Part shown: positions 1 to 64,000 of the stretch, piece after piece
How positions within the stretch are numbered: the stretch's first letter is position 1
How the letters are laid out: each line of letters starts with the position of its first letter
Assembly (NCBI GenBank): GCA_045636665.1
Contig: JAZTXY010000086.1
Coordinates: 72,031-136,030, forward strand
Source: Eubacteriales bacterium
GTDB lineage: Bacteria; Bacillota; Clostridia; Oscillospirales; CAG-382
Reading direction: 5' to 3'
DNA: 64,000 bases
The notes under the pieces: generated by a model
The model's input: only the letters and a program-made list of their open reading frames with translations
Told to the model about the DNA's origin: nothing
Databases searched by the model: none
Made by a program: the position numbers and the translations under genes

Positions 1-1
1 T

Positions 2-1624
2 GCGGAAAATGTTGACGAGGCACAAAGCGTTATCGATGCAATGAAGAGCGCAAATCTTAAGGATGCAACCGTCATTTCGAAGGACGCAAAGGCTCTTTTA
101 AGAGTTCGCTCGGCAATCACCACCGTTCGTACCGGCTTGATTGTTGATATCGACGGTACTCTTACCGAAAAGGCCGCAAACGACCTCCGTATTCAGATTC
201 GTAAAGCGCCTGCAACGTTTTGCGTAATCAGCTCCGAGGATGCATCCCACACCAACGTTGACGAGCTTCAGGAAATGGCAGTTGCGGTTTGGGTAGACGT
301 TGCGGCTAAATCCGATTCGGCTGATTATACTATCGAAGCATTGCGCGCGGTAACCTCGGGCGCAAACGGCATCATTACCGAATCCTCCGCAAAGCTTACC
401 GAGGTTATCAATACCTACCTCGAAGAAAACGCCTTCACAAAAACTCCTATTATGATCGGTCACCGCGGTAATCCCGGTGTAGCTCCCGAAAACACTCTTT
501 CGGGCTTTATCAAAGCATTTGAAAACGGCGCAGACGTATTTGAAATCGACGTTGAAGTTACCAAGGACGGCGAAGTTATCGTAATGCACGATAATACCAT
601 CAACCGTACCACCACCTATTCGGGCACAAAGACCATCGGCCAAATGACTCTCGAAGAGATTAAGGCTGAATTTATTCTCGGCAAAAACGGTCAGGCTACA
701 ACGGAAAAGGTTCCCACTCTTAAGGAGGTTCTTGACGAGTTCAAGGATAAGGATTGCAAGATTTTCGTTGAATTCAAGGGCGGCAACGCGCAAAACATTG
801 CCAAGACCTGCGCACTCATCAAGGAATACGATATGGTGCACAAGGTTGACGTTATCTCGTTCAACACCAGCTTCTTAACTCAAACCGTTTATCAAAATAA
901 CATCCCCGGTATGTCTACCGGTTATCTCCATTCGGTTTCCGGCGGTTCCGCTACTGCAGAGGATGCGCTTGAATCGCTCTTCCCCTCGCTCAAGACCGCG
1001 CAAACCTTCAAGAGCTCTATCAACCCTGCAAATAATATCATAACAAGCACCTTCCTCCAAGCGGCTACCGACCGCGGTATGACCGTTTGGCCCTGGACAT
1101 ATAACGTATCCTCCAATAACAAAGGCTTCCTTTCGGGCTGCGACGGCGTTACCACCGACGATATGCAGTGGGTAACCAATATGGTTAAATATCTTAAGGT
1201 TGCAGATAATACTCAGGTAGGCATTAACGGCACCGCTGAGCACGGCGTTGTTGCAGTTGCTTACGGCGATAAGGAAACCGCTATTGCAGGCGATAAGCTT
1301 ATCGTTAAGGTTCTTTCGGGCGACGATGTCGTTAAGATCGAAAACGGCACTATTACCGGTCTTAAGGAAGGCGTTGCAACCGTAATGTACGGCTACACCG
1401 CAAAGACCACAAACGGCAGTCCCTACGTTGTATATACTCAACCCGTTACCGTCACCGTGGGCAACGCTTCGAGCGAAGGCGAAGCTTCTGTTGAAGAATC
1501 CTCCACCGACGTTACCGTAGATGAAGAAGGCGGCAACACCGTGATTATCGTCATCTCCATCGTAGCGGCTGTTGCTGTTATCGGCGTAATCGTAGCGTTC
1601 GTTGCTAAAAAGAAAAAGAAATAA
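2..1624 (+). CDS. Glycerophosphodiester phosphodiesterase (GDPD) domain surface protein with Ig-like domain and C-terminal TM/Lys-rich anchor; 5' end probably outside the window
   Basis: The frame is open from nt 2, with no stop before the M at 41. GDPD motifs IGHRGNPGVAPENTLSGF and EIDVEVTKDGEVIVMHDNTINRTT. C-terminal hydrophobic helix followed by KKKKK. No signal peptide follows M41, which suggests an upstream start. Confidence 0.8.
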   Translation, partial: AENVDEAQSVIDAMKSANLKDATVISKDAKALLRVRSAITTVRTGLIVDIDGTLTEKAANDLRIQIRKAPATFCVISSEDASHTNVDELQEMAVAVWVDVAAKSDSADYTIEALRAVTSGANGIITESSAKLTEVINTYLEENAFTKTPIMIGHRGNPGVAPENTLSGFIKAFENGADVFEIDVEVTKDGEVIVMHDNTINRTTTYSGTKTIGQMTLEEIKAEFILGKNGQATTEKVPTLKEVLDEFKDKDCKIFVEFKGGNAQNIAKTCALIKEYDMVHKVDVISFNTSFLTQTVYQNNIPGMSTGYLHSVSGGSATAEDALESLFPSLKTAQTFKSSINPANNIITSTFLQAATDRGMTVWPWTYNVSSNNKGFLSGCDGVTTDDMQWVTNMVKYLKVADNTQVGINGTAEHGVVAVAYGDKETAIAGDKLIVKVLSGDDVVKIENGTITGLKEGVATVMYGYTAKTTNGSPYVVYTQPVTVTVGNASSEGEASVEESSTDVTVDEEGGNTVIIVISIVAAVAVIGVIVAFVAKKKKK

Positions 1625-1638
1625 TCGGAGAGATTATA

Positions 1639-2367
1639 ATGAAAAACTGTAAAAGCTGCGGAAGATCTCTTTCCGACGACGCATTGTTTTGCTCGGGTTG
1701 CGGAGGAAGCGATTTTGTTGTCGGCCAAGCCGAGGATGCTTCGCAGGACAGACAATTTAATTTTACACCTACCGAAATAAAGGGAAAGGTCAAGGCGTGG
1801 CAGATTATCGTTATCGCACTCGGCTGTATCGCATTGATTGCGGCGGGAATATTTGCCGTAAAGAACGTACTTTCGGCAAAGAGCTATACAAGCGGCGAAA
1901 TCGTTGAAAACGTCTATACAAACGATTGGGCAGAGCTCAAATACGTTATCGGCGACGATTTCAAGGACCTTACCGCCGAAGAAGGCGCGTATTATCAAGA
2001 TGACGATTACGAGGTCGGATTCTTTGCAATGCGTGAAAGCGACGGCGCAACGGTCACAGTTTCGTTCCAATATCTCGGCAATACGAGAGGATACAGCGAG
2101 CGAGAGGGAATGGACGATTATCTTTTGGGTTACGATGAAGAAATTAAAAACGAAGTCGGAATAACCCCCACCATCTCGCAGTATTTTGATTATTCTATTG
2201 CGGAAAACGATTATACAACCGCAAAAATAGAGGTTATAGGCGTAGGCGCAGAATACCACTGCATTCGCTTCCAAGGTGAATATGCCATTATAATTACGGC
2301 ATTCGCAACGTCCGAGGAAGATGTCCAAACGCTTCTCTCGAGCTTCGAACAGTACGAAGCCGAATAA
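1639..2367 (+). CDS. Zinc-ribbon membrane protein, function unknown
   Basis: GGAGAG RBS upstream of the ATG. N-terminal CxxC...CxxC (KSCGRSLSDDALFCSGCGG), one TM helix, then a ~150-aa C-terminal domain. Confidence 0.75.
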   Translation: MKNCKSCGRSLSDDALFCSGCGGSDFVVGQAEDASQDRQFNFTPTEIKGKVKAWQIIVIALGCIALIAAGIFAVKNVLSAKSYTSGEIVENVYTNDWAELKYVIGDDFKDLTAEEGAYYQDDDYEVGFFAMRESDGATVTVSFQYLGNTRGYSEREGMDDYLLGYDEEIKNEVGITPTISQYFDYSIAENDYTTAKIEVIGVGAEYHCIRFQGEYAIIITAFATSEEDVQTLLSSFEQYEAE

Positions 2368-2387
2368 TCGTTTAAGAGATAATAAAA

Positions 2388-2421
2388 AAGCAAGGCGGTT
2401 TAATACGCCTTGCTTTTTGTT
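2388..2421 (+). terminator. Rho-independent terminator after the zinc-ribbon gene
   Basis: Stem AAGCAAGGCG/CGCCTTGCTT followed by a T-run. Confidence 0.7.
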
Positions 2422-2432
2422 TTGTTACCATT

Positions 2433-2512
2433 GCCCTTCAAGTCCCCTCAAAACAAAACCAAAAAGCACCCATAAAGGGTGCTTTTCGCTTTTGGTGCAG
2501 CTGATGGGACTT
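2433..2512. repeat. 80-bp direct repeat, copy 1: orphan copy of the last 20 nt of tRNA-Leu plus its downstream terminator
   Basis: 79/80 identical to 2614-2693. Contains TGGTGCAGCTGATGGGACTT (reverse complement of the tRNA-Leu 3' end) and the hairpin AAAGCACCC-ATAAA-GGGTGCTTT. Confidence 0.9.
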
Positions 2513-2613
2513 TTTGTTCGCTATCGCAACTTGCCGTGCGGTTCCACCGCACTCACGTTGCTTCGCTCACAAACCTGTGGCGGTCGAAACAGTTCCCCGA
2601 ACTGTTTCTCTCC

Positions 2614-2693
2614 GCCCTTCAAGTCCCTTCAAAACAAAACCAAAAAGCACCCATAAAGGGTGCTTTTCGCTTTTGGTGCAGCTGATGGGACTT
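2614..2693. repeat. 80-bp direct repeat, copy 2: overlaps the genuine 3' end of tRNA-Leu and its terminator
   Basis: Same 80 bp as 2433-2512. Identity ends inside the T-arm of the tRNA (..GGGACTT). Confidence 0.9.
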
Positions 2694-2756
2694 GAACCCA
2701 TACGGTTGCCCACACGCCCCTCAAACGTGCGCGTCTGCCAGTTCCGCCACAGCTGC
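2674..2756 (-). tRNA. tRNA-Leu (anticodon GAG), CCA encoded
   Basis: The reverse complement reads GCAGCTG-TG-...-CACGT-TTGAGGG-GCGTG-long variable arm-GGGTTCAAGTCCC-CAGCTGC-A-CCA. 83 nt, class II long-arm tRNA. Confidence 0.9.
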
Positions 2757-2810
2757 ATATCTAATTGTTTGCGTTTGCTCTAAGAGGGATTTCCCAAACG
2801 CGCAAGAACT

Positions 2811-2838
2811 ATTATACACGAATATTTGTATTTGTCAA
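2811..2838 (-). promoter_or_regulatory. Sigma-A type promoter for tRNA-Leu
   Basis: The minus strand reads TTGACA-N16-TATAAT about 50 nt upstream of the tRNA 5' end. Confidence 0.6.
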
Positions 2839-2875
2839 TACCTTTTTTGCAAAAAACGAAAAAAATGTTATTGCG

Positions 2876-3085
2876 TCAAATTTCAAAAAATACTGTGTCG
2901 TCGTCAGGCAGTTTTTTCGGCATCGGCGACAATTTAAGGAGGTCAAATTTGAATTTTCTGCAGGTCGAGGTTTGCGCGACTGCGCCGTTGATTTTGCAAA
3001 TGCAGATATCCGATTCGCGGATAATTACCGCATTTTCGCAATACGCGCAGATTTGTTCAATATCATCGTTGCGTTTTTTCATCAA
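2876..3085 (-). CDS. Small Cys-rich protein (69 aa), function unknown
   Basis: AAAGGAG RBS 9 nt upstream of the ATG. Cys pattern CAYC...CIC...C. Lies downstream of and co-oriented with the ylbJ-like gene. Confidence 0.6.
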   Translation of the reverse strand: MMKKRNDDIEQICAYCENAVIIRESDICICKINGAVAQTSTCRKFKFDLLKLSPMPKKLPDDDTVFFEI

Positions 3086-3138
3086 TTTTCGCTCCTTTCG
3101 GCTATTTTATATTAATATAACCCAAAAACTTCTTTTTG

Positions 3139-4014
3139 TCAACCGAAAATAAGTGCCAATAAGGTCATCACCGCGCAAGAGATTGTTTTTCCGAGCAAAT
3201 AAGGCTTTATCGAAAGCTTGCCCGACAAAACGTTTTTCACCTGCATCGCTACCGATGCTCCGCAATGCCCCAATGCGAATGCGGTTACGGGTATAGCGAA
3301 GCTGTCAAGCGTTGCTGCCTCGGCACAGCCCGAGGAAAATTCAAGCAGCGATTTGAAAATGGCAAAGGCGCTTTTTGAAAGTTTTATCGCGTGTGAAAGC
3401 GCATCGCTTACGACGATAAAAAACAACGCGCTCGACGCGATATTTATCATTGTCATTGCGCTGTCGGTAATCGCTTCCGAAAGCGTTGCTTTTCTTGTAA
3501 GCGTTGCGCAGGCATTCGGTAATTTTTCTTTGCCATAGATGATTTTTTTCATTACCGTTGCGGTTACGACCGACGAAATAAGCTGATAAACAAGCAACCT
3601 CGCACCGATAAAAACGTCGCCGAAAAGCTCGTTGCCCACGAACCCCAAAACGAACGAGGTGCTCGCGTTGTTCGTAAACGAGCAAAGAAATTCGGCGAAT
3701 CTTTTGTCTATCTGTCGGTTTTCGTAAAGAGAAAGCGAAATTTTCGCGCCTATCGGGCATCCGCAAAGCGTACCGATGATAAGAGTTATCGGCACAAGCC
3801 CTATTTTTATCGAAAGCCTTTGAACCAAGGCGGTTGAAATTACGGTTTTTGCAAGGACTGCATAGATAAAAAGCGAGGGGATGAGCGTTTTCGCGCAGAA
3901 GCCGAGCGCAAAGCGTGTCGGCTCGGATGCATATTGCGGAAAAGCAAGTAAATAGATGAACAGACCGATAAAAACGCAGTCCGAAATATGGGATAATATA
4001 TTTTTCGGTTTCAT
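3139..4014 (-). CDS. Polytopic membrane protein, YlbJ-like sporulation integral membrane / nucleoside-recognition (Gate) family
   Basis: Multi-TM protein. I chose the internal ATG at 4014, which has a GGAGTG RBS, over the track start at 4149, which would overlap yqfC. FTNNASTSFVLGFVG resembles the YlbJ family. Shorter than B. subtilis YlbJ. Confidence 0.55.
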   Translation of the reverse strand: MKPKNILSHISDCVFIGLFIYLLAFPQYASEPTRFALGFCAKTLIPSLFIYAVLAKTVISTALVQRLSIKIGLVPITLIIGTLCGCPIGAKISLSLYENRQIDKRFAEFLCSFTNNASTSFVLGFVGNELFGDVFIGARLLVYQLISSVVTATVMKKIIYGKEKLPNACATLTRKATLSEAITDSAMTMINIASSALFFIVVSDALSHAIKLSKSAFAIFKSLLEFSSGCAEAATLDSFAIPVTAFALGHCGASVAMQVKNVLSGKLSIKPYLLGKTISCAVMTLLALIFG

Positions 4015-4057
4015 AAAATCACTCCAAGACGAGTATATTGAAGCGGTGAGAGTTTTT

Positions 4058-4294
4058 ATGAAATGGTTGCTTGATTTATTCAAAACGGCAACGCCGATAT
4101 TTGTTGAGATAAGAGGCAGGGAAACGGTGCTGGCAGAGGGATATTGCAAAATAGTGCTTTATTCCCCCACTCAAATAGTCCTTGCCAATGCCGACTATTC
4201 AATATCGGTCGGCGGAAGCGAGCTTGAGCTTCGGCATTTAAGCGAATCGGCAATAGCGATCGACGGGAGGATAGATAGGGTTGAATTTATATAG
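4058..4294 (+). CDS. yqfC: YabP/YqfC-family sporulation protein
   Basis: EIRGRETVLAEGYCKIVLYSPTQIVL...LELRHLSESAIAIDGRIDRVEF is typical of YqfC. Overlaps yqfD by 14 nt. I chose the ATG at 4058 instead of the track start at 3956. Confidence 0.75.
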   Translation: MKWLLDLFKTATPIFVEIRGRETVLAEGYCKIVLYSPTQIVLANADYSISVGGSELELRHLSESAIAIDGRIDRVEFI

Positions 4295-5504
4295 ACCTTT
4301 GCATTACGTCTTCGGTGAATATGTTTTTTCGGCAGATTCACGCTCCTTTCCGCGTTTGACAACTTTGATGCAAAAAAACGGATTTAATTTTTGGGGCACC
4401 CGTTATGAGGACGAAAGAATTTCCTTTTGCGTTACCCTGCAATCGGCAGAGCGTGTCGTGAATCTCGCAAGGGAAGCGTCGATTCCGATTGAACTGTCTG
4501 CGAAAAGGGGGATTCCCTTTATCTTTTCGCGATACCGCAGAAGATACGGAATGCTTTTGGGGCTTATCATTGGGCTGTTTTTAATGTTTTGGTCACAGCT
4601 TTTCGTTTGGAAGGTGACTGTAAGCGGAAACAGCGAAATAAAAATTGCCGAAATCGAGCAGGCGCTTAGTGAATGCGGAATCTCCGTCGGGAGCTTTATT
4701 CCCAACATCGATACCTTGGGGGATGCAAACCGATTGTTAATGTCCTGCCGCGGTCTTTCGTCTGCCGCGGTGAGTATAAACGGCACTCACGTGCATATTT
4801 CGGTGCTTGAACGAAAAAACGTGCCCGATATCGTCAACGCTAACGGATTTTTCAACGTAGTCGCATCGGCTGACGGAGTGATTCTCGACGTAAATGCGGC
4901 AAACGGCACACCCGAGGTGCGCGAGGGAGAGGTCGTTTATGAGGGAGAGCTTTTAATCAACTCTTTTATAACGGGTAAAAACGGAAGCTGTCGCCCAACT
5001 CACGCGCGCGGTACAGTCTTCGCCGCCGTAAGCAAGACCTTTAATATTGAAATACCGCTTTCCCGTGTGACGAAGAATTTTACGGGCAACCGCCAAACAC
5101 GTTACGTTTATACGATTTTGGGGAAGGAAATCCCGACTTTTTCGCAGGGGCAAAGCGATTACGAATATTTCGATGCAACGGTTAGCGAACGAACGGTCAA
5201 GCTTTTCGGATTTATCGAGCTTCCGATAAAGGAAAAACGTATTACTTACAGCGAGTACGTTCCGATACCGCGCGAAATCGATGAAGTCAAAGCCGAGGAA
5301 TACGCGTGTGATGAGCTTGATGCTTTTATCGCCGAAGCCGACCTCGAGCTGCTTTCCTGCGAAACCTTTTTTGCCGCAGACAAGGAAAAAGGCGTTTGCA
5401 AGCTGGTTGCAAACGCCGTATTCAAGCAGGATATTGCCAAAGAGGTTCCTTTTGAAATATTAAATTACAATATTTCCGAAAGGTTTGAAAGCGATCTTGA
5501 ATAA
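4281..5504 (+). CDS. yqfD: Sporulation protein YqfD
   Basis: TTG start with a GGGAGGA RBS 9 nt upstream. ~400 aa with a central TM helix (LLGLIIGLFLMFWSQLFVW). Conserved yqfC-yqfD gene order. Confidence 0.8.
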   Translation: MNLYRPLHYVFGEYVFSADSRSFPRLTTLMQKNGFNFWGTRYEDERISFCVTLQSAERVVNLAREASIPIELSAKRGIPFIFSRYRRRYGMLLGLIIGLFLMFWSQLFVWKVTVSGNSEIKIAEIEQALSECGISVGSFIPNIDTLGDANRLLMSCRGLSSAAVSINGTHVHISVLERKNVPDIVNANGFFNVVASADGVILDVNAANGTPEVREGEVVYEGELLINSFITGKNGSCRPTHARGTVFAAVSKTFNIEIPLSRVTKNFTGNRQTRYVYTILGKEIPTFSQGQSDYEYFDATVSERTVKLFGFIELPIKEKRITYSEYVPIPREIDEVKAEEYACDELDAFIAEADLELLSCETFFAADKEKGVCKLVANAVFKQDIAKEVPFEILNYNISERFESDLE

Positions 5505-6844
5505 ATTTCCATACCGCTGAAAAATTCCTTGACCGAAATATATTCGTCGCGTTGGTGCGCGCCTCCGCGCTCGTCACCGAGATACTTTCTTTCGCTTTCC
5601 ACACCCGAGCCGAAAGCAACGGTGTTGGGAAGCCAACGTGCATAAGTGCCGCCGCCCATCGTATAGGGCTTGCATTCGATTCCGAGCACGCTTTCACAAG
5701 CATCGGTGAGCGCTTTGATCTTCTTATCGTCTGCGGAAACAAAGTATCCGTCGGATTGGCTACCGATTCTGACCTTTCCGCCGAAGGGCTTAACTGCGTT
5801 TTCAATCGACGAAACGATTTCTGCGTAAGGTGTTTCGGGGAGATAACGGATGTTGTAGTGCATAACGGTTTTTTCGCTGTCGCCGTTTATCACACCGCCG
5901 ACGCAGGTGAGATAACCGAACGCTTCGTTTTCTGCCGCGATACCAAGCGTTTCGCCCTTGTATTCCGCGGTGGAATCGGCAATAAGACCGAACATTCCGT
6001 TTTTATCGCAAAGCTTGTTTTCGATAAGATAATTTACAAGCATATTGATTGCGCTGACACCCAATTCGGGTCTTGCCGCGTGACTCGCTTTGCCGGTTGC
6101 GGTTATCTTAACGCCGTTATCAAGCTTTTCAATAGCAATACCGTCGTTGCATTCAAGCGCTTTATCGGTTTCAACGATTGCATAAGCCGAGCCTGCAACC
6201 GCATTGGTAACGGTGCCGCCGCAAATAGTCTTAAAGCCATCGGGAACAGCGGGAAGGTCGACCTCTACCGAAAGGATGCCCTTTTCTCCGATACAAACGG
6301 GGAAGTCCGAATCGGGCGTAAAGGAAAACATCGGGGGCTTGCGAACGGTTACGAAATATTCAAGGTCACTGCTTCCGACCTCCTCATCGCTGCCGAGAAT
6401 AAGGCGAACGGCAAAGGGAAGCTTAACGTTATTTTCCTTGAAGAAGCGCAGGGTGTAAAGCGATTGAATGAACGGGCCCTTATCGTCGTGAGTGCCTCTG
6501 CCCATAAGAAGACCGTCTTTTTCGGTAAGCGCATAGGACGGAACGCTCCAACCGTCACCTGCAGGGACAACGTCAAGGTGACAAACGATTCCGATTTCCT
6601 GTTCACCCTCGCCGAAAAGAACGCTCATACAGTGATATTCGTGGTTTTCAACCTTAAAGCCGTATTTTTTAGCCAATTTTTCGGCAACGTCAAGCGCCTG
6701 CGCGCAGGTTTTGCCGTAAGGATAATCGCCTTCGCGCTCGCCTGCGACCGAGGGGATGCTTATAATTTCGGCAAGGTCGTCGATTGCTTGCTTGCGGATC
6801 TCTTCGTTTTCAAAATAATTCTTTATTGCTTCGTTGATATTCAT
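5465..6844 (-). CDS. pepV: M20-family dipeptidase PepV
   Basis: AGGAG RBS. HLDVVPAGDGW, GRGTHDDKGP and SDEEVGS metal-binding motifs. 459 aa. Confidence 0.85.
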   Translation of the reverse strand: MNINEAIKNYFENEEIRKQAIDDLAEIISIPSVAGEREGDYPYGKTCAQALDVAEKLAKKYGFKVENHEYHCMSVLFGEGEQEIGIVCHLDVVPAGDGWSVPSYALTEKDGLLMGRGTHDDKGPFIQSLYTLRFFKENNVKLPFAVRLILGSDEEVGSSDLEYFVTVRKPPMFSFTPDSDFPVCIGEKGILSVEVDLPAVPDGFKTICGGTVTNAVAGSAYAIVETDKALECNDGIAIEKLDNGVKITATGKASHAARPELGVSAINMLVNYLIENKLCDKNGMFGLIADSTAEYKGETLGIAAENEAFGYLTCVGGVINGDSEKTVMHYNIRYLPETPYAEIVSSIENAVKPFGGKVRIGSQSDGYFVSADDKKIKALTDACESVLGIECKPYTMGGGTYARWLPNTVAFGSGVESERKYLGDERGGAHQRDEYISVKEFFSGMEIYSRSLSNLSEIL

Positions 6845-6850
6845 AATTAA

Positions 6851-7438
6851 TTACTCCTGTCCTCCGATTCCGTCACGCAGGCGGTTAAGCGCCACCGTAA
6901 AACGGTTTTCGGTTTCTATCATCGATTTGCTCATTTCGTTTTGATATGCTCTGTATTCCTCTGCCGCAGCGATAACCGATTCACACTTTTTGCGTGTTTC
7001 TTCAACAAGACGGTTAGCATCCTCTTCCGCGCGTGAGCGAATGGCTTTGGCTTCGCTTTCTCCGCCCTTGCGAGCATCGGTAAGAATAAGGTTTGCCTCT
7101 TTTTCGGCGTTTTTAATTATTTCAGCGGCGCGTTTATCGGCAATAACCATTTTTTCGCCCACCTCGGCGCAAAGGGTATCGTATTCTCTTTGAATCTTGG
7201 CGATGTCGTTTCGATATTCCTTTTCGCGCTCCTCGTTGAGGGTATATATTTGGTTCAATTCATCGCGCAGACGCGCAATTTCCGATTCACCTGCGCGAAT
7301 ACGGTCATTAAGCTCTTTTTCGTTTTCACCGTATTTATCGCTCATTTCGATAATAAATTCATCTACTTGTGCGGTGTCGTATCCCTTGAATACTCTTTTA
7401 AAAACAGTTTCTGCCAAAATCGTCACCGTTCCTTTCAT
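6851..7438 (-). CDS. DivIVA domain-containing protein
   Basis: N-terminal FKRVFKGYDTAQVDEFI followed by a coiled-coil-rich sequence. The exact start is uncertain, since there is no clear RBS at 7438. Confidence 0.75.
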   Translation of the reverse strand: MKGTVTILAETVFKRVFKGYDTAQVDEFIIEMSDKYGENEKELNDRIRAGESEIARLRDELNQIYTLNEEREKEYRNDIAKIQREYDTLCAEVGEKMVIADKRAAEIIKNAEKEANLILTDARKGGESEAKAIRSRAEEDANRLVEETRKKCESVIAAAEEYRAYQNEMSKSMIETENRFTVALNRLRDGIGGQE

Positions 7439-7491
7439 ATATAAACATATACGTTATCAATATATCACAGTACATAAAAAATGTCAACACG

Positions 7492-8775
7492 TTGAAACGG
7501 GGTGTATTGTTGTTAAGTGCATTAAAGGAAGCGGTTTGGGGCATTCCGACACTTGTAATCCTTGCGTTTTTTTCGTTGTATTTCACCAAAAGGATTGCTT
7601 TTTACCGATTGCGCTCGCTTAAGGGCATACTGCGTGACACTGTATTTTCCTTGGGAAAGGGGAAGCATTCGGGCATTTCGCCGTTTGCGGCTGTTGCAAC
7701 GGCGCTTGGCGGCACCGTCGGCGTCGGAAGCATTGTCGGCGTCGGCTATGCAATCTCGGTCGGCGGCGCAGGCAGTATATTTTGGATGTGGGTATGCTCG
7801 TTTTTCGGAATGGGGCTTAAATATGCCGAGGTTTTCGTTGCGTTAAACGGCAGAAACTTAAAGAGCAAAGCGGTTTTCGGCGGCGCGCCGTACAGATTGC
7901 GCGAAATGGGATATCACAAGCTCGCAACCGTTTTTTGTATCCTTTGCATTGCCGCCTCCTTCGGTACGGGCAACCTTACTCAGGTTGGTGCGATAAGCGG
8001 TTTTTTGTCCGATATGGGCGCCTCCGCAATTTTCCGTACGGGCTTGTGCGTTTTTATCATCGCGGCAGCCGTATTTGGAGGGAAAAAGCGTATTGCGGGT
8101 ATAAACGCGGTAATAATTCCTCTTTCCTGCGCAATTTATATTATCGCTTGTATTGTAATACTCGTAATCAATTCCGCCTCGATAATTCCGTCGCTTGCGC
8201 TTATACTGCGGTCTGCGTTCGGCGTGTCTGCAATCGGAGGCGGTGTTTCGGGTGCAATGCTCACCCACGTTATCCGCGAGGGCTTTGCAAGAAGTCTGTT
8301 TTCAAACGAGGCAGGCATGGGCTCGTCGCCGCTTGCCCACGCGACAAGCTCGTTCGGTTTACCGCAAAGCCAAGCGAAATGGGGCATTTTTGAAATATTC
8401 TTCGACACCTTCATCGTTTCGACGCTTACCGCGCTTTGTCTGCTTTCAAGCGGCAACGAATCGCCTGATGATATGTTTTTCTCGGCTTTCGGAAACGTAG
8501 GGGGGTATGCTTTCGGCGCACTTGCGGCGGTGCTTGCATTTGCCTCGGTAATAAGCTGGTGCTATTACGCGGAATGCTGTATTTCGTTTATGCTCCCCGA
8601 TTCAAAATGGGCGTTTTTTATTTATCGCGCCGCCTTTTCGCTTGCGGCGGCTTTGGGCGTTTTTATGTCCGACGGCGCAATTTGGGATATTGCCGATATA
8701 TTAAACCCGCTTATGCTAATACCCAACCTGTTTTTACTGTTTAAATGCCGAAAAGAAATCGAAAGGATGGAATGA
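7492..8775 (+). CDS. Sodium:alanine symporter (AGCS) family transporter
   Basis: Polytopic protein. FWMWVCSFFGMGLKYAEV and SNEAGMGSSPLAHA motifs. The TTG start is uncertain. Confidence 0.8.
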   Translation: MKRGVLLLSALKEAVWGIPTLVILAFFSLYFTKRIAFYRLRSLKGILRDTVFSLGKGKHSGISPFAAVATALGGTVGVGSIVGVGYAISVGGAGSIFWMWVCSFFGMGLKYAEVFVALNGRNLKSKAVFGGAPYRLREMGYHKLATVFCILCIAASFGTGNLTQVGAISGFLSDMGASAIFRTGLCVFIIAAAVFGGKKRIAGINAVIIPLSCAIYIIACIVILVINSASIIPSLALILRSAFGVSAIGGGVSGAMLTHVIREGFARSLFSNEAGMGSSPLAHATSSFGLPQSQAKWGIFEIFFDTFIVSTLTALCLLSSGNESPDDMFFSAFGNVGGYAFGALAAVLAFASVISWCYYAECCISFMLPDSKWAFFIYRAAFSLAAALGVFMSDGAIWDIADILNPLMLIPNLFLLFKCRKEIERME

Positions 8776-8838
8776 CTTATCTGGTATCACGAAAACCTGA
8801 AGGAGCTATACGCCGAATTTGCATCGTGCGGAGAGGGC

Positions 8839-11256
8839 TTGGATTCGAAAAAAGCGTCCGAACGGCTTGCGCGTTACGGCAGAAACGAATTAAGCGCTAA
8901 GAAAAAGAAAAGCTTTTTGCAAAGGTTTTTCTTAGCTCTTTGCGACCGAATGACCGTTGTTTTGCTTATTGCGGCGGTGATTTCGTTCGCGACCTCTTAT
9001 ATTTCGGGCGAGGGCTTTGCCGACCCGATAATAATTTTGCTCATTGTGCTTATCAACGGTCTTATAGCCGTTGTTCAGGAAAGCCGCGCCGAGCGTTCAC
9101 TTGAGGCGCTTAGAAGGATGACATCGCCCGAAACGACGGTGCTACGCGACGGAAAAGCGGTCAGAATCCAAAGCGCGTTGCTCGTGCCGGGCGACGTGTT
9201 TTTGCTTGAAAAGGGCGATATCGTACCTGCCGACGCTCGGCTTATCGAAAGCAACGAGCTTTTAATCGACGAATCGGCGCTCACCGGCGAATCGGTCGGA
9301 GTTATGAAGGACCATAGGTCTGTTCCTCGCAAGGGCTGTCCGATTTCCGAGATGACAAACTCGGTTTTCACCTCGTCACACGTTATTTCGGGCAGAGGAA
9401 AAGCCATTGTGGTAAAAACCGGAATGTCCACCTGCGTCGGCGAAATCGCGGGGATGATAAGCGGCGAGTCGGAAAGAACACCCCTTCAAAAGCGCCTTGC
9501 AAAGCTCAGTGTTTTGCTTGGCAACGTAACTGTGGGGCTGTGTGCGGTCATATTCGTTTTTTCGCTTTTAAAGGGAATGGACGTCGGCGAAATGTTTATG
9601 ACCTCGGTTTCGCTTTCGGTTGCGGCAATTCCCGAGGGTTTGCCTGCAATTGTAACGGTTGTGCTTTCGGCAGGGGTGCAAACGATGGCAAACCGAAAAG
9701 CAATCGTAAAGCGCCTGCCTGCGGTTGAAACCTTGGGCTGTGCTCAAATAATCTGCTCGGATAAAACGGGTACTCTGACCTGCAACAAAATGACGGTCGA
9801 ATCGGTTTTCGGCGACCAACGGGAGTTGAAAAAGGCGTTTGCCTTGTGCAACAACGATTCCTCGCCGACCGAGCTTGCGCTTTCGGATTACTGCGACGGG
9901 GTCGAAAGCATCCGCGCACTCTATCCGCGTGAAGCCGAAATTCCCTTCGATTCGGTGAAAAAATATATGCTCACCGTCAATCGCAGTCAAACCGGATTTA
10001 CCGTTTACATCAAGGGCGCGCCCGACGTTGTTGCGAAATACTGCCCCGAAAAGGCGCAAGTTATCGAAAATACCACGCGTGAGATGACTAAAAACGCCTT
10101 GCGCGTTATCTGCTTTGCAAAGTATGAAACGAATCAAAAGCCGCAAAACCCGTTGTCGGGCAGATTCGAGCTTATCGGACTTTGCGGTATTTGCGATCCG
10201 CCGCGCGCCGAAGCCGCCGAGGCGGTAAAGCTGTGTAAAAAGGCAGGTATCCGCCCGATAATGATAACGGGCGATCATCCCGAAACGGCACGCGCGATTG
10301 CCGTAAAGATCGGTATGATACCCAAGGACGGTCGGGTTTGCACCGAAAGTGAGGTCGGAGCACTCGGCGACCGCGAATTTCAAAAAACGGTTGACAGCTG
10401 CAGCGTTTTCGCAAGGGTAACACCCTCGTTCAAGCTTCGTATCGTTTCGGCGCTGAAAGCAAAGGGCTACGTTGTGGCAATGACGGGCGACGGCGTCAAC
10501 GATGCGCCTGCGCTTAAAAAAGCCGATATCGGCTGTGCTATGGGAATAAGCGGAACCGAGGTCGCAAAGGAATCGGCGGATATGATACTCACCGACGATA
10601 ATTTTTCGACCGTAGTCGAGGCGGTAAAGGAGGGCAGGGGCATTTATGAAAACATCCGTCGCGCGGTGCATTTTCTGCTTTCCTGCAATATCGGTGAGCT
10701 TTTTACCGTGTTTTTCGCAATAATAACGTCGTTGCCGTCGCCGCTTTCGGCAATACAGCTGCTTTGGGTGAATTTAACCACCGATTCGCTTCCCGCAATT
10801 GCGCTGGGGCTTGAAAAAACACCCGATGACGTTATGGAACGCGAGCCGATAAAGGCAAATTCACCCTTGTTCGGCGGCGCGCGTGTTGCGAGAATTATCT
10901 TCGAGGGTATCCTTATCGGCACGCTTGCGATTTCCGCATTCGTCATCGGCAACAATACAAGCTGCATTGAAACGGGCAGAACGATGTGCTTTTTGGTTCT
11001 TGCCGTATCACAGCTTTTTCATTCGTTTAATATGCGAAGCGAAAAAAGCGTTTTCGCAAAAGGAAAACGAAAAAATCCCTTCGTGTGGGTTGCATTTTTC
11101 TTCTGTCTGCTCTTGCAAACGGCGGTTATTGTAATACCGCAAGCCGCAAAGCTTTTCGGCGCGGCATCGTTGTCGTTAAGCGAGTGGGCAATATCGCTCG
11201 CATTATCGTGCGTACCGTTGATCGTGTGTGAAATTTACAAAATGTTAAAACATTAA
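8839..11256 (+). CDS. P-type cation (Ca2+-type, P2) ATPase; the true N-terminus lies upstream of the track start
   Basis: ICSDKTGTLTCNKMTV, MITGDHPETA and MTGDGVNDAPALKKADIG motifs. Homologous N-terminal sequence (WYHENLKELYAEF..GLDSKKASERL) continues in-frame up to the stop codon at 8773-8775 (see finding). Confidence 0.85.
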   Translation: MDSKKASERLARYGRNELSAKKKKSFLQRFFLALCDRMTVVLLIAAVISFATSYISGEGFADPIIILLIVLINGLIAVVQESRAERSLEALRRMTSPETTVLRDGKAVRIQSALLVPGDVFLLEKGDIVPADARLIESNELLIDESALTGESVGVMKDHRSVPRKGCPISEMTNSVFTSSHVISGRGKAIVVKTGMSTCVGEIAGMISGESERTPLQKRLAKLSVLLGNVTVGLCAVIFVFSLLKGMDVGEMFMTSVSLSVAAIPEGLPAIVTVVLSAGVQTMANRKAIVKRLPAVETLGCAQIICSDKTGTLTCNKMTVESVFGDQRELKKAFALCNNDSSPTELALSDYCDGVESIRALYPREAEIPFDSVKKYMLTVNRSQTGFTVYIKGAPDVVAKYCPEKAQVIENTTREMTKNALRVICFAKYETNQKPQNPLSGRFELIGLCGICDPPRAEAAEAVKLCKKAGIRPIMITGDHPETARAIAVKIGMIPKDGRVCTESEVGALGDREFQKTVDSCSVFARVTPSFKLRIVSALKAKGYVVAMTGDGVNDAPALKKADIGCAMGISGTEVAKESADMILTDDNFSTVVEAVKEGRGIYENIRRAVHFLLSCNIGELFTVFFAIITSLPSPLSAIQLLWVNLTTDSLPAIALGLEKTPDDVMEREPIKANSPLFGGARVARIIFEGILIGTLAISAFVIGNNTSCIETGRTMCFLVLAVSQLFHSFNMRSEKSVFAKGKRKNPFVWVAFFFCLLLQTAVIVIPQAAKLFGAASLSLSEWAISLALSCVPLIVCEIYKMLKH

Positions 11257-11320
11257 CTCATTTTAGTTCACAAATATTGGTTATTATTTTCGTCGTAATA
11301 AAATATATTTGGAGCAAAAA

Positions 11321-12364
11321 ATGGATAAGTACACAGTAATAATAAATCAACCCATAAAGCTTGCGGGCAACGATAAGATTCGCATTCGCGGCAGACATAC
11401 CGAACAGGACGGAATGCTTGCTTTCGATTGGAGCGGAAGCGGCTTTGCCTTTAATTTCGTCGGCACGGGCTTTATCATCTCGCTCGGCGCTTATTCTCAC
11501 GATTGTCCCGCATACGTCAAAATTACGGTTGACGGCAATCACAGTCAGCGCTTTGCGGTGATAAACGGAAACGAAAAGCTTATTATCGAGGGCCTTTCGG
11601 ATAAACGCCACCGCGTAAGCGTGTTGAAGATAACCGAGGGTGAGCCCAAGCTTAAATTCGATACCGTAACGCTTCTCGGTAACGGCGCAGAGCTTCGCAA
11701 TCCCCCCTTCAACAGCCCGAGAAGAATTGAATTTATCGGCGACTCGATTACCTGCGGTTACGGTGTTCTCGGTCTTTCGACCGACCCGACCTATCTTACC
11801 TACCAACAGGACGTAACCCGTTCTTATGCAGGCGTTACGGCAGAGCGCTTCGGCGCAGACGCGCGTTTTATCGCGATTTCGGGCAAGGGTATCGTTTGTA
11901 ACTGCAACGGCGACAGAACCGATATTAAAACGGGTGAATATTATAACCTTCAATCGCGTACCGGCGGTGTTTGCGATGACGACTGGATTGCCGACGTTGT
12001 CGTTATCAACATCGGTACCAACGATTGCGGCGGACCTGCGCCCAACGATGAATTTGAAGAAGCGGCGCGTGACCTTGTTTCCAAGGTTCGTGCGCGTTAT
12101 CCCGAAGCGCATATCATTTGGCTTTACGGAATGATGAGCCAGCTTTATTCCGAGGTGCTGCGCGATACTCTGCGTGATATCTCCAAGAGGGATGAAAAGG
12201 TTCACTTTATGTTTGCCGACACCGTGTTCGGCAACGAATCCGAAATCGGCGCAAACGGACACCCCAACGTGCGCGCAAGCGTTCGTGTGAGCAATTTGCT
12301 TTACAAAAAGATTCGTTCACTCACCGGCTGGCGTAATAAAGTAACGCTTCCCGAAGAAGAATAA
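11321..12364 (+). CDS. SGNH/GDSL hydrolase, CE2-like carbohydrate esterase
   Basis: GGAG RBS then the ATG at 11321. IEFIGDSITCGYG (Ser block), GTNDCG and the GHPN block. N-terminal beta-sandwich-like region. Confidence 0.75.
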   Translation: MDKYTVIINQPIKLAGNDKIRIRGRHTEQDGMLAFDWSGSGFAFNFVGTGFIISLGAYSHDCPAYVKITVDGNHSQRFAVINGNEKLIIEGLSDKRHRVSVLKITEGEPKLKFDTVTLLGNGAELRNPPFNSPRRIEFIGDSITCGYGVLGLSTDPTYLTYQQDVTRSYAGVTAERFGADARFIAISGKGIVCNCNGDRTDIKTGEYYNLQSRTGGVCDDDWIADVVVINIGTNDCGGPAPNDEFEEAARDLVSKVRARYPEAHIIWLYGMMSQLYSEVLRDTLRDISKRDEKVHFMFADTVFGNESEIGANGHPNVRASVRVSNLLYKKIRSLTGWRNKVTLPEEE

Positions 12365-12396
12365 AAATAAAAGAAAGAAAAAACGGAGAAATTGAT

Positions 12397-13236
12397 ATGG
12401 CAAAAAAGAGCAATGCAAAACCTCTGTCGCTTATTGCCGCGATTATAATAGCACTTGTGGCTATATCGTTGGCGGTCACTTTCGTTTTATATCTGTTCGA
12501 TACGAATACGCAGGACGGCAATACCGAATCGACCGAAAATTCTTACGAGCAGAGCTTCGGCGAGGAAAGCAGTCTTGAACCGCCTCCCGAAGAGATTATA
12601 GTTAAAGAAACCATGGCTGACGCTTCCGTGGGCGATGCGGTGCTTTTCGGCACCTACGAGCAAAACGGAAACGAAGGTGACGGCAAAGAAAAAATCGAAT
12701 GGATCGTTCTTGAAAAGCAGGACGACAAGCTGTTGCTTATCAGCCGTCAATGTCTTGATGCAAAGCAGATAAATCAAACACGCGCAGACGTTGAATGGAA
12801 GGAAAGCACCCTTTTCAATTGGCTTAACGGTGAATTTTTGCAAACCGCTTTTTCCGAAACCGAGCTTCCCTCGATTATCGAAGCCGACGGTGTTAAGCTT
12901 ACCGTTCCCTCGGCAGAGGAAGCGAAGAAATATTACGAATACGATTCCTGGCGCACTGCGGAAGCAACCGAATTTGCAATTAAAAACGGCGCTCGCGTGC
13001 AAAACGGAAAGACGTGGTGGTGGTTGCTCGATAAGGGCGAAATAGCAAACACAAACAGTTACGTTTATTTCGACGGAACCATCCGCGCAGACGGTCTTTC
13101 GGTTGATTACCAAAGCGTTGCAATCCGTCCGATGATGTGGGTATCCTCGAATGCCGAAACCGAAACCGAGCATTTGAGCCAACCCGAAGTGAGTGAAGAC
13201 GTAAGCGCATCCGAAAGCGAAATAGCCGGAGAATAA
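12397..13236 (+). CDS. Membrane-anchored DUF6273-like protein
   Basis: N-terminal TM helix. FGTYEQNGNEGDGKEKIEWIVLEKQDDKLLLIS...LFNWLNGEFL pattern. Confidence 0.6.
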   Translation: MAKKSNAKPLSLIAAIIIALVAISLAVTFVLYLFDTNTQDGNTESTENSYEQSFGEESSLEPPPEEIIVKETMADASVGDAVLFGTYEQNGNEGDGKEKIEWIVLEKQDDKLLLISRQCLDAKQINQTRADVEWKESTLFNWLNGEFLQTAFSETELPSIIEADGVKLTVPSAEEAKKYYEYDSWRTAEATEFAIKNGARVQNGKTWWWLLDKGEIANTNSYVYFDGTIRADGLSVDYQSVAIRPMMWVSSNAETETEHLSQPEVSEDVSASESEIAGE

Positions 13237-13238
13237 TT

Positions 13239-15605
13239 ATGAATTTCAAAACGATTACAGCTGCATTTATATCGGTTTTGATGCTTCTTTCCTGTTTTAC
13301 GTTTGTTGTATCGGGTGAGGAAGCCGAAACGATAATGTATCACATTGATTCTCTCAACGGCACGCGTTGGGCAGATCTTATATGCGTTTATAAGGACGTT
13401 GCGACGACAAATCAAAACGAATGGGGCGAAAACGTCGTTGTTGACAGCAACGGCATCGTTATCAAAAAAATCCCCGGCGGTGAGATTGCGGGTGCGAACC
13501 TTGCGGTTCCCGACGGCGGCTGTGTCGTTTCGGGTACGGGCGACATCGGAAAAGCGATGTATGCCTCGGTTGAGATCGGTGATAAATGCTTTTTCGATGA
13601 ATATGCGATGCGCGTTTATTTTTCAAAGGGCGAGATAGACCTCTTTTACACAAAAACGATCCGCGTTACCGGTTATAACGAGACCCGTTGGTCAAACACC
13701 GTGATCATTTACGATAAATCCGGAGAAAAGACCGGAACGAATCCTTACGGATACGAGGCTTGTGTCGATAAGGACGGATATATTGTTTCGATGGGTGGGA
13801 ACGACAACGTCGTGCCCGAGGGCGGTTACGTTATTTCGGTTATCGAGCCTGCGGATATTTCCGCGATGAAGCTTTATTTTACGGTCGGTGCAAAATGCAT
13901 TCTCAAAAAGACCGACGTTACAGCGGTTTACAGCGAAAAAGAGCTTGGCAAGACCGTTGAAATGGAACTTGAAGCTTTAAAGGCCGATTTTGAAGAAGCG
14001 AAATCTCAATACCGCATTATCGATTATTCCGCCGCAAAATCGGCGATAGATTCTATTTCCGTCGGCGACGTTTCCTCTTTGGATGAACGCAACAGCATCA
14101 TCTTGCAGATACGCGAAGCCGAAAAACTTCTTATCGAGGACCGTAACGTCGAAACGAGAAGCGTTTGGTACACCGTTACCGAAACCACCTCGGCATCGGT
14201 TAAAAGAACCGTTGCGGCAATGAAGGAAGCGGGCATAAACGAGCTTGTTCTCTCTTCAACCTCTGCTCGCGGTACGATTATTCCGATCGATACCGACGAA
14301 ATACCCTTCCAGCGCGATCCTGCCGCAAGAAGGATCGATCTTCTTCAGGAATATATCGACGAATGCCATGCAAACGGAATAAGTCTTGTCGTTCTTGTTC
14401 CCATTATGGGCAACAACCTTGCGGAAAAGCATAAAGAATGGTATGACGTTACCAACACGGGCGAAAAGCGTGATGAGATATTCTATTCGCCCGCAAACGA
14501 AGAATACCGCAAGGCGATGATGGATTACATCCGCTATATACTTACCAATTACGACGTCGACGGATTTCAGCTCGACTATATCAGATATCCCCAATTACAC
14601 GATGGTGTAGACGGCGGATACGACGATGCGACCATCGCGCTTTTCAAGGAAAAGACGGGACTTGGTGAGGACGTTGTCAAGGCAATCGGCAAGCAATTGG
14701 AAAAGCACCCGAAATGGAGTGTATGGCACAGCTTCAAGGTTGAGCTTGTTAACAGTTGGGTCAAGGAAATTTACGGCATTGCAAGTGAATTGCGCCCCGA
14801 TGTTTTCGTTACCGCCGCGGTTGCCGCCAACAACGGAGTTAGCGCCTATTGTCAGGATCCTGCCGCTTGGATAAAAGACGGCTATATCGACGGTGTTTAC
14901 GTTATGTCCTACGACGAGGGCATCAATTTAACATCGGTAGGCAAGTTCATCGAGATAGGAAACGACAAGAGCTTTCTTGTAATGGGCTGCGGTGCTTATC
15001 TTTCGATCACCAACGATTCGCTTATTCAGCAAACGGTCGATTCGCGTAAGTACGGCTCGGACGGAACCGCTTATTTTGAATGGGGTGCGGTCGAAGATCA
15101 CGGCTATACGAAAATCTTGAACGGCATTCTGTTCAAGGAGGACGCAATACCCTTTACTTCAAACACCGACGAGGTAGTTAACCGCCTTGTTGCAAGTGCA
15201 AAGGAAAGAATCGCGCTTTACTGTCAAGACGCAGACGAAGAAACTGCAAAAAAGTTAAACGAAGCTATTTCCAAGCTATTAGCAGACAAGGATTCGATCA
15301 AGCTTGCGGTCGAATCAATCAATTCGTTGGCGGGTGACAAGGCAAAATATCTTGTAACCGATCTTGATGCCGCGCTCCGTGCGATAAATATGAAAAAGCC
15401 GGATTTTGAATTTAAAAAGCCGGTTGTCGAAAATACATCCTCCGACGTAAGCGAGGAGGCTTCACAGGAAAGCTCCGAAATCGTTTCGGAGGAAATTCCT
15501 TCCGAGCAGAGCAATTCGGGTAATTGGTGGATCTACGTCGTTATTGCGGTTGCGGTAGTAATCGTTGCGGCAATAGCCGTTATCGTTATAAAAAAGAAAA
15601 AATAA
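13239..15605 (+). CDS. Glycoside-hydrolase-like family 10 (GHL10/YngK-like) surface protein with C-terminal TM anchor
   Basis: Signal peptide. GFQLDYIRYP motif in a TIM-barrel-like region. C-terminal hydrophobic helix followed by KKKK. Confidence 0.7.
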   Translation: MNFKTITAAFISVLMLLSCFTFVVSGEEAETIMYHIDSLNGTRWADLICVYKDVATTNQNEWGENVVVDSNGIVIKKIPGGEIAGANLAVPDGGCVVSGTGDIGKAMYASVEIGDKCFFDEYAMRVYFSKGEIDLFYTKTIRVTGYNETRWSNTVIIYDKSGEKTGTNPYGYEACVDKDGYIVSMGGNDNVVPEGGYVISVIEPADISAMKLYFTVGAKCILKKTDVTAVYSEKELGKTVEMELEALKADFEEAKSQYRIIDYSAAKSAIDSISVGDVSSLDERNSIILQIREAEKLLIEDRNVETRSVWYTVTETTSASVKRTVAAMKEAGINELVLSSTSARGTIIPIDTDEIPFQRDPAARRIDLLQEYIDECHANGISLVVLVPIMGNNLAEKHKEWYDVTNTGEKRDEIFYSPANEEYRKAMMDYIRYILTNYDVDGFQLDYIRYPQLHDGVDGGYDDATIALFKEKTGLGEDVVKAIGKQLEKHPKWSVWHSFKVELVNSWVKEIYGIASELRPDVFVTAAVAANNGVSAYCQDPAAWIKDGYIDGVYVMSYDEGINLTSVGKFIEIGNDKSFLVMGCGAYLSITNDSLIQQTVDSRKYGSDGTAYFEWGAVEDHGYTKILNGILFKEDAIPFTSNTDEVVNRLVASAKERIALYCQDADEETAKKLNEAISKLLADKDSIKLAVESINSLAGDKAKYLVTDLDAALRAINMKKPDFEFKKPVVENTSSDVSEEASQESSEIVSEEIPSEQSNSGNWWIYVVIAVAVVIVAAIAVIVIKKKK

Positions 15606-15613
15606 ACAAAACA

Positions 15614-15653
15614 AAAGATCTTCGCGGACGTGATTCCTCGAAGATCTTTTTTG
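15614..15653. terminator. Bidirectional terminator between convergent genes
   Basis: Stem AAAGATCTTCG/CGAAGATCTTT flanked by A- and T-runs. Confidence 0.7.
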
Positions 15654-15668
15654 CTTTATTTTAAAGTG

Positions 15669-17753
15669 TTATCTTTTGTTCAATTCGTCAATGGCGCGCA
15701 GTGCGATTTCTTCTGCCGTTTCGGAATCGGTCGCCTCGGCGATTATTCGGAATCTGCCCGAGGCACTTGCATATACGTTTGCACGACCCTCACCGAATTC
15801 GAACCCTGCACAGCGAGTGCCGAAGCCGCATTCCTCGCGTAAGCGCGAAAGTGTCGAATTCATCCTTTTTCGGTCGGCAAAAACCGATCTTGTAACGACC
15901 GAAAAGGGCGGTATGCTTTTCGCAAGCTCGTAAAGTGAGGTCGAAAGCCGTTCGGTCAGCGCGCAAACGGTAAGAGCGAGCAGAGTGCCGTCGCGGTGAA
16001 GACTGTCGCATTCGGCAAGACGGCGCACGTCGGAATCGCTGTCGCCGTAAAACGCAACGTCGATACCGTTTCTACGAAGTATGCTTTCGACGGTATATGG
16101 CGTTTCATTCGGCAAAATTATGCCGTTCCTTTCGCCTGCGATACAGCATATCGCAAGTAGCTGCCAATAATTAATCCGCGTGCCGTCTTCAAGTATTGCG
16201 TGAACGCGCTCGCCGTCGTCGGTAAGGTAAAATTCGGGACCGCTTGACGATTCTTTGATTCCCAATTCATCGGCAATCTCACGCAAAAATTCACTTTCCT
16301 GCGATTTCGAAGCCCTGAAGCTTTTCGGAATTTCGGTTTGTTCCTTCAAAAATGCGATATATCGCTTAATAAGAGCGCCGTGCGGTAACAAATAAACGTT
16401 GCCCGCATTTTTTGATTTTTCGGGTGTTGATGACGAAATTTGCCGAAGCTCCTCGCGTGAGCAGGGCATTCCGCCCGATGAATAAAGCTTGACCTCGTAT
16501 CTTCCGTTTTTGAAATATATAAAAGCTGTTTTTGCGCGGTATTCCGCCGCCGCGAAAGCCGCCAAGGGCGCATTTCCGCCTGCGATAACGGTACAGTTGC
16601 TTCCCGTTTCCGCCGCCCCGCAAGCCAATTCACACGCTTGGGGAAGCGTCATGTTTTTGCCGTTTGCAAAGGAAATGACGTTTAAACCGTTTCCCAAAAG
16701 CCGTCCCAAGCGCACAAAATATCCGTCGTCTGATTCGTCGGCGATAACCGCGTCGTCGTCAAAGGACAAAAATTGCGTTTGCTTCGGAAACGATTCGACA
16801 AACGCCTCGCCGAGAACCGTGTCGCCGGTTTGAACGATACTGCCGGGCGCAAGAGCACAGCCGTCACGCAATTCCGAGCCCGGACCGATAACGCAACCGG
16901 GAGGGATAACGCAATCGTTGCCGATAGTTACGTTTTCGCCGATTATGCATCCGCGCAGGAAGCTGTTGCCAACGGTGCAGTTGTCCATAATAACGCTGTA
17001 TCGAATATTTGCGTGGGGATGAATCGAAACGTGCGAGCCGAAGCAGCTTTCGCCCCCCGATGCCCACATATTGCAACGGTGATATTCACCAAATGAACCG
17101 ATATCGAACCAATGTCCGACGGGCTCGATGCCTGCGACGGGCATATTTCTTTTCAGCAGAGTAGGGAACAGGTCGCGCCCGAAATCATATTGAACGTTTT
17201 CGGGGATGAGCTCGATAGCCGACCTTTTCAAAAAATAAATTCCGGTGTTTATAAGGTCGGTCATCGTATCGCGCGGCGACGGTTTTTCGCAAAAGCCGAT
17301 AATTTTGCCGTCCTTAACGCAAACCGAGCCGTATTCGCCCGAATCATAGCTTCGGCAAAGCAGCATTGCGGCATCGCAACCGCTTTTCAAAAATTTGTCC
17401 CTTGCTTTTGACAAATCGAAATCAAAAATCGCATCGCCCGATATAACGATAATAAAATCGCCGATTCTATCCTTCAGATTGCGTATCGCGCCTGCGCTTC
17501 CCAACGGCTTTTCTTCGCGGAGGTATTCAACCTCGCCGCGCTTTACCGCTTCTATCCTTTCGGGAAGATACATCGTCGTTACCGCCGTGGAAACAAATCC
17601 GTGCTTGCGTAAAATGTCAAGATTCCGTTCAAAAGCCGATTTCCCTGCGATTGGGAGCATCGGCTTAGGCATTGCGTCGGTAAGCGGATTCATCCGTTTT
17701 CCGAAACCGCCTGCCAATATCACCGAGTCGAATTTTCTTTTTTCGTGATACAT
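15669..17753 (-). CDS. Sugar-phosphate nucleotidyltransferase fused to a phosphomannomutase/phosphoglucomutase-like domain
   Basis: ILAGGFGKRMNPLTDAMPKPMLPIAGK (NTP-transferase), hexapeptide-repeat region and PGM-like C-terminal half. I chose the ATG at 17753 (MYHEKRKF..) instead of 17828. Confidence 0.75.
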   Translation of the reverse strand: MYHEKRKFDSVILAGGFGKRMNPLTDAMPKPMLPIAGKSAFERNLDILRKHGFVSTAVTTMYLPERIEAVKRGEVEYLREEKPLGSAGAIRNLKDRIGDFIIVISGDAIFDFDLSKARDKFLKSGCDAAMLLCRSYDSGEYGSVCVKDGKIIGFCEKPSPRDTMTDLINTGIYFLKRSAIELIPENVQYDFGRDLFPTLLKRNMPVAGIEPVGHWFDIGSFGEYHRCNMWASGGESCFGSHVSIHPHANIRYSVIMDNCTVGNSFLRGCIIGENVTIGNDCVIPPGCVIGPGSELRDGCALAPGSIVQTGDTVLGEAFVESFPKQTQFLSFDDDAVIADESDDGYFVRLGRLLGNGLNVISFANGKNMTLPQACELACGAAETGSNCTVIAGGNAPLAAFAAAEYRAKTAFIYFKNGRYEVKLYSSGGMPCSREELRQISSSTPEKSKNAGNVYLLPHGALIKRYIAFLKEQTEIPKSFRASKSQESEFLREIADELGIKESSSGPEFYLTDDGERVHAILEDGTRINYWQLLAICCIAGERNGIILPNETPYTVESILRRNGIDVAFYGDSDSDVRRLAECDSLHRDGTLLALTVCALTERLSTSLYELAKSIPPFSVVTRSVFADRKRMNSTLSRLREECGFGTRCAGFEFGEGRANVYASASGRFRIIAEATDSETAEEIALRAIDELNKR

Positions 17754-17821
17754 CAATAACACCCGTCCTTGTATTTGTAAAAATATTATTTGCGTAAGTT
17801 GTAAAAATATACCTTTGCAAG

Positions 17822-17850
17822 TTGACAAAGACGGGGAAAAAATGTATTAT
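17822..17850 (+). promoter_or_regulatory. Sigma-A type promoter for ribF
   Basis: TTGACA-N17-TATTAT. Confidence 0.55.
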
Positions 17851-17874
17851 AATATTATTATGGGAAATAAAGAG

Positions 17875-18798
17875 TTGAAAACTTTTAAGATAACGAAATT
17901 CCGCGACAGTGCGGACATAGAAAAAGGCTGTGCGGTTGCAGTCGGCGGATTCGACGGTGTGCATATCGGACATCGCGCAATGATCGTTTCGCTCGTAAGC
18001 GAGGCAAGGCGCAATTTGGTCCCTGCCGTTGTGTTTACGTTCGATGCCGACGATTCGCCGAAATCCGAATCGGCTCTTTTGGCTACCGATGAAAAGAAAA
18101 ATCGTCTTTTGTCCTCACTCGGTGTCGATGCTGTTGTTTCTGCGCCCTTCAGCAAAATCAGAAATATGTGTGCGACCGATTTTATAAATCGCGTTTTTGT
18201 TGACCTTTTAAAGGCGAAAAGCATCGTTTGCGGTTACGATTTCCGTTTCGGAAATAATCGCGAGGGTGACGTTTCGCTTATCGAATCGGTTCTTTCGGAA
18301 TCGGGCGTGAATATCACCACGCCGAATGCTGTCGTGCTCGACGGCGTGCCCGTAAGCTCAACTCTTATCCGCAACCATATAGCAAACGGCGATTTTCTTA
18401 AAGCGAATGCCTTGCTCGGCTATTCCTTTTCCATCAAGGGCGAGATTGTACACGGCAAAAAGCTCGGCAGAACGCTCGGCTTTCCGACAATCAACCAAAA
18501 ATATCCGAAAAATCTTGCAATACCGCGCTTCGGCGTTTATGCGGTAAGATGTAATATCGACGGAAAAACCTATGACGGTGTTGCAAACGTCGGTGTTAAG
18601 CCCACCGTGGGCGGCGAAGATATGCCGCTTTGCGAAACACACCTTTTCGATTATTCGGGCGATTGTTACGGAAGCATTGCCGAAACCGAATTCGTGGCTT
18701 TTATTCGCGGAGAAGAAAAATTTTCTTCGTTTGACGAATTGAGAGAGCGTGTCTTTTTGGATATGTCCGCCGCGAAAAACATTTTAAAGGAGTTTTGA
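17875..18798 (+). CDS. ribF: Bifunctional riboflavin kinase / FAD synthetase
   Basis: GGFDGVHIGH motif with a riboflavin kinase C-terminal half. I prefer the TTG at 17875 because (M)KTFKITKF parallels B. subtilis MKTIHITHP and lies downstream of the TTGACA/TATTAT promoter. The track start at 17815 would overlap that promoter. Confidence 0.8.
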   Translation: MKTFKITKFRDSADIEKGCAVAVGGFDGVHIGHRAMIVSLVSEARRNLVPAVVFTFDADDSPKSESALLATDEKKNRLLSSLGVDAVVSAPFSKIRNMCATDFINRVFVDLLKAKSIVCGYDFRFGNNREGDVSLIESVLSESGVNITTPNAVVLDGVPVSSTLIRNHIANGDFLKANALLGYSFSIKGEIVHGKKLGRTLGFPTINQKYPKNLAIPRFGVYAVRCNIDGKTYDGVANVGVKPTVGGEDMPLCETHLFDYSGDCYGSIAETEFVAFIRGEEKFSSFDELRERVFLDMSAAKNILKEF

Positions 18799-18799
18799 A

Positions 18800-20359
18800 A
18801 TGAAATATATCCGTAAAATATCATTAATGCTTCTTGCGTTTTTGATTACAGTGGTTTCGTTGTCGGGCATTGCTTCGGCAGAGGGAGAAGCTACGAATAA
18901 CCCCGGAATTAATTCGGGTAACGCTTTTGCGGCATACTGCATCGATGACGATCAGTTCCTTTATTCCAAGCGTCTTGACGAAAAGGTTGCGCCTACGGTT
19001 GCGACAAAGCTGGTTGCCTTAATGGTTGCGAGCGATATTCTTAAGGAGCGCGGACTCAACAGCGCCGAAACAGAGGTAACGGTTACCGCCGAGGCGATCG
19101 CAAATTCAGGCGATATTTCCGACGTGCGCGTGCCTGTAATGGGCTATTCCGAAGGCTCGGTGCGTACGGTAAGAGAGCTTTATTCGGCAACGCTGGTCGC
19201 CTGTGCAAACGATGCCATCGCCGCGATCGCATGTGATTTCGGTGAAAAGTATCTCGGCGGCGGGATTATGGAGTTCGTTGCCAGAATGAACAAAAAGGCA
19301 GAGCAGATAGGACTTCAGAATACAAGATTTGAAAATCCTACGGGACTCGATTCTCCGAATCAGTATACGACCGTACGCGAGGTCGTAAAGATAGCGGCGG
19401 CTTTTTATCAGTACGATGAGCTTGTAAAGCTTTCCGACGTTGAATCCTATTTCAACGGAAAAAGCACGGTGAGAAATAAAAACTATCTTAAAAGCAATTA
19501 TTACGTCGACGGCTTTCTTAACAAAAACGCAATAGGCCTTATCGCGGGACAGCTTAACAAGGCGGGCAATTACTGCCTTATCACCGCAAGCCAAAAAGAG
19601 GGAAGAACCTATATATACGTCGTTATGTGCGCAAGCGGTATGGTCGTAACGCGTGACGAGGAAAACCGAGTTTCCTATTCCTTCGGCGCGGGTAACGCCT
19701 ACGTTGATATGAACAAGCTTATAAGCTGGACACGAGAATCGTTTATTCTTGTTCCCATAGCGAAAACCGATGACATTGTCGGTGAGCTTCGCGTAAATTC
19801 GGGTGAAAGCGATCACGTTATGGTGGTTCCTGCCGAAAACGTCGAGAGATTGGTCAACGTTATCGGTGATACGGTCGCAATAGAAACCAAGCTTTTGCTC
19901 GATGAATCGATAGTATATAAAAAGGTGTTCAACGGCAAGGAATACGACACCATCGACGCCCCCTTGACCGCCGGACAGCGAGTCGGTACAATCGTATACA
20001 GCCACAACGGGAACGAATTGGCAAGAGTTGACGTTGTCGTAAGAGACGACATCGACGGCGACGGCTTGAAATCGGCAATGGACAGCGTTGAAAGCTTCCT
20101 TTTCGGCGACGTTATGATAACCATTCTTTATATAATCGGCGGATTGGTTGTAATTTGGCTGATAATTACTGTCGTGACTGCGGTTGTACGCGGCGTGCTT
20201 CGCGCACGCGAGTCGGGTAAGCTTAAGGGCGCCGACCATACCGAAACCGAAAAACAACCTAAGAAACAGAAAAATCAAAAGAAAAAGTCGGTCAAGAAGC
20301 CCAAAAAACCAAAGAATAACGACCTTGACGACAAAACCGCGACAAGAGAAATGCATTAA
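18800..20359 (+). CDS. S11 D-alanyl-D-alanine carboxypeptidase homologue with substituted catalytic motifs, C-terminal TM helix and Lys-rich tail
   Basis: AAGGAG RBS and a signal peptide. Collinear with DacA/DacF (ENPTGLD conserved), but SxxK is VATK, SxN is CAN and KTG is IAG. Confidence 0.7.
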   Translation: MKYIRKISLMLLAFLITVVSLSGIASAEGEATNNPGINSGNAFAAYCIDDDQFLYSKRLDEKVAPTVATKLVALMVASDILKERGLNSAETEVTVTAEAIANSGDISDVRVPVMGYSEGSVRTVRELYSATLVACANDAIAAIACDFGEKYLGGGIMEFVARMNKKAEQIGLQNTRFENPTGLDSPNQYTTVREVVKIAAAFYQYDELVKLSDVESYFNGKSTVRNKNYLKSNYYVDGFLNKNAIGLIAGQLNKAGNYCLITASQKEGRTYIYVVMCASGMVVTRDEENRVSYSFGAGNAYVDMNKLISWTRESFILVPIAKTDDIVGELRVNSGESDHVMVVPAENVERLVNVIGDTVAIETKLLLDESIVYKKVFNGKEYDTIDAPLTAGQRVGTIVYSHNGNELARVDVVVRDDIDGDGLKSAMDSVESFLFGDVMITILYIIGGLVVIWLIITVVTAVVRGVLRARESGKLKGADHTETEKQPKKQKNQKKKSVKKPKKPKNNDLDDKTATREMH

Positions 20360-20487
20360 TTGTGAACAAATTATTAAATTTTTGTATGAGTATTGCATTT
20401 ATGCTTTGTGTGTGGTAATATTTAGTTTAGCCGCGATTGGAAAGTGCCTATCGCTGCATATACATATTGAAAGGAATTTTAATTATT

Positions 20488-20868
20488 ATGTCTACTATCG
20501 AATACATTATTGGCGGCATCCTTCTCGTTCTTGCTATCGCTCTCGTTGCGCTTATCGGTATGCAACAGGGTAAACGCGGCGGTCTCGGCAATTCTATTGC
20601 CGGTCAAGGCGCAAGCGAATCCTACCTTGCAAAGAACAATATCGGCAACAAGGATAAATCGCGTCAAAAGCTTACCTTGGTAATCGCGATCCTCTTCGTT
20701 GTTCTCGTTCTCGTTCTTTTCATCATCGGTTCGATTGAAGAAACCTCCGAAGGCACCACCTCCACCACTTCCACCACTACTTCGGAATCCTCTGCGACCG
20801 AATCCTCGGTTGCTGAATCTTCCGTTGCTGACGCTTCTGCTGAAGCATCCGCTGAAGAATCCAAATAA
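20488..20868 (+). CDS. secG: Preprotein translocase subunit SecG with a Ser/Thr/Glu-rich C-terminal tail
   Basis: GAAAGGAA RBS. MSTIEYIIGGILLVLAIALVALIGMQQGKRGGLG..., a second TM helix, then a ~45-aa low-complexity tail. Confidence 0.8.
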   Translation: MSTIEYIIGGILLVLAIALVALIGMQQGKRGGLGNSIAGQGASESYLAKNNIGNKDKSRQKLTLVIAILFVVLVLVLFIIGSIEETSEGTTSTTSTTTSESSATESSVAESSVADASAEASAEESK

Positions 20869-20883
20869 AACCGTTAAAACAAA

Positions 20884-20911
20884 AGCCGCGGAGTATCTGC
20901 GGCTTTTTTTC
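20884..20911 (+). terminator. Rho-independent terminator after secG
   Basis: AGCCGC-loop-GCGGCT followed by T7. Confidence 0.75.
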
Positions 20912-21073
20912 TTTGTAAAAAAGAGTCAGCTTGTTTTGGCATTTTGCCTTTCGGCATTTGCCGTATCCTTGTAATCGCGGCGGTTGTCATTATCAAGAAA
21001 AAGCAATAAAGCGTGAAAATTTAAGGAGTGGCAAATCGCCGCTCCTTTTACTTTAAAAAGATAGTGCGAATTG

Positions 21074-21102
21074 TTGACAAAATCCGTCTTTGGGTGTATT
21101 AT
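21074..21102 (+). promoter_or_regulatory. Sigma-A type promoter for the gtrA-like operon
   Basis: TTGACA-N17-TATTAT, 30 nt upstream of the start codon. Confidence 0.6.
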
Positions 21103-21132
21103 AAATATAACTATATTTAACGGGATGCTGTT

Positions 21133-21606
21133 ATGGAAAACAAAAAGAAAAATTTAATTAAAGAAATACTTAGATATCTCGTTGCGGGCGGAAGCGCTTT
21201 CGTGTTCGACCTGCTTACAAAAACACTTTTCCATTCGTTTATCTTACCTGCCGATATGGGTACCTTTTCGGTGCTCGGCTTTGAAAACGAGGTTCGTGTT
21301 ACCCTTGCGACCGTTGCGGGCTTTATCGTCGGTCTTATTGTGAATTATCTTATTTCTATATTCTTTGTTTTTACTACCGAACAGCAAAAGGAACGCGGCA
21401 AGGGTGTAAAGGCCTTCCTTATCTATCTTGCCGTTTCGCTTGTCGGCTTGCTGGTCAACATCGGCGTTACCCAGCTCGGCTGCACGCTTCTTTCCGTCGG
21501 CAAGGAAAACACGGTTATGTTTATGCTCGTAAGCTGCGTTGCCGCAGGCGTAGCGCTTATTTGGAATTATATCGGACGTAAGATTTTCGTCTATAAAGGA
21601 GAATAA
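21133..21606 (+). CDS. GtrA-family membrane protein
   Basis: 4-TM protein. [17 protein letters not shown]-terminal motif. Confidence 0.75.
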
Positions 21607-21608
21607 AA

Positions 21609-23168
21609 ATGGCGAAGAAAGTGGTTGTTATCGGCGCAGGCCCCGCGGGACTTACCGCCGCTTATGAATTGGTTACAAAATCAAACGATTACGAGGTGAC
21701 CGTGCTTGAAGAGAGCAACGACCTCGGCGGTATATCAAAAACCGTAAATTACAAGGGCAACCGTATGGATATGGGCGGACACCGCTTCTTTTCCAAAATG
21801 CCCGAGGTAAATGAATGGTGGGAAAACCTTCTTCCTATGCAGGGCTCGCCCTCTTATGACGACCTTAAGCTTGAAAGAACGCCCACTCTTGCCGAAAACG
21901 GTCCCGACCCCGAAAAGGAAGACCACGTAATGCTTTACCGCGGCAGAGTTTCGCGTATATTCTTCAATCAAAAATTCTTCGATTACCCCATATCGCTTAA
22001 ATGGGAAACCTTTATGAATATGGGACTCTGGAACGACGTTGTCGTTGTTTTCAGCTATCTTAAATCTGCGATGTTTAAGCGCGAGGAAAAATCGCTTGAG
22101 GACTTTTATATCAACCGCTTCGGTAAAAAGCTTTATTCGATGTTCTTTGAGCATTATACCGCAAACCTTTGGGGCAGACACCCGAGCGAAATCGATGCTT
22201 CTTGGGGCGCACAGCGTGTTAAAGGCCTTTCTATCGTTGCAATAATCAAGGATATGTTCGGCAAGCTTCTCCCCGGCAAAAAGGACCGCAAGGGTGAAAC
22301 CTCGCTTATCGAGGAATTCAAATATCCCAAGCTCGGTCCCGGTCAGCTTTGGGAAATTGCCGCAGACGAGGTCGTAAAGCACGGCGGCAAAATTTTGAAG
22401 AACTGCAAGGTCACCAAAATACATAAAAATGCCGATAACAAGCTTACCGGCGTTACCTATGAATCTAACGGACAGGAAATTACGCTTGAAGCCGATATCG
22501 TTCTTTCCTCGATGCCCGTTAAGGACCTCGTTATGGGTATGAACGACGTGCCCGAAAAAGAGCTTGAAATTGCAAAGGGCTTGCCCTACAGAGATTATAT
22601 CACTCTCGGCGTGCTCGTTCCCAAGCTTGCGCTTAAAAACAAAACCAAGCGCAAGACAGTTTCGAACATCATCCCCGATAACTGGGTTTACGTTCACGAC
22701 AGAAGCGTAACGATGGGACGCTTCCAAATTTATAACAACTGGTCGCCTTATATGGTAAAGGACCTTGAAAACACCGTTTGGATAGGTCTTGAATATTTCG
22801 TTACCGAGGGCGATAATTATTGGAATATGACCGAAGCGGAATTTGCCGAAATCGCTATCAAGGAAATGGTAACCGTCGGACTTATCGAATCGACCGATTG
22901 CGTTATCGATTTCCACGAGGAAAAGGTTAAAAAGGCATATCCCGCATATTTCGATACCTATTCCGAAATGGATACCCTTGTTAAATATTTAAGCGGAATC
23001 GAAAACCTTTACTGTATCGGCAGAAACGGTCAGCACAGATATAACAACCTTGACCACTCGATGTGCACGTCCTTTGAAGCGGTCAAAAATATCCTTTCGG
23101 GCTCAACCGATAAATCCAACGTTTGGAGCGTAAACACCGAAAAGGAATATCACGAAACCAAGAAATAA
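21609..23168 (+). CDS. FAD/NAD(P)-dependent oxidoreductase (amine-oxidase / UDP-galactopyranose-mutase-like)
   Basis: [28 protein letters not shown] dinucleotide-binding motif. Coupled to the gtrA-like gene by a 2-nt gap. Confidence 0.7.
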
Positions 23169-23180
23169 AGGAGCAATGCT

Positions 23181-23765
23181 ATGAATTTTTTGGAAGAACG
23201 CATTGTTAAAGACGGCATAGTTAAAGAGGGCAACGTTTTAAAGGTCGACAGCTTTTTGAATCACCAAATGGACATATCGCTTATGGACCAAATCGGCGAG
23301 GAGTTTTATAAACGCTTTAAGGATAAAAAGGTTACTAAGGTCCTCACTATTGAGGCATCGGGTATCGCAATCGCCTGCTCGGTTGCAAGATGCTTCGGTG
23401 TGCCGATGGTCTTTGCGAAGAAATCGAAAAGCGTCAATATCGACGGCGACGTTTTCGTTGCTGAGGTTGAATCGTTTACCCATAAAAACAAAAATAACGT
23501 AATCGTTTCCAAACGCTTCCTTAATGCCGATGACAGCGTGCTTATCGTTGACGATTTCCTTGCAAACGGCTGTGCTCTGCAGGGCTTGATTTCGATAGTC
23601 GAAAGCGCAGGCGCAACGGTTGCAGGACTTGGTATCGCAATCGAAAAGGGCTTCCAAATCGGCGGCCGCGTTATCCGTAACCTCGGTTATCATCTTGAAT
23701 CGCTTGCAATAGTCGATTCTATGGATGCCGCAACGGGTACCGTTGAATTCAGAGAACAAAAATAA
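23181..23765 (+). CDS. xpt: Xanthine phosphoribosyltransferase
   Basis: MNFLEERIVKDGIVKEGNVLKVDSFLNHQMD and the PRPP motif VLIVDDFLANG. Confidence 0.85.
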   Translation: MNFLEERIVKDGIVKEGNVLKVDSFLNHQMDISLMDQIGEEFYKRFKDKKVTKVLTIEASGIAIACSVARCFGVPMVFAKKSKSVNIDGDVFVAEVESFTHKNKNNVIVSKRFLNADDSVLIVDDFLANGCALQGLISIVESAGATVAGLGIAIEKGFQIGGRVIRNLGYHLESLAIVDSMDAATGTVEFREQK

Positions 23766-23797
23766 AGAAAAAAGGACTCAAACGAGTCCTTTTTGTT
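23761..23797. repeat. Direct repeat L: xpt stop codon plus terminator hairpin
   Basis: AATAAAGAAAAAAGGACTCAAACGAGTCCTTTTTGTT. Repeated at 25321-25359 with only homopolymer-length differences. Confidence 0.9.
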
Positions 23798-23912
23798 TTT
23801 TATAAACAAGCGATAAGGATGATTTTTGTAGGTTTTTTTAATTGCGATTTTGGGATAGGGTATGTTAAAATATAGTTACGATAACGAAAGGCTTTGCAAA
23901 GGAGATGAAGCA

Positions 23913-24386
23913 ATGAAGCTGTTATTTAAGCAAAGATTCTTCTCGTGGTTTGACAGCTATGATATTTATGACGAAGCAGGAAATACGGTGTTCGTTGTAA
24001 AGGGTGCGCTTGCGTGGGGACATCTGCTCCGCATTTATGATGTCTTCGGCAACGAGTTGGGCTGTGTAAAAGAAAAAATACTTACCTGGCTTCCAAAGTT
24101 CGAAATGTATATCGGGGACCGCTACATAGGATGCATCAAGAAAGAGATGTCCTTATTTAAGCCGAAGTTCAACATCGACTATAACGGCTGGCATATCGAG
24201 GGCGATTGGTTGGAGTGGAATTATTCAATCCTGAACTCGCAAGGCTATGGCGTTGCGTACGTATCGAAGGCGATTTGGAATTGGACGGACACCTATGTGA
24301 TCGACGTACGCGATCAACGGGACACTTTGTGTGCATTGATGCTCGTTCTTGCAATCGATGCCGAAAAATGCTCAAGAAAAAATTAG
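23913..24386 (+). CDS. LURP-one-related (DUF567, tubby/scramblase-like fold) protein
   Basis: AAAGGAG RBS. MKLLFKQRFFSWFDSYDIYDEAGNTVFVVKG is typical of the family. AT-richer than the flanking genes. Confidence 0.7.
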   Translation: MKLLFKQRFFSWFDSYDIYDEAGNTVFVVKGALAWGHLLRIYDVFGNELGCVKEKILTWLPKFEMYIGDRYIGCIKKEMSLFKPKFNIDYNGWHIEGDWLEWNYSILNSQGYGVAYVSKAIWNWTDTYVIDVRDQRDTLCALMLVLAIDAEKCSRKN

Positions 24387-24437
24387 ACACGGCAAGAGTG
24401 TTTAATATTTATTTAAAAATATATAAGGAGAATGGAT

Positions 24438-25322
24438 ATGACAAGAGCTAAAGCGCGGTTAGGTTCAATGAAAAAGATGCGTATTATTTCTTTAATTTTG
24501 GTGGTTTGCTCGCTTGCTTTAACCCTTTCGGCTTGTAATAGCGATACAATTACGGTAAATTCGAAGATTTTCGAAGAGCTCGAAGCCAAGGAAGTTGATA
24601 TACAATGGTTGAAAAACCATTTTATTGCAGGTGATGTCGAAAATGCCTATAATGGCCCGACCTTTTCACTTAACGAACGCGACGGTGTTATATATCTCGA
24701 GGAGTGGGAAGAAGAATTTTCGCACGTATGCAATATGAACTACGGTTATCTTGTCGGCATCGACAGGGGAGAATTCGGCAGTTGGGTATCGTGGTGTACT
24801 GATGCGTTGAATGAAGATAAGACAGTTATCGTTTCAAACGTAGAACGCCTATTTGATGAAAATTGCGTTGGATTTCTTAACCCGAAGATAAAGGAAGAAG
24901 ACGAAGAGGGGATTTATTGGCTCGATAACATCAATGTAGCGTATATATTTACATACTGTGTCAACCCCGATGATAGCGAGATATTATACAAAGGAAAAAT
25001 TTATAAGCTTGAGGTTACCGAAGACGGCGGATATAAGTGCGAGCTGTTTGCAGAGTTTGACACTGCACCGATGGCAATGTTGATCGATGCGACCGTCGAA
25101 GAAGAAAATATCATAGTCGCAACGGAACAAGCATTGCTTTCCGTAGACCAAAGCGGTAAAGTTACCGAGCTTTTCACCTCTGATTACTGGGAGTATCTCT
25201 ATCCGACGTCTATCGTAAAGGTCGATAATGCGTATTATGTCGGCACATCGTCGGGTATATTGAAATACAATATTGATACCGATGATGCGGTTTGGTATCC
25301 TTATTACGATATCGAAGAATAA
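24438..25322 (+). CDS. Lipoprotein, function unknown
   Basis: AAGGAG RBS. Signal peptide with lipobox LTLSAC. An alternative start is at 24432. Confidence 0.65.
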   Translation: MTRAKARLGSMKKMRIISLILVVCSLALTLSACNSDTITVNSKIFEELEAKEVDIQWLKNHFIAGDVENAYNGPTFSLNERDGVIYLEEWEEEFSHVCNMNYGYLVGIDRGEFGSWVSWCTDALNEDKTVIVSNVERLFDENCVGFLNPKIKEEDEEGIYWLDNINVAYIFTYCVNPDDSEILYKGKIYKLEVTEDGGYKCELFAEFDTAPMAMLIDATVEEENIIVATEQALLSVDQSGKVTELFTSDYWEYLYPTSIVKVDNAYYVGTSSGILKYNIDTDDAVWYPYYDIEE

Positions 25323-25359
25323 TAAAGAAAAAAAGGACTCAAACGAGTCCTTTTTTGTT
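25321..25359. repeat. Direct repeat R: second copy of the stop/terminator module; bidirectional terminator
   Basis: AATAAAGAAAAAAAGGACTCAAACGAGTCCTTTTTTGTT. Confidence 0.9.
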
Positions 25360-25362
25360 GCT

Positions 25363-26664
25363 TTATTTACCCGAAACGGTTATGCCGTCAAACGCCATAT
25401 AGGGTGCGACGACTGTGCCGTCGACAAGCGTTTCCTTGCTTATTGCGACGAGGTTGTTAAGCATAGAAGCAAGGTTTCCGCTAATCATCGTTTCGCTTAT
25501 CGCACGGCCGAGCTTGCCGTTTTCAATAAAGAATCCGTTTTTCGCAACGCCCGAAAATTCTCCGTTCGTGCCGGGTTGACCGCCCGAAAAGCGACCGATG
25601 ATAATGCCCTTGTCAATGCTCTTTATGATGTCTTCAAGCGGTGTTTCGCCGTTTTTGATAACCATTGCAAACGAGCTGTTCTTTGCACGCTTGTTTCCCG
25701 TCTTGTTTGCAACGTATTGCGAAAGCATAAAGCTGTTCAGAACACCGTCCTTGATAAAATCATAGTCCTCGGACAAATAACCCTCGCCCGTGAACAGCTC
25801 GCCGTTGACGATTCGCTCGTCGCTCGGATTAAATGAAACGGTAATTCTTTCGTCGGCGACCTTTTGTCCTAACTTATCCTTCCAAAGCGAGGTGCCGTCC
25901 AAAAGCACGCCGTCGGAAGCAAAGCCTCCGCAAATATTTCCGAAAACCGTGCCTACCAAGCAACCGGGGGTGAAAACTACCGTGCCGGTGAATTTGCCCT
26001 CGGTAGACGCCGATTCTATTTGGTTTTCAATGTCGGTAAGCTCGCGCTCGATAAACGCGCAATCGATAAAAGGCTTGTCGAGGTCGGTAACCGTAACGTC
26101 GCTTCCGAAGAACGATGTCGATTTTTCACCCTCGTGCGCCGAATACATAAGCTCGGCAACGTATTTTCCGCTTTCGCTTTCATAACAGTTGCCCGTTGTG
26201 CTCATATAAACACCCTTCGAGCAAACGTGCTTGGTTATCATTTGCTCAAGAATAATTTTGGGATGGCGGTTTTTGATATCCTCGGCAAGCTCCTTCGTGC
26301 GGAAGAAAAGCTTTTCGGTGTCGGGTATCAGCGCCCCGCGTGAGAAACGTCTTTCGCCGTTGCCGCTTGCAAGCTCCCAAGCCGAATCGGGCGTTGCGCT
26401 GTTTGCGGCGGCGATGCAGTTGTCGATAGCTTCATCGACCGATTCATCGTCAAAACGGTTTATCGCAACCGAGCCCTTTTTACCGCCGATAAAAACGGTA
26501 ATACCGACGTAGCGGTTGAAAAGAGTGCGGAAAAGCGAAAATTCGTTTCCGTCGATGTTAAATTCGCGCATTTCGCTTTCGCGCACAGAGCAATGCGCCA
26601 TATCGGCGCCCTTTTCCTTGACCTTATCGATAATGCGTGATGCAATAATTCTGTACTTTTCCAT
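25363..26664 (-). CDS. pmbA: TldE/PmbA-family metalloprotease partner subunit
   Basis: GGAGG RBS. TldD/PmbA fold sequence without an HExxxH motif. A 2-nt gap separates it from tldD. Confidence 0.75.
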   Translation of the reverse strand: MEKYRIIASRIIDKVKEKGADMAHCSVRESEMREFNIDGNEFSLFRTLFNRYVGITVFIGGKKGSVAINRFDDESVDEAIDNCIAAANSATPDSAWELASGNGERRFSRGALIPDTEKLFFRTKELAEDIKNRHPKIILEQMITKHVCSKGVYMSTTGNCYESESGKYVAELMYSAHEGEKSTSFFGSDVTVTDLDKPFIDCAFIERELTDIENQIESASTEGKFTGTVVFTPGCLVGTVFGNICGGFASDGVLLDGTSLWKDKLGQKVADERITVSFNPSDERIVNGELFTGEGYLSEDYDFIKDGVLNSFMLSQYVANKTGNKRAKNSSFAMVIKNGETPLEDIIKSIDKGIIIGRFSGGQPGTNGEFSGVAKNGFFIENGKLGRAISETMISGNLASMLNNLVAISKETLVDGTVVAPYMAFDGITVSGK

Positions 26665-26666
26665 AA

Positions 26667-28052
26667 TCAGCGACCTCCGATCATAACCTTACAGCGCAAT
26701 GCGGGACCGCCCATACCGACAGGCATAGGTTGCTTTTTGCCGCAAAAGCCCGAGCTTGACCAAACGACCTCGTCGGACACCATATCGACGGTTTTGAGCA
26801 TATTAAAGGCAACGCCCGAAATCGTCGTATCGAGAAGCGCGCGTCCGAGCTTGCCGTTCTTTATTTCATAGCCCATCGAAACACCAAACATAAATTCACC
26901 CGTTGTGTCCGCTTGACCGTTGCTCGAATCGATAAGATAATAACCGTCGTCAACGCTTGCGATAATATCCTCAAGCTTGTCCTTGCCGGGAAGCACTGCG
27001 GTGTTACGCATACGGATAAGCGGCTCGTCCGAGAAGCCCCACGCTCTTGCGTTTCCGCAGGGCTCCATACCGAAGCGCTGTGCAGATTCGCGGTTGTTCA
27101 TATATCCGACAAGTATTCCGTTTTCGATTATCTTCGCATCCTTCGCCTCAACGCCCTCGTCATCAACGTAAACGGGAAGCGGCGCTTTTTCGCCAAACGC
27201 GGTGTGCGCGAAGTCGGTAAGATTAACGATTTCACTTGCAACCTGCTTATGGAGATTGGGACCTGCAACGCTTCCGCCAAGCACAAGGTCGGCTTCAACG
27301 GTGTGTCCGACCGCCTCATGCGCGAGCATACCCGTCATCATACCGCCCAAAACAACCGTCTTTTCGCCCGCATCGGCATAAACGCCCTCGCGCTTTTGCA
27401 TAAGACGCTCGTAAAGCGCATCGATTTCGGCATAAAGTGATTCGGGATTTTTGAAATTCGTTTCGAATCCGCCCTCACCGCCAAGCGCCTTGAAAAGCTC
27501 AACGGGAACACCGTTTGACGTTTCCGCGTTAAGAAAGACGTATATATACGAGCGCTGTAAGCAGGTGTGCGCATCGAATCCGTTGGAAACGCAAAGAAGC
27601 TTTTCTGTCGAATCCTCACGCGCGGCTACGGTTCGGCTTGTTAAATTCTTGTATTTTTCGGAAATATAAGCATCGATGCTTCTTGCGAAATCAACGTAAG
27701 CCTTTTGCTCGGTATCGTTGATGCCGTTTACCAAAAACTGTTTGCCGTTGCTTAATTGAGGGAGCATAGGTCTGCCCTTGTTTACGTTTTTATCCATAAA
27801 TTCGGCGTTTTCGTTCGCGGCGCGAAGCACCTCTTTAACCGCATCGGTCGAATATTCCGCCATCGAGGCAAAGCCATAGGTGCCGTTTTTGTAAACCCTT
27901 GCCGAAATGCCCGAAATATCCTGTCGGGCATTGCCCGTAAGGTTGCCCGAAACAATGGTTGCTCCGCGTGAGCGCGAAAGCTGACCGCGAAGCTCGGTGT
28001 GAGCGTTGGGTAAAAACAACGCCTTTTGGGGAGTTAATATATCCTTAAGCAA
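26667..28052 (-). CDS. tldD: TldD-family metalloprotease
   Basis: HEAVGHTVEAD zinc motif. I chose the TTG at 28052, preceded by AAGGAGG, over the track ATG at 28115. Confidence 0.8.
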   Translation of the reverse strand: MLKDILTPQKALFLPNAHTELRGQLSRSRGATIVSGNLTGNARQDISGISARVYKNGTYGFASMAEYSTDAVKEVLRAANENAEFMDKNVNKGRPMLPQLSNGKQFLVNGINDTEQKAYVDFARSIDAYISEKYKNLTSRTVAAREDSTEKLLCVSNGFDAHTCLQRSYIYVFLNAETSNGVPVELFKALGGEGGFETNFKNPESLYAEIDALYERLMQKREGVYADAGEKTVVLGGMMTGMLAHEAVGHTVEADLVLGGSVAGPNLHKQVASEIVNLTDFAHTAFGEKAPLPVYVDDEGVEAKDAKIIENGILVGYMNNRESAQRFGMEPCGNARAWGFSDEPLIRMRNTAVLPGKDKLEDIIASVDDGYYLIDSSNGQADTTGEFMFGVSMGYEIKNGKLGRALLDTTISGVAFNMLKTVDMVSDEVVWSSSGFCGKKQPMPVGMGGPALRCKVMIGGR

Positions 28053-28162
28053 AATAAAATACCTCCTTACTGTATCTTTATATAGTATAACACCGCTTGA
28101 TGCTTTTGTAAACATTTTTCGGTTATGCCGCAGGACTTTCGGTGTTTTCGTTGTGTTATATA

Positions 28163-28209
28163 TTTTTTTAAAAAATATGTGACAAAACGTATAATTTTTT
28201 CGTCTTAAC
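28163..28209 (+). promoter_or_regulatory. Promoter-like module, copy 1 (TGTGAC-N17-CGTCTTAAC preceded by an A/T tract)
   Basis: TTTTTTTAAAAAATATGTGACAAAACG-N10-CGTCTTAAC ends 30 nt before the GLUG lipoprotein start. Repeated at 29834-29880. Confidence 0.5.
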
Positions 28210-28238
28210 AGATGAAACCAAAAAAGGAGGTTGTTCCA

Positions 28239-29780
28239 ATGAAAAAAATATTGGCATTATCAATTGTATTCGTATTTATTTTCACTTTCCTTGTAGGATG
28301 CAACGAAACGGTAGATATCGAAAGCGGCGATGAAAGCGTCGCAGAGCAGAGCGCCGAATCGAAGGACTCGGCAGTTGATAGCGAAGACGAAGGCGGTGGC
28401 GCGGAAAGCGATGACGCTTCGGTTGAATCAGACCCTGAAGAGCTAAAAATATCCGATTATTTTGCCGAGGTATTCAACAGAAATGCCGAGTCGAAAATAT
28501 ATTGTATCGACAATATAGAGCAGCTTTATAATTTTGCAAGCCTTGTTAATGAAAAGGGAATTGATTTTGACGGCGACGTTGTTTTGTTGCGTAACGATAT
28601 CGAATTGAATCCCACCGACGATATCGACGATTGGGAAAACAACCCTCCCGAAAACGTATGGGAGCCGATCGGAACGACGATTCCGTTCAAGGGGCAATTC
28701 ATCGGCGGTAGCGCGGAGAAGGTCGGAGCTATTTACTCTTACAAGACCGAAATAAAGGAAATAAGCGGTATTTATTGCTCCGACGACAAAAAAACAATAG
28801 GCTTGTTCGCAAATATCGAGGGCGCACAAATATCAAATATTAAGCTCGGCAAGGGAAAGCTTGACGGCGAAAACGAAAAGTCTTTCATTTATGCGGCGGG
28901 CATCGCTGCTTTCGCCGTTGACTCGGAGATCATCGGTTGCATTAATTATGCCGACGTTACAAGCGCATTTGCCGCGGGCATTGTATTTGATGCGACAGAC
29001 TCTAAAGTTATTTGGAGCGGTAATTACGGCAGCATATCCTCGGAAAACGGAAGCTCCGCAGGCATCGCAAACCGAATAAAAGGCGGAGAAATTTTCGGGT
29101 GCAATAACTATGGAACGATCAACGGAACCGATGCCGCAGGTATTGCATGCAATCAGGGCGGAAGCGTTATAAGATGCTGCGTAAACAAAGGAAACGTGAC
29201 GGCGAAATGTTATGGCGGCGGTATACTCGGACACAGCTCGATCGATTCGGGAGCTTCGGTATTGGCTTCCTGCGCTAACTACGGAAAAATCGTAAGCAGA
29301 GAGACAGCGGGCGGTATAATCGGTTCCGTTTGGGAAGGACAAAGCTCGCTGTGGGTAATGGACGTGCTTAACGTCGGAAACGTAGTATATGAAGAATACG
29401 GTCAGACCGATGAGCATGGTCAGACCGATGAGCGCGACCGTTTTGCAGGAGGCATTGTGGGCAGTGTTGTGCTTTGCTCGGTCGACGGCTTGGGTGATTT
29501 TCGTCTTGACGGCGCACTCAATTTAGGGCAGGTGACCGCTTCGGGCAATCACGGTGCGATAATCGGCAACGAAGGTACTCATGACTATCTCGTCGATTTG
29601 TGTGACAATTGCTTTTATCTCGATACAACGGTCGAAAAAAGCGTTATCGGCAAAGCCGTCAGAAAATCCAAGCTGACTGACACCAAAACGCTTGACGGTC
29701 TTTTGGACGGTATGAATTGGGAAATGGACGAAGAGCTCGGACATCCGATTCTTGCGAGAGATCACGTTTCGGCAGAATGA
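28239..29780 (+). CDS. GLUG-motif repeat lipoprotein (putative surface protein)
   Basis: AAGGAGG RBS. Lipobox FLVGC and an acidic linker. Repeated AAGIA/GGGILG/AGGIIG/AGGIVG GLUG-like units. AT-richer codon usage. Confidence 0.7.
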   Translation: MKKILALSIVFVFIFTFLVGCNETVDIESGDESVAEQSAESKDSAVDSEDEGGGAESDDASVESDPEELKISDYFAEVFNRNAESKIYCIDNIEQLYNFASLVNEKGIDFDGDVVLLRNDIELNPTDDIDDWENNPPENVWEPIGTTIPFKGQFIGGSAEKVGAIYSYKTEIKEISGIYCSDDKKTIGLFANIEGAQISNIKLGKGKLDGENEKSFIYAAGIAAFAVDSEIIGCINYADVTSAFAAGIVFDATDSKVIWSGNYGSISSENGSSAGIANRIKGGEIFGCNNYGTINGTDAAGIACNQGGSVIRCCVNKGNVTAKCYGGGILGHSSIDSGASVLASCANYGKIVSRETAGGIIGSVWEGQSSLWVMDVLNVGNVVYEEYGQTDEHGQTDERDRFAGGIVGSVVLCSVDGLGDFRLDGALNLGQVTASGNHGAIIGNEGTHDYLVDLCDNCFYLDTTVEKSVIGKAVRKSKLTDTKTLDGLLDGMNWEMDEELGHPILARDHVSAE

Positions 29781-29806
29781 TATGCATATTTAAAAAGTCG
29801 GGATCT

Positions 29807-29840
29807 CTTTTAAGGGGTCCCGATTTTTTTAAAAAAATAT
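29807..29840 (+). terminator. Rho-independent terminator after the GLUG gene
   Basis: GTCGGGATC...GGTCCCGAT followed by T7. Confidence 0.65.
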
Positions 29841-29880
29841 GTGACAAAACGGCAAAAAATCCGTCTTAACCTATGGGAAG
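29834..29880 (+). promoter_or_regulatory. Promoter-like module, copy 2 (TGTGAC-N16-CGTCTTAAC)
   Basis: The 28-nt and 9-nt blocks are identical to copy 1. Lies 116 nt upstream of blaI. Confidence 0.5.
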
Positions 29881-29892
29881 CAAAAATAATCG

Positions 29893-29978
29893 AATGCGTT
29901 AGACTATTTTTCCGAAAAGCTATTGACAAACCCAATCTAATGTGATAGACTATACTCGTCAAATGCATTAGACTATTT
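29893..29978 (+). promoter_or_regulatory. blaI-operon sigma-A promoter flanked by two 17-nt direct repeats (candidate operators)
   Basis: TTGACA (29923)-N17-TAGACT (29946). AATGCGTTAGACTATTT at 29893 and AATGCATTAGACTATTT at 29962. TAGACTAT occurs three times. Confidence 0.5.
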
Positions 29979-29995
29979 AGTTTTGGAGAAATATT

Positions 29996-30358
29996 ATGGC
30001 AAACGTTCCGAAGATTTTCGAAAGCGAATACAGATTTTGTCTTATCCTTTGGGAGAATGAACCGATTGCGTCAAAGGAGCTTGTGCGTATATGCAAGGAA
30101 AAGCTTGAATGGTCGCGCACTACCACCTATACCGTAATAAAGCGTCTTGCCGAAAGGGGAGTTTTGGTTCATGACCATACTGCCGTTCGCTCGCTCGTTT
30201 CCAAGGATGACGTGCAGCTTGCCGATTTCGATGAATTTTTTGAAAAGCGGTTCGAGGGCTCGTTACCTGCATTCGTTGCGGCGTTTGCAAGACACCAAAA
30301 TCTTACCGAGGATGAGCTGAGCCTGATCCAAAGCATAATTCAACACGGAGATAAATGA
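29996..30358 (+). CDS. BlaI/MecI/CopY-family transcriptional repressor
   Basis: 120 aa. Winged-helix sequence EWSRTTTYTVIKRLAERGVL and a C-terminal dimerisation region. Immediately upstream of the M56 gene. Confidence 0.8.
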   Translation: MANVPKIFESEYRFCLILWENEPIASKELVRICKEKLEWSRTTTYTVIKRLAERGVLVHDHTAVRSLVSKDDVQLADFDEFFEKRFEGSLPAFVAAFARHQNLTEDELSLIQSIIQHGDK

Positions 30359-30359
30359 C

Positions 30360-33300
30360 ATGGCAAACTTTTTTCTTGAAATATTCAATTTGAGCTTGGC
30401 GGCTTGTTGGCTTATCGGAGCTATTGTAGCCGTGCGCGCAATTTTCGCAAAAAGTATGCCGAAGTGGCTTGTCTGCTGTCTTTGGGGCTTGGTTGCGGTA
30501 AGATTGCTTGTTCCCGTTACGCTTGAAAGCAATATATCGCTCGTTCCCAATCAACAGCTCGAGCTTTTAATCCCGAACGAAGGCATCGGCGAGGTTTCGG
30601 AATATGTTGAAGAATCGCTTCCTTCTTTTGAAGAAAATGGTATCGATTCAACTGTTTCGGCGCCTGTAACCGATGAAGCCGTGTCATCGCCCGTAACCGA
30701 CGAGGAATTTTCCGCGCCGATTGTCGATGAAACCGTTTCTTCGCCCGTAACCGACGAAGAAGTATCTTCCCCCGTAACCGACGAAGCCGTTTCTGCCCCG
30801 ATTATCGAGGAAAATGCTTCTGCGCCCGTGACCGATGAAAATATATCGGCTTCGGTTCAGGATACCGTTATCGGCGACCAAAATACCGAAGATGTCGGCA
30901 AAACCGACGTTGCAGTTAACGGCAATATCGTTCAATCGGAAAAAACGGAGCATTCAAAAAAGGTTTCGAGCAATTTTGCCACAATTGCGTTTGCGGTATG
31001 GGCAATCGGATTCTTTTTGATGCTTGAATATTCGGTCGTAAGCTATATTCTCCTCAAAAAACGCGTTGCAATGTCGTTCCCTTGCGGCGACAAGGTACGC
31101 AAAGGCGAGGGCGTGGATTCTCCGTTTATTTTCGGACTTTTCCGTCCGCGTATTTATATCCCTTTCGGATTAAGCCAAAGAACCGAAGAATGTGTTATTG
31201 CGCATGAAAGAGCGCATTTTAAACGCCGCGACTATCTTATAAAGCCCTTTGCGTTTTTCATTCTTTCGGTGCATTGGTTCAATCCCTTCGTATGGTTGGC
31301 TTATATCCTTCTTTGCCGCGATATCGAATATGCCTGCGACGAGAAGGTCGTTGACGGTCTTGACGCCGATTCGCGTAAAGCGTACGCCCTTGCGCTGCTC
31401 GAATGTGCAGTCGCGCACCGACGTATTACCGCTTGTCCCGTAGCTTTCGGCGAGACCGGAGTGAAAGAAAGAGTGAAAAATACAATGAAATACAAAAAAC
31501 CCGCATTCTGGATAGTTATTGTTTGCGTTATCGTTTGCATTGCCGTTGCCGTGCTGTTTTTAACAACGGGCGTGGGCGGAAGTGAGGATTCCGACACCTC
31601 GTCGGAGGCATCGGACACCTCGTCGGAGGCATCGGACCCCTCGTTGGAGGCATCGGGCGAAAATCAAGTTGAACAAGACGAGAAAAATTATATCGATGAC
31701 CTTTTCGCGGCTGAATTTGTCGAATACGAGGATCTCGGCAAATACCAAAACTGCGTAAGGTTTGAATCGAGCGTTGAATACAACGTAATGAGCGTGCTCA
31801 TTACACCCAAGACAACGATATACGATTTTAAAATATATTCGTTGGAAGACAATATCGATACCGTAACACTTGAAAACATTCTTTTTGAAGCAAAAAGCAT
31901 TTCCGCCGATAAGCCGCTTCTTGCGGATATTGAGTTTGGCGATATACTTGCCGAAAACGGAATATCGTTTACCGACGAAAACGGTAATGAGTATCTTTAT
32001 AAACTTGTCGATAGTGCGTACGACGGAAAATTGATAGTTTCCGACGTGACGACGGAAGCGTCCGAGGAGAGCGATGGCACCCTTATAGTAAACGGTATCG
32101 ACATTACCAAAGGAAGCGGCGTGAAAATCTATGACGACCGTGCTGAGTTGCCTTTTGTCGCTATAATGGAAGCGTTGGGAATATCGTTTGAATGGAAAAC
32201 AGACAGCACTGCCATAATGACGTACGGTTCGATTAAACCGTATCTTTTAGACGTAAAAAAAGGAGAATTGACCGACTATGTCGGAGGTGACGGCAGAAAT
32301 CACTTTACGGCATACAGCGATTCACCTCTCGGTTTTGTTTCTCTTGAAAAAGAAATATTGATTGACGATGTCAATGCTGCTGCGTTTTTCTCCGAAATGG
32401 GTTTTGTGTTCAGAATTTCTTACTTTGATATAAATTTCAAAGATAAGATTATCAGTATCGGCAGAGATACAAATGATTATAAATGCACGCTCATTGTAAA
32501 CGGAAATGATATTACCGACAGCACTCATGTAGTTATGAAAAGCGATGATGGCAATTATACGCTTTTGCCGTTCGTTGAGATTATGGAGGTGCTTGGAGCC
32601 GAATTTGAATGGGAAAGTGACTATGTTGCAAAAATAGAATTTCTCGAAATGCGGTTTGCGTTGAATGTAAAAGAATGCAAATTAATCGCCGAAGAAAATG
32701 ACGTTAATCTTATTAGTCCGCCGTTGGGAGGAACAAGAAAATTCTCTGCCGACAAGAAGGAATTAATAGTCGACAATGTTACATTAAAACAATTTTTTGA
32801 TGCCGCGGGAATTAACGCGCTATATGACTATAACAAAAAAATTGTTACGATCAGCACAAAATCTTCGGGGAACGAAGCAAGCAACAACGAACCCCACGTT
32901 CACGTTTACGGGGAATGGAAAACGGTTACTGCCGCGACCTGTCAAAGTACGGGTGTGGTCGAGCGTGTTTGCTCTTGCGGTGACAAGCAGCTTCAAAGCG
33001 TGAATATAACTCAGCATAAATACGTCAACGGCGTTTGCTCTTGCGGTGCGATCGAAAGCGCAAGCGACATCGAGGACGGAACGTTGACGTTCAGTATGAC
33101 AAACGGCGGATATAAGGTTTCGGGAAAGGGTTTTAACGGCAGCGTGGTCGTTATCCCGAGCACCTTTATGGGAAAGCCGGTTGTTGAGATTGCTCAGGAT
33201 GCATTTGGCGGAAACCGCAATATCGAAAGAGTCGTGATTCCCAAAACCGTTAAAACGATTGGTAGTCATGCGTTTTTGCATTGCTTTTTCCTTAGAGAGG

Positions 33301-34340
33301 TTATTTTTGAAGAGGGAAGCGAGCTTATAAGCATCGGCGACAGCGCGTTCAATAACACCGCGATCGTTTCGATAACACTGCCCGAGGGCTTAAAAACCAT
33401 CGGTGAGGGTGCGTTCAATTCCTGCGACGATATGAAGGAAATAACTCTGCCCTCTACGCTTAAATCAATCGGCAGTAACGCCTTCAGATACTCTACCGTT
33501 AGCAAGGTTACTGTCAAAGACATAGGCAAATGGTGCACTGTTTCGTTTGGTAACGAATATGCTAACCCTGCATATATTTCGCAAAGCCTTTATGCTCCCG
33601 ACGGCTCTTTGGTTACAAGAGTAAACGTTTCCAACGGAGCGTCCGAGATATCGGCGTATGCCTTTTGCGGAGTGAAAACCATCGAAAGCGTAAGCATTCC
33701 GTCGACCGTTAAGAAAATCGGAGTCGATGCGTTTGCAGATTGCAAGACTCTTGACGTTTATATTACCGACCTCACAAAATGGGCACAGGTTTCTGTTGCG
33801 AGTGCAGATTCTCTGCCCGGCAAGCGACTGTTTCTTAACGGTGTCGAGATAAAGGACGTCGTTATTCCCTCGGGTGTCACCTCGATAGGAAGCTATGCCT
33901 TCAGCTTTGCATCGCTTACCTCGGTCACCGTGCCCGATACCGTGAAAACCATCGGAGAGGGTGCTTTTCACTATTGCACAAATCTTCAAAGCATAAAGCT
34001 TTCAAAGAACCTTACCGAAATACCGAAGAATATGCTTTACGGTGCATCGTCGTTGAAGACGGTTGTTATTCCCAATACGGTAAAAACTATTGGTGAATCG
34101 GCATTTGAGGGTTGTATCTCGCTTGAATCGATGTTCATACCCGCAAGCGTTACCTATATCGGAAAGCACGCGTTTGAAAATTGCGGTAGCTTGAAGGAAT
34201 TTGAATTCGAGGTCAAGGACGGCTGGGTATGCGCCGCAACCGGTGGCGACTATACGGTCCATGCAAGCGATCTTTCAACATCGTATAAAACGATAGCAAA
34301 GATAAAGGATTACAATTTTGCACCGTGGGTGCGAAGATAG
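30360..34340 (+). CDS. M56 (BlaR1/MecR1-type) membrane metalloprotease fused to a ~900-aa extracellular region (Cu-amine-oxidase-N-like x2, Cys cluster, ~12 BspA-type LRRs)
   Basis: IAHERAHFKRRDYLIKPF (HExxH) sits between TM helices. LIVNGxDIT..LPFVxIMExLGxxFEW occurs twice. Repeated IPxTVKxIGxxAFxxC units run to the C-terminus. Confidence 0.8.
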   Translation: MANFFLEIFNLSLAACWLIGAIVAVRAIFAKSMPKWLVCCLWGLVAVRLLVPVTLESNISLVPNQQLELLIPNEGIGEVSEYVEESLPSFEENGIDSTVSAPVTDEAVSSPVTDEEFSAPIVDETVSSPVTDEEVSSPVTDEAVSAPIIEENASAPVTDENISASVQDTVIGDQNTEDVGKTDVAVNGNIVQSEKTEHSKKVSSNFATIAFAVWAIGFFLMLEYSVVSYILLKKRVAMSFPCGDKVRKGEGVDSPFIFGLFRPRIYIPFGLSQRTEECVIAHERAHFKRRDYLIKPFAFFILSVHWFNPFVWLAYILLCRDIEYACDEKVVDGLDADSRKAYALALLECAVAHRRITACPVAFGETGVKERVKNTMKYKKPAFWIVIVCVIVCIAVAVLFLTTGVGGSEDSDTSSEASDTSSEASDPSLEASGENQVEQDEKNYIDDLFAAEFVEYEDLGKYQNCVRFESSVEYNVMSVLITPKTTIYDFKIYSLEDNIDTVTLENILFEAKSISADKPLLADIEFGDILAENGISFTDENGNEYLYKLVDSAYDGKLIVSDVTTEASEESDGTLIVNGIDITKGSGVKIYDDRAELPFVAIMEALGISFEWKTDSTAIMTYGSIKPYLLDVKKGELTDYVGGDGRNHFTAYSDSPLGFVSLEKEILIDDVNAAAFFSEMGFVFRISYFDINFKDKIISIGRDTNDYKCTLIVNGNDITDSTHVVMKSDDGNYTLLPFVEIMEVLGAEFEWESDYVAKIEFLEMRFALNVKECKLIAEENDVNLISPPLGGTRKFSADKKELIVDNVTLKQFFDAAGINALYDYNKKIVTISTKSSGNEASNNEPHVHVYGEWKTVTAATCQSTGVVERVCSCGDKQLQSVNITQHKYVNGVCSCGAIESASDIEDGTLTFSMTNGGYKVSGKGFNGSVVVIPSTFMGKPVVEIAQDAFGGNRNIERVVIPKTVKTIGSHAFLHCFFLREVIFEEGSELISIGDSAFNNTAIVSITLPEGLKTIGEGAFNSCDDMKEITLPSTLKSIGSNAFRYSTVSKVTVKDIGKWCTVSFGNEYANPAYISQSLYAPDGSLVTRVNVSNGASEISAYAFCGVKTIESVSIPSTVKKIGVDAFADCKTLDVYITDLTKWAQVSVASADSLPGKRLFLNGVEIKDVVIPSGVTSIGSYAFSFASLTSVTVPDTVKTIGEGAFHYCTNLQSIKLSKNLTEIPKNMLYGASSLKTVVIPNTVKTIGESAFEGCISLESMFIPASVTYIGKHAFENCGSLKEFEFEVKDGWVCAATGGDYTVHASDLSTSYKTIAKIKDYNFAPWVRR
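30654..30869 (+). repeat. 27-nt (9-aa) tandem repeat x8 inside the M56 gene
   Basis: VSAPVTDEA / VSSPVTDEE / FSAPIVDET ... The copies diverge at synonymous sites. Confidence 0.85.
31593..31655 (+). repeat. 21-nt tandem repeat x3 (DTSSEAS linker) inside the M56 gene
   Basis: GACACCTCGTCGGAGGCATCG occurs twice, followed by one diverged copy. Confidence 0.85.
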
Positions 34341-34368
34341 TTTCGTGATTTCTCCTTTTAAAAGTGTA

Positions 34369-34405
34369 AGGCAGACGGGTCAACTCCGTCTGCTTTGCTT
34401 TTTTC
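34369..34405 (+). terminator. Rho-independent terminator after the M56 gene
   Basis: GCAGACGG...CCGTCTGC followed by a T-rich tract. Confidence 0.7.
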
Positions 34406-34492
34406 GGCAAAGAAACGGTAAAGAAAAGAAATAAAGCCTGTTTTGTGTTGAAAATAAAGGGAAAACGCGAAAACAAAAAAATCAAAAAAATA

Positions 34493-34521
34493 TTGATTTG
34501 CGGATAATTGTATGATAAAAT
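34493..34521 (+). promoter_or_regulatory. Sigma-A type promoter for the decarboxylase beta-subunit gene
   Basis: TTGATT-N17-TAAAAT. Confidence 0.5.
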
Positions 34522-34564
34522 CCTTGTGTATGTTTAAATTTCCCTAAAGAAAGGAAAAATCAAA

Positions 34565-35671
34565 ATGAATGCACTTCTCGAAGTATTCGGCAACGTGATC
34601 GAGCTCGATTGGAAGATGTGCGTAATGTGGCTCATCGGCGGTATTCTTATCTATCTTGCTATCAAGAAGGATATGGAACCCACACTTCTTCTCCCCATCG
34701 GCTTCGGCGCGATTCTCGTTAACCTTCCGCTTTCGGGCGCAGTTGGCGAGCACGGCCCTCTTACCACGCTTTACAATGCAGGTATCGCTAACGAACTGTT
34801 CCCCTTGATACTCTTCATCGGTATCGGTGCCATGATCGACTTCGGTCCTCTGCTCTCCAACCCCAAGCTTATGCTTTTCGGTGCGGCGGCTCAGTTCGGT
34901 ATCTTCTTTACACTTTCAATGGCGTCTATCTTCTTTGTAGATAAGGACGCGGCTTCTATCGCTATTATCGGTGCGGCAGACGGTCCTACCTCGATCGTTG
35001 TTGCTCAGGCGCTCGATTCTAATTACATCGGCGCAATAATGGTTGCGGCATATTCATATATGGCGCTCGTTCCCATTATTCAGCCCCCCGTTATCAAGCT
35101 CCTCACCACCAAGAAGGAACGTATGATAAGAATGCCTTACGTTCAACGTGAGGTTTCTCAAACCACCAAGATTCTTTTTCCGATAATCCTTACCGTTATC
35201 GCAGGTCTTATCGCACCCGATTCGGTTGCTCTTATCGGCTTCCTTATGTTCGGTAACCTTATCCGTGAATGCGGCGTTTTGGCATCGCTTTCCGAAACCG
35301 CACAAAAGGTTCTTGCAAATCTCGTTACCATCTTCCTCGGTATCACCATCGCTTGTCAGATGCAGGCAGAACAGTTCCTTTCTCCCGCAACCCTCCTTAT
35401 TATGGGCTTGGGTCTTGTTGCGTTCATCGTCGACACCGCGGGCGGCGTTCTCTTTGCAAAGTTCCTGAACATCTTCTTGAAGACCAAGATGAACCCCATG
35501 ATCGGTGCGGCAGGTATTTCAGCATTCCCCATGGCAGGCCGTGTCGTTCACAAAATGGCGCTTAAGGAAGATCCTCAAAACTTCTTGCTTATGCAGGCAA
35601 CCGGTGTTAACGTTTCGGGTCAGATCGCTTCCGTTATCGCAGGCGGTATGATTCTTAACTTCTTCGGTTAA
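34565..35671 (+). CDS. Sodium ion-translocating decarboxylase beta subunit (OadB/GcdB/MmdB family)
   Basis: 368-aa polytopic protein. IGFGAILVNLP, GIANELFPLILFIGIGAMIDFGPLL and GAADGPTSI family motifs. Confidence 0.8.
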   Translation: MNALLEVFGNVIELDWKMCVMWLIGGILIYLAIKKDMEPTLLLPIGFGAILVNLPLSGAVGEHGPLTTLYNAGIANELFPLILFIGIGAMIDFGPLLSNPKLMLFGAAAQFGIFFTLSMASIFFVDKDAASIAIIGAADGPTSIVVAQALDSNYIGAIMVAAYSYMALVPIIQPPVIKLLTTKKERMIRMPYVQREVSQTTKILFPIILTVIAGLIAPDSVALIGFLMFGNLIRECGVLASLSETAQKVLANLVTIFLGITIACQMQAEQFLSPATLLIMGLGLVAFIVDTAGGVLFAKFLNIFLKTKMNPMIGAAGISAFPMAGRVVHKMALKEDPQNFLLMQATGVNVSGQIASVIAGGMILNFFG

Positions 35672-35693
35672 TAGGGAAAGGAGAGTAAAATCA

Positions 35694-36218
35694 ATGAAAA
35701 AATTTGTTCTTGTTCTTCTTACCGTTATCCTTGTTTCCTGCACACTTGCATTTAACGTTTCTGCCGCAAGCACCTTAGCAGACATTTCTTATGAAATCGG
35801 AAAGCTTGAAGGCTTTGATAATTTCTACGTTACTTCGATAATTCTTGTTCCCGATGAAACCAACGCAATGGTTATCAACGGTACGACAGTGGTTGACGGA
35901 AAAGACGTTGATTGGACCGAAAAGTATGACCTTACCACCGAACAGTATCTTGCGCTTTTCAAGGTCAACAACTCCAATCTCGTTTATGATGCGGCTACGG
36001 CACAGGTAATTCCCGAATCGGCGGCAGATATTATCGTTTCCGCTATTCAGCCCACCGCTTTGGACGTTGAGCTTGAATATAACGGCTTCGGCAACGACGG
36101 ATTTTTGAGAAACATTAAGTATATGGGTCTCGGTATGCTCGGTATTTTCGTAGTAATCGGTCTTGTAATGCTTATCACCTATCTTCTCAACACCGTTACC
36201 GGCAAGAAAAAAGCGTAA
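35694..36218 (+). CDS. Secreted/lipoprotein-like protein with an OadG-like C-terminal TM segment
   Basis: GGAGAG RBS and a signal peptide (LVSC). The C-terminus MGLGMLGIFVVIGLVMLITYLL resembles the OadG gamma-subunit helix. Confidence 0.5.
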   Translation: MKKFVLVLLTVILVSCTLAFNVSAASTLADISYEIGKLEGFDNFYVTSIILVPDETNAMVINGTTVVDGKDVDWTEKYDLTTEQYLALFKVNNSNLVYDAATAQVIPESAADIIVSAIQPTALDVELEYNGFGNDGFLRNIKYMGLGMLGIFVVIGLVMLITYLLNTVTGKKKA

Positions 36219-36334
36219 ATATTAATAAGGAGCTGTTGAAAAACGGCTCCTTTTTCTTTGTGACAAACTATTGCGAATTTTAATATTTGGGTGTATACTG
36301 TAAAAAACAACTTTCCGAAGAGAAGGTGAATGTA

Positions 36335-37831
36335 TTGTCTGAAAAAAGAAGCAGCGGTGTGCTGATGAGCATTTCTGCGATACCCTCGCGTTACGGCGTG
36401 GGCACGTTTGGTAAGGAATGCGTCGATTTTGCAAAGAAAATATCCGAAATGGGCTTTTCCTATTGGCAGGTGCTCCCCTTCACTCCGCTTGATTATGCAA
36501 ATTCCCCCTATGGCTCGGACAGCGCTTTTGCGGGTAACGAGCTTTATATTTCGCCCGATATGATGGTGAACGACGGATTTGTGACGAAGGAAGAAGCCGT
36601 TTCCAACGAATATTCGGGCAGTCCTTATATCGCAAATTACGAGTTTGCGCGTGAAAAGCGCGAGGAGCTTTTAAGATTGGCTTTTTCGCGACTTGACGAG
36701 GAAACGAAAAGAACCGTCGATGCTTTTATAAATGAAAACGAGCTTTTACCGCATTGCCTTTTCCGTTCAATGAAAAAGGAAAACCAAAACAAAAAGTTTT
36801 GGGAATGGGAAAAGGGAAGAAGCTATGACGAAGCTTTGCAATGCATTGGAGAGCTTGGCGACGAAATAAGATATCACGGCTTTGTTCAGTATCTTTTTGA
36901 CACTCAATGGCAAAAAACCAAAAATCAAATTAACGCGCTCGGAATAAGCATTATCGGCGATATGCCGATATACGTTTCGCGTGACAGCGCCGACGTTTGG
37001 GCAAATCCCAGCCTTTTCGACGTTGATAAGATAACCTATAAGCCTTGTATGGTCGCAGGCTGTCCGCCCGATTATTTTTCGGAGGACGGTCAGCTTTGGG
37101 GCAATCCTTTATATAATTGGAAGTACCATAAAGAGCAGGGCTATTCTTGGTGGGTAAAGCGCGTCAGACGTCAGTTCGAGCTTTACGATATGCTTCGTAT
37201 CGACCATTTCCGCGCGTTTGCATCCTATTGGGCTATCGATGGCGATGCGAAAACCGCGCGCGACGGCGTTTGGAAGAAGGGACCGGGTATGTCGCTCTTC
37301 CGCGCGGTTAAGGAGGCGTTGGGCGACGTTCCGATAATTGCCGAGGATTTGGGCGTTTTCGGTGACGACGTTGTAAAGCTTCTCGAAAAAAGCGGTTTCC
37401 CCGGTATGAGGATAATTCAATTCGGTTTCGTGCCGAATGACGATTCAACTCATCTGCCGCACAACTATCCCGAAAATTGCATTGCCTACACAGGCACGCA
37501 CGATAACAACACTCTTCTCGGCTGGCTTTGGGAGGCAAGTGAGGAGGAACGCGCCTTTGCGCTTGATTATTGCGGCTTTGACCACGGCGATTGGGGTAAG
37601 GGCGGTTACGATGCGCCTGCCTGCAAGAAGATAATCGAAGCGGTTTGGCGTTCGCACGCGCGACTTGCGATCATTCCTTTTCAGGATATGTGCGGATTCG
37701 GAAGCGACGCAAGAATGAACGTTCCCGGTGACGACAGCGGCAAGTGGTGCTTCCGCACGACGAATGAAACGATAGACGGGATAGACGCCGATTATTTCAA
37801 AAAAATAAATAGCGTTTTCCGCAGAAAATAA
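36335..37831 (+). CDS. malQ: 4-alpha-glucanotransferase (GH77 amylomaltase)
   Basis: SGVLMSISAIPSRYGVGTFG, RIDHFRAF, IAEDLG and YTGTHDN motifs. I prefer the TTG at 36335, after a GAAGGTG RBS. Confidence 0.85.
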   Translation: MSEKRSSGVLMSISAIPSRYGVGTFGKECVDFAKKISEMGFSYWQVLPFTPLDYANSPYGSDSAFAGNELYISPDMMVNDGFVTKEEAVSNEYSGSPYIANYEFAREKREELLRLAFSRLDEETKRTVDAFINENELLPHCLFRSMKKENQNKKFWEWEKGRSYDEALQCIGELGDEIRYHGFVQYLFDTQWQKTKNQINALGISIIGDMPIYVSRDSADVWANPSLFDVDKITYKPCMVAGCPPDYFSEDGQLWGNPLYNWKYHKEQGYSWWVKRVRRQFELYDMLRIDHFRAFASYWAIDGDAKTARDGVWKKGPGMSLFRAVKEALGDVPIIAEDLGVFGDDVVKLLEKSGFPGMRIIQFGFVPNDDSTHLPHNYPENCIAYTGTHDNNTLLGWLWEASEEERAFALDYCGFDHGDWGKGGYDAPACKKIIEAVWRSHARLAIIPFQDMCGFGSDARMNVPGDDSGKWCFRTTNETIDGIDADYFKKINSVFRRK

Positions 37832-37917
37832 TTGACACAAATATTTAAAAAGTATTGAAATTCTTGATATTTGTGGTATAATTCCATTGGTATCACTTAT
37901 GAATTCAGAGGTTTATT

Positions 37918-38946
37918 ATGAAAAAGTTTAAGGCGGCCGTCATTGGTTGCGGCAATATCTTTCCCATGCACGCAGTTAGTATCGTAAGATGCCCCAACGC
38001 AGAGCTTGTTGCTGTTTGCGACGTTAAGAAGGACAGAGCAGACGCTAAAGCCGAAGAATTTGGCGTAAAGGCATATTACGACTATATCGAAATGCTCGAA
38101 AAAGAAGAAATCGACGTAGTTCATATCTGCTTGCCTCACTATTTGCACCCCGTTGTTTCTATGGAATGCAACAAGCGCGGCAAACACGTGCTTACCGAAA
38201 AGCCTATGTCCATTAATATCGAAGACGCGCGCGCTATGATCGACACCGCAAACGAAAACGGCGTTGTTCTCGGCTGTATCTTCCAAAACCGCTATAATGC
38301 AGGTACCGTTCTTGCTAAGCAATTACTCGCTGACGGCACTCTCGGCGCTATCAAATCCGCTAAGTGCTACGTTACTTGGGACCGTTCCGACGCTTATTAC
38401 GGAAGCAGCGACTGGAAGGGCACTTGGGATAAAGAAGGCGGCGGCGTTATTATCGACCAAGCAATCCATACTCTCGATATGATGCGCTATATTATCGACC
38501 GTCCCATTGAATCGGTTTATGCAACCATCGCAAACCGCGGTCACGCTAAGATCGACGTTGAAGATACCGCAGAAGGCGTTATCCGTTTCGATAACGGTAT
38601 GCTCGCAAACTTCCACGCTATCAACTACTACACCTATGACGCAGAGGTATTCATTGAATTCCACTGCGAAAACGGTGTTGCAACCCTCCTTGCCGACAGA
38701 GCTGACGTTAAGCTTTACGACGGCAGAGAATTCCATGCAGTTCAACCCGATGAAGATTTCGGCTACGGCAACGTTAAATCCTATTGGGGCGTAAACCACT
38801 GCAAGCAAATCAACAACTTCTACGAATGCCTTGAATCGGGCGAGGATATGTTTATCCCCGTTGAAAGCGCATACGAAACTATGGAAATGGTTTGCGCTAT
38901 TTATAAGAGCGGCAAAACCGGCGAACGCGTTTACATCAATAAATAA
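37918..38946 (+). CDS. Gfo/Idh/MocA-family oxidoreductase
   Basis: KAAVIGCGNI Rossmann motif and the EKPMS motif. Confidence 0.8.
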   Translation: MKKFKAAVIGCGNIFPMHAVSIVRCPNAELVAVCDVKKDRADAKAEEFGVKAYYDYIEMLEKEEIDVVHICLPHYLHPVVSMECNKRGKHVLTEKPMSINIEDARAMIDTANENGVVLGCIFQNRYNAGTVLAKQLLADGTLGAIKSAKCYVTWDRSDAYYGSSDWKGTWDKEGGGVIIDQAIHTLDMMRYIIDRPIESVYATIANRGHAKIDVEDTAEGVIRFDNGMLANFHAINYYTYDAEVFIEFHCENGVATLLADRADVKLYDGREFHAVQPDEDFGYGNVKSYWGVNHCKQINNFYECLESGEDMFIPVESAYETMEMVCAIYKSGKTGERVYINK

Positions 38947-38957
38947 ACCTAAAAAAA

Positions 38958-38985
38958 GAGGGAGGTCGCCGACCTCCCTTATTTT
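38958..38985 (+). terminator. Rho-independent terminator
   Basis: GGGAGGTC-loop-GACCTCCC followed by TTATTTT. Confidence 0.7.
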
Positions 38986-39003
38986 GAATTTTCGGAGTAA
39001 TTT

Positions 39004-39555
39004 ATGCTCGATATTTTAGAAACCGAGAAAAGCTTTATATTAAAGCATATCAAAGAGGGCGACACCGTTGCCGATTTCACAATGGGCAACGGATACGATA
39101 CGCTTTTCTTTTCGAAAGCCGTTGGGGAAAGCGGCCGTGTTTACGCTTTCGATATTCAACCTGCGGCATTGGAAAGCACGAAAAAGCGTCTTGTCGAAAA
39201 CAACGCGCCGCAGAATTATACTTTAATTTGCGATTCGCACCACAATTCCGATAAATATATCGACGGAAGGATAAAGGCGGGAATGTTCAATCTCGGCTAC
39301 CTGCCGGGCGGTGACAAAAGCATTACAACCAAAAGAGAAACGACAATGGTTGCGATTCAAAAGGCAATCGAGCTTTTGGACAGAGATGCGATACTGCTTA
39401 TTGCGGTATATCCCGGACACGAGGAAGGCGAAATCGAAGGCGAGTTAATAAACGAAATGCTTTCAACTCTCGACCGCAAAAGGTATTGCTGTGCGAAATT
39501 CCGCATAATCAATTCGCCCACAAGCTCTTATTTTTATATAGTTGAAAGCAAATAA
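39004..39555 (+). CDS. Class I SAM-dependent methyltransferase, YtqB/MnmM-like
   Basis: VADFTMGNGYDTLFFS, MFNLGYLPGGDKSITT and VYPGHEEG motifs. Confidence 0.7.
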   Translation: MLDILETEKSFILKHIKEGDTVADFTMGNGYDTLFFSKAVGESGRVYAFDIQPAALESTKKRLVENNAPQNYTLICDSHHNSDKYIDGRIKAGMFNLGYLPGGDKSITTKRETTMVAIQKAIELLDRDAILLIAVYPGHEEGEIEGELINEMLSTLDRKRYCCAKFRIINSPTSSYFYIVESK

Positions 39556-39729
39556 ACATCCCCCAAAAATCCAAGAATTTTCGGGGACTCCAAACAAATC
39601 ATATACGTTGTAATTACGGGATTTCGACGTATGTGAGTTCCGTTCGTTCGCACAGAATTTGTTGCGACGCTTCGCGTCTTATCCGAATTCTCGGAACTTG
39701 GAGGTATATTTTATCAAAAAGGAGAAGTT

Positions 39730-40440
39730 ATGATTTTATTTGTAATTCGTCACGGCGATCCGATTTATGATCCCGATACTCTTACACCCAAAGGAAAACG
39801 TCAGGCGGAAGCGCTCGGAAAGCGTTTTGCGGTTAACGGGCTTGACAGAATTTATTCTTCTCCCAACGGCAGAGCGCAGGAAACGGCTCGACCCACCTGT
39901 GAGCTTTTGGGCAAGGAAGCGGTTATTCTCGATTGGACGAGCGAAAATCTCGCAGGTAAAGATTTTATGTTCCATAATCCCGAGGACGGCGGACGTTATT
40001 GCTGGTCCTTCGGTATGAATCCTTACCGTTTCCGTGAGGAGGGTGTTGCGCTTGGTGATAAATGGTACGAAACCTTCCCGTTTACCCATTGCAACGCAAA
40101 AGAGGGCTTTGAACGAATCGGACGTGAATCGGATGCTTTTATGGAATCTCTGGGCTATAAGCACGAGGGTATGCATTACCGCATTATCAATCCGAACGAG
40201 GAACGCGTTGCGGTGTTCTGCCATTACGGCTTCGGTACGACTTGGCTTGCTCATTTGCTCGATATACCGCCCGTGCTTTTCTGGTCGACGTTTTCGTTAA
40301 CTCATACAGGAGTAACAACGATAAAATTCCACAACCATTCAAACGGCTTCACCACTCCGCAGGTGTTCACCCATTCCGACGTTTCGCATATCTACGCCGA
40401 CAGATTGCCGTTTGAATATTCGGATTTCACTAAGCTTTAA
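39730..40440 (+). CDS. Histidine phosphatase (phosphoglycerate-mutase-like) family protein
   Basis: MILFVIRHGDP catalytic RHG motif. Confidence 0.75.
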   Translation: MILFVIRHGDPIYDPDTLTPKGKRQAEALGKRFAVNGLDRIYSSPNGRAQETARPTCELLGKEAVILDWTSENLAGKDFMFHNPEDGGRYCWSFGMNPYRFREEGVALGDKWYETFPFTHCNAKEGFERIGRESDAFMESLGYKHEGMHYRIINPNEERVAVFCHYGFGTTWLAHLLDIPPVLFWSTFSLTHTGVTTIKFHNHSNGFTTPQVFTHSDVSHIYADRLPFEYSDFTKL

Positions 40441-40445
40441 AATGC

Positions 40446-40476
40446 AAAAAGACCGCCTCTTTCGGCGGTCTTTGTT
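40446..40476. terminator. Bidirectional terminator
   Basis: GACCGCC-loop-GGCGGTC with flanking A- and T-runs. Confidence 0.7.
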
Positions 40477-40722
40477 TTAAGAATTGGCGTATTTTTGCTT
40501 TGTTTGTTGAATTTGCTGTTGGGGTGCCTGAGTCGAAGGATACCAACCCTTTTGCGACATTTTGGCATAGATTTCGTTTTGGATGCAAAGGGTTTCGTTA
40601 AGCGCCTGCTTGAACGCGTTGTTTACGTTGGGGGTAGAAGCCTCGATTGTGCCGTGCATAAAAATATCGCACGCATTTTTAACACTCGTCAGAATGTTGT
40701 CCATAATAACCTTATCCTGCAT
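40477..40722 (-). CDS. Spore coat protein, CotF-like
   Basis: AAGGAGG RBS. VIMDNILTSVKNACDIFMHGTIEASTPNVNNAFKQALNETLCIQNEIYAKMSQKGWY. Confidence 0.75.
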   Translation of the reverse strand: MQDKVIMDNILTSVKNACDIFMHGTIEASTPNVNNAFKQALNETLCIQNEIYAKMSQKGWYPSTQAPQQQIQQTKQKYANS

Positions 40723-40732
40723 ATTATCCTCC

Positions 40733-40906
40733 TTAAAGCAAATTGTAAATGCTGTCAAAAACCTTTTGTTGCTTTTGCGCTATCTGCGAAACGAAGTTGG
40801 ACAACTCGGTATCGCCGAGTCGATTCGAAAAATCGGTGCATACGGTTTTGATCTGTTGCGTGTGGGAAAGCGCGTCTTCAACGTAAAGAAGCTCTTTGGG
40901 TGACAT
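40733..40906 (-). CDS. Small helical protein (57 aa), putative spore-coat-associated partner of the CotF-like gene; not in the ORF track
   Basis: GGAGG RBS 8 nt upstream of the ATG. MSPKELLYVEDALSHTQQIKTVCTDFSNRLGDTELSNFVSQIAQKQQKVFDSIYNLL. The stop lies 10 nt before the cotF-like start. Confidence 0.6.
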   Translation of the reverse strand: MSPKELLYVEDALSHTQQIKTVCTDFSNRLGDTELSNFVSQIAQKQQKVFDSIYNLL

Positions 40907-41044
40907 TTGTTTTACCTCCGAAAAAATAGTTTGTATTTCTATTGTTGGCGGTCAAACGGTTTTATATGCACAAAAAATCAAAATCTTATTGAATTTAGGG
41001 AATCAATATGTTATTATGAAAGCATCAAACAACGGAGGTAAGTT

Positions 41045-42370
41045 ATGGCAGGCGAATGTGAATTAAGAGAGCTTTTAAAGGTTGAGCTTTATCAGCTAAA
41101 GGAAGAGGGAAAGGAAATCGACATTGATTATTGGCTTGGAGAAATCAATGCGTGCAATAACGAAAAGTCAAAGCTTATGGACGTTTATGCCAAGCTTTGC
41201 GCTTTGCCGACAAAAAACGGTTATCCTTATATCGAGCCGAGTGAGCTTGACGAAATATATGCCGAAAGCGATATAGATAAGCTTCCGAACGATAAATATT
41301 CGGAAATCGATGCCGATTATTTCCGCGGCGCTTGGCTTGGACGTTGCATCGGATGCGCGTTCGGTCAACCTGTCGAGGGCTGGGCATCCGCAAACGTAAT
41401 TAAATGGTACAAGGAGGCAGGAAAATATCCTATTTCGTATTTTGTGCCTACCGTTTCGGGTGAGAACCGCAGTAAGCATCCGTCGTCTGACGAGAATTTG
41501 TGCGGTATGCCGCTTGACGACGATACCCGTTTTACGGTTGTAAATTATCTTCTTCTCGGCAAAAAGGGTATTGAAATCGATTCCTGGGACGTTGCTGAGC
41601 ATTGGATACGCACTCTGCCTTACCGTTACGTTTTCACTGCTGAAACGCAAAGCTATCTTAACTTTATAAATCTTGACGAGTGTACTCATTGGACCAAGCC
41701 CGAAAACGCAGTTGACGTTATGCGCAGAGAAAAGGTAAGCAGTTATCTTAATCCCTACCGCGAATGGATAGGCGCGCAGATACGGTGCGATGCGTTTGCT
41801 TACGTTGCGGCAGGTATGCCGAAGCTTGCTTCAAAGCTCGCGCATACCGATGCGTTTTTCACTCACGTTAAAAACGGAATTTACGGCGAAATGTTCTTTG
41901 CTGCGCTTATTTCTGCCGCATTTACCGAAAAAGACGTCGATAAATGCTTTGAAACCGCGCTTGCGGTAATCCCCAAAAAGAGTCGCTTTTACGAAGAAGC
42001 GGTCAGAGCAAGAAGCCTTGCCGAAAGCGATATGCCGCGCGACGAGCTTATAAAAACCTTGCTTGACAACACATATAACTGGGTTCATACAATCAACAAC
42101 GCGACGTTCTGTATCGCCGCAATAATGAGATATAAAAACGATTTCCGCGAAGCGGTCGCTTTTGCAATAGAATGCGGATGCGATACCGACTGCAACGGCG
42201 CAACCGTCGGCTCGTTTATGGGCGCGTTGCTTGGCGAAAAGGGTATACCCAACGATCTGTCGACCGCTATGCGCGATACATTCAGCATCGGCATTTCGCC
42301 TTACGATAATTATTCTATCCGCAAATTTGCCGACGAAGTAAAGGCAATGCATCAAAAGCTAAACGGTTAA
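41045..42370 (+). CDS. ADP-ribosylglycohydrolase family protein with a ~90-aa N-terminal extension
   Basis: GGAGG RBS. GAWLGRCIGCAFGQPVEGW and CGCDTDCNGATVGSFMGALLG motifs. Confidence 0.75.
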   Translation: MAGECELRELLKVELYQLKEEGKEIDIDYWLGEINACNNEKSKLMDVYAKLCALPTKNGYPYIEPSELDEIYAESDIDKLPNDKYSEIDADYFRGAWLGRCIGCAFGQPVEGWASANVIKWYKEAGKYPISYFVPTVSGENRSKHPSSDENLCGMPLDDDTRFTVVNYLLLGKKGIEIDSWDVAEHWIRTLPYRYVFTAETQSYLNFINLDECTHWTKPENAVDVMRREKVSSYLNPYREWIGAQIRCDAFAYVAAGMPKLASKLAHTDAFFTHVKNGIYGEMFFAALISAAFTEKDVDKCFETALAVIPKKSRFYEEAVRARSLAESDMPRDELIKTLLDNTYNWVHTINNATFCIAAIMRYKNDFREAVAFAIECGCDTDCNGATVGSFMGALLGEKGIPNDLSTAMRDTFSIGISPYDNYSIRKFADEVKAMHQKLNG

Positions 42371-42442
42371 TAACAAATCGCATAATAAATTCAAAAAGCA
42401 GGGGGGCAAACCACCTGCTTTTTGAATTCTCGCATTGTTCTG

Positions 42443-43075
42443 TTATAAAAGCTTGGAAATCAATTTGTCCGCAAAAGCGTCGTTGGGAAGGAAAAAGGTC
42501 AGTTCATCCTCAACGCCGTTGCGCATAACCTTAAGGGTGCATTTTCTGCTGTTGCCGGGAAATTCGATAATTTCTTTGGAAAATTCAATGCTGTCTGCGC
42601 CTTTTGTGGTAATGAAAGCATCGTTGGGAGCTTCTTCGGAAAAGAGGTCGTAATGCGCGGTAAAGACCGAAATATCCTTTCCCTCGGCATTGACTGCGGT
42701 GACGTAATATTTGCTCGTTCTGAGCTTTCCGTCGGCACCCGATTTAAAGCGTGTTTCGCCGTCCTCGCGCAAAAATCCTTGGAAAACCGAAAAGTTGCGC
42801 ACGTCGGTCACGCCCTTACCTATCGGTCTGCCGTCGATGCTTTTTTTGAAATCCTCGACGGTTTTTTGAATATGCTCGTCTACGTCTTTGTCGGAAACCT
42901 GAATCCCGTAGCAAATAAAGAATCCGATAACGCCGATGACAACAAACGGCGACGCATAATACCACCAATAAAGGTAACCGATTGCCATACCTATTGCAAT
43001 AAGCGCAAGGCAGGCAAGATAGATTTTTCTTGCGACGTTAAAGCCAAAATACCTTGTGAACCTCGATTTCATCAT
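42443..43075 (-). CDS. Membrane protein (2 TM helices plus a soluble domain), function unknown
   Basis: GGAGG RBS and two N-terminal TM helices. Confidence 0.6.
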   Translation of the reverse strand: MMKSRFTRYFGFNVARKIYLACLALIAIGMAIGYLYWWYYASPFVVIGVIGFFICYGIQVSDKDVDEHIQKTVEDFKKSIDGRPIGKGVTDVRNFSVFQGFLREDGETRFKSGADGKLRTSKYYVTAVNAEGKDISVFTAHYDLFSEEAPNDAFITTKGADSIEFSKEIIEFPGNSRKCTLKVMRNGVEDELTFFLPNDAFADKLISKLL

Positions 43076-43270
43076 TTCCTCCGTGTTATTAATTTGTTTT
43101 TATTATAATTCTTATTTGTATGTATGTCAATATACTGTTGGTTGATATGATTCTACCGTGCTTCGATTTTGCTCCTCACCTATATAGTCACAAAAGAGGG
43201 TGAAAAGGTTTGCGGCTTTTTGAAAAAAGTTAAAATTTTTTTGAAAATACCGCTATTGTTCGTGTTTTTC

Positions 43271-43299
43271 TTGACATTTAAGCCCTTATCGATTATGAT
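43271..43299 (+). promoter_or_regulatory. Sigma-A type promoter for the glutamine synthetase gene
   Basis: TTGACA-N17-TATGAT. Confidence 0.55.
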
Positions 43300-43353
43300 G
43301 TATAAAAATGGGATATTTTGTCCCGAAGATTTTCTCCTACGGAGGACAACGCG

Positions 43354-45438
43354 ATGAATAACGTACCCGAAATTTTCGGTTCTATGGTCTTTAACCGCGA
43401 GGTTATGAAGGAACGCCTTCCCGAAGACGTTTATAAATCCTTAAAGCATACGATACAGCGCGGCGATGACCTTGATATTACCGTGGCAAACGTCGTTGCC
43501 GAGGCAATGAAAAATTGGGCTATCGAAAAGGGCGCAACCCACTATACCCACTGGTTCCAACCCATGACGGGTATCACTGCCGAAAAGCACGACAGCTTTG
43601 TTACACCGACTTCCGACGGTAAGGTTATTATGTCCTTTTCGGGTAAAGAGCTCATCAAGGGCGAACCCGATGCTTCGAGCTTCCCCTCGGGCGGACTTCG
43701 CGCAACCTTCGAAGCGCGCGGCTATACCGCGTGGGACCCCACCTCTTACGCGTTTGTAAAGGATGGCTCGCTTTGTATCCCCAGCGTTTTCTGCTCCTAC
43801 GGCGGCGAAGCGCTTGATAAAAAAACACCGCTTTTGCGTTCTACCGAAGCGTTGAACGAACAAGCAATGCGTATTTTAAAGCTGTTTGGCACCGATGCGA
43901 CTCACGTTAACCCCAACTGCGGTCCCGAACAGGAATATTTCCTTGTTGATAAAGCGCTTTTTAATAAAAGAGAAGACCTTGTCGTTTGCGGCAGAACGCT
44001 TTTCGGCGCAAAGCCTCCCAAGGGACAAGAGCTTGAAGACCACTATTTCGGCGCTATCAAGCCGAGAATTTCGGCATTTATGAAGGAGCTTGACGAGGAG
44101 CTTTGGAAGCTTGGCGTTCTTTCGAAAACCAAGCATAACGAAGCCGCACCCTGTCAGCACGAGCTTGCGCCTATTTACGGCACCGCGAATGCGGCGACCG
44201 ACCACAATCAGCTTACGATGGAAACCATGAAGAAGGTTGCCGAGCGTCACGGTTTGGTTTGCATTCTTCAGGAAAAGCCCTTTGAAGGCATCAACGGCAG
44301 CGGTAAACACGATAACTGGTCGCTCGCAACCGACAAGGGCGCAAATCTTCTTGCTCCCGGCAAAAACCCTTATGAAAATGCACAGTTCTTGCTTTTCCTT
44401 TGCGCGGTTATCAAGGCGGTCGACGAGCATCAGGACCTTTTGAGAATCTCGGTCGCAACCGCAGGCAACGACCACCGTCTTGGTGCGAACGAAGCGCCTC
44501 CCGCAATCGTTTCGATGTTCTTGGGCGATGAGCTTACCGCAATACTTGAGGCTATTGACGAGGGCAAGCCCTATTACGGCACCGAAAAGCTGCAAATGGA
44601 AATCGGCGTTCACGTTCTTCCCACCTTCCCGAAGGACACCACCGACCGTAACCGTACAAGCCCGTTTGCATTTACCGGTAATAAGTTTGAATTTCGTATG
44701 CCCGGCTCGGCGATGTCGGTTGCAGAGCCGAACGTGGTTATAAATACAATAGTTGCAGAAAGCTTGATGCAGTTTGCCGATGAGCTTGAGCGTGCGGACG
44801 ATTTTAAAACCGCGCTTAATAAGCTTATACGCCGCACGATTAAAGAACACAAGCGCATTATATTCAACGGCGACGGATATTCAAACGAATGGAAGAACGA
44901 AGCGGCGCGCCGCGGACTTTTGAACCTTCCGACAACCGCCGATGCTTTGCCTCATTTCGTAAACGAGGAAAATATCGCGCTGTTTACCCGTCACCGCGTT
45001 TATACCGAAAAGGAATTGCGCTCCCGTCACGATATTCTTCTTGAATCCTATTGCAAGATAATCGCTATCGAAGCGCTTACAATGTGCGATATGGCAGGCA
45101 GAGATATTCTCCCTGCGGTCGGCTCGTATATTCTCAAGCTTGCGAAGACGGTTAACGAGTTAAAGAGCGCAAGCGCTCCCATTCCTCACCACACGACAAG
45201 CACACTCAAGCGCCTTGTCGAGCTTTCGGATGAAATGTCGGCGTCGCTTACGCGTCTTCGCGCCAATGCCGAGTACGCTCAGCGTAATTTAAGCAGTGAA
45301 AAATGCGGATTCTTCTGCCGTGACGAGGTGCTTCCCATTATGGACGAGCTCCGCCGTGCCGCCGATGAAGCCGAAACCCTCACCGAGCGCTCCTATTGGC
45401 CGTTCCCAACCTACGGCGATTTGCTTTATTACATTTAA
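43354..45438 (+). CDS. glnN: Type III glutamine synthetase
   Basis: ~694 aa. GGAGGA RBS before the ATG at 43354. [14 protein letters not shown]..., [11 protein letters not shown] and [10 protein letters not shown] motifs. Confidence 0.8.
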
Positions 45439-45448
45439 TAAAATACAG

Positions 45449-45485
45449 CCGAGAGTAGCCGTTTCGCCACTCTCGGTATTTTTTG
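45449..45485 (+). terminator. Rho-independent terminator after glnN
   Basis: CCGAGAGT...ACTCTCGG followed by TATTTTTT. Confidence 0.7.
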
Positions 45486-45596
45486 TGGACAAAACGAAAA
45501 AATATGTTATTATATTTTCAGAAAAAACGTTAACCAAATCATTTTTCTTTCACTATAAGGGCAGAAGCTTCTAAAAACACACAAGGAGGTGAGCAG

Positions 45597-47150
45597 ATGA
45601 ACAGAAAAGAACTTCACGATAAGATTGCAGAGGTATCGAAAACGATTTTTTCGTACTGTATGGCGAAAACACCCACACGGGAAGAAGCCGAGGATTTATC
45701 GCAGGATATTTTGTGCGAGCTGTTGAAATCGGCGGAAAACATCCGTGATGACAGGGCGTTTTACTCTTTTATGTGGGGCGTTGCAGGAAACGTCTATAAG
45801 CAATGGTACAGGAAGAAACTAAAAAATACTGCAAGCGAATTGACAACCGAAATTCCAACGGAAGATGCTTTCATTGAAGACGAAAACAATGATATATATC
45901 TTTTGCGTCGCGAATTGACTTTGCTGTCGGAAAAACACCGTAAAGCAACGATTATGTACTATGTCGACGGACGTTCTTGCTCGGAAATTTCATCTGCGCT
46001 CTCCGTTACGGAAAATACGGTGAAATATCTGCTTTTTAAATCGAGAAAAATATTGAAAGAAGGAATGAATATGGAAAGAAATCTTGGCGAATTAAGCTAT
46101 AATCCGAAAACATTAATCCCGATGTATAGCGGTCATGGCCCTAACCAATTTTGGGAGTTTATGCAGAGTAAAATAAGACAGAATATCGTTAGCGCTTGCT
46201 ATAACGATGCGCTTACAGTTCAGCAAATCAGCCTCGAAACAGGTATCCCGCTTCCGTATCTTGACGATGAAATTAAAGAACTTGAAGACAAACAAATCAT
46301 AATTAGAGAAGGAAAACACTACAAAGCAAATGTGATTATTATAACATCCGAGTGTGCCGACGAAATTGAACGTGCTGTTGCAAAAAATCATGAACAGATT
46401 GCTGATAAAATGACGACTTTTATTAGCGACAAGTTAAATGAATATAAAAATCTTAACTTTGTAGGTCACGATTTTTCGGATAACACATTGCGATGGCAGC
46501 TTGCTACCATTCTTTTTAGAATGATCTGCGTGGTGGATTGCAGTGATACCATAGATGCACCTAAAACAGGATGGGGCGAATCTGCTTATCTTTGGTGTGT
46601 GGAGAAGTTAAACGAGAAACATATATTCTCTTATTGCGGTGTGGATGATAAACACGGAAACAGTTTATACTTTTTTGACTATTGGAAAGACCGCAAGGGA
46701 AAGGGCGATCATCACGATTTTTACGGAAAAGAACGTTATATCAATATTTTCTGTGACATCTGTCGCGAGAACCATGCTTCTTTCAGCGAATATGATCTTG
46801 AAGCAATTGCAGAAATGATAAAAAAAGGATATGTTATCAAGGAGAACGAAACTTACAAAGCCACCGTTCCTGTTTACTCTTTGGAACAATATCTAACCAT
46901 TATCAATATTGCAAAGGAATTTATATCCGCCGAACTTGTATCGATTGTTCGAGAAATGGATAAAACCGCCGCACAAATTTTAAGTGCACATACGCCAAAG
47001 CATTTGCAGAGTCAGGTGGCAGGAATTGCCTCTATGGATAAGTTTGTTAATGCCGTTTGCATTCCCGCAACCATTCTTATCGAAAGACAATTTTTGAGCA
47101 CCGCATGGCATCCTCTTGAAATGCCTGCCACATACGTTGTTTTGAAGTAA
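45597..47150 (+). CDS. Sigma-70 family (ECF-like) sigma factor fused to a ~330-aa C-terminal domain of unknown function
   Basis: AAGGAGG RBS. Region 2 (EEAEDLSQDILCELL) and region 4 (YYVDGRSCSEISSALSVTENTVKYLLFKSRKIL). No TM helix. AT-richer codon usage. Confidence 0.7.
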   Translation: MNRKELHDKIAEVSKTIFSYCMAKTPTREEAEDLSQDILCELLKSAENIRDDRAFYSFMWGVAGNVYKQWYRKKLKNTASELTTEIPTEDAFIEDENNDIYLLRRELTLLSEKHRKATIMYYVDGRSCSEISSALSVTENTVKYLLFKSRKILKEGMNMERNLGELSYNPKTLIPMYSGHGPNQFWEFMQSKIRQNIVSACYNDALTVQQISLETGIPLPYLDDEIKELEDKQIIIREGKHYKANVIIITSECADEIERAVAKNHEQIADKMTTFISDKLNEYKNLNFVGHDFSDNTLRWQLATILFRMICVVDCSDTIDAPKTGWGESAYLWCVEKLNEKHIFSYCGVDDKHGNSLYFFDYWKDRKGKGDHHDFYGKERYINIFCDICRENHASFSEYDLEAIAEMIKKGYVIKENETYKATVPVYSLEQYLTIINIAKEFISAELVSIVREMDKTAAQILSAHTPKHLQSQVAGIASMDKFVNAVCIPATILIERQFLSTAWHPLEMPATYVVLK

Positions 47151-47269
47151 TGATAGATGAACAACACCGCCGAGAATTCCTCGGCGGTTTCTTATACAAA
47201 AAAGAACGGACAGCGAAAGCCGTCCGTTTATCGTTATGGATATTTACGGGTTCAAATAATGAAACGCTT

Positions 47270-47761
47270 TTATTTTGTTACGTCTACACTCTTTGCAAAT
47301 TCAAGGATTTGGATTTTGAAGCCTTCATATTCCGAGAGGGGGGTTGCGAACTGTACGGTCCAAAAAGCGTCGTCGCCCTTGTACATTGCGGTGAGGTATT
47401 TATACGAAGTGCCTTCCTTGTTGAAAAAGCTGTATTCAAAATAGGTAACTCCGTCCGTTTCGGTAACGTCGGAGGGGGTGATGGTATCCTTGGTGCAGTT
47501 GAGCTTCATAAGGTCTGCATAACGGCCGAGAGTGTAATCTTCAAGACCTTCAAGCGCCGAAAAGGGTTCCTTGATAACCGCGACCAAAATGTTTTTTGAA
47601 TCGTAGCTTACAAAATAATTTTCGTATTCCTTTTCAAGAAACTCCGAGGTCAGGGTTATTGAAAATCCGTCCTTTTCAAAAACCTCTTGGGTAATGTTGT
47701 TACAAGATGCAAGGGAAACGAGTATTAGCGCGCACATAAAAAGCGCTATGATCTTCTTCAT
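47270..47761 (-). CDS. Lipoprotein, function unknown
   Basis: Signal peptide with lipobox LASC. I chose the ATG at 47761, which has an AAGGGTG RBS. Confidence 0.65.
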   Translation of the reverse strand: MKKIIALFMCALILVSLASCNNITQEVFEKDGFSITLTSEFLEKEYENYFVSYDSKNILVAVIKEPFSALEGLEDYTLGRYADLMKLNCTKDTITPSDVTETDGVTYFEYSFFNKEGTSYKYLTAMYKGDDAFWTVQFATPLSEYEGFKIQILEFAKSVDVTK

Positions 47762-47787
47762 AAAATACACCCTTTTTGTTTTTTTAT

Positions 47788-47816
47788 ATTATAACAATTT
47801 TTGTGTTGAGTGTCAA
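47788..47816 (-). promoter_or_regulatory. Sigma-A type promoter for the lipoprotein gene
   Basis: The minus strand reads TTGACA-N17-TATAAT. Confidence 0.6.
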
Positions 47817-47886
47817 GATGAAGTGAGAGGGAAGGGGCAAAAAGAAAAAGCACTTTCGAAAGCAGGAATATAATTCGGTGATACAT

Positions 47887-47995
47887 TTGCACGAAGTGCA
47901 ACATCGTTTTGTGTCCGCAAGCTGAATGATGTTTTCGCTTTGCGAAAAATGATGTTGACCCTACGGTCAAACGATGTTGTGTCCTTACGGACACA
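47887..47995. repeat. Array of short stem-loops separated by (A/C)(T/G)GATGT spacers
   Basis: TTGCAC-GAA-GTGCAA; TTTTCGC-TTT-GCGAAAA; TGACC-CTAC-GGTCA; TGTGTCC-TTAC-GGACACA. See finding. Confidence 0.7.
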
Positions 47996-48002
47996 AACAC
48001 AA

Positions 48003-48038
48003 AAAGAAAGACACAATGAACATTGTGTCTTTCTTTTT
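48003..48038 (-). terminator. Rho-independent terminator of the tRNA cluster
   Basis: 14-bp stem AGAAAGACACAATG/CATTGTGTCTTTCT followed by a T-run on the minus strand. Confidence 0.8.
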
Positions 48039-48116
48039 TGGGGTGGCTGACCGGGTTCGAACCGGCGACCCCCAGGGCCACAACCTGGTACTCTAACCAG
48101 CTGAGCTACAGCCACC
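48039..48116 (-). tRNA. tRNA-His (anticodon GUG) with encoded G-1 and CCA
   Basis: G-GTGGCTG-TA-GCTC...CCAGG-TTGTGGC-CCTGG...GGTTCGAACCC...CAGCCAC-C-CCA. Confidence 0.9.
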
Positions 48117-48119
48117 ATA

Positions 48120-48196
48120 TGGCGTGCCTTGAGGGACTCGAACCCCCGACCTACTGCTTAGAAGGCAGTTGCTCTATCCGGCTGAGCTAAAGGCAC
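48120..48196 (-). tRNA. tRNA-Arg (anticodon UCU), CCA encoded
   Basis: GTGCCTT-TA-GCTCAGCCGGATAGAGC-A-ACTGC-CTTCTAA-GCAGT...GGGGGTTCGAGTCCCTC-AAGGCAC-G-CCA. Confidence 0.9.
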
Positions 48197-48245
48197 ATTT
48201 AATTAACCGAGCCGAGGGGTTTCCTCTCTCTGTGTGATCGTAAAA

Positions 48246-48319
48246 TGGAGCGGGTGACGGGAATCGGACCCGCGCGACCAGCTTGGAAGGCTGGGATTCT
48301 ACCATTGAACTACACCCGC
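48246..48319 (-). tRNA. tRNA-Gly (anticodon UCC), CCA encoded
   Basis: GCGGGTG-TA-GTTCAATGGTAGAA...CCAGC-CTTCCAA-GCTGG...CACCCGC-T-CCA. Confidence 0.9.
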
Positions 48320-48366
48320 GTGATTATTTAAGGCGACGGCGATCATCCGCCGCCTTAAACTATTAC

Positions 48367-48630
48367 TTAGGCAATACCGTTGAGGAGTTTGGTGTACTGG
48401 CTCTTCTTACGAGCGGCATTGTTCTTGTGGATAATGCCCTTAGAAACAGCTCTGTCAACCATGCCGACAGCTTCAAGATAAGTCTTTTCAGCAAGCTCTT
48501 TATTACCTTCAGCAATTGCTGCCTTGTACTTCTTAACAGAAGTCTTCATTGCGGACTTGAACATCTTGTTCTGAAGCGTCTTTGTTTCGGTAACCTTAAC
48601 ACGCTTTTTTGCAGATTTAATGTTAGGCAT
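48367..48630 (-). CDS. rpsT: 30S ribosomal protein S20
   Basis: GGAGG RBS. MPNIKSAKKRVKVTETKTLQNK... Confidence 0.9.
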   Translation of the reverse strand: MPNIKSAKKRVKVTETKTLQNKMFKSAMKTSVKKYKAAIAEGNKELAEKTYLEAVGMVDRAVSKGIIHKNNAARKKSQYTKLLNGIA

Positions 48631-48775
48631 GTACTCTCTATACCTCCATTCGAATTTTGGAACCATTCAACTATAACATAAAAATTTCGGTTTTGCAATA
48701 GGTTATGCAAAAAAAGTTATAAAAATTTTCTTTTAGGGAAAAATCTATAAAAAAGTTGTTGTTTGGGAGTATTTT

Positions 48776-49678
48776 ATGTTCGAAAAGCGTACGGATCTCG
48801 CCCTTGAGGTGCATGAATTGCACGGAAAAGACTCGGGCATAAGCGTAAATGAAGTAACCGTCGGTGAAATTACCGTAACCTATGCCGATATAAAGGATGG
48901 AGAAGGTGCGCTTCTTTCGGGCAAGCCCGCAGGGAGATATATCACCTTCGACGTCGGTGAGCTTCACAAAAAGGGAAGCGACGAGTTTGTTGCCGCCGCA
49001 ACGCTGATAGCCGATGAGATGAAGGGGTTGTTTCCCGATAATTGCAAAAGCTTTCTTGTTGTCGGATTGGGAAACGAATCGATAACGCCCGATTCGGTCG
49101 GGCCCAAAGCCGTGAAAAAATTACTCGTCACACGCCACATCGAATTTATCGACAAAACGCTTTATAACGACGCAGGCTTTGGCAACCTCGCCGCAATAAG
49201 CCCCGGCGTTTTGGGACAGACGGGAATTGAAAGCAGGGATATTATATCGGGCGTGGTGCAAAAAGTCAACCCCGATTGCGTAATTATTATCGATTCTCTC
49301 GCGTCGCGCCGTCTTGCCCGTCTTGCAACCACGGTTCAGCTTTCAAACACCGGCATTTCACCCGGCTCGGGAGTTGACAACAGACGCGTTGAATTGAGCA
49401 GAGATACGCTTGGTGTTGCCGTGATATCGATTGGAATCCCAACCGTTGTCGACGCCGCAACGCTTGCTTGTGACCTGCTCGAGGAGGCGATAGGGGAGGA
49501 AAACGAAGCGCTTAACCAAATTATCGAAAAGGTGTTTTCGACCGACCGAAAAGGTATGTTCGTAACGCCGAAGGAAAATGACGTTATCGCAAAAAACTCG
49601 GCGAAGCTTATCGCAACGGTGATAAATATGGCGGTTCACAATATGTCCGTTTCGGAAATTAACGGCTTTTTGTCATAA
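48776..49678 (+). CDS. gpr: Germination protease (GPR endopeptidase)
   Basis: MFEKRTDLALEVHE..., GLGNESITPDSVGP and IIIDSLASR motifs. Confidence 0.85.
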   Translation: MFEKRTDLALEVHELHGKDSGISVNEVTVGEITVTYADIKDGEGALLSGKPAGRYITFDVGELHKKGSDEFVAAATLIADEMKGLFPDNCKSFLVVGLGNESITPDSVGPKAVKKLLVTRHIEFIDKTLYNDAGFGNLAAISPGVLGQTGIESRDIISGVVQKVNPDCVIIIDSLASRRLARLATTVQLSNTGISPGSGVDNRRVELSRDTLGVAVISIGIPTVVDAATLACDLLEEAIGEENEALNQIIEKVFSTDRKGMFVTPKENDVIAKNSAKLIATVINMAVHNMSVSEINGFLS

Positions 49679-49720
49679 AGCTTGTCCCTTGTGAATATAA
49701 TTACACGAGGAAGTGATAAA

Positions 49721-50812
49721 ATGAAAAGAAGATTGACACTTAACCAAAGACAAGCGCTTCTTAAATGGGGCTGCTTGGTGCTGTCGGCGCTGATGCTTGT
49801 CGGAGTATTTACGGCGATACCGTATATTGTAAACGCACTGCCGAAAATGGATAGCGAAACGGTGCGCGACGTATTAAACGGAAACGAGGCGATGGGAGGG
49901 GCAATTCCGCAATATCCGCTTGGCGGAGGAAGCTTTGAAACGTCAAACGAAACGTCTGTCCCCGATGAAAACGAGGGAGAATTCGAACCCGAGGAGCCCA
50001 TCCCCATACCCGAACAGGGGGAATACGACCTATCGGTAACTCCGAGCAATCTTGCTTGGTATGATGCGACCGAAACGCCGATGCTTAATATAATCAACCG
50101 CACTAAGTACTCGGTGAACCTTAATTCCTTTCTGACAAGACCTTTCCCGATAAACACCGAAATAAACGATTCGCCGTTGGTGCTTATCGTACATACTCAC
50201 GGAAGCGAAAGCTATCTTGAAAGCGGATACGATTTTTATTCGCCCGACGAAACATTTCGCTCGCAGGAGGTCGAAAAAACAGTGGTTCACATCGGAGAGG
50301 TGCTGTGCGAAAAGCTTAATTCGTTGGGGATAGGAACGGTTCACGATACAACGATGTACGACCTTACCGATTTCAACAAATCCTATAATTACTCGCGCGA
50401 GGGGATAAAAGCCGCCCTTTCGAAATATCCCACAGTTCGGTTCGTTATCGACCTTCACCGCGATTCGGTTTTCGATTCGGACGGCAACAACATTAAACCG
50501 CTGACAACGCTTAACGGCAAAAAATGCGCTCAGCTTATGCTTGTGGTCGGCACCGACGAGGGCGGCTCGGCTCATCCCGATTGGCGCGATAATTTAACCT
50601 TTGCAACGCATCTTCAACAAAAAATGAACGATTACTATCCAACCCTCGCAAGACCGATAAATCTGCGCACCGCTGCATTTAACCAAGCGCTCACAAAGGG
50701 CAGTGTTCTTTTGGAGGTGGGCTCTTGCGGTAACACTGTCGAGGAGGCCGAAAACGCAGTTTTGCTTTTTGCTCAAGCGTATGCAAGTATGCTGAAGGAA
50801 AATTTAAAATAA
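49721..50812 (+). CDS. spoIIP: Stage II sporulation protein P
   Basis: GAGGAAGTG RBS. N-terminal TM helix. IVHTHGSESY and VIDLHRDS motifs. Confidence 0.8.
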   Translation: MKRRLTLNQRQALLKWGCLVLSALMLVGVFTAIPYIVNALPKMDSETVRDVLNGNEAMGGAIPQYPLGGGSFETSNETSVPDENEGEFEPEEPIPIPEQGEYDLSVTPSNLAWYDATETPMLNIINRTKYSVNLNSFLTRPFPINTEINDSPLVLIVHTHGSESYLESGYDFYSPDETFRSQEVEKTVVHIGEVLCEKLNSLGIGTVHDTTMYDLTDFNKSYNYSREGIKAALSKYPTVRFVIDLHRDSVFDSDGNNIKPLTTLNGKKCAQLMLVVGTDEGGSAHPDWRDNLTFATHLQQKMNDYYPTLARPINLRTAAFNQALTKGSVLLEVGSCGNTVEEAENAVLLFAQAYASMLKENLK

Positions 50813-50821
50813 TAAAGCAAC

Positions 50822-50849
50822 AAAAAAGGACTTGTGCAAGTCCTTTTTC
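50822..50849. terminator. Bidirectional terminator
   Basis: AAGGACTTG-loop-CAAGTCCTT with flanking A- and T-runs. Confidence 0.7.
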
Positions 50850-50851
50850 GT

Positions 50852-51118
50852 TTATTTCGTATTTATTTCATATCTGACGAGAATCGTATCCTTGCCGATG
50901 CGTTCGATGTCACGCCAAGGAATAACCGTTCGGTTTTTGGTCGAAAGCGAAGCGAGCAACCCGTTGCCGGGGATGATTAGCGCGGTTATTTCGCCCGTGC
51001 AGGTGTTTACTTCGAGGTCGCCGATGCAGCCGAGCAGACTGCCGTCGCAAAGATTGATTACCTCTTTGTTTTTAAGCTCGGAAAAGCAGGATATGACGGG
51101 TATCAAAGCAGTATGCAT
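50852..51118 (-). CDS. ymxH: YlmC/YmxH-family (PRC-barrel) sporulation protein
   Basis: SELKNKEVINLCDGSLLGCIGDLEVNTCTGEITALIIPG. Overlaps the spoIVA stop by 16 nt. The exact start is uncertain. Confidence 0.75.
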   Translation of the reverse strand: MHTALIPVISCFSELKNKEVINLCDGSLLGCIGDLEVNTCTGEITALIIPGNGLLASLSTKNRTVIPWRDIERIGKDTILVRYEINTK

Positions 51119-52578
51119 ATCAAACCGCCGCTGCCCTCGTTGATGATGCGCTGAATCGTACCCGCAATCTTTGCCCGTGCATCGTCGGGCATATGGGCGA
51201 GCTTGCTGTTAAGCCCCTCGCTTACAAGCTCGTGGAGTGTTTTGCCGAACATATTCGATTCCCAAATGCTTTTCGGGTCTTCCTCGAACTCCTTTAAAAG
51301 GAAGCTCACAAGCTCCTCCGATTGGCTTTCGGTTCCGACAATCGGATTTACCTCGGTTTCGATGTCGGCCTTCATCATGTGGATAGAGGGCGCGCTTGCC
51401 TTTAATTTCACGCCGTAACCGCCCGGCTGCTTTACGATTTCGGGCTCTTCAAGCGTAAGGTCGTCAATCGAGGGCATAACGATACCGTAACCGTCGTTCA
51501 TAGCATCGTCGATAGCGCCTGCGACCTTGTCGTATTTCTTTTTAACTTCGGCAAGCTCGGTCATAATGGTAAGCAACGCGCGTTCGTTTTCGATTTCAAA
51601 TCCGCTCTTTTCACCGAGTATGCCGTAAAAGATTCTGTCGGGGATGCGAACGTCGATTGCCGCGCTTCCTTTGCCGAGGTCAAGACGGTCGAGCTTTGCC
51701 GTCATATCGCCGCCTTGGGCAAATGCTTCCGCCGCATCGCGTATTTCACCGACACGTCTTAAGCCGTTTACCGTTTCGGTAACCGCGGAAAACAAATTGG
51801 CTCTCAGCTCATCGTTTTCGTCAAGCACGTCGATCCAGCTCGGAAGCGAAAAAGCAACCTCGCGTACGGGAAATTCATAAAGCAAGCCGCGAAGGATGTC
51901 CTTGATGTCCGAATCGTCCATATTTAAGCAGTTTATCGGGATAACGGGCACGTCGTATTCCTCTTCGAGCTTGTTTGCCAAAGCTGTCGATGACTGTGCG
52001 TTCGGGTGCGCGCAGTTCAAAACCACAACGAACGGCTTGCGCAACGCCTTTAATTCCGAAACGACACGAGCCTCGGCTTCCTCGTATGCCTCTCTCGGCA
52101 ATTCACCGACAGTGCCGTCGGTCGTAACAACAATACCGACGGTCGAATGCTCCTCGATAACCTTTCGCGTTCCCGTTTCTGCGGCGGCTTCGAAGGGAAG
52201 CGGCGATTCCGACCAAGGCGTCATAACCATTCTCGGATGACCGTCCTCGATAAGACCCATTGCGCCGGGTACGATGTATCCGACACAGTCGATAAGCTTG
52301 ACTCGGCATTCGGTTTCTTCGTCAAGCGGAATGCTGACCGCCGATTCGGGGATGAATTTCGGCTCGGTGGTCATAACCGTCTTTCCCGATGCCGATTGCG
52401 GCATTTCGTCCTTTGCTCTTTCCCGTGCAGACTCGGTTTCGATGTTAGGTAAAATAAGGTTTTCGGTAAACCTCTTGATAAGAGTCGATTTTCCCGTTCT
52501 TACGGGTCCGACGACCCCAATGTAAATGTCACCGCCCGTGCGGTTCGCTATGTCACTGTATATTCCCATATCGGTCAT
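51103..52578 (-). CDS. spoIVA: Stage IV sporulation protein A
   Basis: AAGGAGG RBS. DIYIGVVGPVRTGKSTLIKRF Walker A motif. 491 aa. Confidence 0.9.
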   Translation of the reverse strand: MTDMGIYSDIANRTGGDIYIGVVGPVRTGKSTLIKRFTENLILPNIETESARERAKDEMPQSASGKTVMTTEPKFIPESAVSIPLDEETECRVKLIDCVGYIVPGAMGLIEDGHPRMVMTPWSESPLPFEAAAETGTRKVIEEHSTVGIVVTTDGTVGELPREAYEEAEARVVSELKALRKPFVVVLNCAHPNAQSSTALANKLEEEYDVPVIPINCLNMDDSDIKDILRGLLYEFPVREVAFSLPSWIDVLDENDELRANLFSAVTETVNGLRRVGEIRDAAEAFAQGGDMTAKLDRLDLGKGSAAIDVRIPDRIFYGILGEKSGFEIENERALLTIMTELAEVKKKYDKVAGAIDDAMNDGYGIVMPSIDDLTLEEPEIVKQPGGYGVKLKASAPSIHMMKADIETEVNPIVGTESQSEELVSFLLKEFEEDPKSIWESNMFGKTLHELVSEGLNSKLAHMPDDARAKIAGTIQRIINEGSGGLICILL

Positions 52579-52710
52579 AAGTGTGTCCTCCTTGCGGTTT
52601 TTGTTACAAATGTATTCACAAGGAATTTTGTATAGAACCGATTGACATTGAATGTTTTTTGTGCTATCCTAAATTTTAGTAAAAAACTCTCGTTTTTGGA
52701 GGCGAATGTA

Positions 52711-53775
52711 ATGAAGGAAATAAAGAGAATAGGCGTACTTACCAGCGGCGGCGACGCTCCGGGTATGAACGCGGCGGTTCGTGCGGTAACGCGTCTTGCC
52801 TTGTATAAAGGTATCGAGGTTATGGGTATTTATAACGGATACCAAGGCCTTATCGAGGATAATATTAAGCCGCTTCACGAACGTGACGTTTCTTTTATTA
52901 TAAACCGCGGCGGAACGATGCTTTATTCTGCAAGAAGCAACGATTTCCGCACCAAAGAGGGCAGAGCAAAGGCGGTTGAAAACTGCAAAAAGCACGGTAT
53001 CGACGGCATCGTTACCATTGGCGGCGACGGCACCTTCCGCGGCGCTGTTGAGCTTACCAACGACGGTGTGCCCTGCATCGGTATCCCTGCTACCATTGAT
53101 AACGATATCGCATCGACCGAAGCTACCATCGGCTTCGATACTGCGATGAACACCGTTGTCGACCTTGTCGATAAGCTCCGCGATACGAGTGAAAGCCATT
53201 CGCGCTGTACCGTAGTTGAGGTTATGGGCAGAGAAGCAGGCGATATCGCGCTTCAAACCTCGATCGCACTTGGTGCGGTTACTGCGGTAATCCGTGAAAT
53301 CCCCACCGATTTTGACCACGTTATCGAAAAAATGGTTGCGGCACGAAAGGGCGGCAAGCGTAATTTCATTATCATCACCTGTGAAGGCATGGGCAAGGAG
53401 TACGGTGAAGAATTAAGCGCTATGATCGAAGCAAGAAGCGGTATCGAAAGCCGTTTTGCACGTCTTGCTCACATTCAACGCGGCGGCGCACCCACGCTTC
53501 GCGACCGTGTGCTTGCGACTCAAATGGGCTGTGCGGCTGTCGAAAACCTTATTGCAGGACAGATGAAGCAGGTTATGTGTCTGCGCGGTAACAATATCGT
53601 ATCGATGGATATTTTCGATGCGCTTACCGTTGATAAGCTTATGAAGGGCAAGCTTAAGCTCGAGGAGGAAGAACGCATCCCCCCCAACAAGCTCTATGAA
53701 ATGAAGCGCATAGTTGCCGATAAACAAGCTTATAAGAAGTATCTTAACTATATTATCGACCACATAACGCTTTAA
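52711..53775 (+). CDS. pfkA: ATP-dependent 6-phosphofructokinase with a ~35-aa C-terminal extension
   Basis: GGAGG RBS. IGVLTSGGDAPGMNAA, GGDGTFRGA and PATIDNDI motifs. Confidence 0.85.
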   Translation: MKEIKRIGVLTSGGDAPGMNAAVRAVTRLALYKGIEVMGIYNGYQGLIEDNIKPLHERDVSFIINRGGTMLYSARSNDFRTKEGRAKAVENCKKHGIDGIVTIGGDGTFRGAVELTNDGVPCIGIPATIDNDIASTEATIGFDTAMNTVVDLVDKLRDTSESHSRCTVVEVMGREAGDIALQTSIALGAVTAVIREIPTDFDHVIEKMVAARKGGKRNFIIITCEGMGKEYGEELSAMIEARSGIESRFARLAHIQRGGAPTLRDRVLATQMGCAAVENLIAGQMKQVMCLRGNNIVSMDIFDALTVDKLMKGKLKLEEEERIPPNKLYEMKRIVADKQAYKKYLNYIIDHITL

Positions 53776-53860
53776 GTATAAACGTAAAAACGCTGTGCGA
53801 TCGAGACGTGCTCTAAAGGACAGCCGCAAATCAAACAGAATATGTTACCTACCGACAGGA

Positions 53861-53897
53861 GAAGGACGAAGAATTGTTAGAATTCCTCGTCCTTTTT
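53861..53897 (+). terminator. Rho-independent terminator after pfkA
   Basis: AAGGACGAAGAATT-loop-AATTCCTCGTCCTT followed by TTTT. Confidence 0.7.
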
Positions 53898-53939
53898 GCT
53901 TGACAAGCACTGCTTCTGTGACCGCAGAAGCTATTTTCG

Positions 53940-54120
53940 GTTATGAGTTATGAGGTTCGCTTACGCTCACCGTTATGAGTTCGCTCCGCAAACGTTATGA
54001 TGTGATCGCCTTGTTACTTCAAGCTGTGCCATAGGCACATCATAACTTGGCGTAGCCAATCATAACTATAAACTCGCCGTAGGCGATCATAGCTGCGTAG
54101 TGTCCTTAAGGGCACTACGC
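53940..54120. repeat. Heptamer/hairpin module array (GTTATGA x4, then TCATAAC-type x3 interleaved with perfect stem-loops)
   Basis: See finding. TGTGCC-ATA-GGCACA; TTGGC-GTA-GCCAA; TCGCC-GTA-GGCGA; GCGTAGTGTCC-TTAA-GGGCACTACGC. Confidence 0.75.
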
Positions 54121-54232
54121 TATTGCACGGCGTTTTTTGTCGCTTGGTGAAAGGGATTAGCCTTTGTTGAGAATGACATATAAAGCCGACAAAACGGTAT
54201 GCAAATTCTTTAAAACGAAATCGTCAATTCGA

Positions 54233-54261
54233 TTGACACCCGATAATAATTGTGATATAAT
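54233..54261 (+). promoter_or_regulatory. Sigma-A type promoter for rlmB
   Basis: TTGACA-N17-TATAAT. Confidence 0.65.
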
Positions 54262-54292
54262 ACTTAAGATTATATAAATAAGGAAACGCCTG

Positions 54293-55075
54293 ATGAAAGA
54301 TAACAAAAAATTCACGAAAAAATTTAATGACGAACAACCGCAGGAAGGCCTTTTCGTCGGACGTAACGCCGTTATGGAGCTGCTTCGCAGCGGCAGAACG
54401 GTTGACCGCATATATATTCGCAACGAGCAATCCGAAGGTGTGCTCGGCGCGATTCGTGCGCGTGCGTCGGAAAACCGCATCCCGTTGGTTGAAACCGACC
54501 AACGTAAGCTTGATAAGCTTGCCGACGGTTTGGTTCATCAGGGTGTTATTGCCGTTGCGGCGGAAACCGATTATTTAACGGTGGAAGAGCTTTTGGCAAT
54601 CGCCGATAAAAAGGGAGAAAAGCCGTTTTTCCTTATTTGCGATTCGATAAACGATCCTCACAACCTCGGCGCGCTTATCCGCAGTGCCAACTGTGCGGGC
54701 GTCAACGGCGTTATCATTCCGAAAAGACGCGCCGTCGGCGTTAACGGAACGGTTGCCAAATCAAGCGCAGGCGCCGTTTTTGCAATGCCCATCGCAAGAG
54801 TGTCCAACCTTGCAAGCGCGGTGAAAACGCTTAAAGAATGCGGCGTTTGGATTTGGGCGGTCGAGGCAGGCGGAAGACCTTATTACGAACAGGATTTCAA
54901 AGGAGCCTGCGCGCTCATTCTCGGAAGTGAGGGCGAAGGAGTATCCGATATACTCAAAAAGGAAAGCGATTTTATTGCAGGTATCCCGATGTACGGCACC
55001 GTAAATTCGCTTAACGTGTCCAATGCCGGCGCAATAGTTATGTTTGAAGCCGCAAAACAACGAAATTCCAAATAA
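54293..55075 (+). CDS. rlmB: 23S rRNA (guanosine-2'-O)-methyltransferase RlmB (SpoU/TrmH family)
   Basis: GRNAVMELL substrate-binding N-terminal domain. DSINDPHNLGALIRSA, LILGSEGEG and SLNVSNA motifs. Confidence 0.85.
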   Translation: MKDNKKFTKKFNDEQPQEGLFVGRNAVMELLRSGRTVDRIYIRNEQSEGVLGAIRARASENRIPLVETDQRKLDKLADGLVHQGVIAVAAETDYLTVEELLAIADKKGEKPFFLICDSINDPHNLGALIRSANCAGVNGVIIPKRRAVGVNGTVAKSSAGAVFAMPIARVSNLASAVKTLKECGVWIWAVEAGGRPYYEQDFKGACALILGSEGEGVSDILKKESDFIAGIPMYGTVNSLNVSNAGAIVMFEAAKQRNSK

Positions 55076-55099
55076 TTACCTAAAAAGCAGGTGAATAAA

Positions 55100-57628
55100 A
55101 TGCCAAGCTCCAAGAACGGCAAACAAAATTTGGATATACTCGAGTTGCTTCGTCAAGCGGAGGAAAAAAACCACTCCGATATGAACGCAGGGACTGCCGA
55201 ACGCAAACCAGAATTGGAAAAGACGCTTGTTGCAGATTCGGAAACACCTCCCCAAAAGCGCACAAAGGTAACCAAACGCATTAATGCCGAAACAGCCGAG
55301 CTTATAGATCGGTACAGCACCAGAAAAGAAAATAAATCTTTAAGCGATACCCAAAAATTAAGAATGAAGCTTGCTGAGCAAAATGAAAATTCCGAGCTTT
55401 TGGGTTATCTTGCCGAAGAAAAACAACCCGCCAAAAGCGAGCGTGTCGACAAGCTTTATGAAATGATTAACGACGCGCGCACACGCACGCTTTCGGATCT
55501 CGAGAAAAAGCCGCCCGTGGGAATTAAATCCACGCGCTTTTCCGATGAACCCATTCCCGAAAAGCAGGAATATACTCAGGAGCAAATGTTCCCTCTCGGC
55601 GATACGATTCATTTTGATGACGATATCAATGAAACCGAGGTTGCAAGCTTTGACTCCGATTACGAGCAACTGACCGAAAAGCTCGAAAAGCGCGAAATCG
55701 ATTTTGACAACGAAAACGAAAACGAAGGTCAGGTGCGTTTCGTTGCCGATGACGATAAGCTTGAGGTTTTGGGCGAAGAGCTTGACGAAACCGATATAAA
55801 CCTTCGTCTTGCATTCGAAATGATGGAGGACGAGGAAGGCACGCTTAAAAAGATCGCGGAACGAAACCGCGAAAAGAGCAGAGCCGAAAAAGAAGGACGC
55901 GACGGTGAAAACCGCGTTAAATATACCTCGCGTGAGCAAAATTCCGAAATCGCTTCGCATTTCCGCAAGCGTATGCGTAAGTCGCTTATCCGCATTATCA
56001 TCGTCGGTATCCTTGCGCTCGGAATACTGTTTTTGGAAATTGCTTCCAAGGACAGCGGTATGCACGGCGATTTTGCAAAGCAGGGAAGATACGGAATAAT
56101 TTATATCCTTATCGATCTTCAGCTTTTGTTCTTTATCGCAATTGCGATGCTCGGCTCTATCCGCAACGGCTTATCGGGGATTTTCAAGCTCCGCTTGAAT
56201 ACCGACAGTCTGCTTGTCGTTTCAATCTTTTTTGCGGCGGCATATTCGTTGGTAACTCTGTTCGGAAACCCCTATGCGGCAGATCTTAAGCTTTATAATC
56301 TGCCTGCGGCGTTTGCGGCGTTCTGCGCGGCGGTTTCGGGCTATATGTGCGCCAAAAAGGATTACCGATGCTTCAGAATCGTTGCGTCGAAGCGTCCGAA
56401 ATATACCGCTTGCGAGCTGACCGGCGGCACGAAAGAGGCTGACGAATTTTACAAGTATCTTTTTGAAGACAGCGATATTTATACCGTTAAACGCGCTCAC
56501 TTTATCGACGGCTTCGTTGAAAGAACCGAAAAGCGCACCAAGTTTGAAGACGTTCTTAACTTTATAATTCCGCTTATCTTTTTTGCGGGCGCAGCTCTTT
56601 TTATCACAATGAGCGTGCTCGGAAGCGAAATTTACGATGCATATACCGCATTTTCGGTATTGCTCGCGGCGAGCGTTCCCGCGACCGCGTTTTTCGTGTT
56701 TACTTTGCCTACCGTTTCGGCAAACCGCGTCGGCGTGAAGCATTCAACCGCTTTCATCGGTAATGCGATAGCCGAAGAATATGCGACCGCATCGGTGCTT
56801 TCTTTTGCCGATACCGAGGTATATCCCGCAAGTCTTGTTAAGATAACCAACATCCGTATGTACGGCGACTTCCGTATCGATGAAGTGCTTACCGATATGG
56901 CGAAGGTGTTCAAATACGTCGGCGGCCCGCTTTCGAAGGTGCTTTCCGCAACCCTTAGCGAGCAGGTCGAAAACCCCAACGCGATAAGAGTTATCGAAAG
57001 CGCAAACGACGGACTTTGCGTTGCTATGGACGGTCACAACTATTTCCTCGGCAAGCGTTCTTATATGCGCCGTTACCGTTTCGAAACGATTGTTGACGAG
57101 GGTGACGATTCTTATGACCGCAACGGCGGCTCGGTTATGTACGTCGTCGTTGACGAAAAGCTTGCAGCAAAGCTTTACATTAAATATACCCTCAACCCCT
57201 TGTTCGATTCTCTCCTTCGCGATATGTACAAGGCGGGCTTGTGTCTTGGTGTAAAAACGCTCGACCCGAACATCAACAACGAAATGATCGCTTCACAGGT
57301 CAAGTTCAAAAAGTGCCCCATTTCGGTGCTTCGCGGAACCGACCCAGAGGAGGTTATGGGAGAGGTTGAAAACGCAACGAGCGGTATCGTTTGCAACTCG
57401 ACGCTTCACAATTTCCTTAAGATGTTTTCACTTTGCGATAAAGCGCGTCACGCTACCAAAAGCAATATCATCATCAGCGTGGTCAGTGTTGTGCTGTCGT
57501 TTGCCGCTGTCGCGTTCCTTTCGGTTACGGGCGCGATAGGAGCAATCACGTCGGTTCACGCGGTTGCATTCCAACTGTTTTGGCTTCTTCCGATATGGTT
57601 GATATCGTTTTTGATGTTAAGAAAGTGA
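55100..57628 (+). CDS. Degenerate P1B-type ATPase homologue (no phosphorylation, CPC, TGES or GDGxND motifs) with a ~300-aa acidic N-terminal extension
   Basis: AGGTG RBS before the ATG at 55100. Collinear with CopA-type pumps: FKLRLNTDSLLVVSIFFAAAYSL; AASVPATAF in place of ACPCALG; SFADTEVYPAS in place of DKTGTxT; KTLDPN in place of TGDN. Confidence 0.65.
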   Translation: MPSSKNGKQNLDILELLRQAEEKNHSDMNAGTAERKPELEKTLVADSETPPQKRTKVTKRINAETAELIDRYSTRKENKSLSDTQKLRMKLAEQNENSELLGYLAEEKQPAKSERVDKLYEMINDARTRTLSDLEKKPPVGIKSTRFSDEPIPEKQEYTQEQMFPLGDTIHFDDDINETEVASFDSDYEQLTEKLEKREIDFDNENENEGQVRFVADDDKLEVLGEELDETDINLRLAFEMMEDEEGTLKKIAERNREKSRAEKEGRDGENRVKYTSREQNSEIASHFRKRMRKSLIRIIIVGILALGILFLEIASKDSGMHGDFAKQGRYGIIYILIDLQLLFFIAIAMLGSIRNGLSGIFKLRLNTDSLLVVSIFFAAAYSLVTLFGNPYAADLKLYNLPAAFAAFCAAVSGYMCAKKDYRCFRIVASKRPKYTACELTGGTKEADEFYKYLFEDSDIYTVKRAHFIDGFVERTEKRTKFEDVLNFIIPLIFFAGAALFITMSVLGSEIYDAYTAFSVLLAASVPATAFFVFTLPTVSANRVGVKHSTAFIGNAIAEEYATASVLSFADTEVYPASLVKITNIRMYGDFRIDEVLTDMAKVFKYVGGPLSKVLSATLSEQVENPNAIRVIESANDGLCVAMDGHNYFLGKRSYMRRYRFETIVDEGDDSYDRNGGSVMYVVVDEKLAAKLYIKYTLNPLFDSLLRDMYKAGLCLGVKTLDPNINNEMIASQVKFKKCPISVLRGTDPEEVMGEVENATSGIVCNSTLHNFLKMFSLCDKARHATKSNIIISVVSVVLSFAAVAFLSVTGAIGAITSVHAVAFQLFWLLPIWLISFLMLRK

Positions 57629-57676
57629 ATAAATTGAAAAATTTGTCAATTTGCGATAAAAATATAAAATTTCCTC

Positions 57677-57705
57677 TTGATTAATTTGACTTTTTGATAT
57701 ATAAT
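57677..57705 (+). promoter_or_regulatory. Sigma-A type promoter for the EF-G-like gene
   Basis: TTGATT-N17-TATAAT. Confidence 0.6.
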
Positions 57706-57756
57706 GTGTACCGTATATAAATGTATGCATCAATAATTTACGGAGGAATTATAACA

Positions 57757-59787
57757 ATGGCGAAATTTACATCTTCTCAAATCAGAAATATATGTCTTGT
57801 AGGTCACTCCGGTGACGGTAAAACTTCCTTTGCAGAAGCTATGCTTTACCTTGCAAAGGTTACCGACCGTTTGGGTAAGCCCTCGGAAGGTAACACCGTT
57901 TGTGATTTCGATCCCGAAGAAATTAAAAGAGGATACTCTATCTCCGCTTCTCTTGCCAGCCTTGAATGGAACGGCACGAAGATAAATATTCTTGATGCAC
58001 CCGGTATGTTCGGTTTTGCAGGCGAATCGAAGGCGGCTGCTTTCATCGCGGCAAGTACCGTTATCGTTGTAGACGCAAAGAGCGGCTGCAAGGTTGGTAC
58101 CGAGCTTGCATGGGAATTCTCTGCGGGTAAGCCCAAGGCATTCTTTGTAAACAAGGTTGACGATGAAAACTCCAACTTTGAAGGCACATTTGCCGGTCTT
58201 CGTGAACAGTTCGGCGCATCCGTATGTCCTCTCCTTATCCCCTTCAACGAAGGCAGCGGTCAGGTAGGATTTTACAACCTCATCACCGATGAAGTTTTCT
58301 ATTGCGAAAAGAACGGCAACCGTGTTGAAACCACCGTTCCCGCAAACTTTACCGATAAGATCGAAGAATATAAGCTCGCTCTTAACGAATCCTTGGCGAT
58401 CACAAGCGAAGAGCTTATGGAAAAATTCCTTATGGAAGAGCCCTTCACCTCTGAAGAAAAGCTTCACGCACTTAATTCGGGTCTTCTCAGCGGCGATATC
58501 GCTCCCGTATTCTGTGGCTCTGCAACCGCTCTTGCGGGTATCCGCTTCTTCCTTGATACTGCTGCGGCTTCCTTTGTATCTCCTCTTGAAGCGATGAAGG
58601 ATGCAGACGAAAACGGCGAAACAAAGCTCTTCGTATTCAAGACCCTTTCCGATAACTTCGGTAAGAAGGTATTCTTTAAGGTTATGAACGGTACCTTGAC
58701 AAAGGATCAGGTTCTTAACAACATTTCTACCGGTCAGCAGGAAAAATTCGCAAAGATTTGTACCGCTATCGGTAAGAAGGAAATCGAATGCAACGAATTT
58801 GTTACCGGTGATATCGGTTATGCGGTAAAACTCAACAATACCAACGTTAACAATACTCTCGTAGCAGGCGCAACGGGCGAAGAATTCAAAAAGATCGATT
58901 TCCCGACTCCCTACTACACCATGGCTATCAAGCCCCTTTCGAAGAACGACGAAGACAAGATCTCTACCGGCATTACCAAGCTTCTCGAAGAAGATCCCAC
59001 CCTTCGCTACTTCAACAATGCGGAAACCAAGCAAATGACCGTTTCCGGTATGGGCGATATCCACCTCGACGTTGTCTGCGCTAAGCTCAAATCGAGATTC
59101 GGCACAGGCGTTGAACTTATCGAACCGAAGATTGCATACCGCGAAGCAATCAAGAAGACCGTTCAGGTTGAAGGTAAGCACAAGAAGCAGTCCGGCGGCT
59201 CTGGTCAGTACGGTCACGTTAAGATTACCTTTGGTCCCGGTCAGGAAGACGGCCTTACCTTTACTCAAAGCGTTGTAGGCGGTAACGTTCCGAAGAACTT
59301 CTATCCCGCAGTTGAAAAGGGTCTTCAGGAAGCAATGCTCAAGGGCGTTCTTGCAGGCTTCCCCATGGCAAACCTTGCCGCTGACCTCTTCGACGGCTCT
59401 TACCACCCCGTTGACTCCAATGAAATTTCCTTTAAGCTTGCTGCTAAGCTCGCGTTTAAGGAAGGTCTTCCCAAGGCAAGCCCCGTTATTCTCGAACCTG
59501 TCGGATATCTTAAGTGCACCATCCCGACATCCTACTCGGGCGATATTATGGGTGACGTAAGTAAGCGCCGCGGCAGAATTATGGGTATGAGCGAAAGCAC
59601 ACGCAAGGGCTATACTGTTATCGAAGCGGAAATTCCTTCTGCGGAAATGACCGTTTACGCCGTACAGCTCCGCGCTATGACTCAGGGCAGAGGTACTTAC
59701 ACATTTGACTTCGTAAGATACGAAGAAGCTCCTGCTGAAGTTGCTCAAAAGGTTATCGCAGAAGCAAAGAAAGACGCTGAAGAATAA
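57757..59787 (+). CDS. Elongation factor G paralogue (divergent G domain, PGH changed to PGM)
   Basis: GGAGGA RBS. GHSGDGKTS (G1), DAPGMFGF (G3) and NKVD (G4). Domains II-V are collinear with EF-G. 676 aa. Confidence 0.8.
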   Translation: MAKFTSSQIRNICLVGHSGDGKTSFAEAMLYLAKVTDRLGKPSEGNTVCDFDPEEIKRGYSISASLASLEWNGTKINILDAPGMFGFAGESKAAAFIAASTVIVVDAKSGCKVGTELAWEFSAGKPKAFFVNKVDDENSNFEGTFAGLREQFGASVCPLLIPFNEGSGQVGFYNLITDEVFYCEKNGNRVETTVPANFTDKIEEYKLALNESLAITSEELMEKFLMEEPFTSEEKLHALNSGLLSGDIAPVFCGSATALAGIRFFLDTAAASFVSPLEAMKDADENGETKLFVFKTLSDNFGKKVFFKVMNGTLTKDQVLNNISTGQQEKFAKICTAIGKKEIECNEFVTGDIGYAVKLNNTNVNNTLVAGATGEEFKKIDFPTPYYTMAIKPLSKNDEDKISTGITKLLEEDPTLRYFNNAETKQMTVSGMGDIHLDVVCAKLKSRFGTGVELIEPKIAYREAIKKTVQVEGKHKKQSGGSGQYGHVKITFGPGQEDGLTFTQSVVGGNVPKNFYPAVEKGLQEAMLKGVLAGFPMANLAADLFDGSYHPVDSNEISFKLAAKLAFKEGLPKASPVILEPVGYLKCTIPTSYSGDIMGDVSKRRGRIMGMSESTRKGYTVIEAEIPSAEMTVYAVQLRAMTQGRGTYTFDFVRYEEAPAEVAQKVIAEAKKDAEE

Positions 59788-59886
59788 TTTACAGTTAATA
59801 ATTATCTTGCCGTTGCTTAATACGTAACGGCAAGATATAACAGTTTGGAAACAATAATAATCACTAACAGAAGTGAGGCAAAAACA

Positions 59887-61347
59887 ATGAATTTGAACTT
59901 TAAAAAATCCCGCAAGGTTGCAATTTTACTTGGCCTTGTAATGATGCTGTCGGTAGTACTCGCATCTTGTGTTGACTTGACCGAGGTTCCCGACTTTTAC
60001 AACGATCCTTCGTTTAATCTCGAAGAATCCGAAGGCGGCAACGTTGAAAACAGCGACGAAGAAATTTCGGTTGACGAAAATACCACCGCTGTTCCTACCG
60101 TTTCCGGCGTAGTAAACATCAAACCCACCACTGTTGCTATTTACGGTACTTGCGAAGAAAACGCAACCATTTCCGTTGAAGGCGGCGTTGAAACTGCTAC
60201 CACCAAGGCACACGGTACTTATTACATTATCGAGGTTAATATCCACAACCGCGATACTCTTCTTCGTATCACCGCAAAGGCGGATGATAAAGAAAACGCT
60301 TCTCCCGAAAGAGAACTCATCGCTCGTAAGGACGCTACCGCCGACACCCTTCTTGACGGCAACAGCGTTTCGGTCGGTGTTGATTCGAGACTTTATTTCG
60401 ATAAGTTCGTTGAAGACGCAAGTGGTGTAAATCTTTATACCGCTTCCGAGCTCAGCGCTATCCGTGAATATGTTTCCGATACCGTAACCAGCTACTATAA
60501 CGACAGAGCAGGTTCTCAAGCGGTTGAGCTTATTTACGTTCTCGTTCCCAACTCCACCACCTTGGATTCTTCGGTATTCCCCGAAGGAGTTGTTGGCGAA
60601 ACTAACAGCACCATCTATTCTCAGGTGCTTACCGCTCTCAATCAAACCAGAGCTACCGTTGTAGATTTGCTTTCCGTATTCAAGGAAGCAAACGCAGATA
60701 GCGAAGCTATCGCAAAATACGGCAACATCTATCGTGAAACCGATAGCGCACTTTCCGATTACGGCGCATATCTTGCATACGCTGAAATTATGAACGTTAT
60801 CGCAAAGCGTTTCCCCGATGCTGCACCCAAGACTCTTGACGACTTTACTTGGACCCCCACCAACATCATGGGCGGTAACCTCGTTAAATACCGTGAACTC
60901 GACAAGACCGTTATCACCGAAGATACCGTTCTTGCTACCCCCAAATTCTCGCTTGATATCGGTACAAACGGCGCGGGCTCTTCCAAGATTTCCTCGCTCA
61001 CCAAGTACGTCGATATGAAGGATGGAGATTATAACTTCTTCACCGACATCAAGACCGATGACAACCTCAATGGTATCGCGGAACGTTGGCTTATCGAAGA
61101 CACCACCCGTACCGACGTTGATCTTCCCAGCGCACTTATCTACCGTGATTATTCTGCGCTTCCGTTCTCCGATATCCTTTCCGAAAGATTCGGCAAGGTG
61201 CTTTTGGGCAAATCCGGCGAACTCGCAATCAACCTTTCCGCAACTGCACAGTACGCACAAGGTGATGACAAGGTTGTTGACTACATCATCGTTATCGTTT
61301 CCGAAGAAAATCTCGACACCGCATTTAGCCTCGCGGTTAAAGATTAA
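59887..61347 (+). CDS. Lipoprotein with a DHHW/AlgX-like C-terminal region lacking the DHHW motif
   Basis: Lipobox LASC. IYRETDSALSDYGAYLAY aligns with the family motif YYRTDHHWTxxGAYxAY. Confidence 0.55.
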   Translation: MNLNFKKSRKVAILLGLVMMLSVVLASCVDLTEVPDFYNDPSFNLEESEGGNVENSDEEISVDENTTAVPTVSGVVNIKPTTVAIYGTCEENATISVEGGVETATTKAHGTYYIIEVNIHNRDTLLRITAKADDKENASPERELIARKDATADTLLDGNSVSVGVDSRLYFDKFVEDASGVNLYTASELSAIREYVSDTVTSYYNDRAGSQAVELIYVLVPNSTTLDSSVFPEGVVGETNSTIYSQVLTALNQTRATVVDLLSVFKEANADSEAIAKYGNIYRETDSALSDYGAYLAYAEIMNVIAKRFPDAAPKTLDDFTWTPTNIMGGNLVKYRELDKTVITEDTVLATPKFSLDIGTNGAGSSKISSLTKYVDMKDGDYNFFTDIKTDDNLNGIAERWLIEDTTRTDVDLPSALIYRDYSALPFSDILSERFGKVLLGKSGELAINLSATAQYAQGDDKVVDYIIVIVSEENLDTAFSLAVKD

Positions 61348-61373
61348 TCCGAACTGTTAAAATATTAAGTGTC

Positions 61374-61405
61374 AAAAAAGGCGGCATAATTTTGCCGCCT
61401 TTTTG
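61374..61405 (+). terminator. Rho-independent terminator
   Basis: AAGGCGGCA-loop-TGCCGCCTT followed by TTT. Confidence 0.75.
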
Positions 61406-61473
61406 AAATTTAAATCTGCTTTGTCCTTTTTATTGTACAGCGAATCGGATATAATAGGCACGAGGTGATAAAA

Positions 61474-62364
61474 ATGGTATTTTTAAAGCAAATCGAACTG
61501 CCCGATCAATTCAAAGAAGAAAATATTTTAAATGCCGAACGGCGCACCTGCTTTAACGGTGTTTATCCGTTTCGCATATTTCCGCAAAAAAGGTTAAGCT
61601 TTATCGATTTTGCGCCGATAACACTGCTTTACGGCGGAAACGGGTCGGGCAAAACTACCCTTCTTAACGTAATTGCCGAGAAGGTAAATGCGATAAGGCA
61701 TTCGGAATACAGCAAAAGCGCGTTTTTTGACCGTTATATTGCGCCTTGCAAAATTTACGGCGACGAAATTCCCGAAATAAATCAAATGCTTTCGAGCGAT
61801 GACGTTTTTGATTACGTATTGAATATCCGTTATCTCAACAACGGAATCGATGAGCACCGCGAACAGCTTTTTAAAGGATACACTACAATGAAGCGCGGTA
61901 TTCAATCGGGTAACAGCGAGCTTTTGCGGCTTCACGGATTGGACGATTATGACCGTTGGAAGGAGCATTACGATGCGATATCGAAAACGCAGTCGCAGTT
62001 TGTGAAGGAACGCCTTGCGCGTAATATCGATATGAATTCGAACGGCGAAACGGCGATGCGATATTTCACCGACCATATCGACAGCAATGCGATTTATCTT
62101 ATCGACGAGCCCGAAAACAGCTTGTCGGTGCAGTTTCAAATCGAGCTTGCGAAATATATCGAGGATTCCGCAAGATTTTTCAACTGTCAGTTTATTATTT
62201 CAACCCATTCGCCGATATTTCTTGCAATGAAGGACGCGAAAATTTACGACCTCGATTCCTGCCCTGCGCGGACTAAAAAATGGACCGAGCTTACGAACGT
62301 GCGTAAATATTTTGAATTTTTCGAATCGCACCGCGACGAATTTTTGTTGACAAACGGCGATTAA
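61474..62364 (+). CDS. Stand-alone AAA/ABC-like ATPase (Walker A, Walker B, no partner gene)
   Basis: GAGGTG RBS. LLYGGNGSGKTTLLNVI and IYLIDEPENSLS motifs, and THSP (H-loop). Confidence 0.7.
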   Translation: MVFLKQIELPDQFKEENILNAERRTCFNGVYPFRIFPQKRLSFIDFAPITLLYGGNGSGKTTLLNVIAEKVNAIRHSEYSKSAFFDRYIAPCKIYGDEIPEINQMLSSDDVFDYVLNIRYLNNGIDEHREQLFKGYTTMKRGIQSGNSELLRLHGLDDYDRWKEHYDAISKTQSQFVKERLARNIDMNSNGETAMRYFTDHIDSNAIYLIDEPENSLSVQFQIELAKYIEDSARFFNCQFIISTHSPIFLAMKDAKIYDLDSCPARTKKWTELTNVRKYFEFFESHRDEFLLTNGD

Positions 62365-62405
62365 AACCGCATAATATAACCAAAAGGAAGTCGGTTGGAG
62401 GTTTT

Positions 62406-62999
62406 ATGAAAATATACGATATTTCCCAAGAGGTCTTCTCTTGTGAGGTTTTTTCGGGCGACCCTGCTCCAGAAAAGCAAGTGATTTGCTCGATGAAAAA
62501 CGGCGACCTTTATAACCTGACCGCGTTTTCGATGTGCGCGCACAACGGCACGCATATAGATGCGCCGTACAATTTCATAAACGACGGCGCAACCGTTGAA
62601 GATATTAATCTTAACAAACCCGTTGGGCTTGCTTACGTTGTAAGCCATAAAGGGGAAGTGACCGCAAACGATGCGAGAGCAATTCTTGCAAACGCAACGA
62701 AGCTTAACCCCGAAGCGGCAAAAAAGATACTTATAAAGGGCGATGCGACAGTGACTGCCGAAGCTGCAGAAGTTTTCGCCGATGCGAAAATCGACCTTAT
62801 CGGCAACGAATCGCAAACCGTCGGGCCAATCGACGCGCCGATGCAGGTGCATTTGAAGCTTCTCGGGAATAACGTCGTGCTGCTTGAGGGTATACGGCTT
62901 TCAAGTGTTTCCGACGGCGTTTATTTTCTTAATGCCGCACCGCTTAACTTGGGTTCTGTCGACGGCGCGCCTGTGCGTGCAATACTTATTGAATTTTAA
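62406..62999 (+). CDS. Cyclase-family protein (kynurenine formamidase-like)
   Basis: GGAGG RBS. CAHNGTHIDAPYNF motif. Confidence 0.75.
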   Translation: MKIYDISQEVFSCEVFSGDPAPEKQVICSMKNGDLYNLTAFSMCAHNGTHIDAPYNFINDGATVEDINLNKPVGLAYVVSHKGEVTANDARAILANATKLNPEAAKKILIKGDATVTAEAAEVFADAKIDLIGNESQTVGPIDAPMQVHLKLLGNNVVLLEGIRLSSVSDGVYFLNAAPLNLGSVDGAPVRAILIEF

Positions 63000-63011
63000 A
63001 GGAGTTAAAAA

Positions 63012-63464
63012 ATGATTGAAGTTGGAATGAAAGCCCCCGATTTTACACTTTTTGATAAGGACGGAAACGAAATTTCGCTTTCGAGCTTTTTGGGCAAAAA
63101 GGTTGTGCTTTATTTCTATCCGAAGGACAACACGCCCGGATGTACGCGCCAAGCGTGTGCGTTTGCCGATGCATATAAGGGCTTTACCGAAAAGAACGTC
63201 GAGGTTATCGGCATAAGCAAGGACAGCGTTGCCTCCCACAAAAAGTTTGCCGAAAAGTTCAATCTTCCGTTTATCCTTCTGTCCGACCCCGAGCTTTTGG
63301 CAATCAACGCTTACGGTGTTTGGCAGGAAAAGAAGATGTGCGGAAAGGTTTCGATGGGTGTCGTGCGTACAACCTTTATCATCGATGAAAACGGCAATAT
63401 CGCAGAAATTATGCCCAAGGTTAAGCCCGACACAAACGCCGCCGAAATACTCGCAAAAATATAA
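63012..63464 (+). CDS. bcp: Thioredoxin-dependent thiol peroxidase (Bcp-type peroxiredoxin)
   Basis: AAAGGAG RBS. VVLYFYPKDNTPGCTRQAC motif. Confidence 0.85.
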   Translation: MIEVGMKAPDFTLFDKDGNEISLSSFLGKKVVLYFYPKDNTPGCTRQACAFADAYKGFTEKNVEVIGISKDSVASHKKFAEKFNLPFILLSDPELLAINAYGVWQEKKMCGKVSMGVVRTTFIIDENGNIAEIMPKVKPDTNAAEILAKI

Positions 63465-63484
63465 AATACCTTTCGATATAAAAA

Positions 63485-63513
63485 CAGTGGAGTGATTTCA
63501 CTCCGGTGTTTTT
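63485..63513 (+). terminator. Rho-independent terminator after bcp
   Basis: GGAGTG-ATTT-CACTCC followed by GGTGTTTTT. Confidence 0.65.
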
Positions 63514-63679
63514 ACGATTTGGGGGGCGTTGTTATACCAAAAGAAATCCGTCGAGTTATGAGGATTCGTGAGGGCGACCCCTCGCATACCACATTGATAC
63601 CTTTCGACAGGTTTTGTTTGGCAATACATAGTGTGGTTAATAGGTATAAAGCAACAGCGAGGTGAATTTCACCTCGCTT

Positions 63680-64000
63680 CTATGCTTGATTTTTATCTGA
63701 TAATTCTTTAAATAAATTTGTTTTATATATTCTATTATACATTGCAAATTCAATCTTGGTCGCTTTTTTGAAATTCTTATAATCTTCTGCAAGAAAGATA
63801 GGTATATTATGTAATGCGTCTGCGAGGTCTTCAAGTTGTTTATAATCTTCTGTTACTGAACATTCAAGTAATTTTCGAAATGCTTTTTCGAGGAAGAAAT
63901 AACAAAATTCATTGTGAATAACCTTCAAACCATACGTGTATATATTATCAACATATGCCCACCAAAAACAATCTTTATCGATGGTTTCTATTGTTCGCAA
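63680..64000 (-). CDS. Hypothetical protein, 3' part only (the gene continues past the window edge); strongly AT-rich
   Basis: The frame is open to nt 64000 and stops at 63680-63682, followed by the hairpin AGCGAGGTG-AATTT-CACCTCGCT. No family recognised. Confidence 0.5.
   Translation of the reverse strand: MRTIETIDKDCFWWAYVDNIYTYGLKVIHNEFCYFFLEKAFRKLLECSVTEDYKQLEDLADALHNIPIFLAEDYKNFKKATKIEFAMYNRIYKTNLFKELSDKNQA

Follow-up and report, generated by a model that had tools for sequence, protein, structure and literature searches.

The gene analysed here encodes a true P1B-type (CopA-like) ATPase homologue, whose resemblance to these pumps goes well beyond chance. None of its catalytic motifs is intact, and the family to which it belongs is large, still without a name, and confined, among the database matches, to uncultured gut Clostridia. 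We consider it reasonably likely that the protein is a maintained, non-pumping derivative of a P1B pump that acts as a membrane scaffold or sensor and is encoded in the operon of an RlmB-type methyltransferase. Few membrane enzymes are as well understood as the P-type ATPases, whose catalytic motifs are regarded as universal. A large family that is under strong purifying selection and keeps the fold without intact motifs suggests that this scaffold can be reused beyond pumping; it also provides a natural experiment in which the P, N, and membrane domains have to do without the phosphorylation cycle. In the following, the window is the whole stretch of 64,000 nucleotides that was analysed, and the positions of the features are collected in Table 1.

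Homology to P1B pumps and overall fold

The relationship to heavy-metal pumps can be seen at the levels of sequence and of structure. The NCBIfam model TIGR01525 (heavy-metal P-type ATPase) matches the protein at E=1.7e-9, with 37 bits against a cut-off of 346. A phmmer comparison with Legionella pneumophila CopA (3rfu) gives E=3e-6, and profiles built from the family match the same CopA at E=2e-9 and 6e-10; CadA is also matched by a family profile, weakly. A Foldseek search that started from the AF2 model, whose core has a pLDDT of about 85-92, places CopA, ATP7B, CadA, and ZntA on top (best E=2.8e-17; about 680 aligned columns), and its top 12 matches are all P1B pumps. Pfam searches matched no family in the 842-aa protein or in 48 diverse family members, of which 33 give no more than sub-threshold matches to TIGR01525.

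The helices of the model span residues 278-314, 332-362 (kinked), 368-389, 401-428, 481-506, 511-546, 769-810, and 818-841. This is the eight-helix P1B topology (MA, MB, M1-M6), and together with the cytoplasmic A, P, and N domains it is collinear with CopA, the A domain being a stub only. According to the HMM alignment, the stretch from M1 to M3 lacks 74 residues relative to CopA, and about 39 are missing after TGD. The stub measures 52-54 aa in 143 of 162 family members, and K434, E446, and F468 are conserved within it. The N-terminal region (residues 1-285) contains 24.6% D+E and 16.5% K+R, giving a net charge of -23; it is mostly modelled at pLDDT<50 and has no Cys motifs, and aa 1-272 are under purifying selection (omega 0.04-0.075).

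Table 1. Features of the gene, its expression signals, and its upstream neighbour (positions in the window)
Feature	Position	Strand	Remarks
Sigma-70-type promoter, TTGACA-17-TATAAT + extended TG	54233..54261	+	12/12 matches; 5' of methyltransferase gene
SpoU/TrmH-family (RlmB/YacO-like) RNA 2'-O-methyltransferase gene	54293..55075	+	Pfam SpoU_methylase, SpoU_sub_bind
Ribosome-binding site AGGTGA	55089..55094	+	5-nt spacer to ATG 55100
Degenerate P1B-type ATPase homologue ORF	55100..57628	+	842 aa + stop, frame intact
Acidic N-terminal region, aa 1-272	55100..55915	+	Mostly low-confidence/disordered; short conserved helices; no CxxC
Conserved juxtamembrane motif D229-x-x-D232-x-N-L-x-x-A-F-x-M	55784..55822	+	Helix 230-238
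Conserved motif [E/K]274-Y-T-S-x-x-Q280, runs into helix MA	55919..55939	+	Family conservation
Helices MA (about 296-314), MB (about 333-362, kinked), M1 (368-389), M2 (401-428)	55985..56383	+	AF2 model
Actuator-domain stub, 52 aa	56384..56539	+	Two strands + two short helices; without TGE
M3 (481-506) + M4 (511-546)	56540..56737	+	M4 unwound at P527 in model
CPC equivalent V526-P527-A528, M4	56675..56683	+	Proline alone kept, 158/162 members; both Cys lost
DKTGT equivalent S-F-A-D-T-E-V-Y-P (vs x-F-D-K-T-G-T-L-T)	56801..56827	+	HMM alignments
EHPL equivalent G608-G609-P610-L611, N domain	56921..56932	+	Nucleotide-binding His + Glu lost
K691, family-specific Lys	57170..57172	+	157/162 members; hinge strand; CopA residue hydrophobic
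L-T-G-D-N equivalent K-T-L-D-P-N-I	57254..57274	+	T720, D722, P723 essentially invariant
S-G-I-V-C-N-S-T-L-H-N-F-L in place of GDGxNDxP hinge	57380..57418	+	Acidic Mg2+ ligands absent
M5 + stalk (769-810; N789), M6 (818-841; Q825, W828 conserved)	57404..57622	+	

The former catalytic site and its possible uses

A motif scan of the whole protein found none of GDGxND, TGE[SAT], DKTGT, and CxxC. As an internal control, a P2-type ATPase encoded at 8839-11253 of the same window keeps TGES, PEGL, DKTGT, TGD, and GDGVND. At the former phosphorylation site, the DKTGT positions are occupied by A570-D571-T572-E573-V574. Three independent HMM alignments put A570 on the phospho-Asp position and D571 on the Lys, and the distance from F569 to the next strand (K581) is the same as in CopA, so that no indel is needed in this register. 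Shifting the register by one residue, so that D571 becomes the nucleophile, was considered and appears disfavoured by the ungapped alignments and the equal anchor spacing. Across the wider family, position 570 is D in 41%, E in 20%, A in 20%, and N in 7%, that is, D or E in 61%, and Ala is restricted to the clade of the studied protein. D571, one residue past the canonical position, is present in 161/162 members, and E or D is found at 573 in 137. In the AF2 model, strand beta-1 (564-570) ends at A570, D571 is the first residue of the loop, and E573 follows at +2.

Of the GxG...GN signature of the N domain, one Gly (G638) and G651 remain, with Lys in the place of the Asn. TGD has become T720-L721-D722, with the Gly lost, T720 in 146/162 members (161/162 when Ser is included), and D722 in 161/162. 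No acidic residue follows strand 763-765, where HAD motif IV is expected, and the last P-domain strands are deleted in the model. The spacing from TGD to M5 is constant at 65 aa across the 162 members. Position 770 is basic in 138 of them (His in the studied protein, Lys in most of the family) and residue 572 covaries with it, K with K and T with H, which is consistent with one shared pocket. Conservation peaks in residues 561-620 and 681-740, around the former catalytic site. The former phosphorylation-site region is the most conserved part and is therefore a remodelled functional site rather than a relaxed one.

Much of what the first-pass annotation had read from the letters is borne out by these results: the collinearity with P1B pumps; the change of DKTGT to ADTEV, now examined by the profile alignment that it had proposed; the change of TGDN to TLDPN (T720-L721-D722-P723-N724); the shortened actuator domain without TGES; the absence of GDGxND; and an acidic, largely disordered N-terminus in the place of metal-binding domains. 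Its CPC equivalent, SVP, was one residue out of register, as the HMM alignment gives VPA. The statement that every catalytic signature is replaced is correct in that none is intact, but it goes too far, since TGD keeps its T and D, M4 keeps its proline, and D571 is nearly invariant. Its term "pseudo-enzyme" can only be inferred, the phospho-site region being remodelled and the most conserved part.

Because the metal site, TGE, the Mg2+ hinge, the HP His, and the phospho-Asp are all lost, it is most likely that the protein can no longer go through the ATP-driven E1/E2 transport cycle. In the scaffold or sensor reading that we prefer, the eight-helix membrane scaffold (MA, kinked MB, and M1-M6, with M4 unwound at the conserved proline) and the folds of the P and N domains would have been kept. 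The membrane metal site, with both CPC Cys now hydrophobic, would have been given up, as would the dephosphorylation machinery, of which a 52-aa A stub is left that has no TGE. The hinge motif that binds Mg2+ and the His that binds the nucleotide would have gone as well, and so would, in this clade, the phospho-Asp itself (Ala570). The former pocket would have been rebuilt as a new, highly constrained site formed by D571, K691, Y696, T720, D722, P723, N724, and the basic residue 770, and a long acidic, mostly disordered cytoplasmic tail with two conserved juxtamembrane motifs would have been added. The remodelled head may then bind a small ligand or a partner protein instead of ATP and phosphate, and the acidic tail may recruit basic partners.

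Residual or altered phosphoryl chemistry could also lie behind the near-invariant D571, the retention of T720 and D722, and the acidic residue found at 570 in most of the family. We regard it as unlikely, though worth serious attention, that the head is still catalytic with unconventional motifs. The protein would then be a slow ATPase, a phosphatase, or a phosphotransferase, and its coupling to the membrane domain may persist. In such an enzyme, D571 (or D570, in the majority subtype) would be a HAD-type nucleophile with E/D573 as the acid/base in a DxD/DxE-like motif I, T720 would be motif II, and the part of Mg2+ or of motif III would fall to K691 or to a Lys/His at 766 or 770. The frequencies of D571, E/D573, and T/S720, the conservation peak around the phospho-site, and the position of D571 at the opening of the loop all speak for it, as does the most divergent member of the first search, which reads F-D-D-I-D-A-F. 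However, the three profile alignments with CopA-like spacing put 570 and not 571 on the phospho-Asp, and 570 is variable. The acidic motif-IV Mg2+ ligands are all gone along with the last P-domain strands, the HP His is lost, and there is no TGE for dephosphorylation.

A use of the membrane domain itself, as an ATP-independent channel, a facilitator, or an extracellular cation sensor with the head as gate or regulator, seems to us improbable. All eight helices, the M4 proline, and the unwinding of M4 are conserved, and conserved polar residues (E313, D339, and Q341 in MA/MB, with Q825 and W828) are grouped in the outer halves of helices MA, MB, and M6, as might be expected of such a conduit. 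But hydrophobic residues occupy the canonical ion site throughout the family (526 is L/M/V/T/I and 528 is L/A/V/I on the flanks of the M4 proline), the M5 Asn is conserved in 70% only, and conservation is lower in the membrane helices than in the cytoplasmic head.

Operon, family, and selection

The open reading frame has two candidate starts, GTG 55091 and ATG 55100, both ending at 57628 (+). ATG 55100 is the right one because the AGGTGA ribosome-binding site stands 5 nt before it, in agreement with the start and the intact frame given by the first-pass annotation. The gap to the methyltransferase gene upstream is 24 nt long and contains this ribosome-binding site; there is no terminator in it, and inspection of the locus for promoters showed no separate promoter-like site directly 5' of the P1B homologue. 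The sequence thus presents an operon of the methyltransferase gene followed by the P1B homologue, from which we infer co-transcription, probably driven by the promoter at 54233..54261. Rfam and tRNA scans of the window returned four tRNAs only, none of them near the gene.

A SpoU/RlmB-like gene lies directly upstream in 84 of 85 loci (79/80 GTDB loci and 5/5 distant members). It is the sole constant neighbour of the family, on the same strand and 20-45 bp upstream, while the other neighbours vary. This near-absolute linkage to an rRNA methyltransferase is a concrete and testable lead to function, but it may mean shared expression only, not shared function. In the scaffold or sensor reading, the sigma-70 promoter would drive a housekeeping RlmB/YacO-like rRNA methyltransferase gene with the protein encoded by the second cistron, and the role of the protein would be vegetative and lineage-wide in this uncultured Clostridia clade. 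We would give only a rather small chance to a more far-reaching proposal, in which a P1B platform exapted throughout a lineage of uncultured gut Clostridia acts, through its rebuilt pocket and acidic tail, with the translation apparatus (for example, tethering or regulating the RlmB-type 23S rRNA methyltransferase, the neighbouring EF-G paralogue, or ribosomes at the membrane), or carries out metal-independent phosphoryl chemistry at Asp571 with Lys/His for Mg2+. It would then be the first recognised bacterial "pseudo-pump" family.

The first-pass annotation had raised sporulation, and a sporulation-specific membrane protein of the mother cell or forespore, involved in spore morphogenesis, would be compatible with a pseudo-pump. 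The host is a spore-former, the genes for Gpr, SpoIIP, and SpoIVA lie 2-6 kb upstream within the window, and Gpr and SpoIIP are also found near two distant members. These genes, however, are not adjacent to the P1B homologue, their strands vary, and they are missing from 3/5 distant contexts; the one partner that stays constant is of the housekeeping type and follows a perfect sigma-70 (vegetative) promoter, with no separate promoter-like site ahead of the P1B homologue. The idea has found no direct support, and we hold it to be doubtful.

At E<1e-30 the family comprises at least 420 clusters (50% identity), a number that rises to 1,674 when the limit is set at E<1e-10. Cluster look-ups and further database searches returned only MAG proteins of uncultured Clostridia, Eubacteriales, and Oscillospiraceae, with no cultured host among the matches; the alignment-based search mostly returned close relatives again. 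No Pfam or NCBIfam model exists for the family, and no extra domains could be recognised in members with a long N-terminus, including a relative of 1,890 aa. In databases, the members are labelled "hypothetical" or "cation transport ATPase". Hundreds of proteins from gut and rumen Clostridia that carry these labels should not be counted as metal pumps. Literature searches on P-type ATPases that are inactive or pseudo-enzymes, on variants of P1B, and on the FUPA families brought up no account of the family, and none was found in Palmgren 2023 or PMC3573892.

The gene is clearly maintained. Its dN/dS is 0.03-0.05 at dS 0.67-1.0, equal to that of the flanking spoU and EF-G genes. It was matched in 80/80 GTDB species loci, in 79 of which it aligns near full length, the last being cut by the contig end. 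In its codon usage it is native, the RSCU correlation with the remaining genes of the window being r=0.95. The native codon bias and the maintenance claimed at the outset are therefore upheld, the latter by the dN/dS check, the 80 loci, and the size of the family, and a decaying gene or an artefact is ruled out by dN/dS, synteny, and codon use. That the gene is a decaying pseudogene or its P-type resemblance accidental, as the lack of a Pfam match and a score far under the NCBIfam cut-off might have suggested, is refuted by this selection and synteny, by the hundreds of family clusters, and by the structural matches to P1B pumps (E=3e-17).

Comparison with known systems

The best match in both sequence and structure is to the P1B-1 pumps, L. 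pneumophila CopA (3rfu/4bbj) and human ATP7B (7si3/7si6). Shared with them are the eight helices with MA and the kinked MB, M4 unwound at a proline, about 680 collinear columns, the Rossmann core of the P domain, the N-domain fold, the T and D of TGD, and a QN-like Asn in M5. However, identity is 11-14%, and the studied protein is without CPC, DKTGT, TGE, HP, GDGxND, and CxxC/HMA domains. Its A domain is about 74 residues shorter and its C-terminal P-domain strands are deleted, whereas the near-invariant D571, K691, Y696, P723, and N724 are new and the N-terminus is long, acidic, and disordered. Next in structural similarity come CadA (7qbz), ZntA (4umw/4umv), HMA4 (8q73), and KdpB (5mrw), at E values between 1e-14 and 1e-10; unlike the studied protein, all of them are active pumps whose catalytic motifs are intact.

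Compared with HAD phosphatases and phosphomutases (motif I DxDxT/V), D571-x-[E/D]573 resembles DxD and the motif II Thr (T720) is kept. But D571 falls on n+1 in the alignment register, an acidic motif IV is lacking, no Lys can be named as motif III, and the HAD domain sits inside a P-type pump scaffold. A precedent for a retained but inactive module may be FUPA family 24 of the Saier classification, in which Chan et al. in 2010 are said to have described a type-I heavy-metal P-type module that lost its function while the module itself was retained. That dead module is reportedly fused to an active type-II ATPase in Actinobacteria, whereas the degenerate protein studied here stands alone and forms a large family of its own.

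P1B homology and motif losses

The reading frame is uninterrupted on the + strand from a GTG at 55091 or an ATG at 55100 to 57628. The ATG, also chosen in the first-pass annotation, is the likely start because AGGTGA (55089-55094) precedes it with a 5-nt spacer. A Pfam search with the 842-aa product gave no match, and NCBIfam TIGR01525 (heavy-metal P-type ATPase) matched residues 485-735 at E=1.7e-9, its score of 37 bits lying far under the 346-bit cut-off. L. pneumophila CopA (3rfu) was found by phmmer at E=3e-6, and the same chain was matched by family profiles at E=2e-9 (65 close members) and 6e-10 (48 diverse members). The AlphaFold2 model, built on a 65-sequence alignment, has pLDDT ~85-92 across residues 280-842 and contains the complete P1B helix set (MA, MB, M1-M4, M5 and M6), with M4 broken at P527. 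In a Foldseek comparison of this model with the PDB, the best 12 matches were all P1B pumps; CopA 4bbj came first (E=2.8e-17), then ATP7B, CopA 3rfu and 7r0g, CadA and ZntA, and later KdpB and P2/P3 pumps, in alignments of ~680 columns at 11-14% identity. The P1B-type homology claimed earlier is thus borne out, and the protein is a homologue of P1B ATPases that fails most of their defining features.

A regular-expression check of the protein found no TGE[SAT], DKTGT, CPx, TGD, GDGxND or CxxC. In the same check, the genuine P2-type ATPase of the window, serving as internal control, showed TGES149, PEGL265, DKTGT308, TGD477 and GDGVND550, so the losses are a property of this gene rather than a general trait of the lineage. 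The A domain is reduced to a stub of 52 residues with two strands and two short helices; relative to CopA, the protein is 74 residues shorter between M1 and M3 and ~39 residues shorter beyond TGD. At the place expected for GDGxNDxP, the model has C-N-S-T-L-H after strand 763-765, directly entering the M5 helix. The first-pass annotation had described ADTEV for DKTGT, a shortened actuator without TGES and a missing GDGxNDAP, all of which agree with these results; its SVP for CPC is one residue off. Its statement that every signature is replaced is right in that no intact motif remains, but needs qualification for the near-invariant D571 and D722.

Features of the window and of the pump homologue (motif equivalents from HMM alignments, helices from the AlphaFold2 model)
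Feature	Position	Strand	Description
P2-type (Ca2+-ATPase/YloB-like) P-type ATPase	8839-11253	+	805 aa, all canonical motifs
Germination protease Gpr	48776-49678
SpoIIP	49682-50812
SpoIVA	51103-52578	-
EF-G paralogue	57721-59787	+	688 aa, all five EF-G domains; immediately follows the pump homologue
AlgX-like SGNH hydrolase/acetyltransferase-domain protein	59845-61347	+	500 aa
C-P-C (M4) equivalent	V526-P527-A528
F-D-K-T-G-T-L-T equivalent	F569-A570-D571-T572-E573-V574-Y575-P576
E-H-P-L (N domain) equivalent			G-G-P-L
T-G-D equivalent	T720-L721-D722
Helix MA	residues 278-314
Helix MB	residues 332-362		kinked

Residues 1-285 contain 24.6% D+E and 16.5% K+R (net charge -23) and are mostly modelled at pLDDT<50 with few short helices, in keeping with the acidic, probably disordered N-terminus described earlier in place of metal-binding domains. 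In the family, this region has a median of 285 aa (range 30-629) and of 26.5% D+E, and its long versions contain no known domain. Because Cys is essentially absent and a single member in 162 has a CxxC, the regions do not represent HMA domains. The part next to the membrane carries two conserved motifs, D229-x-x-D232-x-N-L-x-x-A-F-x-M and E274-[Y/F]-T-S-x-x-Q280, with K at 274 in the present protein.

Maintenance and conservation of the family

Measured with the four nearest orthologues (92-95% identical in aa sequence, dS 0.67-0.99), Nei-Gojobori dN/dS is 0.033-0.047, compared with 0.03-0.05 for the flanking methyltransferase gene and 0.03-0.10 for the EF-G paralogue; within the gene, it is 0.04-0.075 over the N-terminal 280 codons and 0.02-0.03 over the core. 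The protein is encoded at all 80 related loci from GTDB species genomes (79 aligned near full length, one cut by a contig end), and among 16 genes tested, its codon usage shows the strongest correlation with the rest of the window (r=0.95). An exhaustive HMMER search over 1.84 billion representatives gave 2,376 family matches at E<=1e-3, 1,674 at E<=1e-10 and 420 at E<=1e-30, many of them 750-1,200 aa long and aligned to the C-terminal 600 residues. The earlier view of a gene with native codon bias, maintained and not decaying, therefore holds.

The source records of the family found here are without exception MAGs of uncultured Clostridia, Eubacteriales or Oscillospiraceae, in which the protein is annotated as 'hypothetical protein' or 'cation transport ATPase'. 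The family is not represented by any Pfam or NCBIfam model, and we found no description of it in the literature on inactive P-type ATPases and P1B variants. One relative from an ENA metagenome (P0260) has 1,890 aa, >2x the usual length; it is 19% identical to the query across 67% of the latter, and its extra part has no Pfam domain.

In the 162-member alignment, conservation is highest in residues 561-620 and 681-740, that is, in the former catalytic region and not in the membrane helices. Essentially invariant are K434, F468, P527, P537, G554, F569, D571, G609, P610, L611, G651, K691, Y696, D722, P723 and W828. The length of the A stub (52-54 aa) and the distance from TGD to M5 (65 aa) stay constant, so the truncations are ancestral to the family. 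Two covarying subtypes exist: the clade of the window has A570-D-T572-E, N766 and H770, and the larger one has [D/E]570-D-[K/R]572-[E/D], [K/R]766 and K770. Residues 572 and 770 pair as K-K or T-H, a pattern to be expected if the motif-I segment and the former motif-IV segment still shared a single pocket.

Phosphorylation site and possible function

The family phosphorylation motif reads S-F-[D/E/A/N]-D-[K/T/R]-[E/D]-V-F-P. An Asp at the phosphorylation site would have spoken against the first-pass annotation; all alignments put position 570 there, which is Ala in this protein and D in 66, E in 33, A in 32, N in 11 and S in 8 members. Because the distance between F569 and K581 of the next strand also matches CopA and requires no indel, this canonical register is fairly likely the correct one. 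Residual or altered chemistry at D571, at +1, would be suggested by its being Asp in 161 of 162 members and the first residue past strand 564-570 in the model, and by the canonical position being acidic in 61% of the family; with the alignments and spacing placing 570, not 571, on the phospho-Asp, we consider it unlikely. The Mg2+ ligands, TGE loop, HP His and membrane Cys residues are lost in either register, which makes a normal P-type cycle very unlikely, as judged from sequence.

The observation in the first-pass annotation is confirmed; of its interpretation, maintenance and degeneration are upheld. We lean towards a maintained, non-pumping P1B derivative, probably a membrane scaffold or sensor: a 'pseudo-pump' in which a P1B scaffold would carry a remodelled pocket in the head and, as an addition, an acidic tail. 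That the membrane domain acts as an ATP-independent conduit or extracellular sensor appears highly doubtful. A pseudogene or chance resemblance is refuted. 'Cation-transporting ATPase' is not a suitable annotation for this protein, nor a class to which it should be assigned.

Genomic context

A SpoU_sub_bind + SpoU_methylase gene (RlmB/YacO-like) precedes the pump-homologue gene at a distance of 24 nt, with no terminator-like site in the gap; a perfect TTGACA-17-TATAAT promoter with extended TG stands upstream of the methyltransferase gene. This methyltransferase gene is the immediate upstream neighbour, in the same orientation, at 79 of the 80 GTDB loci; it is also directly upstream in each of the five distant members examined (24-31% identity), whose other neighbours vary (EF-G paralogue, radical-SAM/DUF2344 gene or pyruvate:ferredoxin oxidoreductase). 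Downstream in the close subfamily are the EF-G paralogue (65/80 loci), with promoter-like sites of its own at 57643-57705, and the AlgX-like SGNH protein (69/80), which has a higher rate of evolution than the adjacent genes (omega 0.12-0.25) and shows no MBOAT partner in the stretch examined.

The Gpr, SpoIIP and SpoIVA cluster at 48776-52578 marks the host as endospore-forming Clostridia. A sporulation-specific role, raised in the first-pass annotation and compatible with the pseudo-pump reading, would fit these genes lying 2-6 kb upstream and near two distant members, but they are non-adjacent and missing from the other three distant contexts, which leaves it quite improbable. Together with the constantly upstream methyltransferase gene, this arrangement suggests that the gene is co-expressed during vegetative growth with a housekeeping gene for rRNA modification, and not as part of a sporulation operon.

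Elsewhere in the window, a 1,326-aa protein (30360-34340, +) combines a BlaR1-type M56 peptidase/sensor, a Cu_amine_oxidN1-like domain and BspA-type leucine-rich repeats, which is an unusual signal-transducer architecture. In a 517-aa protein (45597-47150, +), sigma-70 regions 2 and 4 fall within the first ~155 residues, followed by a long, uncharacterised C-terminal extension. The gene may be horizontally acquired, since its GC (0.39) and its codon usage (RSCU r=0.55) both depart from what is typical of the window. A 299-aa AAA_15/AAA_21 (AbiEii-like/SMC-type) ATPase (61465-62364, +), possibly a defence-system fragment, has no synteny in related loci except one weak match at locus L072. A tRNA-His/Arg/Gly cluster (48039-48319, -) and a single tRNA-Leu (2674-2756, -) are present, and an Rfam scan of the window gave no further family at gathering threshold.

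At two distant loci (L081, 5409-7957; L083, 4930-6956), genes for a small SigH-like sigma factor and a zf_Tbcl zinc finger precede the methyltransferase gene. This order resembles the rlmB-yacP-sigH region of Bacilli: downstream of rlmB, the degenerate pump gene sits where Bacillus has yacP (rae1).
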